From Deltaproteobacteria bacterium (lineage in GTDB: Bacteria; Desulfobacterota; Dissulfuribacteria; Dissulfuribacterales; QOAL01): a stretch of DNA of 51,413 nt. This document shows positions 1 through 51,413 of the stretch, piece by piece (the first letter of the stretch is position 1; every line of letters begins with the position of its first letter). The DNA is taken from contig JALWYO010000077.1 of the NCBI GenBank assembly GCA_026992735.1, forward strand, positions 1 through 51,413, written 5' to 3'. The translations under genes and the position numbers were made by a program. The notes under the pieces are model-generated. The model worked only from the letters and a program-made list of their open reading frames with translations. It had not been told where the DNA came from and made no database searches.

Positions 1-2
1 GT

Positions 3-1103
3 ACCGCTTTGTCCATAAGGATTGTAAACGTTTTTGACCTTGTTCTTCCAATTGAAGGCGCCAAAAATGAATGCTGCAAGAGGCTTGGTGTTATAGTTAT
101 AGTCACCCTGAGCAAAATAATGCTTGAAACCCTTTGCGCTCATAGGACCCTTTGGAGCAGAACCTGGCAGGAAGTTGATGCCTATCCTTCCCACGTACAG
201 CATCTGATCATCAAAGTTTGCGGTTCCGCGGGTATCCCTGCCATTGTAAACGCCTGCCCAGTATGACAGGAACTGCTTCTGGCCAAGCATGTCCACATCG
301 CCATTGATGTTGACACCCTGGGACCTGTAAAGAAGCATACCGCCGGTGGGGAAGGCAGTAGTCTTGTCCAGGAGATTGCCGACCCTTAGCCTGGCGTTGT
401 AGCCTGGAATATCATAGGTGCGGTTTCCAAACTGATCCTTGTCCATCTCGGAATCACCGGTGAAGATGGTACGGTCTGCACCGTTCTGGCCAAAACCGCT
501 CTGCCAGTACTCAATGGAGTAAGGTATCTTCATACGGCCAAACTGCACCCTGGCAAACTTGTAGTGACGCCACACGATAAATGCGTCATGGGTGTTAACC
601 TTGCCCTGCGGCTCCAGCTGAATATGCATGAAGTACTTCCAGTCCTTGTTAGGCGCATAGCCGTCAAAGAACAGGCGGAGACGGCGCATGGTGAAGGAAC
701 TGAAATTTTCATCCACACCGGAAATGTCATCATCCGTAAAGACATAGGTGTACCTCATCTGGATACCAGCCCTGATCCTCATAAGGTACTCGTTGTTGCT
801 CTTGGGATCATTGTACTTGATCCTGAAGCCGTTTTTCCACTTCATGGAAAAATTGGAACGGCTCTTTTTCCAGTTTTCCAGTTCTGTTACCTTCTGCTGA
901 AGAGCATCGGTATCCGGGCATGGAGCCTCCTTGGTTTCAAGTTGCTTGATCCTCTGCGTCAGCATCTTGACCTGTGCCTTAAGGTCCTGCAGTTCCTGAT
1001 TGGGAGCTACACCTCCTGCATAGGCTGACAGGCAACCTGCACACAGAAAAACCACTGCTACTGCAAAACCCAAAAACTTTTTAGTAAATCCTGGTTTCTG
1101 CAT
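3..1103 (-). CDS. Outer-membrane porin, OprO/OprP (phosphate-selective porin)-like; runs off the window at its 3' end
   Basis: Not in the ORF track because no stop lies in the window. Hand translation from ATG 1103 (AGGAGG RBS): signal peptide MQKPGFTKKFLGFAVAVVFLCAGCLSAYA, short coiled coil, then porin-type motifs 'FTMRRLRLFFDG', 'VQFGRMKIPYSIE', 'YWAGVYNG'. Confidence 0.75.
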   Translation of the reverse strand, partial: MQKPGFTKKFLGFAVAVVFLCAGCLSAYAGGVAPNQELQDLKAQVKMLTQRIKQLETKEAPCPDTDALQQKVTELENWKKSRSNFSMKWKNGFRIKYNDPKSNNEYLMRIRAGIQMRYTYVFTDDDISGVDENFSSFTMRRLRLFFDGYAPNKDWKYFMHIQLEPQGKVNTHDAFIVWRHYKFARVQFGRMKIPYSIEYWQSGFGQNGADRTIFTGDSEMDKDQFGNRTYDIPGYNARLRVGNLLDKTTAFPTGGMLLYRSQGVNINGDVDMLGQKQFLSYWAGVYNGRDTRGTANFDDQMLYVGRIGINFLPGSAPKGPMSAKGFKHYFAQGDYNYNTKPLAAFIFGAFNWKNKVKNVYNPYGQSG

Positions 1104-1246
1104 AATCCCTCCTTTGTTAAATTTTTAGCAACCTCCTGAAAATCTTGCTAAATCTATTTAAACTACCACTTTACTTTTTTGTCAAGCCGTTTCCTGAAAC
1201 GGGGAAGACTATCTTACAATCCATTTAAATTTTATACCCAAAACTA

Positions 1247-1262
1247 CGCAATTAATATGCCA
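1247..1262 (-). promoter_or_regulatory. Putative sigma-54 promoter upstream of the porin gene
   Basis: Minus strand reads TGGCATATTAATTGCG: GG-N10-GC spacing matching TGGCAC-N5-TTGC, about 145 nt upstream of the porin ATG. Confidence 0.55.
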
Positions 1263-1274
1263 CCATTCTAAATA

Positions 1275-2687
1275 TCAACCAGATCCGCCGGTTTTTATAG
1301 GCTTTTTAAGTGGAAGTATAAAATAAAAATTATTCCCAAGAGGCACTGGTTCATAACCAACAACACCACCATGAACTTCTACCACCTTTTTGACAAAATG
1401 CAAGCCATGTCCCGTGCCTGGATTCCCGGCAGTAGCGCTTGCCCTGTATCCCTCATCAAAGATGTGGGCGGCTTCATCCGGCGGGATATGAGGACCTGTT
1501 GTAAATACATTGAATTTTATGCCATCCTGACCAGGGCCGAAATAATCTGGCATGATCTCCCTGCCATAGGAAATAAACCTTGCAGGCCTGCCGGAATCGT
1601 CTGTTACTTCCTGACAATATTTTTCCGCGTTTGAAAGCAGGTTGGCAAAAACCTGTGCAATAAGACCTATATCCACTGCCAGAGGTATGTCCTCATCGGG
1701 CACGCCACCTAACTGATTATCTATCTTGCAGCCCCGTTTTTCCAGCCTTTTCCTGTATCTTTCAATCTGGGGCTCGATCACTTCCTTGCGGAAATTGCAC
1801 ATCCTGCGCCTGAGCACCAGTTCCCCCTTCTGAAAGTGCTCCCGCCTCAACAGGCTTTCAAGGAACAGGCTGGTATTGTTAAAATGCTTTTCTATATCCC
1901 TGTAACAGCCTTCAAGCTCTTTGGTCGTCTCTTCAAGTTGCATGGCAGATGCCTCGGCGCTCTGTATCCTGGGACAGTTGCATTTCCTGGCCTCGGCAAG
2001 ATGCTTCTCCAGGTCATGCAGTATCTCCGTAAGCCGTTTTATCCTGGCCTTTATCATGTTCAGAAAGACCTTGTACTTTATATTCGGAACTATGACATTA
2101 TGCTCTATGTCTTCCACAAGGTTATTGATGAACTTGATATGTTCTTCGTTCTGGCGGGCAAGCAGCTTGTAATGGAGGTTGTAGCCTATCCTGTTGGCAT
2201 ATTTCTCAAAAAAAAGCTTGTCTTTGTCTGTCAGCAAAGCCCTTGGAAAGACCTCGAACATCCCTATAACATCCTTGGGCCTGGCAAGGTTCTTTTCACC
2301 AAACAGACGCTTGTTGCCCCTTATGGGAGCAAAAAACGAATCGCCTCTTTCGTAAGGCTCAGGGGAAAGCCTTACACCCTCTGGCGGATCCATACCGCAT
2401 ACACCAAACGCATTCATGGAATCACAGGCCCTCTTGAGCTCGTCTGATTCAAAATCCACCAGGTACAGGCAGGTATCAAAATCCATGAATATCTTGGGAA
2501 CGAATACGGCTACCCTGTAAAAATTCTCCAGGGTTTCATACTCCTGGGCCAGGTCAAAAAAGGCCCTGAGAGTACGCCCCTGAAGCACGGTAAAATTGTA
2601 TCTCTCGTAATCTTCCTTTTTCTTCCTTATCCTGGAAAGAACACTCGCCAGTTCAGGTGGATCGGGTTTTACACAATAAATGCTCAT
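1275..2687 (-). CDS. Cytoplasmic sensor histidine kinase (GAF-like N-terminus, HATPase_c)
   Basis: N box 'QVFANLLSNAEKY', G1/F 'TTGPHIPPDEAAHIFDEGY', G2 'GTGHGLHFVKKVVEVHGG'; atypical H box 'DIEHNVIVPN'. Start placed at ATG 2687 (ORF open to 2732). Confidence 0.85.
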   Translation of the reverse strand: MSIYCVKPDPPELASVLSRIRKKKEDYERYNFTVLQGRTLRAFFDLAQEYETLENFYRVAVFVPKIFMDFDTCLYLVDFESDELKRACDSMNAFGVCGMDPPEGVRLSPEPYERGDSFFAPIRGNKRLFGEKNLARPKDVIGMFEVFPRALLTDKDKLFFEKYANRIGYNLHYKLLARQNEEHIKFINNLVEDIEHNVIVPNIKYKVFLNMIKARIKRLTEILHDLEKHLAEARKCNCPRIQSAEASAMQLEETTKELEGCYRDIEKHFNNTSLFLESLLRREHFQKGELVLRRRMCNFRKEVIEPQIERYRKRLEKRGCKIDNQLGGVPDEDIPLAVDIGLIAQVFANLLSNAEKYCQEVTDDSGRPARFISYGREIMPDYFGPGQDGIKFNVFTTGPHIPPDEAAHIFDEGYRASATAGNPGTGHGLHFVKKVVEVHGGVVGYEPVPLGNNFYFILPLKKPIKTGGSG

Positions 2688-2750
2688 ATACAATCTGCTT
2701 TCAGCCGCACACCGGGTTCTACGGCCAGGCAAAAACCTCCTGCACCCTAT

Positions 2751-4280
2751 TTATCTATCCTGAAAATCCATCTCTATGGCATCTACCAGGGCCGGAATGG
2801 TAGAGCTTTCGGGCATTATATGTACCTTGAGCCCCATCTTCTTTGCAGTCTTTGCAGTTACCGGCCCTATACAGGCAACCCTTGCCCTGGACATGATCCT
2901 TTTAATGGTATTCTCAGGCACTGTTTTAAACAGATTTTTGACTGTAGATGAACTGGTAAAGGTCACCACGTCTATCTCTTCTTCCTCAAGGAGCTCCAGC
3001 GTCTGAGGAGCTATCTCAGGAGGCACTGTCTCGTATGCAGGAGCCACTGTCACCTGTGCGCCCAGTTCCCTGAGACCCTCGGGCAAGAGTTCTCTTGCCA
3101 CTACGGCCCTGGGGATCAGCACCCTGCGGCCCTTCATGTCCTGGCCCTGGAAAAACTCGAGTAGGCCCTCTGCCCTGAAATTTTCGGGTACGGCATCCAC
3201 CTTAAGATGGAGTGCCTTTATGGCATCCGCCGTGCTGGAACCCACGGCGGCTATCTTCACATTTCCCAGCGCCCTAATATCATTGCCAAGCTCATCTATA
3301 CGCCTGAAAAAGAACTTCACGGCATTGCTGCTGCTGAATACAATCCAGTCATATCCGGCGAGATCAGAGATGGCACTGTCAAGGACCGAGGTCTCCTGAA
3401 CCATCCTCACCTCTATAGTCGGGCACTCTATGCACCCGGCCCCTTTCCTCTCCAAGAGGAGCACCAGGCTGCTGGCCTGCTGCCTTGTCCTGGTCACCAG
3501 GACCTTGCGGCCAAGAAGAGGCTGCCTTTCGAACCAGTTGATATCATCCCTTACAGAGCAGACATCACCCACCACTATGATGGCAGGCGGTTTGAACCGA
3601 TTTTCCTTTACTCTGTCGGCAATATCAGCCAGGGTCCCGATCAAGGATTCCTGGAGCGGTGTTGTGCCCCAGCGTATCACTGCCACAGGAGTATCAGGAT
3701 TCCTGCCGAATTTAATCAATTTTTCCGTTATGTTTGGGAGATTAGACATGCCCATCAGAAATACCAGGGTGCCAACACCCTTGGCCAGGCCTTCCCAGTC
3801 AACACCTGCCTCACTGCTGTCAAACCTCCGGTGACCCGTGATAAAGGCTACCGATGCGGTAAATGAGCGGTGTGTCAGCGGGATGCCTGCATAGGCCGGA
3901 ACAGCAATGGCAGAGGTCACTCCCGGCACAATCTCAAAAGGAATGCCCTGGGCCGCAAGGATCTGGGCCTCCTCACCACCACGGCCGAATATAAACGGAT
4001 CTCCACCTTTAAGCCGCACTACCTTCCGGCCTTCCCTTGCCTTTTCAACAATAAGGTCGTTTATCTCATTCTGGTTTGCCACATGTTTGCCTATACGCTT
4101 TCCCACGTATATCTTTTCAGCACCGGGATTTACGAGCTCCATTATCCTGGGGCTTGCCAGCCTGTCATATATGACTACATCGGCCCTGGACAATAACTCC
4201 CTGCCCCTGAGAGTCAGAAGCCCGGGATCGCCCGGGCCTGCGCCAACCAGATAAACCTTTCCGCTGTCCTTAACTTTCAC
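2751..4280 (-). CDS. cobA: Uroporphyrinogen-III C-methyltransferase / uroporphyrinogen-III synthase (CobA-HemD fusion)
   Basis: 'VYLVGAGPGDPGLLT', 'RLKGGDPFIFGRGGEE', then HemD 'VLVTR', 'VTFTSSSTV', 'CIGPVTA'. Confidence 0.96.
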   Translation of the reverse strand: MKVKDSGKVYLVGAGPGDPGLLTLRGRELLSRADVVIYDRLASPRIMELVNPGAEKIYVGKRIGKHVANQNEINDLIVEKAREGRKVVRLKGGDPFIFGRGGEEAQILAAQGIPFEIVPGVTSAIAVPAYAGIPLTHRSFTASVAFITGHRRFDSSEAGVDWEGLAKGVGTLVFLMGMSNLPNITEKLIKFGRNPDTPVAVIRWGTTPLQESLIGTLADIADRVKENRFKPPAIIVVGDVCSVRDDINWFERQPLLGRKVLVTRTRQQASSLVLLLERKGAGCIECPTIEVRMVQETSVLDSAISDLAGYDWIVFSSSNAVKFFFRRIDELGNDIRALGNVKIAAVGSSTADAIKALHLKVDAVPENFRAEGLLEFFQGQDMKGRRVLIPRAVVARELLPEGLRELGAQVTVAPAYETVPPEIAPQTLELLEEEEIDVVTFTSSSTVKNLFKTVPENTIKRIMSRARVACIGPVTAKTAKKMGLKVHIMPESSTIPALVDAIEMDFQDR

Positions 4281-5208
4281 TATAAACTTCCTCTAATATT
4301 TTGCGCCCGCCTGCCTCCAGAATCATGTCTCCAAGCCTCAAGCCAAGCTCCCTGGCCTGGCTGAACGGGCCTGACAGGGCCTTGACAATAACCTGTTCAC
4401 CATTTTCATCAGCGACCAGGCCAGTTACAGCCAGTATATCCGGGCCTGAGATAGTGGCAAGGGCGCCGATCGGCACCTGGCATCCGCCTTCCAGCCTTTC
4501 CAGAAAAGCACGCTCACAGCTCACGCAGACCGCAGTCTTCTGGTGGTGCAGACAGGAAAGTATCTCCCTGGTATCCTGGTCATCGCTCCTGAACTCTATG
4601 CCAAGGCAGCCCTGACCTATGGCAGGGAGCATTATATCCACCGGGATACAGGATGTAATCCTGTGTGAAAGCCCAAGCCTGTTCAGGCCTGCAGCTGCAA
4701 GAATTATTGCATCGAATTCCCCCTGGTCAAGCTTTCTGAGCCTGGTATCAAGATTTCCCCTTAGAGATTCTATATCAATATCCGGCCTGACCTTCTTGAT
4801 CTGGGCCATCCTCCTGAGGCTGCTGGTGCCAACAACAGCGCCCTCTGGCAGCTCATCCAGTGCCCTGCAACTGCTGCTGCCGCTCACAAAGGCATCTCTG
4901 AAGTCCTCCCTTTCAGGAAAAACAGAGACCTCCAGGCCATCAGGGATCTCTGTGGGCACGTCCTTCAGGCTGTGCACCGCCAGGTCTGCCCTGCCATCAA
5001 GCATGGCCTCCTCAATCTCTTTTACGAAGAGGCCCTTGCCGCCAACCTTGGCCAGGGGTACGTCCAGTATCTTGTCGCCCCTTGTGGTAACCTCCAGCAA
5101 GCTCACGGAAATGCCCGGCCATGCCTCCTGTATCTTTGATTTCACCCAGTTGCTCTGTGCAAGCGCCAGCTTGCTCTTCCTGGTGGCAAGTAGAAGTTGT
5201 TTTTTCAT
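4270..5208 (-). CDS. hemC: Hydroxymethylbilane synthase
   Basis: 'ATRKSKLALAQ', 'GGKGLFVKEIE', 'AVHSLKDVP', 'GTSSLRR', 'LEGGCQVPIG'. Confidence 0.98.
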   Translation of the reverse strand: MKKQLLLATRKSKLALAQSNWVKSKIQEAWPGISVSLLEVTTRGDKILDVPLAKVGGKGLFVKEIEEAMLDGRADLAVHSLKDVPTEIPDGLEVSVFPEREDFRDAFVSGSSSCRALDELPEGAVVGTSSLRRMAQIKKVRPDIDIESLRGNLDTRLRKLDQGEFDAIILAAAGLNRLGLSHRITSCIPVDIMLPAIGQGCLGIEFRSDDQDTREILSCLHHQKTAVCVSCERAFLERLEGGCQVPIGALATISGPDILAVTGLVADENGEQVIVKALSGPFSQARELGLRLGDMILEAGGRKILEEVYSES

Positions 5209-5217
5209 GGAACCAGG

Positions 5218-5448
5218 CTATCCCCCGCAGGAACTGCAGTTAGTGCTTGTACAACCGGCACAACCACCTGAAGAAGCCTTCTTGCCTGTACCAACAAACT
5301 TACTGCCGCTCTTCATGGCAAAGGCTGACATCTTCTTGGTGGTATCGGCAGAGCCGCAGCTCCGGCATTTTATCACCTCGTCATTGGAAAAGACCAGCTG
5401 TTCAAACTCTTCACCGCATGCATTACATACATATTCATAAATAGGCAT
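5218..5448 (-). CDS. FmdB-family zinc-ribbon protein
   Basis: 'MPIYEYVCNACGEEFE...CRSCGS' plus Cys-rich tail 'CAGCTSTNCSSC'; GGAGG RBS. Confidence 0.9.
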   Translation of the reverse strand: MPIYEYVCNACGEEFEQLVFSNDEVIKCRSCGSADTTKKMSAFAMKSGSKFVGTGKKASSGGCAGCTSTNCSSCGG

Positions 5449-5549
5449 TGTCCTTTACCTCCGGTAAAATTTTATACAGTCCACTCCTGTGCTGCATAAT
5501 GCACCACAAACACAGGGTTCCCTGCATCTTATTCTGACAGGATGCCGAG

Positions 5550-6503
5550 TTATCCTGCAGATGCAAGCTCTTCCAGGACTGCAGATGCAAGAAGCGGGAT
5601 CATGATCTCATGATGTCCTGTAAAATTATATCCTTTGCCACCTTCCAAGGTAGGCCTGTTGACCACGTTGGTCAATGGGCGGTATTGACGGATAAAATCG
5701 AGGTTTACCGTTACAAAGCGAGTAACATCGAATCCCAGATTCCTGACAGCTGTAAGTGCCTTGAGGAAGACCTCTGGAAGGAGCACGGCGGAACCAACAT
5801 TAAAATATACACCACCCTGCAGCCCTGCCACAAGCGAACAGAACAATTTGAAATCAAGATAGGACGCCTTGCCGATACTGGCACCGTCTGCAGAAGGATG
5901 GATATGGATGATATCTGTCCCAACTGCCACGTGGACAGTAACAGGTATATCCAGCCTGGCTGCAGAGGCAAGAAGGCTCATGTCATTATGGGGGAAACCC
6001 TCTTCCACAAGCCTTCTGCCCACTGTCTGGCCGAGCCCATGCCCGGTGGAAGCAGCCTGATTTATGGCCTGGTTGAGAAATTCCCCGGTCTCCCTTGCGG
6101 CCCCGAAGGCCCCTGATCTAAGTACTGTAGCCACGTCTTCGGATGTCTTGCCTGCCATTGCGATCTCGGAATCATGGATTATCCCTGCACCGTTTATGGC
6201 AAATGCAGAAATCAGCCCCCTTTCCATCAGATCTATAAGGACTGGATTGAGGCCGACCTTTATGACATGGGCGCCCATGGCAAAGATTATCCTGTTTCCT
6301 GACCGGACCGCCTCCGTCCATGACCTGGCAACCTCGATTAAATCACTGGCAGCAAGCTGGCGAGGCAGCCTCGACAAAAAATCTTTCATGCTCAGGCCCG
6401 GAGCAGCAGCATCAGCAAAATCATTCACCGATACCTTGCTGGGCCTGTCAAAGAGAGAATAGGTATTCAGCCCCTTGAACGACATGGGTTTGAGGTAACT
6501 CAT
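5550..6503 (-). CDS. Deoxyhypusine-synthase-like conserved protein
   Basis: 'MGAHVIKVGL', 'NGAGIIHDSE', 'GSAVLLPEVFLK', 'GHHEIMIPLL'; ATG 6503 overlaps the gmhA stop (ATGA). Confidence 0.7.
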   Translation of the reverse strand: MSYLKPMSFKGLNTYSLFDRPSKVSVNDFADAAAPGLSMKDFLSRLPRQLAASDLIEVARSWTEAVRSGNRIIFAMGAHVIKVGLNPVLIDLMERGLISAFAINGAGIIHDSEIAMAGKTSEDVATVLRSGAFGAARETGEFLNQAINQAASTGHGLGQTVGRRLVEEGFPHNDMSLLASAARLDIPVTVHVAVGTDIIHIHPSADGASIGKASYLDFKLFCSLVAGLQGGVYFNVGSAVLLPEVFLKALTAVRNLGFDVTRFVTVNLDFIRQYRPLTNVVNRPTLEGGKGYNFTGHHEIMIPLLASAVLEELASAG

Positions 6504-7072
6504 TCTCCGCAAACCTTCCTTTCAACCATGTCACACAGCACGTGTCCAAGAAATATATGGACCTCCTGTATACGTGGTGTGTCTGTTGACTGCACCTTCA
6601 GCAGGCATTGACATACAGCCTCCATGGCACTGCCTTCAGCACCTGTAAGTCCAACTGTCAGGATTCCCATACTTTTGGCCTCGGCCAGTGCCCTCACCAC
6701 GTTTTCAGAACTGCCACTGGTTGAAACGCCAAGCAACACATCACCCTGACACCCAAGGGCCTGTACCTGCTTTACAAACACGTCATCAAACGAATAATCA
6801 TTTGCTATGGCAGTCAAAATGGAGGTATCCGTGGTCAACGCAATGGCCGGAAGGGGACGGCGCTCCATGCGGAAACGGTTTACCAGCTCTGCTGCAATAT
6901 GCTGACAGTCAGCGGCGCTGCCCCCATTCCCGCAGAGCAGCAGCTTCCGCCCGGCCGCAAGTGCTGATGCAACCGCCTCTGCGATCTCTATAAGCACATT
7001 GCACTGGGTTGCCAGCGTATCCTTCAATGCACCTACAAGATCATTTCCTGAAATATTGGCCAATGTTTTCAT
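6500..7072 (-). CDS. gmhA: D-sedoheptulose-7-phosphate isomerase
   Basis: 'CGNGGSAADCQHIAAEL', 'AIANDYSF', 'STSGSS', 'TPRIQEVH'. Confidence 0.96.
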   Translation of the reverse strand: MKTLANISGNDLVGALKDTLATQCNVLIEIAEAVASALAAGRKLLLCGNGGSAADCQHIAAELVNRFRMERRPLPAIALTTDTSILTAIANDYSFDDVFVKQVQALGCQGDVLLGVSTSGSSENVVRALAEAKSMGILTVGLTGAEGSAMEAVCQCLLKVQSTDTPRIQEVHIFLGHVLCDMVERKVCGE

Positions 7073-7202
7073 GAAGGAAAATAAAACAGGAAAATCCCTT
7101 TATGGCTACTGTTTTGGGCATATTTCAGCAATTCACTGAAATATCATCTTGTTAGGCATTTGAAGTGCATAATCTGACATCATGGGGAGCAATGCCAAAA
7201 TA

Positions 7203-8756
7203 CTAACCTATACAGGTTATCTTCATTTGAACACTTCCTCTGTTATTCCCATAAAAATTCCAGGCATCATTGGCAAATGCATAGAGATAACCGGATTTCC
7301 CAGGGGTAATCCTGGTGACAGGCACCTTCCCGGAGCCTGGACATACAGGAAATATCTCGTGACTGGCAGGCGTGCCATCCTTGCCAGGGTTGCCAGCATT
7401 TGCAACAGCGCCCACCAGCGCAAACCAGGGAATGTCATCCTCTCTCCTGGTGAACATGCAATCCGCAGACTTGTTGCCTGATATGCGCCTGAATATACCC
7501 TGGAGCTTTCCAAGTGAAGTGCCAGCTATATAAGCCAGCTTCTCTACATTAAACTTTCCGTCATTGGCACCGCAGGGCCCGCACTTTATGTTCAGATCCA
7601 TCCACTGTCCACTTGCCTCAAGCCTGTATGTCCTTCCGGCCTCCATATACAGACCTGTGTCATTCCAGGGCTCCACGGCAAATACATCCACCTCCATGGA
7701 TTCCCCTGGTGAAAGAAGGATTGTCCTGCGATAAGGGGCCTGGGATATAGGCGGCTCGGTCTGTCTCTCCAGCGCTGATGGATGGACAGACTCTCCGCTG
7801 TTTTTACTGATAATAGCGGGAATACTCCTGGGGCAAGTAGGCATGTGCTTGTAAATCCCCTTACATGAATCATAGAGAATACCCTTGCTGTCTGGACTGA
7901 GCTGTTCGGCCATGCCTTGTTTAAGGCCGAGCCCTGCGCCTTCCGCCTTCTTCATCATCCATTCCAGGGCGATGTCTGACAGGCCGGTATCCACATAGCC
8001 GCCTCCCACATTGGAATGTACGCCCGGGAACCAAACCTCCCTGGCATCTGCATGTTCTGAAACATTTTCCCACAATGTCGGAGTAAAACTGGCACGCATC
8101 TCGTCTATGGCAACTGCATGACGTGCAGTGAGGACATGACTGCCCAGTTTCAAATCGTGGAAACTGTATTTCTTCGAGGGATCAAAGATATTCAGAAGGG
8201 CCAGGCTGTCTGGTATTCCAAGGGCGCCAACAGTATCCCATGCCCCAAGAAAATCCACGATAACGGCGTCATTACCCTGTGCATCCCTGTGAAACACCCA
8301 GTCTTTGGCCCATTTGGAGCGGTCCTGTTTCTTCCTGTATCCCTTCTCATAGGCCTTCTTCACCCGGCCCCAGGCATCCTCCTCGCTGATGTCTGACAGG
8401 TCCAGCAGGCCCAGCATCCCGACCATGCCTGCAAGGCTCCGCACAGTAAAGGCGCCACGGCTGAAGCCAAACATAAATATCCTGTCACCAGGGATATAGC
8501 TGGAGCAGAGCCATTTATAAGCACTCATGATGTTCCTGCTCAGCCCTGCACCAAAGGCTCCGCCTGCAAGCCTTTCCAGCAGGCTGCCTCCTGCGCCTAC
8601 CCCTGGATGATAGTACCTCAACTGGGCATTGCCATTGGCATCTGCCTCTGCTACAGCATTGTAAATACGCACCACATTGGTAGGAACAGGGACATCATGC
8701 CTTTTCTGATCCCGGGTATTCCACGTACCGTCACAACACACTATGAGATTTCTCAC
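7203..8756 (-). CDS. DUF2235 (Tle1-like) alpha/beta hydrolase with C-terminal beta-rich domain
   Basis: 'LIVCCDGTWN', 'TNVVR', 'FGFSRGAFTVRSLAG', 'WDTVGALG', 'WFPGVHSNVGGG'; GTG start at 8756 with GGAGG RBS (ORF open to 8837). Confidence 0.9.
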   Translation of the reverse strand: MRNLIVCCDGTWNTRDQKRHDVPVPTNVVRIYNAVAEADANGNAQLRYYHPGVGAGGSLLERLAGGAFGAGLSRNIMSAYKWLCSSYIPGDRIFMFGFSRGAFTVRSLAGMVGMLGLLDLSDISEEDAWGRVKKAYEKGYRKKQDRSKWAKDWVFHRDAQGNDAVIVDFLGAWDTVGALGIPDSLALLNIFDPSKKYSFHDLKLGSHVLTARHAVAIDEMRASFTPTLWENVSEHADAREVWFPGVHSNVGGGYVDTGLSDIALEWMMKKAEGAGLGLKQGMAEQLSPDSKGILYDSCKGIYKHMPTCPRSIPAIISKNSGESVHPSALERQTEPPISQAPYRRTILLSPGESMEVDVFAVEPWNDTGLYMEAGRTYRLEASGQWMDLNIKCGPCGANDGKFNVEKLAYIAGTSLGKLQGIFRRISGNKSADCMFTRREDDIPWFALVGAVANAGNPGKDGTPASHEIFPVCPGSGKVPVTRITPGKSGYLYAFANDAWNFYGNNRGSVQMKITCIG

Positions 8757-8787
8757 CGTGCCACCTCCTGAATCCAAGGACAAACGG

Positions 8788-9213
8788 TCAACTGCCAACA
8801 GGCTGACCCGGGCAGGAACAAGGTTCAGCCCCTGCATCTCCTTCCAGTATCACCATGGCAATGGCATCACTCTTTTCATGGCTTATGGATACGTGCAGGG
8901 CTGTGACTCCGAGCCTACGGGCATATTCCAGGGCGTTGCCGGACAGGACGATCTTGGGCCTGCCGTTATCCAGGCGGTTTACACAGATATCTGTCAAGGC
9001 TATGCCATGCCTGAAGCCTGTGCCAAGGGCCTTCACAAGAGCCTCCTTGGCAGCAAACCTGCCCGCAAGGCAAGGCCATGGAATGCGTTTTTCCATGCAA
9101 CAGTCTATCTCACCCAGACAGAATGCACGGGAGAGAAACCTTTTGCCAAAACGCCGGGCAGCACGCTCTATCCTGGGGATATGGACAATATCAATACCCG
9201 TGCCGATTATCAT
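8788..9213 (-). CDS. acpS: Holo-[acyl-carrier-protein] synthase
   Basis: 'IIGTGIDIV', 'AGRFAAKEALVKALGTG', 'VSISHE'. Confidence 0.96.
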   Translation of the reverse strand: MIIGTGIDIVHIPRIERAARRFGKRFLSRAFCLGEIDCCMEKRIPWPCLAGRFAAKEALVKALGTGFRHGIALTDICVNRLDNGRPKIVLSGNALEYARRLGVTALHVSISHEKSDAIAMVILEGDAGAEPCSCPGQPVGS

Positions 9214-9223
9214 GAAAAGATAC

Positions 9224-10399
9224 TCAGGCAGTACCTTTCACAAGGGCCAGCATCTCCCTTACCGCCCTTTCCAGGCCCACCAGGCTTGCCCTGGCAACAA
9301 CGGCATGGCCTATGCTGAATTCCACGATCTCGCTGACTGCAGCAAGTCTTGCAGTGTTCATGTAGTTAAGGCCATGCCCGGCATGCACCCTGAGCCCAAG
9401 GTCAGATGCCATCCCGGCCATCTTCACGATCTGCTCAAACTCCATATCCTGCTCCGCAGCTCCCGGGGCATCGGCATACCGGCCAGTGTGTATTTCAATG
9501 CATTCCGCACCTGTCCGGCTGGATGCCTCTATCTGGTCAGGCTCAGGATCCACAAACAGGCTTACAGGGATACCTGCATCGTGCAGCCTTTTCACTGCAT
9601 CTGCCACCGAATCTTCCAGCGACTTGACATCCAGGCCTCCTTCAGTCGTGAGTTCCTGACGCTTTTCAGGCACAAGCGTTACGATATCGGGCTTCAGATC
9701 AGAGGCTATCCCGATCATTTCGTCAGTGGCAGCCATCTCCAGGGTCAGCCTGGTCTTTACAACCTCCCTGATAATCCGGACATCCCTGTCCTGGATATGC
9801 CTCCTGTCCTCCCTGAGATGGACCACAACACCGTCAGCACCTGCAAGCTCCACGATACCGGCGGCAAGCACTGGATCAGGCTCATTGCCTCCCCTTGCCT
9901 GCCTGATGGTGGCAATATGATCCACGTTTATACAAAGATCTGCCATAAGACCCTCCATTATCAGACTGTCTCTCAATTCCAGTTCTTTTTCTGCCATCCG
10001 CCTGGCATGTTCATCCCCAAGCTCGTGATCCTCGCCCATGAGATGCGCCAAGCCATGAATCAGTAATTCCATGACCCTGTTTTCAAGGGTTGTGAGGCCC
10101 TGTTCCGCCTCTTCCGCAGCCCGGTCCACACAGATAACCACGTCACCAAGGATGCCTGGATCTTCCATTGGAAACGATATCACGTTAGTAGGCCCCTGGC
10201 GGCCAAACCACTGGCGGTTTATCTTTGTTATACCCCTGGCATCTGTAAACAGCAGTCCGAGATGCATGTGCCCAAGCCCGGCGATGCGGAGCAATACCCC
10301 TGCCATCCTCCTGTAACGGCACAGGGACATCGGCCTTCCTGACTGGTTTACTACTTCAACCGGCACAGGTATCTCCCTTGAGTCAAAACATCCAGGCAA
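9224..10399 (-). CDS. pdxJ: In-frame fusion of YbeY-type endoribonuclease (N-terminal) and pyridoxine 5'-phosphate synthase (C-terminal, from ATG 9946)
   Basis: YbeY: 'PTNVISFP', 'LGDVVIC', 'IHGLAHLMGEDH'. PdxJ: 'INVDHIATIRQAR', 'HLREDRRHIQD', 'ELTTEGGLD', 'HAGHGL'. No stop between them. N-terminal start uncertain. Confidence 0.9.
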   Translation of the reverse strand: MPGCFDSREIPVPVEVVNQSGRPMSLCRYRRMAGVLLRIAGLGHMHLGLLFTDARGITKINRQWFGRQGPTNVISFPMEDPGILGDVVICVDRAAEEAEQGLTTLENRVMELLIHGLAHLMGEDHELGDEHARRMAEKELELRDSLIMEGLMADLCINVDHIATIRQARGGNEPDPVLAAGIVELAGADGVVVHLREDRRHIQDRDVRIIREVVKTRLTLEMAATDEMIGIASDLKPDIVTLVPEKRQELTTEGGLDVKSLEDSVADAVKRLHDAGIPVSLFVDPEPDQIEASSRTGAECIEIHTGRYADAPGAAEQDMEFEQIVKMAGMASDLGLRVHAGHGLNYMNTARLAAVSEIVEFSIGHAVVARASLVGLERAVREMLALVKGTA

Positions 10400-10450
10400 G
10401 TCATGATGTCAGCCCTGCATGACAGGCAGGGCCACCCCGTACAATCTGGA

Positions 10451-11407
<957 letters not shown>

Positions 11408-11408
11408 T

Positions 11409-13160
11409 TCAGGCAATATCCCCAAGCGCCCTGTCATAAAGCTTACCCACACCGTACTCCTTGCGTCTCTGGAATTTTTCCCACGGCGGGCCTATGATTT
11501 GCATCTCGGGATGTTCCTTCTGAACCTCTCTTGCAATCTGCATTTCTTTGGTACAGCCGGTGCTGTACGTGGCATCCTTGCCCACCCATTCCGGAGGCAC
11601 CTTTTCGCCCAGAAGCTCAAAGGCCTTTTCTATGTCTTCATAGGTCTGGAAACGCCAGATATCTATCAGCCCGCTCCGCTGAACAATCTCCCACATATAC
11701 ATGATGTCATCGGCATCCATTCCAGGCTCAAAATGCTCTGCCGGATTGATAACCACCACTCCTTCCTGCTTTTCCCGGAGATACTTGACAAAGACATTGA
11801 GTATCTTTTTCGCTGTCTCCAACTGGTTTGGAATGCTGCCAACTATTGCACTGTAGAACATGATGGTTTTGCCCCGGCCTTTTTCCACCTGAAGATGATA
11901 GATAAGGCTTTCGGCCTTGACCCTGAGGTCCTTCTCTGAGAAACGTATTACCTTGGGGTGATGCGGCTTCATAGTAAGAACAAGCCTTGATCCGGGCCCG
12001 CCGCTGGCCCTGAACAGCATGTCCCTGGTAAAACTGAAATGAGAATGCTCTATGCATCGGGCATCTCGTGGAGAACGGATTACTACTGCATCGGCCTCCT
12101 TGAAGGCCCTTGCAAATGTAACCGACGCCAGAAGCGGATTAAATTTCTCCTGGGTACCGTCAGATATGACAAATATAGTCCTGTCACTCTTGAGCTTGTC
12201 TATGAGCTCGTTCTTGGAGATATCCTTTCTTGCGATCACATCCGCCTCGCTCAAATGCTCTGCCAGAAATGGATCGTCTATTATGTCCTCCATGGTAATA
12301 TCGTGATAATAAAAGGCCTGTTTAACAGAAATTATAACCTTGACCCTGAAATGCAATAGCAGCTTGATTACCTCAAGATCCAGGAGAAATGCCCCTGCCG
12401 AGGGTGCATGCCATAAAAGATAATGCCATGCTTCCTGCTTCTGCCATGTGGAGAGCAAATCCAGAAACCAATTCCAGCCCTCACCTTCTATATCTCTGGA
12501 CATCAGCATGGAAATATCATCCCTGGTCGGCTTTTCCATGGTCATGAGCGTGTCTATGTTGCTGGACAGGCTGAGAAGACGCTTCAGTTTCAAGACGTTG
12601 ATCTGAAAATTTATGTCATTAAGAGGAGTATCAGGGGCTATGTCCAGACCGGAGCGCTGATTAAGGGCATCTCTGTAAGCATCTGTTGCCAGAAGCTCGT
12701 GGATCTTTCGATTCTTTCTTTCCTTTTCATGGGAAAGAGGCCTGTCTATCTCGCTTACCCTTACGAATATCTGCAAAAGCCTCTTTTCAACCCGGGACGG
12801 CAGCATGACCAAGGATGCTGTCTCATGGCGAAACTTTATCTTCAGGAGGCTCATCAGAAATTTCTTCTTGAAATCATCCTCTATGAGGCCGTTGACAAGA
12901 GGTTCCACCTTCTCCCACACCTTCATATACTGAAGGATGAGGCTGTCACTGTCCTGCTTGTTTATTATGCTATTGAAAGTCTTGTCAGAACAAGGATAGT
13001 AATAGGGTTCATCTTCCAGGTACACGATGAACTTGAGCTGCTCCGGAGAGGCTACCTCGTTTGGGAATGCCTCGTAGGCAAGGTGATTCTCTGTAAAAAA
13101 ATTGGCGATCCAGGCCTCTTTTGCAGGATCCTTTTTGGTTTTCAGACTGTTATCCGGCAT
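11409..13160 (-). CDS. Conserved protein, ARMT1/DUF89-like central region with extra C-terminal domain
   Basis: 583-aa ORF inside the operon; 'VIISVKQAFYYHDIT', 'VISDGT', 'FARAFKEADAVV' resemble DUF89 elements. Confidence 0.6.
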   Translation of the reverse strand: MPDNSLKTKKDPAKEAWIANFFTENHLAYEAFPNEVASPEQLKFIVYLEDEPYYYPCSDKTFNSIINKQDSDSLILQYMKVWEKVEPLVNGLIEDDFKKKFLMSLLKIKFRHETASLVMLPSRVEKRLLQIFVRVSEIDRPLSHEKERKNRKIHELLATDAYRDALNQRSGLDIAPDTPLNDINFQINVLKLKRLLSLSSNIDTLMTMEKPTRDDISMLMSRDIEGEGWNWFLDLLSTWQKQEAWHYLLWHAPSAGAFLLDLEVIKLLLHFRVKVIISVKQAFYYHDITMEDIIDDPFLAEHLSEADVIARKDISKNELIDKLKSDRTIFVISDGTQEKFNPLLASVTFARAFKEADAVVIRSPRDARCIEHSHFSFTRDMLFRASGGPGSRLVLTMKPHHPKVIRFSEKDLRVKAESLIYHLQVEKGRGKTIMFYSAIVGSIPNQLETAKKILNVFVKYLREKQEGVVVINPAEHFEPGMDADDIMYMWEIVQRSGLIDIWRFQTYEDIEKAFELLGEKVPPEWVGKDATYSTGCTKEMQIAREVQKEHPEMQIIGPPWEKFQRRKEYGVGKLYDRALGDIA

Positions 13161-13197
13161 AATTGTAACTTCTCAATAAGTCCGTGCAAATTCTCCT

Positions 13198-13324
13198 GTA
13201 TCTGTTTACAGGATGCTGAAGGTACAAGACGGGGGACGCGCAGGCGTACTTCCTTGTGCTTCAAGTGTCTGGCAACGCCATAGATGCGATACCCTTATAG
13301 TAAGTCAGTTCTGTGAGCAGATAC
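13198..13324 (+). repeat. Structured intergenic repeat element, copy 1
   Basis: 16-bp terminal pairing GTATCTGTTTACAGGA / TTCTGTGAGCAGATAC (3 G-U); core similar to 15192-15272. Confidence 0.6.
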
Positions 13325-13366
13325 GCATAATTCATCAGGGAAGTTCGGGAGATACTGCCAGCCAAT

Positions 13367-14299
13367 TCAAAACATCTTCTTTTTTATGAATACATAAACA
13401 ACCACCAATGAGATGAGAAATGAAAGGCCCATTGTCATAAAAAAGGCATAGTGACTGTGCTGGAACGGCAATTCTATATTCATGCCGTAGATACTCGCCA
13501 CCAGGTTGGGCACCATGAGAACAATGGTAACGGCTGTAAGAAACTTCATGACGATATTCAGGTTGTTGGAAATGACAGAGGCATAGGCATCCATCATGCC
13601 GGCCAGAATATCACTGTATATCTTGGCCATCTCAATGGCCTGCTGGTTCTCGATCTGGGCATCTTCAAGGATATCCTCGTCATCCTCGGTAATGGACACG
13701 TACCTGCCGCTGCCCAGCCTGACCATTACCATGTCATTTGCCTTGAGGCTTGTATTGAAATAGACCAGACTCTTCTCCAGGTTGAGCAGTTTGACCAGTT
13801 CCTTGTTCCTCATGGACTGCTGAAGCTCGTTCTCGTATTCCTCCATTAGACGGTCAATCAGCCTGAGGTGCCTGAGATAATCACTGGCTACCCTTAAAAA
13901 TATATTGAAGATAAACCTGACCCGGCTGACAAATATGCGCTGCTTCATGGCAGAGTCTATGACACGCTTCAGGACCTCTGTCTCAACCGGGCAAATGGTG
14001 ATAATCTCGTTCTCCAGAATCACTATACCCAGAGGAATGGTCTCGAACCTGACCATGTCCTTGCTGTGCTGGGGATAGGGTATCTTGACGATGATCAGTA
14101 TCTGGCCTTCATCGCTTTCCACCCTGGAAGTCTCTTCTACATCAAGCGGATAGCGCAGAAATTCCGGTAATACTTGAGTCTCCTGCAATATCCGGTTAAT
14201 CTCTTCCTCGGTAGGGTCCACGAGGTTGACCCAGCAACCTTTTTCTATCTGGTTCGTGGGTTCTACCGAGTGTTTTTTCTGTGAGAAGATCTGAAGCAA
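13367..14299 (-). CDS. corA: CorA-family Mg2+/Co2+ transporter
   Basis: 'WVNLVDPT', 'ISNNLNIVMKFLT', signature 'YGMN', two C-terminal TM helices; likely TTG start at 14299 (ORF open to 14362). Confidence 0.93.
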   Translation of the reverse strand: MLQIFSQKKHSVEPTNQIEKGCWVNLVDPTEEEINRILQETQVLPEFLRYPLDVEETSRVESDEGQILIIVKIPYPQHSKDMVRFETIPLGIVILENEIITICPVETEVLKRVIDSAMKQRIFVSRVRFIFNIFLRVASDYLRHLRLIDRLMEEYENELQQSMRNKELVKLLNLEKSLVYFNTSLKANDMVMVRLGSGRYVSITEDDEDILEDAQIENQQAIEMAKIYSDILAGMMDAYASVISNNLNIVMKFLTAVTIVLMVPNLVASIYGMNIELPFQHSHYAFFMTMGLSFLISLVVVYVFIKKKMF

Positions 14300-14485
14300 T
14301 CCTGAATCCTCTTGTGTTTGAATTTTCAATAATAATCGTATCGTCCAAAGACAGCCCGGCACCTGTTGACATGGCCCGGCACAGGCTGCCTTTGTTTGCT
14401 GCTTTTATCTTATAAGACAGCCCCCTAGGTTAGGCAAGCAAAAGAAAAGACAATGCCGGCCTGTTAAACCAGAAAAGTTACAGCA

Positions 14486-15169
14486 ATGGACCCTGAAAAC
14501 CTCATTGAACAATGCTTTATATTCCATGGACTGCCTGCCAGGGTCCTGAATGATATCGTTGCCATTGGCTCTGTAAAAAAATTCAATGCCAAACAGACCA
14601 TCTTCATGGAAGGAGACAGGGCCACGGGCTTTCACATTGTTATTACAGGCAGGATAAAGATATTCAAGCTGTCAACAGAGGGCAGAGAGCAGACACTCCA
14701 CGTATTCGGGCCTGGCGAACCATTTGGTGAAGCGGCTGTCTTTGCAGGCACCAGGTTCCCTGCCAATGCCATGGCAGTAAAAAAGACAGAGACATTCTAC
14801 ATACCCAGAGAGGCGTTTGTTCTCCTGCTGAAGAAAGACCCGTCCATTGCCATGAATCTCCTCTCCATCCTGTCCAGAAGGCTCATGAGCTTTGCCGTCA
14901 TGATTGGAGACCTTTCCCTCAAGGAGGTACCTGGACGCCTGGCCACATATCTCATCATCCTGATGAAACAGCAGGGCAAATCTGATTCCGTCACCCTGGA
15001 CATGCCCAAGTCACAGCTGGCAAGCCTGCTTGGCACCATCCCGGAAACCCTCTCCAGGATATTTGCAAAGATGCAAAGGCAGGGAATTATAGCTGTCCAG
15101 GGCCCACACATAAAAATCCTGGACCTGGAGGCACTCGAAGAACTCTCAGGCACAGAATTCAGAGACTGA
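14486..15169 (+). CDS. Crp/Fnr-family transcriptional regulator (Dnr/HcpR-like, no Fnr Cys cluster)
   Basis: cNMP-like 'IFMEGD...GRIKIFK...GEPFGE', HTH 'LASLLGTIPETLSR'. Confidence 0.93.
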   Translation: MDPENLIEQCFIFHGLPARVLNDIVAIGSVKKFNAKQTIFMEGDRATGFHIVITGRIKIFKLSTEGREQTLHVFGPGEPFGEAAVFAGTRFPANAMAVKKTETFYIPREAFVLLLKKDPSIAMNLLSILSRRLMSFAVMIGDLSLKEVPGRLATYLIILMKQQGKSDSVTLDMPKSQLASLLGTIPETLSRIFAKMQRQGIIAVQGPHIKILDLEALEELSGTEFRD

Positions 15170-15175
15170 CCATCA

Positions 15176-15283
15176 TAAGTAAAGTGGGAAAAGGATGCCG
15201 CAGAGGCAAGACAGCGGGTGCGCAGCCATACTCCCTGTTGCAAACGCCCGCCAACACGGCGGACGCAGTGCCGTGAATGCTTA
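15176..15283 (+). repeat. Structured intergenic repeat element, copy 2
   Basis: 15192-15236 matches 13210-13254 at 33/45 ungapped positions by hand count; stems CCGC/GCGG and GCGGGTG/CGCCCGC. Confidence 0.6.
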
Positions 15284-16177
15284 CTACTGGACTATTTCCG
15301 TGCCCACACCTGCGTCAGTAAACAGCTCCAGGAGAATGGCGTGCTCGCGCCTTCCATCAACTATATGTGCCTTTCTGGTGCCCTTCTTAAGGGCCTTGAG
15401 GCAGGCCTTGAGCTTTGGAATCATCCCGCCGGTGACAACAGAGCGGGAGATAGCAGTCTCTACCTCTGCAAAACTCATGGAACGGATAAGTCTCTGTTCC
15501 TCATCCTCTCTTCCAGGTCCTAATACACCTGGCACATCCGTCAACAGTATAAGTTTCTCTGCCTTCAGATGCCCGGCCACTGCACCTGCCACCAGATCTG
15601 CATTGATATTATAGGCATGACCGCCAGGTCCTACGCCAACAGGCGCAATAACGGGGATGAACCCCTCTGATTCCAGGGCGGTAAGAACACCGGGATTCAC
15701 GTCAGCCACTTTGCCAACCCTGCCGATATCGATGATCTCCGGCGGCCTTTCATCTCCGGTGTACTTGTATATCTTCATGCGTTCAGCCCTGATGAGATCG
15801 CCGTCCCTGCCTGACAACCCGACAGCTCTGCCACCCAGGCTGTTTACCAGGCCTACAATCTCCTTGTTCACAGTGCCTACCAGGACCATCTCCACCACGC
15901 TCATGGTCTCTTCATCGGTAACACGCTGACCTTCCACAAATGTGGACTCTATGCCCATCCTTGACATTATCCTGCTGATCTGTGGCCCGCCGCCATGGAC
16001 AATAACGGGATTGATACCAACATATTTCATGAGGATGATATCAAGGGCAAACTGTTTCTTGAGATCCTGGTCCACCATGGCATGCCCGCCATACTTTATA
16101 ACAATAGTCTTTCCGTAAAATTTACGGATGTACGGAAGGGCCTCTATAAGCACCTGTGCCGTTGACAGAGATGACAC
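15284..16177 (-). CDS. argB: Acetylglutamate kinase
   Basis: 'EALPYI', '[10 protein letters not shown]', 'VHGGGPQI', 'NINADLVA', 'GGMIPK'; GTG start at 16177 with AAGGAG RBS. Confidence 0.97.
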
Positions 16178-16196
16178 GGTTTTCTCCTTTTCCTCT

Positions 16197-17570
16197 TTAC
16201 AGAATGAACCTGCTGAGATCCTGGTCTTCCAAGATATTCGAGAGTTTTTCCTGCACATATCCGGCTGTAATATGTATGGTCTGCGGGGCCACGTCCGGGG
16301 CTTCAAAGGATATCTCCTCCAGGAGCCTTTCCATCACTGTATGAAGCCTCCTGGCACCGATATTTTCCGTGCGGGAATTTACCTCAAACGCAATCCTGGC
16401 AATCTCTTCGATTGCCTCTGGCTCGAACACCAGATCTATATCCTCGGTCTCCATAAGTGCCTTATACTGGGTCACCAGGGCGTTCTCAGGCTCTGTGAGT
16501 ATCCGTGCGAAATCCTTCTGCGTGAGAGAATCCAGTTCAACCCTTATGGGAAACCTGCCCTGCAATTCTGGCAGCAGGTCAGAAGGCTTGGCCACATGAA
16601 AGGCACCGCTTGCCATAAAAAGTATGTGATCTGTCCTGACTATTCCATACTTGGTATGCACGCTGGTTCCTTCCACAATGGGCAGGAGGTCGCGCTGAAC
16701 GCCTTCTCTGGATACATCCGGCCCTCCCCTGCCTGCACTGGCCCCTGCAGCAATCTTGTCTATCTCGTCCAGGAAAATGATTCCCTGCTGCTCCACCCTG
16801 GCCACAGCCTTTTCCACCACCTTGTCCATATCGATAAGGCGTCCTGCTGCCTCTTGCTCCAGGATCTTTCTGGCCTCCTTGACTGTTACACGGCGGCGTT
16901 TCTTCTTCTTTGGAAAGACATTGGAAAGCATGTCCTGGAGGTTTGACTGCATCTCTTCCATGCCAGCGGCAGCAAAGATCTCCACCATGGGAGCTGCGGC
17001 GCTCTGAGAGACCTCCAATTCCACAAATCTCTCCTCAAGCTTTCCATCCCTGAGCATCTGCCTGAAGCGTTCCCTGGTATCCGTCGTATCTGGAACATTT
17101 GCGTCTTCCGGAGGCGCTCCGGCAAGGCGTCTTGGGACAAGGAGGTCCAGGAGTCTCTCTTCAGCCTGCTCCCTGGCCTTCTGCTCCACTTTCTGTTTTT
17201 CCTCACCCTTGACCATATCCACTGCCAGGTGTGTCAGGTCCCGGATCATGGATTCCACGTCCCGGCCAACATAGCCTACTTCTGTAAACTTACTGGCCTC
17301 TATCTTGAGAAACGGTGAATGGGCAAGCCTTGCCAACCGCCTGGCAATCTCGGTCTTGCCAACACCGGTAGGACCTATCATTATAATATTTTTAGGGGCT
17401 ATTTCGTCCCTGAGCTCCTCAGGGACCTGCTGTCTGCGCCAGCGGTTCCTCAATGCAATGGCGACTGACCTCTTTGCCTTGTCTTGCCCTATTATGTACT
17501 TATCTAAAGCTGCTACGATCTGTCTGGGCGTCATGGGCCCAAAACCACCATCTGAAACGAGAGCCTTCAT
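16197..17570 (-). CDS. hslU: ATP-dependent protease ATPase subunit
   Basis: 'MTPRQIV', '[15 protein letters not shown]', 'GYVGRDVES', 'ENIGARRL', C-terminal 'DLSRFIL'. Confidence 0.98.
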
Positions 17571-18121
17571 TCTGATTTATCCTCTAATGTTTCATATACA
17601 AAAGAATGATTGGTATATATGCATATGTCAGCTGCGATCTCCAGTGCGCTCTGAGCTATCTCCCTGGCAGAAAGTTCGCTGTGCGCCACAAGAGCCCTGG
17701 CTGCAGAAAGGGCATACGGCCCACCGGAGCCAATGGCGATCAACCCGTCATCCGGCTCTATTACATCACCTGAGCCAGAAATCAACAGGGTATGGCTGTC
17801 ATTGGCTGCTATAAGCATGGCCTCCAGACGCCTGAGCAGCTTATCTGTACGCCAGTCCTTGGCAAGCTCCACGGCAGCTCTCAGGAGATTGCCACCGTAT
17901 GATTCTATTTTTGAATCAAGCCGTTCAAACAATGTAAAGGCGTCGGCAGTGGCTCCGGCGAAACCCGAGATGACCTTGCCGTTAAAAAGCCTTCTTACCT
18001 TCCTGGCCTTTTGTTTCAAAACAGTATTTCCAAGCGTTACCTGGCCATCTCCGGCAATCACAACCTGCCCCTTATGCCTTACTGCAATAACAGTTGTTCC
18101 TCTTATTTCTCCATTCATCAT
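17567..18121 (-). CDS. hslV: ATP-dependent protease peptidase subunit
   Basis: 'GTTVIAVR', 'AGDGQVT', 'GFAGATADA', 'AIGSGG', 'ICIYTN'; start ATG 18121 (ORF open to 18193). Confidence 0.97.
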
Positions 18122-18209
18122 GATCCACTTATTCCTCGAACTCTTCATGGAATGGCCACTCCGCTGCATGGCAGCAGATGTAAACTGGCCCATCCATGCT
18201 TTTTAACCA

Positions 18210-18239
18210 ATAATGGGACAAATTGCTCTTGTTTTTAAC
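18210..18239 (-). promoter_or_regulatory. Possible sigma-32-like promoter of hslVU
   Basis: Minus strand GTTAAAA-N14-TCCCATTAT resembles CTTGAAA-N13/15-CCCCATNT, upstream of heat-shock genes. Confidence 0.3.
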
Positions 18240-18254
18240 AAAATATGATTTGTG

Positions 18255-18352
18255 TCTGCTGGTGAATGCTGCATATGTTCAGACCAGAGAAGTCCAGACT
18301 GCCTGGCAAATCCAATCTCCGGCAATGCAGCAGGTTCAGTACCCATGGCAGG
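18255..18352 (+). repeat. Structured intergenic repeat element, diverged copy 3
   Basis: Same layout (ATGCTG..AGAC-N8-TCCAG..CAA..CAA..CAGTACC); perfect stem TGCTGCAT (18267-74) / ATGCAGCA (18325-32). Confidence 0.45.
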
Positions 18353-18367
18353 AGACCGTTATATTAA

Positions 18368-18432
18368 CCCGGATTATGCAGCTCGCAAGTTTGCCAAAGA
18401 TGCGAGGCAAAGGTCATAGTGCATAATCCGGG
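18368..18432. repeat. Inverted-repeat element directly after the FDH stop codon (MITE-like or 3' hairpin)
   Basis: Perfect 13-bp IR CCCGGATTATGCA / TGCATAATCCGGG, internal CTCGCA/TGCGAG stem, TTAA next to both ends. Confidence 0.65.
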
Positions 18433-18433
18433 A

Positions 18434-21400
18434 TTAATGTCCCCTGTCAATGGCACGGATACGCACTGCACATACCTTGTATTCGGGGGTCAGGGTCTTG
18501 TTATCCATGCCGTGACTTGTGAGAACATTGGTAAGATCATCCTGGAAATGAAACGTCATAAACACGGTACCAGGCTTGCTCCTTTCCGTAACAGTGGCCA
18601 CAGCCTTTATGCTACCCCTGCGTGACTCTATCCTTACGGTATTGCCATCTGCAATACCAAGGACCCTGGCGTCATCAGGATGGATTTCCAGCAGTTCCGT
18701 CCCTGCGATCTGATCAAACCCTTGGCACCTTCTGGTCATGGAGCCGTTATTGTAATGCTCCAGTCTCCTGCCGGTAATCAGCACCAAAGGATAATCCTTG
18801 TCTGCCTCTTCCTCGGGCACGATATATGAGACCGGCACAAAAGAGGCCCTTCCCCTGGGGAAGCGCTTGGTGTGAAGCAACGGTGTACCAGGATCCTGTT
18901 TTGAGCTACATGGCCAGACCTTGCCATCCTCACCCAGCCCCTGATATGTGATTCCCCCGTAAGAAGGAGTCAGGGCAGCTACCTCGGTCATTATCTGTTC
19001 CGGGCTGGTGTATATCATCGGATAGCCCATTGCCTGTGAAATAAGACAGATAATCTCCCAATCAGCCTTGGTGCTGCGCCTGGGAGGTATCACCTTGTTG
19101 ACTTTTCTTACACGCCGTTCGCCACTGGTAAAAGTGCCTTCTTTTTCATAAAAACATGCTGACGGAAGCACCACATGAGCGAGTTTTGCCGTCTCTGTCA
19201 TGAACATATCCTGCACCACTACAAAATCCATGGCCTTCATGGCCTTGCGGACATGTTCTATGTTGGACTGGGTATGGGCAGGATCATATCCTACGCAGTA
19301 AAGGGCCTTGAAGCTGCCATCCAGGGCAGCATCGTACATCTGCGGCTCCATAAGCCCCTTGGTCTTTGGAAGCGCCTTTACACCCCAGGCCCTGGCAAAA
19401 CGCTCCAAGACCTTCTGATCATCAGTATCCTGATAACCAGGATAGATATACGGCAAGGTGCCCATATCACAAGAACCCTGGACATTGTTCTGCCCCCTGA
19501 GAGGATTGATGCCATTGTTGGGCCTGCCAACGTGACCAGTAGCAAGTACCAGATTTGCAAGGGCAATAACACCGGCAGTACCGCCTTTGTGTTCTGTCAC
19601 CCCAAGGCCGTACAGAATCATAGAGTTCGCAGAAGTAGCATACAGCCTGGCAGCCTTCCGTATCAGTTCCGGCTTCACATCAGTGAGCTCAGCCATCCTC
19701 TCGGGAGAATAATCCTTGCAATGTTCCAGGATAGCATCAAATTTCTCTGTGCGTTCCTCAATGAATTTTTCATCCAGAAGGCCTTCCTCGATAATGGTAT
19801 GAAGCATGGCATTCAGCAGCGGGATATTACTGCCAGGCCGGACTCTCAGCCATATACCAGAGGACTGCTCATCTGCAATTACTGCCAGGTCGGTCCTTCT
19901 TGGGTCAATGACAATAAGCCTTGCCCCTCGCTTGACAGCTTCCCTGATCTTCAGGCCGATTATGGGATGTGCCTCAGTGGTATTTGCCCCGCATATAAGG
20001 AGACAATCTGCACCAATTATCTGCTCAAAAGGAGTTGTTGCTGCGCCGCTTCCCAGTGTTGCCAGCAGACCGCTGACAGATGGAGCGTGTCAGACCCGGG
20101 CACAATTGTCCACGTTGTTCGTGCCCCATGCGGCTCTCGCAAGCTTCTGAAGAAGGTAATTCTCCTCGTTTGTGCAGCGGGATGATGCAAGCACGCCCAT
20201 GCTGTCCGGGCCAAACTTGTCTCTTATGGCAAGAAACTTCTCGGCAGTTATTCTCAGGGCCTCATCCCATTCCACCTCTCTGAAAGGCTCTTCTACACTG
20301 TAACGGACAAGTGGGAGCCGAAGTCTCTCATGGTTTCTGTAAAATGAATAGCCAAACCGTCCCTTTACACACAGGTGACCAAAATTGGGAGGCCTGTCAG
20401 GATCTGCCTTCACCTCAAGGATAGCGCCATACATGTGAACTACGTCAATACTGCAGCCTGTACCGCAATAGGTGCATACTGTCTTCACTGACGACAATTG
20501 CGCAGGCAGAAGCGGCACCACGCTGTCCTGCTTTGACAGCGTACCTGTCGGGCATACATCCACGCAGGCACCGCAAGAGACGCAGTTCTGGTTTATCTTT
20601 ATGGAAACATCGTCAATAAGGCCGGTCTTCTGATCAAGAGTGAGATCCAACTCAAAAGCATCGTACTTGCAGCTTCTCACACACCTTGTGCAGCCTATGC
20701 ACTTGTTGGCATCCACCACGATAAATGGATGAGACTTGTCAACCTGGTACTTTAGCCTTGTCCTGGCCTTATTGGCCTTGACCTTGTAATCAACACACAT
20801 CTCACGATAACTGCATTTGGACAGGCCAAGGCATCCGCACTGAAGACAGCGCTTGGCCTCCCGCACGGCCATCTCCTCGGAAAATCCAAGCTGGACCTCG
20901 CCGAAATCCCCTGTCCTTCTCTCAGCAGGCCTGGCTGGCATGACCTCGTTAAGCTGAAGCTCATAGCCCTCAAAGTTGTGCATATCCACGTCTTCAAATC
21001 TCTTGCCCTTGGTGAAGTTGAAGCGTGGCTCAAGCACGGAAGGCCTTTCCTTTGTGAGATATTCGTGTATGGATTCTGCGGCCCTCCTGCCGCCTGCCAC
21101 AGCCTGTATAACCGTTCTTGAGCCAGTGGCTGCATCACCCCCTGCGTATATTCCATCCACGCTGGTCTTCATGGTGCTTGGATGGGCCTTTATGGTATTG
21201 CGAGGTGTAAGCGCTATAGATGCCTCAAGTTCGCCATAGCTGTGAAACGTGGGATCTCCTTCCTGGCCAAGGGCTGAAATAACAGTATCCCCGGTCCAGA
21301 AAAGCCTGGACCCAGGCATGGGAATCGGGCGCCTTATGCCGCGCTCATCAGGCTCGCCGAGTATGGTACGGGCCATCTCCACCTTGAGTTGCCCGTCTTC

Positions 21401-22564
21401 CTTCATAATCTTCAGAGGTGTGGCCATGAGAAAGAACTGCACGCCTTCCTTTTCCGCCTCTTCTATCTCCCTCTGATGCGCAGGAAGCTCTACCCTGGAC
21501 CTTGGATAGATAACCGTAACATTCTTTGCGCCCAGCCGCCTGGCGCTCCTGGCAGAATCCACAGCTATGTCACCGCCGCCGACAATAAGCACCTGGTCTC
21601 CAATCTCTGGCTTTGCCCCCATGTTTACTTCCCTGAGGAAATTAAGGCCGCACCTGGCGATTCCCGCACCTTCTAACTCGAGCTGTTTCTGCCGGGACAG
21701 GCCGGTAGCAATAAAAATGGCGTCAAATCCCTGGTCTCTAAGGGTCTGCAGGGTAAAATCCGTCCCCCATCTCTTTCCAAGCCTGGCATGTACGCCAAGG
21801 TTGAGGATGCCCTGGACCTCCCTGTCAACTTCCCGGTTTGGCAGCTTGTAGCCCGGGATGCCGTATCTCATTAGGCCACCGAGCTTGTCCTCTGCCTCGA
21901 AAATGGTAACCTGATGACCCTGTTTTCTCAAAAAATAGGCACAGGAAAGACCAGCAGGGCCACCACCAATGATAGCTACCTTTTTACCGGTAGGCTTGCC
22001 TACCTCTGTATCCCTGAACCTTGCCTCACGGGCATGATCTGCCACAAATCTCTTTAGATGGTTGATAGCAATAGGCTCATCCAGCAAAATACGCCTGCAC
22101 CTGGTCTCGCAAAACCTTGGGCATACCCTGCCTACTGCAATGGGGAGGGGATTCTTTTCCTTTATGAGCATCAGGGCTGCGAGATACTCCCCTTTTGCTA
22201 TAAGGTTCACATAACCCTGGACGTTTATGCCTCCGGGACATGTGAGGTTGCATGGAGCTCGGCAGTCCCCGTAGTGACTCTCTGCCAATACCTCCAGTCG
22301 CTCCTTTCGGAAGGCATCCAGGTCTCTATTGTGGACCTCTATAACTTGGCCATCTCCTGCAGGAGTAGCACAGGCCCTGACCCTGCCAAGACCCTCTATC
22401 TCTACCATGCACAGGAGACAGGGATTGGAAGATGCTTCCTCACCCTTGATATGACAGATGGTTGGAATTTTTATGCCCGCCGCTGCCGCTGCTTCAAGGA
22501 TGGTCTGACCCTTGACCGCAGCCACCTGTTTGCCGTCAATGGTTATATGAATAAGTTCAGCCAT
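18434..22564 (-). CDS. fdhF: Selenocysteine-containing formate dehydrogenase catalytic subunit fused to [2Fe-2S], GltD-like FAD/NAD(P)H and 2[4Fe-4S] modules (1376 aa)
   Basis: ORFs 20090-22564 and 18434-19807 are in frame and separated only by TGA 20090-92 in 'DNCARV-U-HAPSV'. Intervening codons translate open ('GANTTEAHP', 'IVIDPR'). Also 'CTYCGTGC', 'LRGQNNVQG', 'TPEYK'. Confidence 0.93.
20060..20078 (-). promoter_or_regulatory. SECIS element of the FDH gene
   Basis: UGUCAGC-GGUCU-GCUGGCA hairpin starting 11 nt after the UGA; spacing and GGUCU loop resemble the E. coli fdhF SECIS. Confidence 0.85.
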
Positions 22565-22659
22565 GACACCTCATATGAATTAAGACTTATATGCAATCCG
22601 TTATCTACTGCTGCAATCATGCAAATGAACGCAAGGCCACCGGCCTGTATCTTCACAGT

Positions 22660-22693
22660 AAAAAAATGGTGGGCAATAAACACAACCCACCAT
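22660..22693 (-). terminator. Intrinsic terminator downstream of acsE
   Basis: ATGGTGGG/CCCACCAT stem followed by a T run on the minus strand, about 50 nt after the acsE stop. Confidence 0.7.
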
Positions 22694-22742
22694 CAGACAA
22701 TACTTCGTTCCAGCTCTGTTGCAACCTGCCAGGACAATTACA

Positions 22743-23633
22743 TTAAAGTTCCAGCCAGGATTCGGAAAAGATGGTCTTGCCCATAAGCACCCTGGTAGTC
22801 TTGTAATATTCCAGCTCCTTGTCTGAAAGAGAAGATGGATCCGGATCATTGTCGTCCATTATATCATGAACCAATTTCAGCAGTTCCGGCCTTTCCCCGT
22901 GGGCCAACTCTATGAGCTCGTGGTCATATGTGTCCACAATGGCCGACCAGACACCGTGTTTCATGAGCATTGCAAGAAAGGCACGGTTGAGATATGGCCG
23001 AAGCTTCGTATCCACGCCATTCGATACATTGGAAAGACCCACAGTACTCTTGGCACCGGGAGCGATGTCAGGCAGCATTGACATGAATTCCAGCCCGCTC
23101 ATCACCTGGTCTGAACCCAGGGTAATTGGAGTGGCTATCGGGTCCACGAGTATCTTCTCATTGGGTATGCCTGCCTCGTTCATGGCCATTAAAAGGTCTA
23201 TGGTCATGGCTGCCCTTTCATTGGAATCCCTCGGCATGCCGTCCACTCCCCAGAGAAGCCCAACCACAAAACATCCTGCCTCTGCTGCAACAGGAATGAG
23301 CTTTTTCATCCTCTCAGGCTGGAGAGAAATGGAATTCATGATATGACGTTCCGGATGAGCAGCCGCCTTCATACCTGCTATCAAGGCATCCGCATTTGTG
23401 GTGTCAAGAGAGAGCGGACAATCTGTCACATCTTCCACCACGCTGACGATCCAGGGCATGAGATCCGGCCCGTCTTTTCTGGCAGGGCCGATATTCAGAT
23501 CCAGGAAGTCTCCTCCATCTGCCACTTCCTCATGCGCCATTTCCACGATAGGTCTGGGGTCCCTGGCCCTCATGGCACTTCCTGTGCGGTTCCCCATGAT
23601 ATTTATGCTTTCAGCTATACATTGAACATACAT
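22743..23633 (-). CDS. acsE: Methyltetrahydrofolate:corrinoid iron-sulfur protein methyltransferase
   Basis: Pterin-binding barrel 'IAESIN', 'LDLNIG', 'LSLDTTN', 'MNSIS', 'GLSNVSNG'; follows acsC. Confidence 0.9.
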   Translation of the reverse strand: MYVQCIAESINIMGNRTGSAMRARDPRPIVEMAHEEVADGGDFLDLNIGPARKDGPDLMPWIVSVVEDVTDCPLSLDTTNADALIAGMKAAAHPERHIMNSISLQPERMKKLIPVAAEAGCFVVGLLWGVDGMPRDSNERAAMTIDLLMAMNEAGIPNEKILVDPIATPITLGSDQVMSGLEFMSMLPDIAPGAKSTVGLSNVSNGVDTKLRPYLNRAFLAMLMKHGVWSAIVDTYDHELIELAHGERPELLKLVHDIMDDNDPDPSSLSDKELEYYKTTRVLMGKTIFSESWLEL

Positions 23634-23675
23634 GGCAATTTCCTCGCTCAAATTACTACTGGCTTCAGGCCAGAC

Positions 23676-25031
23676 CTAATCTTCCGGGCTCCATTTTTTC
23701 AAGAATGGAGGCAGATGGCTTGCTTCCCTGGGACCTATCTGTATCTTCCAATCAGGCAGCTCCTCCTCCAGCTCGCCCTTGATAGAGGCAAGATAACCGG
23801 GAATGATAATGCTCCTGTGCTTTACCTTGTCCTCTATGCCGCTCTTTTTAACGAACTGGGCAATGAGATCTGCGCTGAACTTCCCGGCAGCCCAGGCCGT
23901 AAGCACTGAAAGGCCTTCGGTATCCTTGATAAGCAGCCATGATGGAACCTTGCTCCCCTCTATCTCACCAGAGACAATGAAATAGGTCAGGGAGAAATTA
24001 CACGTCACCAGCACTGGAGAATTCTCATCAGGGCCATTGATGGGATATATATCCTCCTGGACAACCATTGGACGCTGTGGATCCGTAAAGATATTCAGGC
24101 GCTCCAGGAGAAGCGGGAAAAGCAAATCCCCCTGCAGATCGGACAGAACCATGATGCCTGCATACTTGGCCACAAGAATAGAAGCAACAACCGTTTCCAT
24201 GAACGGATCATCGGTCATCTCGCAGGGGAATGTAATAGTAGGAAATCCCAGGGGTTTGTACTTGTGTTTTATGGCCGCGCGTCTGCATACAATCTGGTCT
24301 TCAAAAAGGCTCTTCATTGTGCGGGCACCGGTATCCAGGACAAGGTCCTTGAACCCGTCGGCCTGGAGCTTTTCGGAAAGTTTTGCAGTCCCGCCAATAT
24401 TTTCACCACGCACTGCCAGGGGACAACCTGTATCCTTTGCAACCTCAGCAACAGCATCAGCATTGGATTCAGTGGCAGCATAGAGAAGCGGCACGTGTTC
24501 CCCGCAGGCCTCGGCCCCTGCCTTCAATACATCAGCGGCTTCGCTCATGAGTATAAGGGCGGCATCAGGACACTTGGAACGTGCCTTTTCAACCAGGGCG
24601 GTAAATGCTCCTGCATCACCAGAGCTGTCCTTTATGGCCAGGAGGTCTGCCTTGAGCTCGACACCCACCCTGTCATAACGAAGTGCCAGAAAACGGTCCA
24701 TCCTGCCGTCTATATCACCGTCATCCATGTCAGTGGTGAGTAGTACAGCTATACCTGTTGGATGCTCAAACCTCTTTTCATGCCTGGAAAGGCAGGTCTC
24801 GCCACCGAAAACAAACTTATTCTCCCCGCTTCCAAGGGTGATTGTCCGGATTGGAGGTGCACTGGCCTCGCTGACTGTTTCCTTGACCTCGTCAGAGACA
24901 TAAGGGCAAGCATCAATTTCAACCTGGCCTGCTGCCACCTTCATGGCAAATGCCAGACACGTAGGTACTCCACACTCCCCGCAATTCTTCTTGGGGAGCA
25001 TTTTCAGGATCTCTATTCCAGTAAGCGCCAT
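23676..25031 (-). CDS. acsC: Corrinoid iron-sulfur protein large (gamma) subunit
   Basis: 'LPKKNCGECGVPTCLAFAM', 'IFTDPQRP', 'NFSLTYF', 'SVLTAWAAGKF', 'GPREAS'. Confidence 0.97.
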   Translation of the reverse strand: MALTGIEILKMLPKKNCGECGVPTCLAFAMKVAAGQVEIDACPYVSDEVKETVSEASAPPIRTITLGSGENKFVFGGETCLSRHEKRFEHPTGIAVLLTTDMDDGDIDGRMDRFLALRYDRVGVELKADLLAIKDSSGDAGAFTALVEKARSKCPDAALILMSEAADVLKAGAEACGEHVPLLYAATESNADAVAEVAKDTGCPLAVRGENIGGTAKLSEKLQADGFKDLVLDTGARTMKSLFEDQIVCRRAAIKHKYKPLGFPTITFPCEMTDDPFMETVVASILVAKYAGIMVLSDLQGDLLFPLLLERLNIFTDPQRPMVVQEDIYPINGPDENSPVLVTCNFSLTYFIVSGEIEGSKVPSWLLIKDTEGLSVLTAWAAGKFSADLIAQFVKKSGIEDKVKHRSIIIPGYLASIKGELEEELPDWKIQIGPREASHLPPFLKKWSPED

Positions 25032-25046
25032 GATCCTAAGCTCCTC

Positions 25047-27254
25047 TTAAACTACGCTTTCCATAGAAAGTGCAGGATGATTCTTTTCCTGCAGATATTT
25101 CAACACCTCATCTTCGGCGATGCCTACCTCTTCATCTGCTATGAGGTCAAGAAGATCAGGCACTCCTTCCTCCTTTGCCCTCTCTTCCAGGCGATCCCTG
25201 AGTTCCTCTTTAAGCATCTTGGGCATCCATACTACCCTCTTGAGCCCGCCTTCGGCCTGCATGAACTTCCTGGAGCATATGTAGTGCTTGGACACTCCAA
25301 GAAATCCCGGGGTGACCTGCCCGCCTCCAACCATGCCTGCCAAGGTGGTAAACTTCATCCCGCTGGGGGTCATGCCCATATAATCACGGTTGACTATCAT
25401 TATGCCGTTACACATGGGAAGCATGGTGGCAATGCACTCAAAACAGCCGCAGGCAGTCATTGGGTCAACCATGAGTGAATAGGCGCTGACCTGCTGCACC
25501 TTGCCCCTGGACGCCTTTTTTACGAACTCGTTTATTCCTTCCCACTGGCCCAGCTTTGGATCAAGACACTTACCCTTTTCTATGGGCTGGTTCGGGCCGG
25601 TTGGGTTTATCTCATATGATGCCTTTCCATCCAGCCAGTTGTATGCGCCGCACATGCCGATACGTTCGGGTGTGATTACGCATACGTGGCTCGGAGCAAA
25701 AGACTGGCAAAGGGTGCAGGAATAGAAAATCTCCTCGCTCTCGTCTGTCATGGAACCAAGACGCCTGTCCCTTTCTGCATAGACCTCCTTGGCAAGCTCG
25801 AGGACTTCCTTGACCTTGTCTTCCACTGTGTAGATCTTGACCTGAACTTTATCCAGGATGGCACCAAAATCCTGGTGGAGCTTTCCATGAAGTATCCTGC
25901 CGATATGCTCGAACTTGAAGCCCTTTTCTATGGCTGCCTTCCCAACCCTGAGCCACATGATGTTTCTCTGGCCAATGTGCATTATACCCTGGGCATAATT
26001 AATGAGATGATGAAACTGGCGTTCAAGTATCGGCTCAAAGTCAGGCTGCATCTGCCTGCCTGCGACTTCAACCAGAATGGCCAGAGGCAGCTTGTCGCCT
26101 TCCTTGCAGTCTGTCATCTCAGGGCCTTCTACAATAACCTTGCCGTCTTCCACCTCGTCCATGTCCTTGGAAACCAGGACTTCTACACCAAGGGTCCTTC
26201 CGCCGCCGCATTCGAGATAGAGATCATCTTTCCTGATACGCTCGCCCTCAAAAGCTGGGCCGTAGGAGACAGGAATGTCTATTTTGGTAACGCTGACCTT
26301 AAGCCCCCTGACCTCGATGGCCTTCTGGACGATCTCGTCATGAGGGACCTTGCTCACCACATGCTCGTAGGTGCAGATACCAGTTGGGAGCACTTCCGGG
26401 ATATCCCAGTCGGAAATGGTGGGGAAACCCCAGTTTATGGCACCGGCGGCATTGGCATACCATTCATCCGAGACCGGGCCGAATGCAATGACAAATGCAA
26501 AAGTACGATCCTTATTATAGATAAGATTGCCCTTGTAGTCTCCAGGCTTTATGCCTCCAAATGCCAAGGCCACGCGACAGGCAAAACCTATTGAAAAGAT
26601 AGTAGAAGTATATGTAGGGCCAAATGGTACAAGCCTGGTGGACCAGCCTATCTGCACTTTCCTCTTCAGGAGCTGATCTGGAAAATATATGCCGTCGGTC
26701 TGGTCATGCAAAAATACATAGAGGTTCTTCTCCTGAAGCTCAATGGCTATCTTTTCCGCCTCCTCTGAACTGGCAGGAGAACCAAGGATAGCAGCAAAGC
26801 CCGGAGCCGTGCCGTCCACGAACTCAACGCCTCTCTTCCTGAAGATGATATCGTCTGCAGCTCCCAACCAGTAGTTTCCACTGGATGGTGGATCTTCGGT
26901 CTTGGTATAGTACTGCGGTTCTTCTATATATCTTATTGCCTCGAACATCTCCTCTGCAAAATAGGTGGCCATGCCTGCATCCAATGCAGGTGCCAGATAG
27001 GGAAGCCAGAGGTCATCTGTAACCGGCGGAGGCAGCAGCTTCCTGCATTCCTGAAAGATCTCCTTCATGTCTCCGAGCTGCTTAACCGGTGCCCCGAGCA
27101 TGCTGTATATGATAGGCAGATAATAGGCCGTGTTGGGAAAAGCTATTTCCTGCTCAGGTCCGTACTTTTTCAGGGCCTCTTCAAACTTTTCCTCGGCCAT
27201 ATCCACTATCTTGTGAGCGCCTCGGATGGCTGCAGAACAGATTATCTTGGACAT
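25047..27254 (-). CDS. acsB: Acetyl-CoA synthase catalytic subunit (bacterial type)
   Basis: 'FPNTAYYLP', 'GPAFEGERIRK', 'CTLCQSFAPSHVC', 'MTACGCFEC'. Confidence 0.98.
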   Translation of the reverse strand: MSKIICSAAIRGAHKIVDMAEEKFEEALKKYGPEQEIAFPNTAYYLPIIYSMLGAPVKQLGDMKEIFQECRKLLPPPVTDDLWLPYLAPALDAGMATYFAEEMFEAIRYIEEPQYYTKTEDPPSSGNYWLGAADDIIFRKRGVEFVDGTAPGFAAILGSPASSEEAEKIAIELQEKNLYVFLHDQTDGIYFPDQLLKRKVQIGWSTRLVPFGPTYTSTIFSIGFACRVALAFGGIKPGDYKGNLIYNKDRTFAFVIAFGPVSDEWYANAAGAINWGFPTISDWDIPEVLPTGICTYEHVVSKVPHDEIVQKAIEVRGLKVSVTKIDIPVSYGPAFEGERIRKDDLYLECGGGRTLGVEVLVSKDMDEVEDGKVIVEGPEMTDCKEGDKLPLAILVEVAGRQMQPDFEPILERQFHHLINYAQGIMHIGQRNIMWLRVGKAAIEKGFKFEHIGRILHGKLHQDFGAILDKVQVKIYTVEDKVKEVLELAKEVYAERDRRLGSMTDESEEIFYSCTLCQSFAPSHVCVITPERIGMCGAYNWLDGKASYEINPTGPNQPIEKGKCLDPKLGQWEGINEFVKKASRGKVQQVSAYSLMVDPMTACGCFECIATMLPMCNGIMIVNRDYMGMTPSGMKFTTLAGMVGGGQVTPGFLGVSKHYICSRKFMQAEGGLKRVVWMPKMLKEELRDRLEERAKEEGVPDLLDLIADEEVGIAEDEVLKYLQEKNHPALSMESVV

Positions 27255-27342
27255 ATTCTTTCCTCTCTAAGTTTCTCTTTGAAATATCGTTCAGGCTGTT
27301 TGCCTGAAAAAATCTCCTGAAATTCGTAAACAAATCCGGGCA

Positions 27343-30300
27343 TCAAAGCATGCCTTCCACAAGGGCATCGGCAAGGGCAGCAGCCTTGGGATGCCTCATG
27401 ACCATGAGTTCCCCGCCTGCAAGCAGGAGGGCAGAGGCAGTTATAGCCTCCATAAGCACCCCTCTTCTCTCCTGGTCACCCAACATGCCGTCAGACGGGA
27501 GTCTCGTCTCCTTGGCCTTCCAGACCTCCCGACCCAGGTTTACGATAAACGGGCATGAAAGCTTGTCATCCTGCTGGGTAAGGGCAGCCAGCCTGATCCT
27601 CTCCATTACTGAATAGGTGTATTCCAGCCCGTAACCAACAGCGCCGATGGAAGGATCCATAAGGATGTGATCCAGATGGACACCAAGGTTCTCCAGCAGG
27701 ATATTCAGCTGTTTCGCAAGATTTACATCAATAGGCGTAGAGGCTACCACCGGATACTGGAATGCCATTGCTGTAGCGCCAAGAGTCCTGTAATTGGCAT
27801 CGCTAAGCGGGCCCAGGCAGACTTTCTTGTCACCAATCCTGCCAGTGACCTCCCTGAGTGTCTCGGTGTCCTTTTCTGCATTACCGCAACCCCACAGGAT
27901 TATGGGGACATCTACTGCCTCTACAACCCTCTCAGCCACTTCAGCAGCCTCGGCCGGTGAAGCATCTGCACCATTTGGATCAGTGCTGACCAGAGACAGG
28001 CAGATTGATTTCGCATTGTACTGTTCCACGCACTTCCTGGCCCATTCCGCAGGATCTGAGAGGCAGTCTGAAAAATATTTCGTCAGAACATCAGGCCATT
28101 CCTCAGGCTCTGAATCCAGTACCTCGAATGCCACCCTTGGTGGATTAGGCATGTCGCCTTCAAAATTGTAAAAGGGAAGGGCAGTTTCCCCACCTACTGA
28201 AAAGGCATTTTCTCCATCACCCAGCATTACGCTTTGTATCATCCCTGAACAGGACTCCATGTAGACGTCTTCCGGTATGTCTCCCGCCCTTTCGGAAAGC
28301 GGGGGCTCATCCTTGGCAAGTGGCGTAACGGACAGATCCGAGACCCCCTCGCCGGCTGGCGCCGATATCTCAACCTTTGGAGCCTTGGGCTCTGGTGCAG
28401 GTTTCTCCTTCTTTTCTTCCTCTGCCGCCTTCTCAGGCTTCGCTGGCTTTTCCTCAGCAGGAGCAGCCTCTGCCTCTTCTTCCTTCTCTTCCTCTTCCTC
28501 TTCTGCAGGGGCTGCAGCAGGCTCAGGTGTCTTTTCCTCTTCAACAGAAGGGGCACCGGCTGCTTCGGGAATACGAATTCCCTCCTTGTTTTTGGCCCTG
28601 TTCAGGCCGTCCTTTGCCTTCCCATTCTCAGGATCAAGGGACAAGGCCTTTTCAAATTCAACAACGGCCTTTTCATAGTCGCCATTCATCATGGCAACGT
28701 TGCCCCTTGCAGTGTAACGGATTATCCACTTTTCCTTCCACCAGGTTTCATCCACGCCTTCGGGACAAGGCGGCAAAAGGCCTTCCGATTCCTCTGATTC
28801 TGATGGTTGAACTGCAGAAATCGCCTTCTCAAGGGCAGCCTTGGCCTCGGCAAGACCGGCCTTCGCCTTTGCATCTTCCGGATCGATACCAAGTGCCTGC
28901 TCAAAGGCCTCGATGGCACCATTGTAGTCACCACTGTGAAGCGCCAGGTTGCCTTTTGCAACCAGGTTTACAACCTCTTTATTCCTGGCTGGCTTCTCTG
29001 GCTTGACAGGCTCTTCCACCAGGGCCTCTGCTTCCGGCGGGGCCGGTGCAGCTTCTGGTACAGGCCCTGCCGGTTGAGGCTCAGCAGGCCCAGGAGCAGG
29101 CGGGGCCGGTGCAGATGGTGTCACAGGGACTGGCGCCTGGCCAAACTGCAACATGAATTCCGCTTCAAGGAATCTTCTAAGGGCCTCAAACTGCGTATCA
29201 TCAAGCCCCAGGACCGTCTTCAATGCCTCGAGACCAAGATTCAGTGACTCCAGCACCCGCTGCTCCCTGCCTGTAAGTGGACCTGCCGGCCCAGGAACAG
29301 GTGGAGCTGCAGGGGGTTGCGGTTCAGGAACAGGCGCTGATGGTGCTGCTGCCTGTTTTGCTTCAAGTTCCTTCTTTGCCATCTCTATTTCTGCTGTAAG
29401 TTTCTGGACTTCGGCCTCTTTGCGGCTTGCCATAGTCCTTGCCTCCTCTACCTGTTTCTTGAGATCTGAAATCTCAGAGGCTATCTTTTCCTTTTCCTTG
29501 ATCACTAGCTCACGGGAAGCTTGGGCCTCTGTTTTTGCCCTTTCCAGTTCTTCCTCCAGCTCTATTCTAATCTCTTTTCTGGCATCCTCCACAGCCTTTT
29601 CAATGGACTGGGAACTTGACAACACTGGTTCGATGCCCTTTGGGTCAGGCCTGTTGGAAAGCCCTGCCCTCTTGACTATCTCAGGCACAGCCTCTTCCCA
29701 CTCGATTGCCATCACATGTACACCGGCCACCCCGGGAATATCCTGCACCTGCTTTATGATATCGACGCAGATATTGATGCCCTCTTCCCGCTGATCAGAA
29801 GCATCGGAAAGCCTGGACAGCACGTCATCAGTCACATCCAGGCCAGGCACGAACTTCTTCATGTATCTTGCCATGCCCAGGGACTTTGGCGGGGTTACCC
29901 CGGCGAGTATATAGCATTTTTCATGAACGCCCAGATCCCGTACCATCTCCATGAACCTGGCAAATTTTTCCACGTTGTAGATGATCTGGGTCTGCACAAA
30001 ATCTGCACCTGCAGACACCTTCTTTGCCAGCCTTACAGGCCTGAACTCAAAAGGATCTGCAAACGGATTGGCGGCACAGCCCAAAAAGAGCCTTGGCTCA
30101 TTGCCTTTTATCTCCTCACCACACTGAAATGCCCTATCGTCCCGCATGCCCCGGACCATCTGAAGAAGCTGTATGGAATCCATGTCAAAGACGCCCTTTG
30201 ACTGGGGATGATTGCCGAATTTCTGATGGTCACCGGTCAGGCATAGAAGATTTTTTATGCCGAGGGCCGCGGCCCCCAGGATATCTGCCTGCATGCCGAT

Positions 30301-30558
30301 CCTGTTCCTGTCCCGGCAGGTCATCTGCATTACAGGTTCGACACCCTCCGCTAATGCTGCCAGCCCCGCTGTGAGACTGGACATCCTGACAATGGCTGTC
30401 TGGCAGTCTGTTATATTGACTGCATCCACATGGCCCTTAAGAATCCTGGCCTTTTTTCTAACCAGCCCCAGGTCACCGCTCTTTGGCGGCCCCAGTTCCC
30501 CTGTGACCGCAAAGGCACCTGAGCGCAATACATTTTCTAGATTGCTTCCTGCTTTCAC
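27343..30558 (-). CDS. acsD: Fusion: methylene-THF reductase MetF - coiled coil / Pro-Ala-Glu linkers / two TPR units - CFeSP small subunit AcsD
   Basis: N-terminal ~305 aa MetF ('AVNITD', 'QMTCRDRNR', 'LCLTGDH', 'GADFVQTQ'); C-terminal ~310 aa AcsD ('VGGETALPFY', 'PIDVNLAKQLN', 'GYGLEYTYSVMERIR', 'MRHP'). GTG start overlaps the metV stop, GGAGG RBS. Confidence 0.93.
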   Translation of the reverse strand: MKAGSNLENVLRSGAFAVTGELGPPKSGDLGLVRKKARILKGHVDAVNITDCQTAIVRMSSLTAGLAALAEGVEPVMQMTCRDRNRIGMQADILGAAALGIKNLLCLTGDHQKFGNHPQSKGVFDMDSIQLLQMVRGMRDDRAFQCGEEIKGNEPRLFLGCAANPFADPFEFRPVRLAKKVSAGADFVQTQIIYNVEKFARFMEMVRDLGVHEKCYILAGVTPPKSLGMARYMKKFVPGLDVTDDVLSRLSDASDQREEGINICVDIIKQVQDIPGVAGVHVMAIEWEEAVPEIVKRAGLSNRPDPKGIEPVLSSSQSIEKAVEDARKEIRIELEEELERAKTEAQASRELVIKEKEKIASEISDLKKQVEEARTMASRKEAEVQKLTAEIEMAKKELEAKQAAAPSAPVPEPQPPAAPPVPGPAGPLTGREQRVLESLNLGLEALKTVLGLDDTQFEALRRFLEAEFMLQFGQAPVPVTPSAPAPPAPGPAEPQPAGPVPEAAPAPPEAEALVEEPVKPEKPARNKEVVNLVAKGNLALHSGDYNGAIEAFEQALGIDPEDAKAKAGLAEAKAALEKAISAVQPSESEESEGLLPPCPEGVDETWWKEKWIIRYTARGNVAMMNGDYEKAVVEFEKALSLDPENGKAKDGLNRAKNKEGIRIPEAAGAPSVEEEKTPEPAAAPAEEEEEEKEEEAEAAPAEEKPAKPEKAAEEEKKEKPAPEPKAPKVEISAPAGEGVSDLSVTPLAKDEPPLSERAGDIPEDVYMESCSGMIQSVMLGDGENAFSVGGETALPFYNFEGDMPNPPRVAFEVLDSEPEEWPDVLTKYFSDCLSDPAEWARKCVEQYNAKSICLSLVSTDPNGADASPAEAAEVAERVVEAVDVPIILWGCGNAEKDTETLREVTGRIGDKKVCLGPLSDANYRTLGATAMAFQYPVVASTPIDVNLAKQLNILLENLGVHLDHILMDPSIGAVGYGLEYTYSVMERIRLAALTQQDDKLSCPFIVNLGREVWKAKETRLPSDGMLGDQERRGVLMEAITASALLLAGGELMVMRHPKAAALADALVEGML

Positions 30559-31223
30559 GGCAGCAAGTCCTCCCTGATTCTGCGACGCGGGCCGCCATGG
30601 CCTGCAGAGGTCCAGTCGCGAATTGGCATTATATTCTTCATCTCATCCGATCTGTTCAGCCCTGAAAGTTTGTCATATATCTGCTGCCAGATGCATGCAA
30701 CATCCGGATGGATCTCGCAACGTCCACCCTGAGAACCCCCGCACGGGCCATTGGAAAGGCTCTTGGCGCACCTTGCAACAGGGCAAAGCCCGCCGGTCAG
30801 ATGAAGCACGCATGCCCCACAGCCTGCGCACATTTCTTTCCACTCTCCACTGGACAGGTTGGCCCCGTAGAATGTGGTATCAAGGGCAGGCAACACGTTT
30901 ACCTTGTCGCAACGGTCTGCTATGAAATTCACACCTACTCCGCATGCCATGGAGAGCACTGCATCAAAATCTGCTGCATCCTGGTTGAGCGGGTCAATAT
31001 ATTCAGGATCGCACTGCCTGACTAATGTACGCTGCTCGATGTCTATTTTCTTGCCCCGCCTGGTAAGTCCGAGCTTCAGAGCTGATGCAAGGATTGCAAC
31101 CTCCTTGTCCCCACCTGCAGAACAGACCGCCACGCAACCCCTGCATCCAAGGATAAGAACACGGCTGCACCCATCTATCATTCCCAGAAGTTCTTTTAAT
31201 GTCTTTCTTTCAGCGATTATCAT
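30555..31223 (-). CDS. metV: Methylene-THF reductase Fe-S/Zn subunit MetV
   Basis: 'GCRGCVAVC', 'RQCDPE', 'ACGVGV', 'CAGCGAC', 'CPVARCAKSLSNGPCGG', 'CIWQQIY'; directly upstream of metF. Confidence 0.9.
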   Translation of the reverse strand: MIIAERKTLKELLGMIDGCSRVLILGCRGCVAVCSAGGDKEVAILASALKLGLTRRGKKIDIEQRTLVRQCDPEYIDPLNQDAADFDAVLSMACGVGVNFIADRCDKVNVLPALDTTFYGANLSSGEWKEMCAGCGACVLHLTGGLCPVARCAKSLSNGPCGGSQGGRCEIHPDVACIWQQIYDKLSGLNRSDEMKNIMPIRDWTSAGHGGPRRRIREDLLP

Positions 31224-31285
31224 GAAATTACCTCAAAAAAAACGCATGAATCCGTCTGTCATGAACAGCAGTCAATCTCTGCCTG

Positions 31286-31666
31286 CTAACCAGGCTGATC
31301 CTGCTCTGAAACCCTGGCAGCCATGAGTCTTGCAGCCTCCACAACAGGCTCTGTCTCGCCCCTTCCTGCATAAAACATCTCCACCAAAGCAGGATCCATA
31401 TCCAGCTCTTCAAGGATCTTTCTGGCCTGGCCCACTCTTTTGGAGGCCCTCCTGCTGCCTGAGAGGTTATGACATTTGTCAAGTTGACAGCCAACCACAA
31501 AGACGGCTTCAGCTCCCTCGGAAAAGGAATCGAGTATTTCCGGCACTTCCAGCCTGCCAGTGCACGGCAGCCTTTCAATCTCAACGTCTTCAGGAATAAG
31601 GCCTTCACTCCTCAATGCCTCAGGCTCCACACTCAGGGTATAATTGCAACAAAATCCCTTGATCAT
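31286..31666 (-). CDS. mvhD: MvhD/FlpD-family [2Fe-2S] subunit (all-Cys copy)
   Basis: 'GFCCNY', 'LPCTGRL', 'VFVVGCQLDKCHNLSG'. Confidence 0.85.
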   Translation of the reverse strand: MIKGFCCNYTLSVEPEALRSEGLIPEDVEIERLPCTGRLEVPEILDSFSEGAEAVFVVGCQLDKCHNLSGSRRASKRVGQARKILEELDMDPALVEMFYAGRGETEPVVEAARLMAARVSEQDQPG

Positions 31667-32214
31667 TTCAAAGCCCCCCTTGCTTCAGGTGACGGAGCAA
31701 GCTCTATGGCCTCTGCAGGACATTCCAGCACGCATATGCCACAGGCCCTGCACAGTTCCGGCTCTATGACCGCATAGCCCTCATCTGCGATTTTCGGTGC
31801 GCCAAAAGGGCAAAGCCTAACGCAAGTAAGGCATGCCACGCATTTCCCTCCATCCACAACTGCAAACTGCCCCAGGTGTTCCAGGCGTTCTGGATCCACT
31901 GATTTCCTCTTGACCGCTTCGTCCCGGAGGGCCTTTATCACGTCTGCACAGCGGACATCTTGAGGACATACCGGTATGCAACTCTGGCATTGGGAACATG
32001 CCCAGATGACATCCCCGTTTATCAGTGCCTCTTCCATCCCCAGGGCCACCATATGCACTATCTTGCGTGGGTCGAATTCATCGACCACCTTTTCCACAGG
32101 GCAGACGCCACTGCAGGAACCACAGCCATAGCAGAGGCTTACTGTCTCGCAGCCCTGGTAGGGAAATATCTCCTCCAGGAATTCCGGATTTAATCTTGAT
32201 GCCTGTAGAGTCAT
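31663..32214 (-). CDS. HdrC-like Fe-S protein with appended 2[4Fe-4S] ferredoxin domain
   Basis: Four CxxCxxCxxxCP motifs; HdrC-like 'CYGCGSCSGVCP..DPRKIV..IWACSQCQSCIPVCPQDV'. Confidence 0.85.
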   Translation of the reverse strand: MTLQASRLNPEFLEEIFPYQGCETVSLCYGCGSCSGVCPVEKVVDEFDPRKIVHMVALGMEEALINGDVIWACSQCQSCIPVCPQDVRCADVIKALRDEAVKRKSVDPERLEHLGQFAVVDGGKCVACLTCVRLCPFGAPKIADEGYAVIEPELCRACGICVLECPAEAIELAPSPEARGALK

Positions 32215-32243
32215 GAATCAGTTCCTATAATTATGTTCTACTT

Positions 32244-33044
32244 TCAGGAAGAAAGAGAAAAACTGTCTTTTTTCCGTGAAATCTGCCCTTTCTTCAACAT
32301 GGGGGCCAATATCTTTTCCAGTTCTTCTGCAGATGCACCTGTATCGCTGCAAAGCTTTTTGAGATCCGCAGGGCCTTCTTCCAAGATCATTCCAACCTCA
32401 GTAGCTATCCTCACCGACCTCATGGCAGGAAACACCTTTGCCTTCACACCCTTGGAAATAGCATCTCTGGAATAATCTCCTTCCTTTGCCATCTTCTTCG
32501 CAAGCTTTCCTAAAAGAGTGCGGGGCTTCCTGGCACCAGCGGCCTTAACGGCTGCCTTGAGCCTGCGGCCAACAACATCTGCAGGGATCTCGTCTGGGCC
32601 TGACCCCAACGGCCCCTTTTCCCTGATCCTGGACACATAGCCGGTTATGAGCTCTACGAACCTTGGAGCCTCTGCAGCAGATGCCCACTCCAGAGCCAGC
32701 CTTTCCCGGTCAACTCCACAGTCTTCCAGGAGCTGTCTTGCCGCCTCCGTTACTATCATAGCCTCGTAATTACCAGACTGGTAATGACATTCACCAAGGT
32801 GTCAGCCACCTGTAAACACACCATCAGCACCACACCGGAATGCCTCGATGACAAATCTGGCATCGATTCGGCCGGTGCACATCACCCTTATAACCCTGAC
32901 GTTGGGCGGATATTGATACCTGGAAACGCCTGCCGAGTCAGCTGCTGCATAACAGCACCAGTGGCAGAAAAAGCCCAGTATCTTGGGATCAAAACCCTCT
33001 TGGGTCATTTCATTCTCCTTTGTTACTGCGTTTTCCTTTGCCAT
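32244..33044 (-). CDS. mvhD: Selenocysteine-containing MvhD/FlpD subunit with C-terminal extension (266 aa)
   Basis: ORFs 32802-33044 and 32244-32759 are in frame through TGA 32802-04: '[20 protein letters not shown]' (canonical GCHxGxCHY); also '[11 protein letters not shown]', 'VMCTGR'. Confidence 0.92.
32769..32785 (-). promoter_or_regulatory. Candidate SECIS of mvhD
   Basis: AUUACC-AGUCU-GGUAAU perfect hairpin starting 16 nt after the UGA. Confidence 0.7.
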
Positions 33045-33050
33045 ACCGTA

Positions 33051-36000
33051 CTACCCCTCGTCACACTGCCGGCCGGAAAAGGCATGGATCTGAGCCATAA
33101 TGGCCTGGTCTGTAAAACCGCCCATGCTTATTGCTATGGTCGGACAATGGGATGCACAGATACCGCAACCCTTGCAGGAGGCTGTTATGGTCTGGGCCTT
33201 CTTCCTCTTGCCCACCTTGGAAAGCCTGATGGCATTGAACGGGCAGAGGCTCTCACATATGCCGCAGCCGATACAGGCATCCTGGTCAACATGAGATACG
33301 ATAGGAGCAACTGCGACCTTGCCCTTTGCAAGTGGTATGGTTGCCTTTGCTGCAGCAGCTTTTGCCTGGGCCACTGACTCCTCCAGGCTCTTGGGACCAT
33401 GCGCCAGGCCGCACAGATAAACTCCATCAACTGCAATCTCCACCGGCCTGAGCTTTGCGTGGGCCTCCAGAAAAAAACCTTCAGGAGTAAGGGGTGCCTT
33501 TAGAATCTTCGAAAGCTCCTGATTGTCTCCAGGCGCAATGCCTGCTGAAAGCACGACAAGATTGGCAGGTATCTCTATTTCCTCGCCGAGGAGCCTGTCA
33601 AAGGCCCTTACCTTGATCCCCCTCGCCTGCTTGATGACCTGCGGCTTTTTGTCAGTGCTGTATCTCAGGAAGATGACACCTTTTTCCCTGGCCTCCCGGT
33701 ACGCATCCTCATGGAAGCCGTATGTCCTCATGTCTCTGTAAAGGATATATATCCTGCAGTCAGGTTTGAGCTCCTTAAGCTTAAGGGCATTCTTCACCGC
33801 CTGGGTGCAGCACAACCTGCTGCAATGGCTCATATCATCGCCCCTAGAGCCCACGCACTGGATCATGACTATATTGCGGGCATTCTTCAGGAAGCTCTTT
33901 CCCCTTGCAAGCTTTTCTTCCAGTTCCAGCTGGGTGACTATCCTCGTGCTTTCGCCATAGGCATAAGATCTGGGTTTGTATTCCCTGGCTCCTGTGGCAA
34001 TAACGGTTACTCCGTGGTTGATGAGCCTGTTCTTCTTTCCCTGGCTTACAGTACTGGTAAAATTGCCCACGTAACCTGAAATAGCCTCAACGGTGGAGCC
34101 TGTAAGCACCTCTATTCCCGGGTGAGATTCCACGCTGGAAATCATATCTTCCATGACCTTCCTGGCGTCCTGGCCGTCCGTGGTCCACTGAAGCCGTCTC
34201 AGGTTTCCACCAAGATGCCTGGATTTTTCCACGATAGTCACGCTGTAACCCTGGTCTGCAATGGAAAGCGCTGCCGACATGCCGGCAGCCCCGCCACCAA
34301 GAACAAGGGCGCCCGGGGTCACGTCCACGGTGGGCTGTTCAAGAGGCGTAAGCAACCTGGCCTTGGCCGCTGCCATTCTCACCAGATCTTTGGCCTTTTC
34401 TGTTGCTGCCTCAGGCTCCTGTGCATGTACCCAGGCACATTGGTCACGAATATTTGCCATCTCCACCAACGCAGGATTCAGGCCTACAGAACGAAGAGTC
34501 TCCTGAAACAGGGGTTCATGGGTCCTTGGCGAACAGGCGGCAATAACTACCCGGTTCAGATTATTGTCTCTTATCTTCTCGGCTATACCTTTGAGTGCAT
34601 CCTGGGAACAGGAATATAGAGGATCTTCATAAAGCACCACCCCTGGAAGGCTTGCCGCATAATCGCGCACTGCCTTGACATCTACTACACCGGCAATATT
34701 CACGCCGCAGTGACAGACAAAGATGCCGATTCTCGGCTCCTGTTCCTCAAGGGCCTTGTTTTCTTCCGGATAGGTAATGCTTACTGTCTGGGAATTTCTT
34801 GCCTCTGCAAGAAGCTCAGAGGCAATGGCAGCGACACCCGATGCCTGGGTAACGCTCTCTGGAATATCCTTGGGCCCCTGGAAGGCCCCTGCTACGAATA
34901 CACCGTCCCTGGAGGTAGAGAGGGGAGAATCAACCCTGGTGCTGCAGAAATTATAGTTATTGAGTTTAATATCGGCTATCTTGGAAAGAGCCTCGGCATC
35001 CTCGGGAGACTCAAGCCCCACAGACAGGACAACCATGTCGAAGATACCGGAATGATGCTTCCCGTCATCCGTGGTCCAGGTAAGAGCAAGCCTGCCATCC
35101 ACCTGGTCCACCCTGGGCACCCTGGCCCTTATCACATTTATGCCGTACTTTTCCTGGGCGCGTTTCCTGGCATCGTCAAAGCCCTTGCCCTGCGTTCGGA
35201 CATCCATGAAAAATATGGACACGTCGAGGTCCGGCTCGTGCTCCTTGGCAACAGACGCCTCCTTGATAGCATACATGCAGCAGACCGAAGAGCAGTAACC
35301 GTTGCCGCACGTCTCGTCCCTGGAACCTATGCACTGGAGAAACGCAATTTTTCTCGGAGGCCTGTTGTCAGACGGCCTGACTATGTGTCCTTCAGTTGGG
35401 CCTGATGCACATGTGAGACGCTCGAATTCAAAGGCTGTCAACACGTCTGGATATTTACCGTAACCAAATTTTTCCAGCACGGAACTATCCACCCTGCCAA
35501 AACCAGGGGTGAGCACAACAGCACCTACTTCCAGCTCCAGGTTCTTGGGTTTCTGGCTGAAATCTATGGCCCCTGCAGTACAGGTCTGGGCACACAGATT
35601 ACACGTCTCGAAATTCACCCTGAGACATGCCTTTGCATCTATGTAATAACTGGATGGAATTGCCTGGGCATAATCGATATGCGGCGCCCTGGTAATCTCA
35701 AGCCTTTCGTTGTATGCATCAACCACGGGCCTGGGACAATACATGGTACACATGCCGCAGGCAGTACACAGATCTTCGTTTATATACCTGGGCTCCTGGA
35801 ATACCCTGGCCTTGAACTGCCCTGGTTTGCCCTCAAGCCCCTCCAGCCTGGCATTGGTAAGGATTTCTATGTTTGGAGACCGACCGGCCTCTACCAGCTT
35901 TGGCGCCAGGATTCACAACGCGCAATCATTGGTGGGAAAGGTCTTGTCGAGCTGGGCCATGACCCCGCCTATGGAGGCCTTCTTTTCCACTATGTAAACA

Positions 36001-36086
36001 TAGTAGCCCAGGTCGGCAAGATCCAGTGCAGCCTGAACTCCAGCCACACCGCCGCCGAGGACCATTATCGCACCGCTTTTAGCCAT
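33051..36086 (-). CDS. hdrA: Selenocysteine-containing HdrA-family flavoprotein with two FAD modules (1011 aa)
   Basis: Extends upstream of the tracked ORF: ATG 36086 '[16 protein letters not shown]...[19 protein letters not shown]' with TGA 35913-15 in frame; 'QCIGSRD..YCSSVCC', 'IGIFVCHCG', second 'LGGGAAG', 'QCVGSR..CSRLCC', C-terminal ferredoxin. Confidence 0.92.
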
Positions 36087-36152
36087 TCTTGCTACTCCAA
36101 ATAGTTGTTGTTTTCACCTTGAAGATTCACGCTGCCACATAATTCATCCGGT

Positions 36153-38147
36153 CTAATGGCCGCCTGGAGAGCACCCCATTCCAGGGATACTGGAACCAAG
36201 CTCCCGGCGCATGGCCATGTCGAACAGCACGCGCTCTTTCTTCTTGTCCAGGCCAAGGGCCTGCCTTCTCGCATCGATCTTGTCGATCATCTTGTTGGCA
36301 AACTCGTTGGCTGTTACAGCAAGATCCCATGAGCCGCCATATATCTCATTCATCTCGTTGAAACAGAAATCTGTCACTTTCTTCGAGCCCGTTGTGGGGA
36401 AACTCGGGCCAAATACTACATATGCACCACTTGAGACAAAATACTGCCCGATGGACACGGCCTTCTCACTCATCCACTGTGGAGCGCAGCCCACAACCGG
36501 AATCTCGCTTATATCACTGCCGAGCCCACCCGTATGAACCATCTCGGTAGCTGCAATCAAGAGCCTGCTATTGTCCACGCAAGAACCCATGTGAAGGACA
36601 GGTGGACAGCCCACGGCCTCTAACACCTCTTTAAGGCCATCGCCTGCCATTTCCTTGGCCTCTGGAGAAAGAAGCCCGGCACGGCCCATGCCTGTTGCAG
36701 CGCAGCCGGTGACAAGAACCAATACATTGTTTGCTATGAGTTCCTTGGCCAGTTCAACGTGAACCTCGTCCATGACCCTGAAATTGTCACAGCCAACGAT
36801 GGCGGCAACCCCCCTGATCCTGCCGTTGACAATATTGTCGTTCAGGGGTTTGTAGGAAGCCCTGAAACGGCCTCCCAGGATATAGTTTATGGTCTCGTGA
36901 CTGAAACCAGCCACCACATCCATTTCATGAACAGGGATAAAATGCTTGCCTCTTTCAGGAAACTTGGCAATAGCGCGCTTGAGGATGTCCTTTGCCACGT
37001 CCATGGCATTGTGTTCCTCAAACGGGATATGAGTGGCACCTGTTATCTTGGCCTTGTCAGAAGTAGTAAAAAGAGAAGTATGGTAATTGCTGGACACCGG
37101 CGAGACGCCCTGCATAATGCACTGAACATCAACCACCATGGCCTCTACCGCACCGGTTGCCAGGACTACTTCCTGCTGGACAAAGCTTCCTGCAATTGGG
37201 AGCCCTCTTCTCATGAGGATTTCATTGCCAGTACAGCATACGCCTGCCAGGTTGACCCCCTTGGCGCCCACTTTCTTGCATTCTGCCACTATTTCTGGAT
37301 CATTGGCAGCCATGGCCAGGGCCTCGGCAAGAACAGGCTCATGCCCGTGAACCGTGACGTTTACCTCTTTCTCTTTAAGAACACCGATATTTACCTTGCT
37401 CCGTATGGGAACCGGGGTGCCGAACATGATGTCTGAAAGCTCGGTAGCTATCATGGATGCACCCCACCCATCTGCAAGGGCACAGCGGGCAGCATGCTGC
37501 AGGATATGTTCGTAGTGCTGGTCCACACCCATGTGGGTCCGGTGCATCATTTCCACCACTTCCCTGTCAACACCTCTGGGGGCAACACCCTGCTTTTCCC
37601 ACAGCTCCTGCCTGGGTGCAGGTGCCCTTTTGATAAAAGATAGCACTCCTTCCTGCTGGCCGAATTCTGCCACCATCTTTTCTCCCACTTCGATGGCAAG
37701 ATCGGTCTTCGACTTCTCTCCAGGATCTATACCTATGCGAAGCGCAGTTTCCCTGAGCTTCATGCCGTCTTTTATTTCGTAAGGGGTCTCACCCTTTGCG
37801 GTTGCCAGAAATGCCAGGGCAACACCACGGCCGTGATCCATGTGGGCAGCAGCGCCACCTGCGACTATCCTGGCAAAATTCCTTGCTGCCACAGTAGCGG
37901 CATCAGCCCCGCATACTCCCTTCATGGAATCGACGCCTTCAATTATCTGGCATGGACCCATGTTGCAGTTTCTGCAACAGGTGCCGCCCTTTCCAAAGAG
38001 ACAGGGCTCTATGCTCCTGTCCTGGACCCTGTGGGCAGCGGTTATAACTCCTTCAGAGCATGAATTGCACAGGACTTCCCGGTTTGCCTCACACTGGATG
38101 CCGGGACATCCGCCATTGCCCTTATCAAATCTCTTGCTGGTATCCAT
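36153..38147 (-). CDS. cooS: Anaerobic Ni,Fe carbon-monoxide dehydrogenase catalytic subunit (AcsA/CooS)
   Basis: 'CCRNCNMGPC', 'AAAHMDHGR', 'VHGHEP', 'GVCCTGNE', 'VDVQCIM', 'HMGSCVDNSR', 'WMSEKA'. Confidence 0.97.
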   Translation of the reverse strand: MDTSKRFDKGNGGCPGIQCEANREVLCNSCSEGVITAAHRVQDRSIEPCLFGKGGTCCRNCNMGPCQIIEGVDSMKGVCGADAATVAARNFARIVAGGAAAHMDHGRGVALAFLATAKGETPYEIKDGMKLRETALRIGIDPGEKSKTDLAIEVGEKMVAEFGQQEGVLSFIKRAPAPRQELWEKQGVAPRGVDREVVEMMHRTHMGVDQHYEHILQHAARCALADGWGASMIATELSDIMFGTPVPIRSKVNIGVLKEKEVNVTVHGHEPVLAEALAMAANDPEIVAECKKVGAKGVNLAGVCCTGNEILMRRGLPIAGSFVQQEVVLATGAVEAMVVDVQCIMQGVSPVSSNYHTSLFTTSDKAKITGATHIPFEEHNAMDVAKDILKRAIAKFPERGKHFIPVHEMDVVAGFSHETINYILGGRFRASYKPLNDNIVNGRIRGVAAIVGCDNFRVMDEVHVELAKELIANNVLVLVTGCAATGMGRAGLLSPEAKEMAGDGLKEVLEAVGCPPVLHMGSCVDNSRLLIAATEMVHTGGLGSDISEIPVVGCAPQWMSEKAVSIGQYFVSSGAYVVFGPSFPTTGSKKVTDFCFNEMNEIYGGSWDLAVTANEFANKMIDKIDARRQALGLDKKKERVLFDMAMRRELGSSIPGMGCSPGGH

Positions 38148-38163
38148 CTGTCATGAATCTCCT

Positions 38164-39051
38164 TTATGCGAGACCGGCAAACTGTTTTGCGGCCTGAACC
38201 GTATTCTTCATCAGCATGGTAATGGTCATGGGACCAACACCGCCTGGTACCGGAGTGATGGCAGCTGCCTTTTCCTTTATGGCATCAAAATCCACGTCTC
38301 CACAGAGAATGGCCTTGCCTTCAGGGGTCTTTCCAATCCTGTTCACACCCACATCGATCACCACCACGCCTTCCTTGACCATGTCCGCTGTAATGACCTT
38401 GGGCCTGCCTGCAGCAACGATAAGGATATCCGCCCTCCTAGTGTGAAAAGCCATGTCCCTGGTTCTTGTATGGCAGACAGTAACAGTGGCATTTCCGCCT
38501 TCACGCTTCTGGATCATGAGATTGGCAATAGGCTTCCCAACTATGTTGCTCCTGCCCACAACCACCACTTCTGCCCCGCTGGTCTCTGTACCCGATCGTA
38601 TCAGCATTTCCAGTATTCCATGAGGCGTACAGGGAAGAAAACATTGTTCTCCTATGACCATTTTACCTACGTTTACCGGGTGAAAGCCATCCACATCCTT
38701 GTCTGGAGAGATGGCATAGAGAACCTTGCCCTCATTTATATGTTTCGGGAGAGGCAGCTGTACCAATATACCGTGGATACTGGTATCCTGATTATATTTT
38801 TCAATGAGGCTCAAGAGATCATCTTCTGAAATATCTTCAGGCTGGTTGTCCTGAACAGAATGGAAGCCAAGATCGTGCGCCGTTCTCTGCTTGGCAGTTA
38901 CATATGAAACAGAGGCGGGATTTTCTCCTACCAGGATGGTAACAAGCCCTGGCGTCACACCATGCTTTTCCTTGAGTTCCTGGACCTCATCTTTTAGTTC
39001 AGCCCTGATCTGTTTTGCTATTTCAATTCCGCTGATGATCTTTGCCGACAT
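38164..39051 (-). CDS. folD: Methylene-THF dehydrogenase / cyclohydrolase
   Basis: 'GILVQLPLP', 'KDVDGFHP', 'PCTPHG', 'GRSNIVGKP', 'TPVPGGVGPMT'. Confidence 0.98.
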   Translation of the reverse strand: MSAKIISGIEIAKQIRAELKDEVQELKEKHGVTPGLVTILVGENPASVSYVTAKQRTAHDLGFHSVQDNQPEDISEDDLLSLIEKYNQDTSIHGILVQLPLPKHINEGKVLYAISPDKDVDGFHPVNVGKMVIGEQCFLPCTPHGILEMLIRSGTETSGAEVVVVGRSNIVGKPIANLMIQKREGGNATVTVCHTRTRDMAFHTRRADILIVAAGRPKVITADMVKEGVVVIDVGVNRIGKTPEGKAILCGDVDFDAIKEKAAAITPVPGGVGPMTITMLMKNTVQAAKQFAGLA

Positions 39052-39378
39052 GACTCCTCCTGTCTAAATCCTGTCTTTAAAATTTCCCCCTAAACGGGCG
39101 GGGCCACCCAGGACTCTATGAACACAAGCAAAAAACGGGCCTACATAGACCAATCCGTACCATAAAAATAGCTTTGGCACATAATATATTAATATATCAG
39201 AAAAAATTTATTTAAAAACGTGGCACCAACATTAAAAAAATGCCACCAAAACCGCGGTGGGGAAAACTGACTCAGACACGATACACATCTCCCCACCAGG
39301 ACAAACAGCCTAATCATAAAAAGGTTGCACTAAAACAGGAAATGGCAGCTTACCTGCAAATTATCTCGCACACCAAAT

Positions 39379-39413
39379 GCAAAGGCCGCAAGGACAATCC
39401 CTGCGGCCTTTGC
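39379..39413 (-). terminator. Strong hairpin after fhs (probable terminator or stabiliser)
   Basis: 12-bp IR GCAAAGGCCGCA / TGCGGCCTTTGC, 20 nt past the stop; U tract weak. Confidence 0.55.
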
Positions 39414-39433
39414 CGAAACAACATTTATAATAA

Positions 39434-41197
39434 TTAGAACAGACCCTTTACCTTGCCGGTGTCAGTATCCACGTCTATCCTGCGGTATGCAGGATCTGAA
39501 CCTGTGCCAGGCATCAGGCTTATTGCTCCTGCTACAGGAACCACGAAACCAGCACCCTTGTAGGTGAGGATATCGCGTACGTGAAGCTTCCACCCCTTGG
39601 GCACTCCCTTGAGATTCGGATTGTCAGAGAGGCTCAGGTGGGTCTTGACCATGCATGTGCCAAGCTTGGATATTTCCGGATCTTTCTCCATGGCCTCTGC
39701 CTTTGCAGCTGCTTCGGGAGTATAGGTAACCCCGTCGCCACCGTAAACTTCCTTTGTAATAAGCTCAATCCTCTGGCGAAGCGGCATATCAAGGTCATAG
39801 AGGAACTTGAAATGATTTTCTTCATTACAGGCATCAACCACTGCGTCGGCAAATTCCAGGGCACCGTCACCGCCCTTTTCCCAATGTTCTGATACGGCAA
39901 CACGCGCACCTGCCTGTTCGCAGAGCCTGCGGCAGGCCTCGATCTCATCCTTGGTATCTGTATAAAATGCATTGATACACACAACCGGATTGATGCCAGC
40001 CTTCTTGACCGTCTCGATGTGATGCAGGAGGTTGGCGGTACCCTTCTCCACCCATTCAACATGTTCTTCATTGTACTCTGGCGGCATTGGACGGCCCGGC
40101 CTGGGAATCGGTGCTCCTCCGTGACATTTGAGCGCCCTGATGGTGGCCACTACTACCGCGCAGTTGGGTTTCAGGCCACTGAAACGGCACTTGAGGTTCC
40201 AAAATTTTTCGAACCCGATGTCAGCACCGAAACCGCTCTCTGTCACAAGGTAATCACCAAGTTTCAGGCCTATCTTGTCGGCAATCACGGATGACTGGCC
40301 AATGGCTATGTTGGCAAAAGGCCCTGCATGTATCAGGCATGGCTGCCCTTCAACAGTCTGCATGAGATTGGGATTGACGGCCTCCACCATCCATGCGGTC
40401 ATTGCACCTGCCACCTCCAGATCCTCTGTTGTGACAGGCTTGCCGGTGCGGTCATAGGCAACCACTATCCTGCCGATCCTCTCCCTCAGGTCCTTGAGAT
40501 CGTTGGCAATGGCAAGGATGGCCATAATCTCGGAACTCACTGCGATATTGAACCCGCTCTGCATGGTCATACCGTCCATGCGCCCGCCAAGACCAATGGT
40601 GATGTTCCTGAGGGCCTGGGCACAGAAGTCGAGGATCCACTTGAATTCCACACTTTTTGGATGGACATTGATTCTCTTGAGATTTCTCTGCGCAAGCTGC
40701 TCATCAGTATAGTTTGACTCATGCTGCATCCTTGCAGTAAGGGCTACCATGCCGAGGTTATGGGCATTCATGATGGCGTTGATGTCACCGGTAAGGCCAA
40801 GGGAAAACTTGGAAAGAGGAATTACCTGTGCAAGGCCGCCGCCTGCAGCGCTTCCCTTTATATTGAAAGTGGGCCCGCCTGACGGCTGACGAAGAGCGCC
40901 GATCACGTTCTTGCCCCTCTTGCCCAGACCTTCCATCAGGCCGACTGCACATGTACTCTTTCCTTCGCCAAGGGGTGTAGGAGTAATGGCAGTAACATCA
41001 ATATATTTTCCATCCGGCTTGTCCTTGAGCCTTTCAAGTGCCTTTGCGTAGTCTATCTTGGCAACATAGTGGCCATAGGGAAGGAGCTCTTCCTTGTCCA
41101 GGGCAAGCTCTTCTCCGAGCTGATAGACCGTCTTCATGGTCTCTTCAGCTGCCTCTGCTATCTGCCAGTCTTTCATCTTGGTGGGGTCCAGTTTCAT
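39434..41197 (-). CDS. fhs: Formate--tetrahydrofolate ligase
   Basis: '[14 protein letters not shown]', '[19 protein letters not shown]', 'HAGPFANIA', '[14 protein letters not shown]'. Confidence 0.98.
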
Positions 41198-41407
41198 CTC
41201 CTATCCTCCTGTGTTTTTTGTGGATTCAGGCAGACACTCCGGGCACTAACAAACAACATGTGCAGCGGATGGGGTTGAAATATAAAAAACCTTGGTTAAT
41301 CTCAATGTATGAGCAACGCACTTAAGCATAACCGGCATCTGCCTGGAACTGATTCAAAAACTGTTAACTTAAAAACAGCCTGCTTGTCAATCCTTTAGGA
41401 GGAAACA

Positions 41408-42013
41408 GTGATCCTGGAAATAGATACTCACAGGCCAAATCCAAAAAAAATCGCCAGGATTGCAGAGGCGCTAAAAAACGGTGAAGTTGTCATATATCCT
41501 ACTGACACCTGCTATGGCCTTGGCGCAGATATCTTCAACAAGAAGGCCATAGAAAAAATCTACCAGATCAAGGGTATTCCCAAGAACAGGCCTTTCAGCT
41601 TTGTATGCTCAAACCTCAGCGACATCAGCAGATATGCCAGGGTTACTGACTTTGCATACAGGATTTTGAAGAGATACCTGCCCGGCCCATACACATTTAT
41701 CCTGGAAGGTTCTAAGCAGGTCCCCAAGATGATGCTGACGAAAAGGAAGACCGCTGGCATCAGGATACCGGACCATCCTGTATGCCAGGAGATAGTTCGG
41801 CTTTTAGGGAACCCGGTAATAAGCACTACGGCATCAATGGGAGACAGGACATTTTCAGACCCCAGGGAGATGGCAAAGGTATTCGGAAAGAGAGTTGCGA
41901 TAATCGCTGACTGCGGCATAATCCCGCCGGAGCCATCCAGCGTCATATCCCTGGCAAATGACGAGCCGTCCATACTGCGAAGAGGCAAGGGGAGCTGTGA
42001 AGACTTTGAGTAG
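41408..42013 (+). CDS. Sua5/YciO/YrdC-family protein (threonylcarbamoyl-AMP synthase-like)
   Basis: 'YPTDTCYGLG', 'LPGPYTFIL', 'GIRIPDHP'; AGGAGG RBS before GTG. Confidence 0.92.
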   Translation: MILEIDTHRPNPKKIARIAEALKNGEVVIYPTDTCYGLGADIFNKKAIEKIYQIKGIPKNRPFSFVCSNLSDISRYARVTDFAYRILKRYLPGPYTFILEGSKQVPKMMLTKRKTAGIRIPDHPVCQEIVRLLGNPVISTTASMGDRTFSDPREMAKVFGKRVAIIADCGIIPPEPSSVISLANDEPSILRRGKGSCEDFE

Positions 42014-42101
42014 GGATCATCCTGTCATCTCCTGATTCAGACCTTTTTATGAAAAAAATCTCTTGCTCCATCATAGACATCATAATGCAATTGCAATTGA
42101 C

Positions 42102-43775
42102 ATGCTCTCGGAACTGATACTGGAAAACTTTATCCTGACCAAAAGGGCATCCTTTCCCTTTGAATCCGGATTTACAGTAATCACGGGCCCTACTGGTGCA
42201 GGCAAATCCCTGCTTGTAAAGGCATTAAAGCTCATACTCGGGGACAGGGCAGACACATCAGTTGTCAGGCCTGGAGCAGAATATGCTGTCGTGCAAGCGC
42301 TTTTCGAGGTACCCTCAAATGTCCGGGAAGCCCTCAAGCAACAGGGAATAGAGAGCGATGGCGAGATGATTATCAGGAGGATCATAACCACCAAGGGCAA
42401 GGGCAAAACATTCATAAACGGCAACCTAGTAAGCCTGCAACAGGCCAAAAAACTGACCAAAGGCCTGGTAACCATTGCCAGCCAGCACGAATTCCAGAAC
42501 CTCCTCAGAAGGGAAAGGCACTTAACTCTGCTGGATAATTTTGGAAACCTGGAATCACAGTGCAATGTGCTTGCGGGCCTGCATGCAGATGTCATGCTCT
42601 GGAGAAAAAAACTGGAAAGGCTCGAGGAGCAAAACCAGGCATGGGAGGAAGAAAAAAAGAAAATTCTCGCGGAACTGCGCATGATAGATGAAGTCGCCCC
42701 TCAGGAGCATGAAGAAGAGGAACTGGAGCAGGAACGTTCTGTACTCAAGGCATCCAGTCTCCTCAGGGAGCTTGGAGAAGGTATCTACAGGGAGCTCTAT
42801 TCTGCACAGGGAAGCATTACCGAACGGCTCTCCAGCTGCCGTGCTGACATGGAAAAGATGGCTGGAATCGATACAAAGCTTAGCCCCCTGCAAGAACTCC
42901 TGGACTCCACCACTTATCAGGCCTCTGATCTCGCCCTCTCTCTCAGAGACTATCTGCACGGCCTTCCAGTAGATCTTTCCAGGCTTGACCAGGTTGAGGA
43001 ACGCCTGTTCAGGCTTCAGGAGATAAAGAGAAAATTCGGGCCAGAGATACGCGACGTCCTTGAACACAGGGAAAAACTCCAGATGAAATTAGACGAGCAT
43101 GGAGACCTGGAAATCGAAATCACCAATGCGGCCGGAAAACTGGAGCAGGCGGAAGACATACTGTGCCGCGAAGCCGAAAAGTTGAGCATCATGCGTCACG
43201 AGGCTGCCAAGGCAATGGAACAGGCTGTGATGAAGGAGCTATCTTTTCTGGACCTGAAATTGGCTTGTCTTCAGGTAAGGATAACCTCCCCTGAGGAAAT
43301 ACTTCCGGACACAGTAGGGCCATCAGGTGCTGACAAGGTGGAATTCTTTTTCTCAGCCAACCCCGGGCAACCTCTGCGCCCTTTGGCCAAGGTCGCCTCT
43401 GGCGGCGAACTCTCAAGGGTGCTGCTTGCTGTCAAAACCGTAACAGGTGGAAAAGGAATGAATCAGACCATGGTCTTTGATGAGATAGACACAGGGCTTG
43501 GCGGAGAAATTGCAGAAAACGTGGGCAGAAAGCTCAGGTCTATAGGCAAGGATTTACAGGTCATTGCAATAACGCATTTTCCCCAGATAGCCTCCATGGG
43601 GCAAGGACATCTTGCCGTAGAAAAACGGCAGCAGAAAGGCACGACGGTAATGGAGGTAAAAAATCTCTCTGATGAAGAACGGCCTGCTGAAATCATGAGA
43701 ATGCTTGGAGGCGACACAGAGACTGCTGAACAATATGCAAACGAACTGCTTGGTCCTGTTCTCCGGCGGACTTGA
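42102..43775 (+). CDS. recN: DNA repair protein RecN
   Basis: 'ITGPTGAGKS', coiled coil, 'KVASGGELSR', 'VFDEIDTG', 'ITHFPQIA'. Confidence 0.96.
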   Translation: MLSELILENFILTKRASFPFESGFTVITGPTGAGKSLLVKALKLILGDRADTSVVRPGAEYAVVQALFEVPSNVREALKQQGIESDGEMIIRRIITTKGKGKTFINGNLVSLQQAKKLTKGLVTIASQHEFQNLLRRERHLTLLDNFGNLESQCNVLAGLHADVMLWRKKLERLEEQNQAWEEEKKKILAELRMIDEVAPQEHEEEELEQERSVLKASSLLRELGEGIYRELYSAQGSITERLSSCRADMEKMAGIDTKLSPLQELLDSTTYQASDLALSLRDYLHGLPVDLSRLDQVEERLFRLQEIKRKFGPEIRDVLEHREKLQMKLDEHGDLEIEITNAAGKLEQAEDILCREAEKLSIMRHEAAKAMEQAVMKELSFLDLKLACLQVRITSPEEILPDTVGPSGADKVEFFFSANPGQPLRPLAKVASGGELSRVLLAVKTVTGGKGMNQTMVFDEIDTGLGGEIAENVGRKLRSIGKDLQVIAITHFPQIASMGQGHLAVEKRQQKGTTVMEVKNLSDEERPAEIMRMLGGDTETAEQYANELLGPVLRRT

Positions 43776-44748
43776 CAGCATACTTGCCTGCAAAGTACTG
43801 GAAGAACAGGGCATAAGACCAATAGCCCTGCGCTTTATCACGCCGTTCTTCGGCCTGAATCTATACGATGAAGACAAGGCCGGGGCCGAAGCCGAAAAGG
43901 CCATGGAGAAATACGGCATTGAAATGCAGGTCATAGACATAAGCCTGGAATACCTGGCCATGGTCCCGAATCCGCCACATGGTTACGGCCGCCACCTGAA
44001 CCCCTGCATTGACTGCAAGATACTCATGGTAAAAAAGGCCATTTCCATGCTGGATCACTTCAACGCCTCGTTTGTGGCAACTGGAGAGGTGCTGGGGCAG
44101 AGGCCCATGTCCCAGAGACGGGATACCTTAAGGATAATCGAACGCGACAGCAGTGCCCATGGCCTGCTTCTGAGACCGCTCTCAGCCAGGTTCCTCCCTG
44201 AGACAATCCCTGAAAGGCAGGGCATCATAAACAGGGAGCTTCTGCCATCCATTTCCGGCAGAAGCAGAAAGGCACAGATAGCCCTTGCAAAACAGTATAA
44301 AATCAAAGACTATCCTGCACCAGCAGGCGGATGCGTGCTTGCTGACAAGATCATCGCCAACAGGTTCAGGAAAATTTTTACTCAATGGCCGGATTTTACT
44401 GCAGAAGACTGCATATTGGCACAAGTGGGCAGGCACTTTCTCCTGCAGGACATGAGCTGGCTTACTGTAGGCAGGAATCAGGATGAAAACGCCAGGCTGC
44501 AACATATAACTCTCGATTCTGATATACAAATAAGGCTTGTGGACAATCCCGGCCCGTATTCTGTTATACGATATTTAAAAACCCGTGATGCCCTGGAACA
44601 GGCGGTACAGTTAATTGCCAGGTATTGCAGGCATGGACGCGGACAGGCCATGAAATTCCTGGCAACCTGCTCTGAAACAGGATTAAAGACAAGCATCAGC
44701 ACTGAGCATCCCTTAACAGACTGGCAGATTGACGCCATGAGATTTTGA
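43735..44748 (+). CDS. ThiI/MnmA-like PP-loop tRNA thiolation-type protein
   Basis: 'LFSGGLDS', 'NPCIDCK', 'TGEVLGQRPMSQ', 'PAGGC', 'VGRNQDEN'. Confidence 0.8.
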   Translation: MQTNCLVLFSGGLDSILACKVLEEQGIRPIALRFITPFFGLNLYDEDKAGAEAEKAMEKYGIEMQVIDISLEYLAMVPNPPHGYGRHLNPCIDCKILMVKKAISMLDHFNASFVATGEVLGQRPMSQRRDTLRIIERDSSAHGLLLRPLSARFLPETIPERQGIINRELLPSISGRSRKAQIALAKQYKIKDYPAPAGGCVLADKIIANRFRKIFTQWPDFTAEDCILAQVGRHFLLQDMSWLTVGRNQDENARLQHITLDSDIQIRLVDNPGPYSVIRYLKTRDALEQAVQLIARYCRHGRGQAMKFLATCSETGLKTSISTEHPLTDWQIDAMRF

Positions 44749-44981
44749 AGGCCCTCTTTCACGCCATCAAAGCTGCAGTCTCCTGGTTTTCATCAGACGC
44801 AGGACTTTCTTGACATTGTGTGGCCAAGAAGGCATCCTACAGAAATTTCATTTCACATGGGTACAGTTTGCGATAGTGCTTTATTGTCTGCCAGCATGAA
44901 TAGCCTGGGCTCATGCACTGGCCTGGGCCTTCTACAGGCATTTGAGATAATCTATTTACTGAGAGGAGATATCCCGGAACG

Positions 44982-46883
44982 ATGCTTGACATTATCAGAA
45001 GAAATGCAGCGTCATGGCTGATGAAATTCATACTGGGCGCCATAGTGGTGGTATTTATTTTCTGGGGCGTTGGCACTTTCAGGTCACAGCGTCTGGACAT
45101 CATGGCCAAGGTAAACGGCCAGAAGATCCTGGTAGAAGACTATCAGAAGGCATATAATTCTACTCTGGACCGGCTCCGGCGCATGTACAAAGGGGCCATC
45201 TCAGAGGCAATGCTCAAACAGATGCACCTGAAACAACAGATGTTGGATCAACTCATAGACACGGCCTTGGTGGAACAGGAAGCCAAAAAGATGGGGATCA
45301 GGGTTACTGACAAGGAAATCCAGAAAGTCATTCTCAGTATCCCTGCATTCAAACAGAATGGTTCATTTGACAATCGGCTATACCAGATGGCCTTGAGAAA
45401 TGCAGGGCTGAAACCGGTAGATTTCGAGCAAAATGTCAGGCATGAGATGTATCTCAGGAAGGTTCAGGCCCTGCTGACCTCTGGTGTTGCAGTGCCTGAT
45501 GCCGAGGCAGCCATGCATTATAGATATGAAAATGCTGAAATAAACGTGGAATTCGTAAAGATCAAGGGAGATGACTGCCTGTCATCTGTCAATGCCACGG
45601 ATGAGAAGCTCAGGACATGGTTCAAATCTCACCAGGAAAAGTTCAGGACTGATCCTCAGATCAAGCTCAAGTATGTGCTCTTCTCAAGAGAGGAGCTGAA
45701 AAAGTCTGTCAATGCCACGGATGCCGAGATTCGGCAGTACTACCAGGATCACCCTGATGAATTCCGTCTCCCGGAGATGCGCAGGGCAAGTCACATACTC
45801 CTGAAGATACCAAATGATGCAAGCAAGGCCGAGTTAGAGGCCATCAGGAAAAAGGCGGAAGAAATAGAAAAAAGGCTCAAGAAAGGCGAGGCCTTTGCAT
45901 CCCTGGCAAAGGAATACTCCGAGGACCCGGTGTCTGCGGCAAGGGGAGGCGATCTCGGCCTCTTCAAGAAGGGCACCATGGTCAAGCCCTTTGACGACAA
46001 GGTCTTCTCAATGAAAGAAGGAGAGATCAGCGAGCCGATACAGACAAATTTCGGCCTTCATATCATCAAGGTCACGGACATAAGACCTGCAAGGGAGCTG
46101 ACACTCAAAGAAGTCCATGACCGGATTGCCTCACAGATCAAGGCCAAGAAGACGGAAAAGATGCTGTGGGACCAGGCCAACAAGGCCTATGACACAATAA
46201 TTGAACTTGGCAGCCTGGAGGCCTATGCTGACAGCGCTAACAAGACCATCAAGGAAACCGGCTTCTTTTCCAGGAAGCAGCCGAGTCCGGTGCTTGGTTT
46301 CAATCCTCAGGTAACAGGGGCCATCTTCTCCCTGGGCAAGGGTGAACTGAGTTCTCTCATGGAGGTTCCCAAGGGGGTGCTCATAGCAGAAGTTGCGGAC
46401 AAGAAGGCCCCTTACATACCTCCGTTCAACGAGGTAAAGGACAAGGTCACAACAGCCTACCGCCATGACAGGGCACTGGAGCTATGCAGGGAAAAGGCGG
46501 AAGATTTCCTCAAGGCAGCAAAAGAGAAGGGATTTGCCAAGGCTGCTGCTCTTTATGGCCTGAAGATAGAAGAAACAGGTTATTTCAAGCGCCTGGACGC
46601 CTCTGGCAATAACAGGACAAAACTACCTCCTACAGTGGTAAAGGATGCCCTTTCCCTGGACAAGTCAAGACCACTGCCTGACAAGATTTCCACTGACAAC
46701 CAGACGTTCTACGTGCTGTATCTCAAGGGAGACAGGGACACTGCTGATATGAAGGCCTTTGATTCAAAAAAGAAGGCCGAGATAAAGAAAAAGGTGAGAC
46801 AGGTGAAGTCAGAGACGGTATTCCAGGACTGGCTAAAACACATCAGGGACAAGGCCAAGATCGAAATGATAAGAAAACCATGA
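44982..46883 (+). CDS. ppiD: PpiD/SurA-like periplasmic folding chaperone (parvulin domain)
   Basis: N-terminal TM anchor, SurA-N region, 'RASHILL', 'LAKEYSEDP..GGDLG', 'FGLHIIKV'. Confidence 0.88.
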   Translation: MLDIIRRNAASWLMKFILGAIVVVFIFWGVGTFRSQRLDIMAKVNGQKILVEDYQKAYNSTLDRLRRMYKGAISEAMLKQMHLKQQMLDQLIDTALVEQEAKKMGIRVTDKEIQKVILSIPAFKQNGSFDNRLYQMALRNAGLKPVDFEQNVRHEMYLRKVQALLTSGVAVPDAEAAMHYRYENAEINVEFVKIKGDDCLSSVNATDEKLRTWFKSHQEKFRTDPQIKLKYVLFSREELKKSVNATDAEIRQYYQDHPDEFRLPEMRRASHILLKIPNDASKAELEAIRKKAEEIEKRLKKGEAFASLAKEYSEDPVSAARGGDLGLFKKGTMVKPFDDKVFSMKEGEISEPIQTNFGLHIIKVTDIRPARELTLKEVHDRIASQIKAKKTEKMLWDQANKAYDTIIELGSLEAYADSANKTIKETGFFSRKQPSPVLGFNPQVTGAIFSLGKGELSSLMEVPKGVLIAEVADKKAPYIPPFNEVKDKVTTAYRHDRALELCREKAEDFLKAAKEKGFAKAAALYGLKIEETGYFKRLDASGNNRTKLPPTVVKDALSLDKSRPLPDKISTDNQTFYVLYLKGDRDTADMKAFDSKKKAEIKKKVRQVKSETVFQDWLKHIRDKAKIEMIRKP

Positions 46884-46915
46884 CGGACTGGACGCTTATT
46901 TAGATACAGATAGCA

Positions 46916-47767
46916 ATGAAATTATGTGATCTTCACACGCATACCACTGCTTCAGATGGCTCGGATTCACCTGAAGAGCTGCTGCAACTTGCCTCTAAAA
47001 CAGGGCTGGCTGCCATAGCCATCACGGACCACGATACCACTGCCGCCTTAAAACCCGGGGCTGCTGCCGCAATGGACGCAGGAGTGGAGTTTATACCAGG
47101 TGTGGAGCTGAGCTGTTCATTTCCCAAGGGCAACATGCACCTGCTCGGCTATTTCATAGACCAAAACTCTTCGGAATTGCAGTCTGTAATAGAAAAGGTC
47201 CAGGCAGCCCGGGCTGAGCGAAACCCAAGAATACTCAAGATGCTGGGCAAAATGGGGCTTCCCGTCTCCATGGAAGAGATCAACCGTATCTCTCATGGCG
47301 GACAAGTAGGAAGGCCACACATTGCTAGGATTATGGTAGAAAAAGGCTATGTCAAATCCGTAAGCCAGGCATTTGACAGGTATCTCAGGAAGGGTGGACC
47401 TGCCTATGCGCCGAAATCCATCCTGTCGCCGGAAGATGCCATCCAGACAGTACGCAGGGCAGGCGGTATTCCTGTATTGGCCCATCCATTTTCCCTGCAG
47501 GCAAAAGATGCCGAGGAACTGGAAGGCATGGTAACCGCCCTAAAGGATGCCGGGCTTATGGGGATCGAGTGCTATTACAGCGAGCATGACAAGGCCTTTA
47601 CCGCCCTCTGCCTGGATATTGCCTCAAGATATGGCCTGGTGGCCACTGGAGGCAGCGATTACCATGGCAAGGCCAAGCCTTATATCAGGCTGGGCGTTGG
47701 CAAAGGCAACCTCAGGATTCCATACTCCTGCGTGGAGGCACTAAAAGCGGCAAGGGATGCCCTTTAA
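46916..47767 (+). CDS. PHP-domain phosphoesterase (TrpH/YciV-like)
   Basis: 'DLHTHTTASDG', 'ITDHDT', 'GRPHIA', 'VLAHP', 'TGGSDYHG'. Confidence 0.92.
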   Translation: MKLCDLHTHTTASDGSDSPEELLQLASKTGLAAIAITDHDTTAALKPGAAAAMDAGVEFIPGVELSCSFPKGNMHLLGYFIDQNSSELQSVIEKVQAARAERNPRILKMLGKMGLPVSMEEINRISHGGQVGRPHIARIMVEKGYVKSVSQAFDRYLRKGGPAYAPKSILSPEDAIQTVRRAGGIPVLAHPFSLQAKDAEELEGMVTALKDAGLMGIECYYSEHDKAFTALCLDIASRYGLVATGGSDYHGKAKPYIRLGVGKGNLRIPYSCVEALKAARDAL

Positions 47768-49379
47768 AAAGACCGTTCCCAGAACAGTATTTCTTTTCCT
47801 TTTCATGGCGGCCTGGCTCGTGCAGGCACAGGCATCTGCAGATGAGGAAAGGCCTGCCTATGGAGACACGATAATAGTCGGCTCCATAGGAGATGCATCC
47901 ACACTCATACCGATGCTTGCATCTGATGCGACTTCCCATGAGATAGCCGGCCTGATCTACAACGGGCTGGTCAAGTACGACAGGAACCTGAACCTGGTGG
48001 GAGACCTGGCAGAATCATGGGACATCACCAACAATGGCAAGACCATCACATTCCATTTAAGACATGGGGTCAAGTGGCAGGACGGCGAGCCGTTCACCTC
48101 GGCAGACGTGCTTTTCGGATTCAAGACTATCATCAATCCAAAGACCCCCACGGCCTATGCAGGTGATTTCCTTGAGGTGGAGAAGGCCGAGGCCCCTGAT
48201 GATTACACCTTCAAGGTGACCTACAAGGAACCGTTTGCTCCTGCGCTCAGCTCCTGGGGTGACATAGTTGTGCTGCCAAAGCACCTGCTTAAGGGCAAGG
48301 ACATCACCAAGAGCCCACTGGCCCGCAAGCCGGTCGGGCTTGGCCCCTACAAGCTGAAACTCTGGAAGACGCAGGAAAGGATAGAGCTGGAGGCAAACCC
48401 AGGCTATTTTGATGGACGGCCCTATCTCGATGGATACATCATGCGCGTCATTCCCGACCCCGCCACCATGTTCATGGAGCTGAAGGCAGGCGGCATAGAC
48501 TGGATGGGCCTGTCGCCTGTACAGTACCGCAGGCAGACCAACACTCCATTCTTCAGAGAAAACTTCCGGAAATACAAGTACCTGTCCTTTTCGTACACCT
48601 ACCTTGGCTACAACCTGAGACATCCGTTTTTCAAGGACAGGCGTGTGCGGCAGGCCATCTCCTATGCCATTGACAAGGAAGAGATCATAAGGGGGGTACT
48701 CCTTGGCCTGGGAGTAGTTGCCACTGGTCCTTACAAGCCTGATGCCTGGTTTTACAACCCTGCTGTCAGACGCTATCCATACGACCCTGAACGGGCGAGG
48801 AAACTGCTGGCAGAATGCGGCTGGACTGACAGGGATGGAGACGGCATCATCGACAAGAACGGCGTGCCATTCTCGTTCACTGTGCTGACAAACCAGGGAA
48901 ATTCTTTAAGGGACAGGACGGCCCAAATCATCCAGTACAGGCTGAAGCAGGTGGGCATAAAGATGAACATAAGGCAGCTTGAATGGACGGCCTTTATCAA
49001 CGATTTTATTGATAAACGCCGCTTCGAGGCTGTCATACTGGGATGGACCCTCGGGCAGGACCCTGACATCTATGACATCTGGCACTCCTCAAAAACCGGG
49101 CCAAAAGAGCTTAACTTTATAGGGTACAAAAACCCCGAAGTGGACCGGCTGCTGCTCATGGGGCGCAGGACATTCAACAGGGAAGAAAGAAAGAAGATAT
49201 ATTTCAAGATACAGGAGATCATTGCCGAGGATCAACCTTATACATTTCTCTATGTGCCCATGGCCCTTCCCGTTATCCACGCCCGCTTTCATGGCATCCA
49301 CCCTGCCCCGGCAGGAATAAGTTACAACTTTATCAGGTGGTGGGTGCCAAAAAACGAACAGAAATACATAATGCGCTGA
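47757..49379 (+). CDS. Peptide ABC transporter substrate-binding protein (family 5)
   Basis: Signal peptide; 'GDLAESW', '[14 protein letters not shown]', 'PVGLGPYK', '[10 protein letters not shown]'. Confidence 0.93.
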
Positions 49380-49404
49380 CAAGATATGGAGACCAATCAC
49401 TGAA

Positions 49405-50403
49405 ATGGATTTCTTGATCTGGTTTGGCAAGAGGCTCCTGGCCCTGGTGCCGACATTCATAGGGATCACCATTATATCATTTTCCGTTATGCACATGGCT
49501 CCGGGAGAGCCAATGAGCCTGCAGGCCGACTTCAATCCGAAGATGACACCTGAAATGAGGCAGAGGCTGAGGGCACAGTACGGCCTGGACAAGCCCCTGT
49601 ATGTCCAGTACGGCAAGTGGCTCAAGGGGCTGGTGCAGCTGGACCTTGGCAGATCATTCTCCCCGGACAGGCGCAAGGTCTGGGACAAGATAAAAGAGCG
49701 TCTGCCAGTTACAATACTCATCAACGTTCTTTCCATGATACTGATAATCCTGGTGGCAGTTCCCCTGGGCGTATGGGCAGCGGTGAGACAGAACAGTCTC
49801 TTTGACCAGGTGACCACTGTGCTTGTATTCATAGCCTATGCCGCACCGGCGTTCTGGGTAGCCCTGCTCCTCATGCTATATTTCGGCATAGAGCTTAACT
49901 GGCTGCCTGTGTCCGGTCTCCACACCCTCATGGGCTACGAGAGGATGGATGCCTGGCACAAGGTGCTTGACTGGGGGAAACACCTGATCCTTCCGGTATT
50001 CGTTTCTGCCATAGGTGGCCTGGCCGGCTTCTCAAGATACACCAGGTCGTCCATGCTGGAGGTATTGCGGCAGGATTTCATTACAACGGCAAGGGCCAAG
50101 GGCCTGCCGGAGCGCACGGTCATATACAGGCATGCCCTGAGAAACGCCTTGCTGCCACTCATCACGATCCTGGGGCTGTCCATTCCCGGGCTCATTGGCG
50201 GAAGTGTCATCTTTGAATCCATATTTGCCATACCAGGCGTGGGGCAGCTCATGTGGTCCGCAGTAATGGCCAGGGATTACCCGGTATTGATGGGAAACCT
50301 GGTAATAGTTGCTGTAATGACCCTGCTCGGCAACCTCCTGGCAGACATGGGCTATGCGGCAGCAGACCCGCGCATCAGAACCGGCATCAGGGAGGAAGAA
50401 TAG
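49405..50403 (+). CDS. Peptide ABC transporter permease (OppB/DppB type)
   Basis: 'APGEP', '[10 protein letters not shown]', '[12 protein letters not shown]', 'HALRNA', 'ADPRI'. Confidence 0.94.
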
Positions 50404-50405
50404 CC

Positions 50406-51278
50406 ATGTCTGGCAATTCCAATGCCTGGTCAAGGGCAAGGCGGGCGGCTATCTTCTGCCAGGAGCTGCTCTCCAATCCCCTGGCATTTTCAGGCATGGT
50501 TATAGTAACAATACTGTTCATGGTGGCGCTCCTTGCACCAGTGCTTGCACCCTATGATCCCCAGGTCATCGACACATATCATATCCTGGAGGCCCCATCC
50601 AGGATGCACTGGCTCGGCACGGACTCCCTTGGCAGGGACTGCCTGTCCAGGCTCATATACGGCTCCCGTATTTCCCTTCTCGTGGGGTTCGTGGCAGTTG
50701 GCATAGCAACGGCAGTTGGCACTGTACTGGGCGCCCTGGCGGGTTTTTACGGCAGGTGGACAGACACCCTGATCATGCGTTTCGTGGACATCATGCTCTG
50801 CTTTCCGTCCATCTTTCTCATAATGGCGGTCATCGCCTTCTTGGAACCTTCCATCTGGAACATCATGGCTGTAATCGGCCTCACGGGATGGATGGGGGTT
50901 GCACGCCTGGTGCGCGCGGAATTTCTGAGCCTGAGAAAGAGGGATTTCGTGCTTGCAGCCAGGATATCAGGCGCATCCAATATCAGGATTGTATTCAGCG
51001 AGATACTCCCTAACGCGGTTGCGCCAATCATTGTATCAGCCACCCTGGGGATAGGCGGGGCAATCCTGACGGAAAGCGCCCTAAGCTTCCTGGGTATCGG
51101 CGTTCAGCCTCCTACTCCAAGCTGGGGCAACATGCTTACCGAGGGCAAGGACAACCTGGAAATCGCCTGGTGGCTCTCTGTCTATCCCGGCCTGGCCATC
51201 CTGATAACGGTTCTTGGCTACAACCTGCTTGGCGAAGGCCTCCGGGATGCCCTGGACCCAAGGAAAAGACAGAGATAA
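50406..51278 (+). CDS. Peptide ABC transporter permease (OppC/DppC type)
   Basis: 'HWLGTDSLGRD', 'ARLVRAEFL', 'ESALSFLGIG', 'GEGLRDALDP'; start ATG 50406 just after the upstream stop. Confidence 0.94.
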   Translation: MSGNSNAWSRARRAAIFCQELLSNPLAFSGMVIVTILFMVALLAPVLAPYDPQVIDTYHILEAPSRMHWLGTDSLGRDCLSRLIYGSRISLLVGFVAVGIATAVGTVLGALAGFYGRWTDTLIMRFVDIMLCFPSIFLIMAVIAFLEPSIWNIMAVIGLTGWMGVARLVRAEFLSLRKRDFVLAARISGASNIRIVFSEILPNAVAPIIVSATLGIGGAILTESALSFLGIGVQPPTPSWGNMLTEGKDNLEIAWWLSVYPGLAILITVLGYNLLGEGLRDALDPRKRQR

Positions 51279-51286
51279 AGAAACCG

Positions 51287-51413
51287 ATGAAGATCAAACA
51301 GGAACAACTGAACATCCATGGCCCGGACCAGGGAGAAATGGCCCTCAGGGCAGTGGTGGAAAGGGTCACCTATGCGGACCCGGCATCGGGCTTTGCCATA
51401 CTCAGGGTAAAAC
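51287..51413 (+). CDS. N-terminus of probable RecD2-like DNA helicase (partial)
   Basis: Hand translation MKIKQEQLNIHGPDQGEMALRAVVERVTYADPASGFAILRVK resembles the RecD2 N-terminal 'VERITY..GF.ILRV' pattern. Confidence 0.65.
   Translation, partial: MKIKQEQLNIHGPDQGEMALRAVVERVTYADPASGFAILRVK

Follow-up and report, generated by a model that had tools for sequence, protein, structure and literature searches.

Gene structure and domain organisation

The window, i.e. the whole stretch of 51,413 nucleotides that was analysed, contains on its minus strand (22564..18434) a gene of 1376 codons plus stop when TGA is translated as selenocysteine (U). The single frame and its coordinates were given correctly in the original prediction, the strand being minus; a plus-strand reading of 18434..22564 was rejected, its translation containing many stops. 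Exactly one in-frame TGA is present, codon 825, in the context ...NCARV-U-HAPS, as had been proposed from the CARV-U-H motif. Under translation table 11 the gene falls into two parts, a frame ending at 824 aa (20090..22564) and a downstream ORF starting with ATG (18434..19807, 457 aa), and the product stored in the database for this gene is in fact the 824-aa protein, which confirms the expectation that annotation pipelines would split it. A relative carries only the database name 'FAD-dependent oxidoreductase'. The N-terminus (MAELIHITIDGK), inspected directly, lacks a twin-arginine motif, in line with the earlier claim that no Tat signal exists.

The order of the domains, collected in Table 1, is the one originally described ([2Fe-2S] domain, GltD-like flavin module, iron-sulfur clusters and FdhA domain), although the invariant cluster C573/576/578/584 had been missed. 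The FdhA part reaches 835 bits against the equivalog model TIGR01591 (Fdh-alpha, cut-off 666.25) over residues 695-1369 and 831 bits in the genome scan, where this gene alone exceeds the cut-off, while PRK12814 is matched with 588 bits over residues 5-633. The translation, the Pfam domains and these two models thus support the proposal of a single selenoprotein gene in which a cytoplasmic FdhA is fused to a GltD/SfrB-like flavin module. In an alignment of 24 sequences the [2Fe-2S] cysteines C37, C49, C52 and C65 are invariant, as are H97, C101, C105, C109, C148, C152, E153, C156 and K171 (24/24), and all cluster ligands are invariant across the aligned homologues. The best solved relatives of the two-Rossmann module are NfnA (9n5u_A), 9bov_A, StnC (8oh5_C) and NfnB/NfnL. 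At the active site, the alignment places U825-H826 and R1023 opposite the Cys-His pair and the Arg of Rhodobacter capsulatus FdsA (6tg9_A), and these residues are invariant where homologues reach, Arg1023 being found in all 19 sequences that extend to that position; the Sec/Cys-His-Arg active-site triad is named in PMC8965080. Promoters and terminators predicted in 18100-22900 were no more numerous than expected by chance, and no tRNA genes were found within the window.

Table 1. Features of the predicted fused formate dehydrogenase gene, with positions in the window.
Feature	Position	Strand	Basis or remark
Whole gene, fused FdhB(GltD-like)-FdhA selenocysteine formate dehydrogenase (predicted)	18434..22564	minus	Translation with TGA = U
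Fer2_4, N-terminal [2Fe-2S], residues 4-79 (C37/C49/C52/C65)	22328..22555	minus	Pfam, E 4.7e-18
Fer4_20, two-[4Fe-4S] domain of GltD/NfnB-like module, residues 101-181	22022..22264	minus	Pfam
Pyr_redox_2, FAD/NAD(P)H two-Rossmann module, residues 194-492	21089..21985	minus	Pfam, E 6.9e-35
GGGPAG, FAD dinucleotide motif, residues 200-205	21950..21967	minus	Alignment
GGGDIA, second Rossmann motif, residues 329-334	21563..21580	minus	Alignment; solved relatives have GGGNTA or GAGNTA
YPRSR, residues 353-357, at the YRR place	21494..21508	minus	Aligned with five solved relatives that bind NADP(H)
Extra four-Cys cluster, C573-x2-C576-x-C578-x5-C584	20813..20848	minus	Invariant in 24/24 sequences
Fer4_7, 2x[4Fe-4S] ferredoxin domain, residues 621-674	20543..20704	minus	Pfam; eight Cys invariant
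Molybdop_Fe4S4, [4Fe-4S] domain of molybdopterin enzyme, residues 692-741	20342..20491	minus	Pfam, E 6.3e-18
Molybdopterin (PF00384) oxidoreductase domain, residues 747-1177	19034..20326	minus	Pfam, E 3e-68
UGA codon 825, predicted Sec, followed by His826	20090..20092	minus	Cys in homologues; Cys-His pair of FdsA
Predicted SECIS hairpin, loop GGUCU	20047..20087	minus	Pairing of +6..+11 with +40..+46 (lower helix) and of +16..+21 with +27..+32 (upper helix, 20061-20077), counted from the U of UGA
Active-site Arg1023	19496-19498	minus	Aligns to Arg in ...NPLRGQNN... of FdsA 6tg9_A
Molydop_binding (PF01568), molybdopterin dinucleotide-binding, residues 1260-1366	18467..18787	minus	Pfam, E 8.1e-30

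Selenocysteine insertion

The column of the predicted selenocysteine is occupied by Cys in all 18 full-length homologues, while the truncated homologues (5/5) stop at ...NCARV. Homologues with Cys and homologues with UGA at this site both exist: among 80 related loci, 60 bear the motif, with TGA in 31 and TGC or TGT in 29. The full-length frame with its TGA is kept in at least 24 of 40 relatives (64-86% identity), and more of them hold it in partial form.

The claim of a well-placed SECIS stood as regards the hairpin itself and, strongly, its comparative pairing, but was not backed by the Rfam gathering score or the folding energy. Rfam at its gathering thresholds returned nothing in the window, and a permissive scan gave RF01989 (SECIS_3) at 25.1 bits (E 0.0015 in 301 nt), below its gathering score of 63. 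By folding energy the region did not stand out from shuffles (z -0.08), and comparative pairing was therefore used as the evidence for the element. Pairing of the upper helix amounts to 96.8% across 32 TGA-bearing sequences, and three of its six pairs show changes on both sides. When the loci are separated by codon, 96% of the cells are paired in those with TGA, all six pairs being formed in 24 of 31, whereas in the Cys loci, from which the hairpin is absent, 60% of the cells are paired and none of the 29 forms all six. The loop GGUCU follows the same division (24/31 as against 3/29), and the G at +23 and the U at +24 are invariant. The Sec machinery, proposed as a check on the reading, was also found in the genome, with selA, selB and selD and a tRNA-SeC gene on contig C63. 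That the hairpin downstream of UGA-825 would act as a SECIS is strongly supported on comparative grounds. A weak PYLIS_3 match to the opposite strand (E 0.067) was put down to chance.

Nucleotide binding

The second Rossmann motif, GGGDIA, had been taken as a sign of NADPH use, and this part of the original prediction was not supported: NADPH specificity cannot be deduced from GxGxxA because the motif is common to every NfnB/GltD relative, and the YRR motif is incomplete. The accompanying observation of YPRSR in place of YRR was correct, the site reading Y353-P354-R355, while YRR is present in all five solved NADP(H)-binding relatives of the alignment and is kept in 19 of the 33 fused loci. 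In NfnB, YRR holds the 2'-phosphate of NADPH, and DsrL enzymes devoid of it favour NAD(H), according to PMC7596348. Moreover, Lys240 stands where NfnB has an Arg required for bifurcation, so that the built-in flavin is unlikely to bifurcate. A preference for NADPH is conceivable at somewhat under even odds, a preference for NADH appears a weaker candidate, and the use of both nucleotides would rank last.

Genomic context and distribution

The fused gene forms the end of a Wood-Ljungdahl cluster, in which acsE, acsC, acsB, metF-acsD, metV, cooS, folD and fhs share one strand with it and the fused gene follows acsE; the presence of fhs in this cluster agrees with the link to Fhs originally proposed. 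Genes for an HdrA-like flavoprotein (33051-36086) and an MvhD-like adaptor (MvhD-like genes at 32244-33044 and 31286-31666), both predicted to contain selenocysteine, are found on the same strand and in the same cluster, 10-13 kb upstream and directly beside metV and metF. One MvhD has 126 aa. In the genome, which is estimated to be 98.85% complete, no homologue of Complex1_51K (PF01512, NuoF/HydB) was found, nor was the cofactor sulfurase FdhD with two models; FdhD is present in 24 of 40 relatives. The genome also contains dsrA, and the physiological direction of the pathway may consequently be reductive or oxidative.

Pyridine-nucleotide formate dehydrogenases are usually multi-subunit, as the original prediction stated, but the single-chain design is not rare. 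Fusions of about 1370 aa make up some 90 of the best 120 database matches and align over their full length (99-100% coverage), those of Desulfurivibrio, Dissulfuribacter, Dissulfurirhabdus, Thiovibrio and cable bacteria with 51-59% identity. The fused design was found in 33 of 80 related loci and is conserved across the order of the source organism. In addition, a 'fused FdhAB' was described in 2025 in Desulfurivibrio dismutans (locus RS08735; PMC12142623), where CO2 reduction with NAD(P)H was proposed and the gene, accompanied by Wood-Ljungdahl genes, HdrA/HdrL and MvhD, belongs to a cluster that is expressed together. The design is thus widespread in sulfur-cycling bacteria and does not constitute a new kind of enzyme. 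No purification or assay of a fused FdhAB was found in the literature searched. Fusions of formate dehydrogenase with NfnB are absent from PMC6405883 and bioRxiv 2021.09.25.461819, which hold Nfn or HdrA-NfnB fusions only, and a Vibrio natriegens preprint makes no mention of the fused form. The gain is accordingly a corrected annotation, since the fused design is known in print and would not surprise a specialist.

Comparison with known systems

Moorella thermoacetica possesses an NADP-dependent W-Se formate dehydrogenase, reportedly described by Yamamoto et al. in 1983. The flavin module of the Moorella enzyme (sfrB2, sfrA2, fdhF3; PMC13040438) lies on separate polypeptides, whereas in the present protein it sits within FdhA, between the [2Fe-2S] domain and the ferredoxin clusters. 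Use of NADPH has been measured for the Moorella enzyme. The FdhA part is 48% identical to that of Moorella mulderi locus L048. With respect to the fused FdhAB of D. dismutans, the link is given by its description in PMC12142623 and by a Desulfurivibrio sp. homologue, P0040, with 54% identity. In both cases a single chain carries the Fdh molybdopterin domain together with NAD(P)H/FAD and ferredoxin domains, and Wood-Ljungdahl, HdrA-like and MvhD genes also occur in the cluster described here, yet the Hdr/Mvh genes are 10 kb away, beside metVF.

The order of [2Fe-2S], GltD-like FAD/NADPH, NuoG-like cluster and FdhF-like domains is shared with StnC of Sporomusa ovata StnABC (8OH5) and with 9BOV and 9N5U, the structure matches being StnC 8oh5_C (E 1.4e-186, residues 5-874), 9bov_A (E 1e-202, residues 4-1036) and NfnA 9n5u_A. 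The cofactors predicted here are the same in number as those reported for StnC, namely six [4Fe-4S] clusters, one [2Fe-2S] cluster and FAD (PMC10482914). Nevertheless, in that source the FdhF-like domain of StnC is inactive and the protein feeds a HydBC-like bifurcating module, whereas the FdhA domain of the fused protein is intact in sequence; YRR is furthermore changed to YPR and Arg239 to Lys240, and the genome has no counterpart of the NuoF/HydB partner. The best solved match of the catalytic half is FdsA of R. capsulatus FdsABG (6TG9/6TGA; 765 bits, residues 576-1371), which has Cys and exchanges electrons through separate NuoE/NuoF-like FMN subunits, in contrast to the predicted Sec and the built-in GltD-like FAD module. 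Fdh3 of Thermococcus onnurineus is a W-containing formate dehydrogenase with an NfnL/GltD-like NADP-binding protein, for which NADPH-dependent CO2 reduction has been measured (PMC8965080); it consists of four separate subunits and keeps intact the Arg-Arg doublet for the 2'-phosphate, while in the fused protein the first Arg is Pro.

Proposed function and alternative explanations

The gene is read, with a probability of about 0.7, as a functional one encoding a cytoplasmic, Sec-containing W/Mo bis-PGD formate dehydrogenase/CO2 reductase with a built-in GltD/NfnB-like FAD module, i.e. a 'fused FdhAB'. UGA-825 would be read as Sec by means of the downstream hairpin, SelB and tRNA-Sec. The electron path is drawn from sequence homology to the solved structures of StnC and FdsA: NAD(P)H would deliver a hydride to FAD, from which single electrons would pass to the pair of [4Fe-4S] clusters in the GltD-like domain, then through the C573 cluster and the two ferredoxin clusters to the [4Fe-4S] cluster beside the pterin, ending at the W/Mo centre, where CO2 and formate would be interconverted with Sec825 as ligand and His826 and Arg1023 alongside. 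The formate would be supplied to Fhs, or removed when the pathway runs oxidatively. Because a NuoF-like gene is absent from the genome, it is plausible that the enzyme is self-contained and works without a partner. By analogy with StnC, where the equivalent route leads to a partner subunit, a second entry of electrons through the N-terminal [2Fe-2S] and the C573 cluster is possible. The fused FdhAB family would represent a compact one-polypeptide catalyst from NAD(P)H to CO2, widespread and conserved, and its varying YRR/YPR site provides a simple handle on nucleotide choice. The family also appears to be the active equivalent of the FdhF-like domain that persists as a 'remnant' in StnC-type transhydrogenases. 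Truncation at the Sec codon and wrong naming routinely affect both this gene and many of its relatives, which means that metabolic reconstructions can miss the only cytoplasmic CO2 reductase of sulfur-cycling Wood-Ljungdahl bacteria.

Two alternatives would remove the catalytic function. A genuine stop at the TGA, or a sequencing error there, with the 824-aa product alone and a decayed remnant downstream, would fit the table 11 gene calls and the sub-threshold Rfam score; this explanation is contradicted by the comparative data and is extremely improbable, since the following 551 codons are open and FdhA-homologous throughout, the same TGA recurs in no fewer than 24 of 40 relatives as well as in 31 other loci, the hairpin covaries and the Sec machinery is present. 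It is also very improbable that the protein serves an electron-bifurcating transhydrogenase as a StnC/BfuA-type subunit, with the FdhA-like half as a structural remnant. The identical domain order of 8oh5_C, 9bov_A and NfnA 9n5u_A would suggest so, but the FdhA half scores above the Fdh-alpha cut-off and keeps Sec-His...Arg, while the domain in StnC is described as inactive; a NuoF/HydB-type partner was not found in the genome, and a costly Sec codon with its SECIS, kept across the order, argues for catalysis.

A more serious, though still unlikely, alternative is that the enzyme is not self-contained and that its [2Fe-2S]/NuoG-like region docks the HdrA-like flavoprotein and the MvhD-like adaptor, which would provide low-potential electrons or allow bi- or confurcation among NAD(P)H, ferredoxin and CO2/formate. 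The location of both genes on the same strand of the same cluster is consistent with this, as is the occurrence of HdrA-like homologues directly beside the fused gene in 7 of 33 loci of other genomes, accompanied by MvhD-like ones in 6 of the 7. Furthermore, a link between HdrL and FdhAB has been proposed in D. dismutans, where the whole cluster is similarly expressed (PMC12142623), the [2Fe-2S] branch of StnC runs to a partner subunit (PMC10482914), and the incomplete YRR could indicate that electrons no longer enter mainly at the nucleotide site. On the other hand, the position of the Hdr/Mvh genes beside metV and metF fits a Moorella-type Hdr-MvhD-MetVF reductase (PMC5736913) at least equally well, and such neighbours are lacking in 26 of the 33 fused loci, many of them with short flanks, and in all the gammaproteobacterial ones. 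In addition, the FAD and nucleotide folds are fully conserved, and the Lys240 replacement speaks against bifurcation at the built-in flavin. A narrower variant, more doubtful still, concerns the YPR branch, formed by the protein described here and the Desulfobulbaceae-type loci: the nucleotide site would be one of two entries, and the enzyme would form, together with the Sec-containing HdrA-like and MvhD-like proteins, a three-selenoprotein, flavin-based confurcating CO2 reductase. Such an assembly would correspond, in bacteria, to the Fdh-MvhD-Hdr assemblies of methanogens.

Gene, reading frame and domain order

The span 18434-22564 had been predicted to hold a single-chain seleno-formate dehydrogenase (FDH) in one 1376-codon frame, which translation bore out on the minus strand: with TGA read as U, 1376 residues with one internal TGA are obtained. 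A plus-strand reading was ruled out, as it is full of stops. Under genetic code table 11 the frame is split in two, as had been expected of annotation pipelines, and such mis-annotation is confirmed by an 824-aa relative, NPA95406.1, deposited as "FAD-dependent oxidoreductase". The domain order was recovered by Pfam, although the original prediction had missed a further four-Cys motif (C573/576/578/584), invariant in the alignment of homologues. In addition, residues 695-1369 match the NCBIfam Fdh-alpha equivalog (835 bits, cut-off 666), and residues 5-633 match PRK12814, a [2Fe-2S]-GltD-ferredoxin protein, with 588 bits, below the model cut-off of 916. The two dinucleotide-binding motifs lie where they had been placed, and the N-terminus carries no twin-arginine motif, in line with the predicted lack of a Tat signal.

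Features of the fused FDH gene and its surroundings (window nucleotides, or fused FDH residues where so marked)
Feature	Position	Strand	Remark
Fused FDH	22564..18434	-	TGA read as U
Internal TGA	20090-20092	-	codon 825, ...NCARV-U-HAPS...
First table 11 ORF	20090..22564	-	824 aa
Second table 11 ORF	18434..19807	-	457 aa, ATG start
Fer2_4	residues 4-79		Pfam
Fer4_20	residues 101-181		Pfam
Pyr_redox_2	residues 194-492		Pfam
GGGDIA	residues 329-334
YPRSR	residues 353-357
Fer4_7	residues 621-674		Pfam
Molybdop_Fe4S4	residues 692-741		Pfam
Molybdopterin	residues 747-1177		Pfam
Molydop_binding	residues 1260-1366		Pfam
583-aa ORF	11409-13160	-
metF-TPR-acsD fusion	27343-30558	-	1071 aa
metV	30555-31223	-
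MvhD-like gene	32244-33044	-	TGA 32802-32804, ...GG-U-HLGECH...
HdrA-like gene	33051-36086	-	TGA 35913-35915, ...TNDCAL-U-ILAPK...
fhs	39434-41197	same as fused FDH

UGA as selenocysteine

About 90 of the 120 matches listed in the protein search were nearly full-length fusions (1304-1400 aa, 95-100% query coverage), and 26, including the window's own product, had 818-857 aa and matched only the first 60% of the query; the original prediction, sound as to gene, selenocysteine (Sec) and annotation problem, had thus overstated the rarity of the fusion. A check for homologues with Cys or UGA at the Sec site gave both. In a 24-sequence alignment this column is Cys in all 18 other full-length proteins, and the five short proteins all stop at ...NCARV. 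Among 80 related loci from species-representative genomes, 60 bear the active-site pattern, with TGA in 31 and TGC or TGT in 29, the other 20 being left out of the count.

Starting at the UGA, 60 nt can be aligned gap-free between the window and the 31 TGA loci, with +23 G and +24 U invariant; in the E. coli fdhF element, bases of these numbers are contacted by SelB. The upper helix of the hairpin (+16..+21 / +27..+32) is paired in 96.8% of cells, with three of its six pairs altered on both sides (pair 18:30 is GC in 20, CG in 6, AU in 2 and UA in 2), and if the partner is shifted by 1-3 columns, overall pairing of the 12-pair structure, 86.8% in register, falls to 29-66%. The 29 Cys loci, used as a control, show 60% of cells paired in the same columns; all six upper-helix pairs are kept in 24/31 TGA loci but in 0/29 Cys loci, and the GGUCU loop in 24/31 as against 3/29. 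The window helix (GUCAGC/GCUGGC) differs from the common one (GUGGCC/GGCCAC) in three pairs, pairing being intact. Two results count against a SECIS, namely the Rfam SECIS_3 score of 25.1 bits, below the gathering score of 63, and the ordinary folding energy of the region; nevertheless, the covarying hairpin, present in the TGA loci and not kept in the Cys loci, upholds the predicted element.

Moreover, the Sec machinery found in the genome comprises selA (608 bits), selB (344 bits, above cut-off), tRNA-SeC (contig C63) and selD (375 bits, G000:C31:7296-8219), the last being a Sec-type selenophosphate synthetase because of one in-frame TGA of its own. A full-length frame with TGA occurs in at least 24 of the 40 relatives (a single TGA in 23, two in the other; 64-86% identity), further copies being cut by contig ends. 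Judged from sequence, the fused FDH can be considered an established selenoprotein, short of protein chemistry.

Catalytic site and probable electron path

The catalytic half is closest to FdsA of Rhodobacter capsulatus FdsABG (6tg9_A, 765 bits, residues 576-1371). U825-H826 aligns with its Cys-His pair and R1023 with the Arg in ...NPLRGQNN..., which are Cys386/His387/Arg587 in the printed chain numbering and presumably the catalytic residues. A Cys/SeCys-His-Arg triad is also named in the literature (PMC8965080).

The N-terminal 870-1030 residues have full-length matches to Bfu-type large subunits, namely 9bov_A (E 1e-202), StnC of Sporomusa ovata StnABC (8oh5_C, E 1.4e-186) and NfnA (9n5u_A). 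StnC is described as comprising [2Fe-2S], GltD-like FAD/NADPH, NuoG-like cluster and inactive FdhF-like domains, with six [4Fe-4S] and one [2Fe-2S], electrons passing from FAD along the clusters and the branch to the FdhF-like domain being a "non-functional remnant" (PMC10482914). The fused FDH has ligand sets for an equal number of clusters, invariant in 24/24 sequences, H97 and K171 included; K171 would lie one position off StnC Lys170 through an alignment offset. Given these ligand sets, the most economical mechanism by homology would run from NAD(P)H to FAD, the cluster chain and the W/Mo-Sec site, the branch called a remnant in StnC probably being in working order here.

The flavin may be of an ordinary kind. 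By alignment, Lys240 stands where NfnB and StnC (Arg239) have an Arg, which in NfnB is held necessary for bifurcation (PMC10482914). This replacement, with Lys in 18/24 family members, argues for a non-bifurcating flavin.

NADPH or NADH

GxGxxA, previously read as a sign of NADP(H), is common to all relatives and so has no diagnostic value. Five NADP(H)-binding proteins, the best solved relatives, have GGGNTA or GAGNTA and then YRR, whereas the fused FDH has GGGDIA and YPR-SR. The Y-R-R of NfnB grips the 2'-phosphate, and DsrL with YRR uses NADP(H) only, while DsrL without it prefers NAD(H) (PMC7596348); an Arg-Arg doublet has a 2'-phosphate role in NADP-dependent Fdh3 (PMC8965080). Among 33 fused loci, YRR occurs in 19, YPR in 8, including the clade's nearest relative and Desulfobulbaceae-type loci, and other residues in 6; position 354 of the 24-sequence alignment is P in 14, D in 4, and E, Q and R in 2 each. 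Because Tyr353, Arg355 and Arg357 are still present, NADPH binding would be possible, though not predictable. Both the NADPH specificity and the self-contained character originally proposed are unproven.

Gene neighbourhood and related systems

On one strand, from upstream to downstream, lie fhs, folD, cooS, the HdrA-like and MvhD-like genes, polyferredoxin, a second mvhD, metV, the metF-TPR-acsD fusion, acsB, acsC, acsE, the fused FDH and hslVU. No other FdhA in the genome exceeds the family cut-off. A search of this genome (estimated 98.85% complete) gave no Complex1_51K (NuoF/HydB) homologue, which removes the usual diaphorase partner and a StnAB-type one. FdhD was not found in it by NCBIfam and Pfam models; it is present in 24/40 relatives, and in at least two of the same genus fdhD shares a contig with, and lies near, a second, ~930-aa TGA-containing FDH, missing from this assembly. 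Seven relatives with the full-length fused TGA gene also have no detectable FdhD. The presence of dsrA marks a dissimilatory sulfur metaboliser, in which the pathway may run in either direction.

Elsewhere, an HdrA-like gene adjoins the fused FDH in 7 of the 33 fused loci (with an MvhD-like gene in 6 of these 7), and acsB-acsC lies just upstream in 7/33; many loci are short-flanked, so those without such neighbours weigh little. In Desulfurivibrio dismutans, RS08735, "a fused FdhAB protein" with molybdopterin, NAD(P)H/FAD and ferredoxin domains, adjoins HdrA/HdrL and MvhD inside a Wood-Ljungdahl cluster, and a role in NAD(P)H-dependent CO2 reduction was proposed for it (PMC12142623). In the protein search, named homologues with 51-59% identity were those of Dissulfuribacter thermophilus, Dissulfurirhabdus, Thiovibrio, Desulfurivibrio and cable bacteria; genomes of Vibrio, Aeromonas, Photobacterium, Shewanella, Chloroflexota and Halanaerobiales have fused forms as well. 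The NADPH-dependent enzyme of Moorella, in contrast to this single fused gene, is encoded by separate sfrB2, sfrA2 and fdhF3 genes (PMC13040438). The fused FDH is a new member of a known, widespread kind with predicted activity. Loci L069, L071, L087 and L089 have these modules in another order, with a GltD-like stretch immediately upstream of, not after, the [2Fe-2S] domain, in what may be one frame or two genes.

Other genes in the window and genome

The cluster probably encodes two further selenoproteins. The HdrA-like gene, called as a 900-aa ORF, continues upstream past an in-frame TGA and, with a start at 36086, reaches ~1011 aa; the TGA directly follows a GGGVAG dinucleotide fold. The 171-aa ORF that partially matches FlpD/MvhD forms the tail end of an MvhD-like protein of ~266 aa, whose domain is broken by an in-frame TGA; in other genomes, homologues of this protein adjoin HdrA-like genes that neighbour fused FDHs.

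The 1071-aa fusion, with metV just upstream, combines methylenetetrahydrofolate reductase (7-299), TPR (~530-645) and AcsD/CdhD corrinoid-protein (777-1017) parts. The 583-aa ORF has no match in NCBIfam or Pfam. A molybdopterin protein of ~801-806 aa without TGA is encoded at G000:C28:3528-5747 (L093, 1369-3774), with 397 bits, below the Fdh-alpha cut-off; most relatives searched keep this protein, at ~805 aa.
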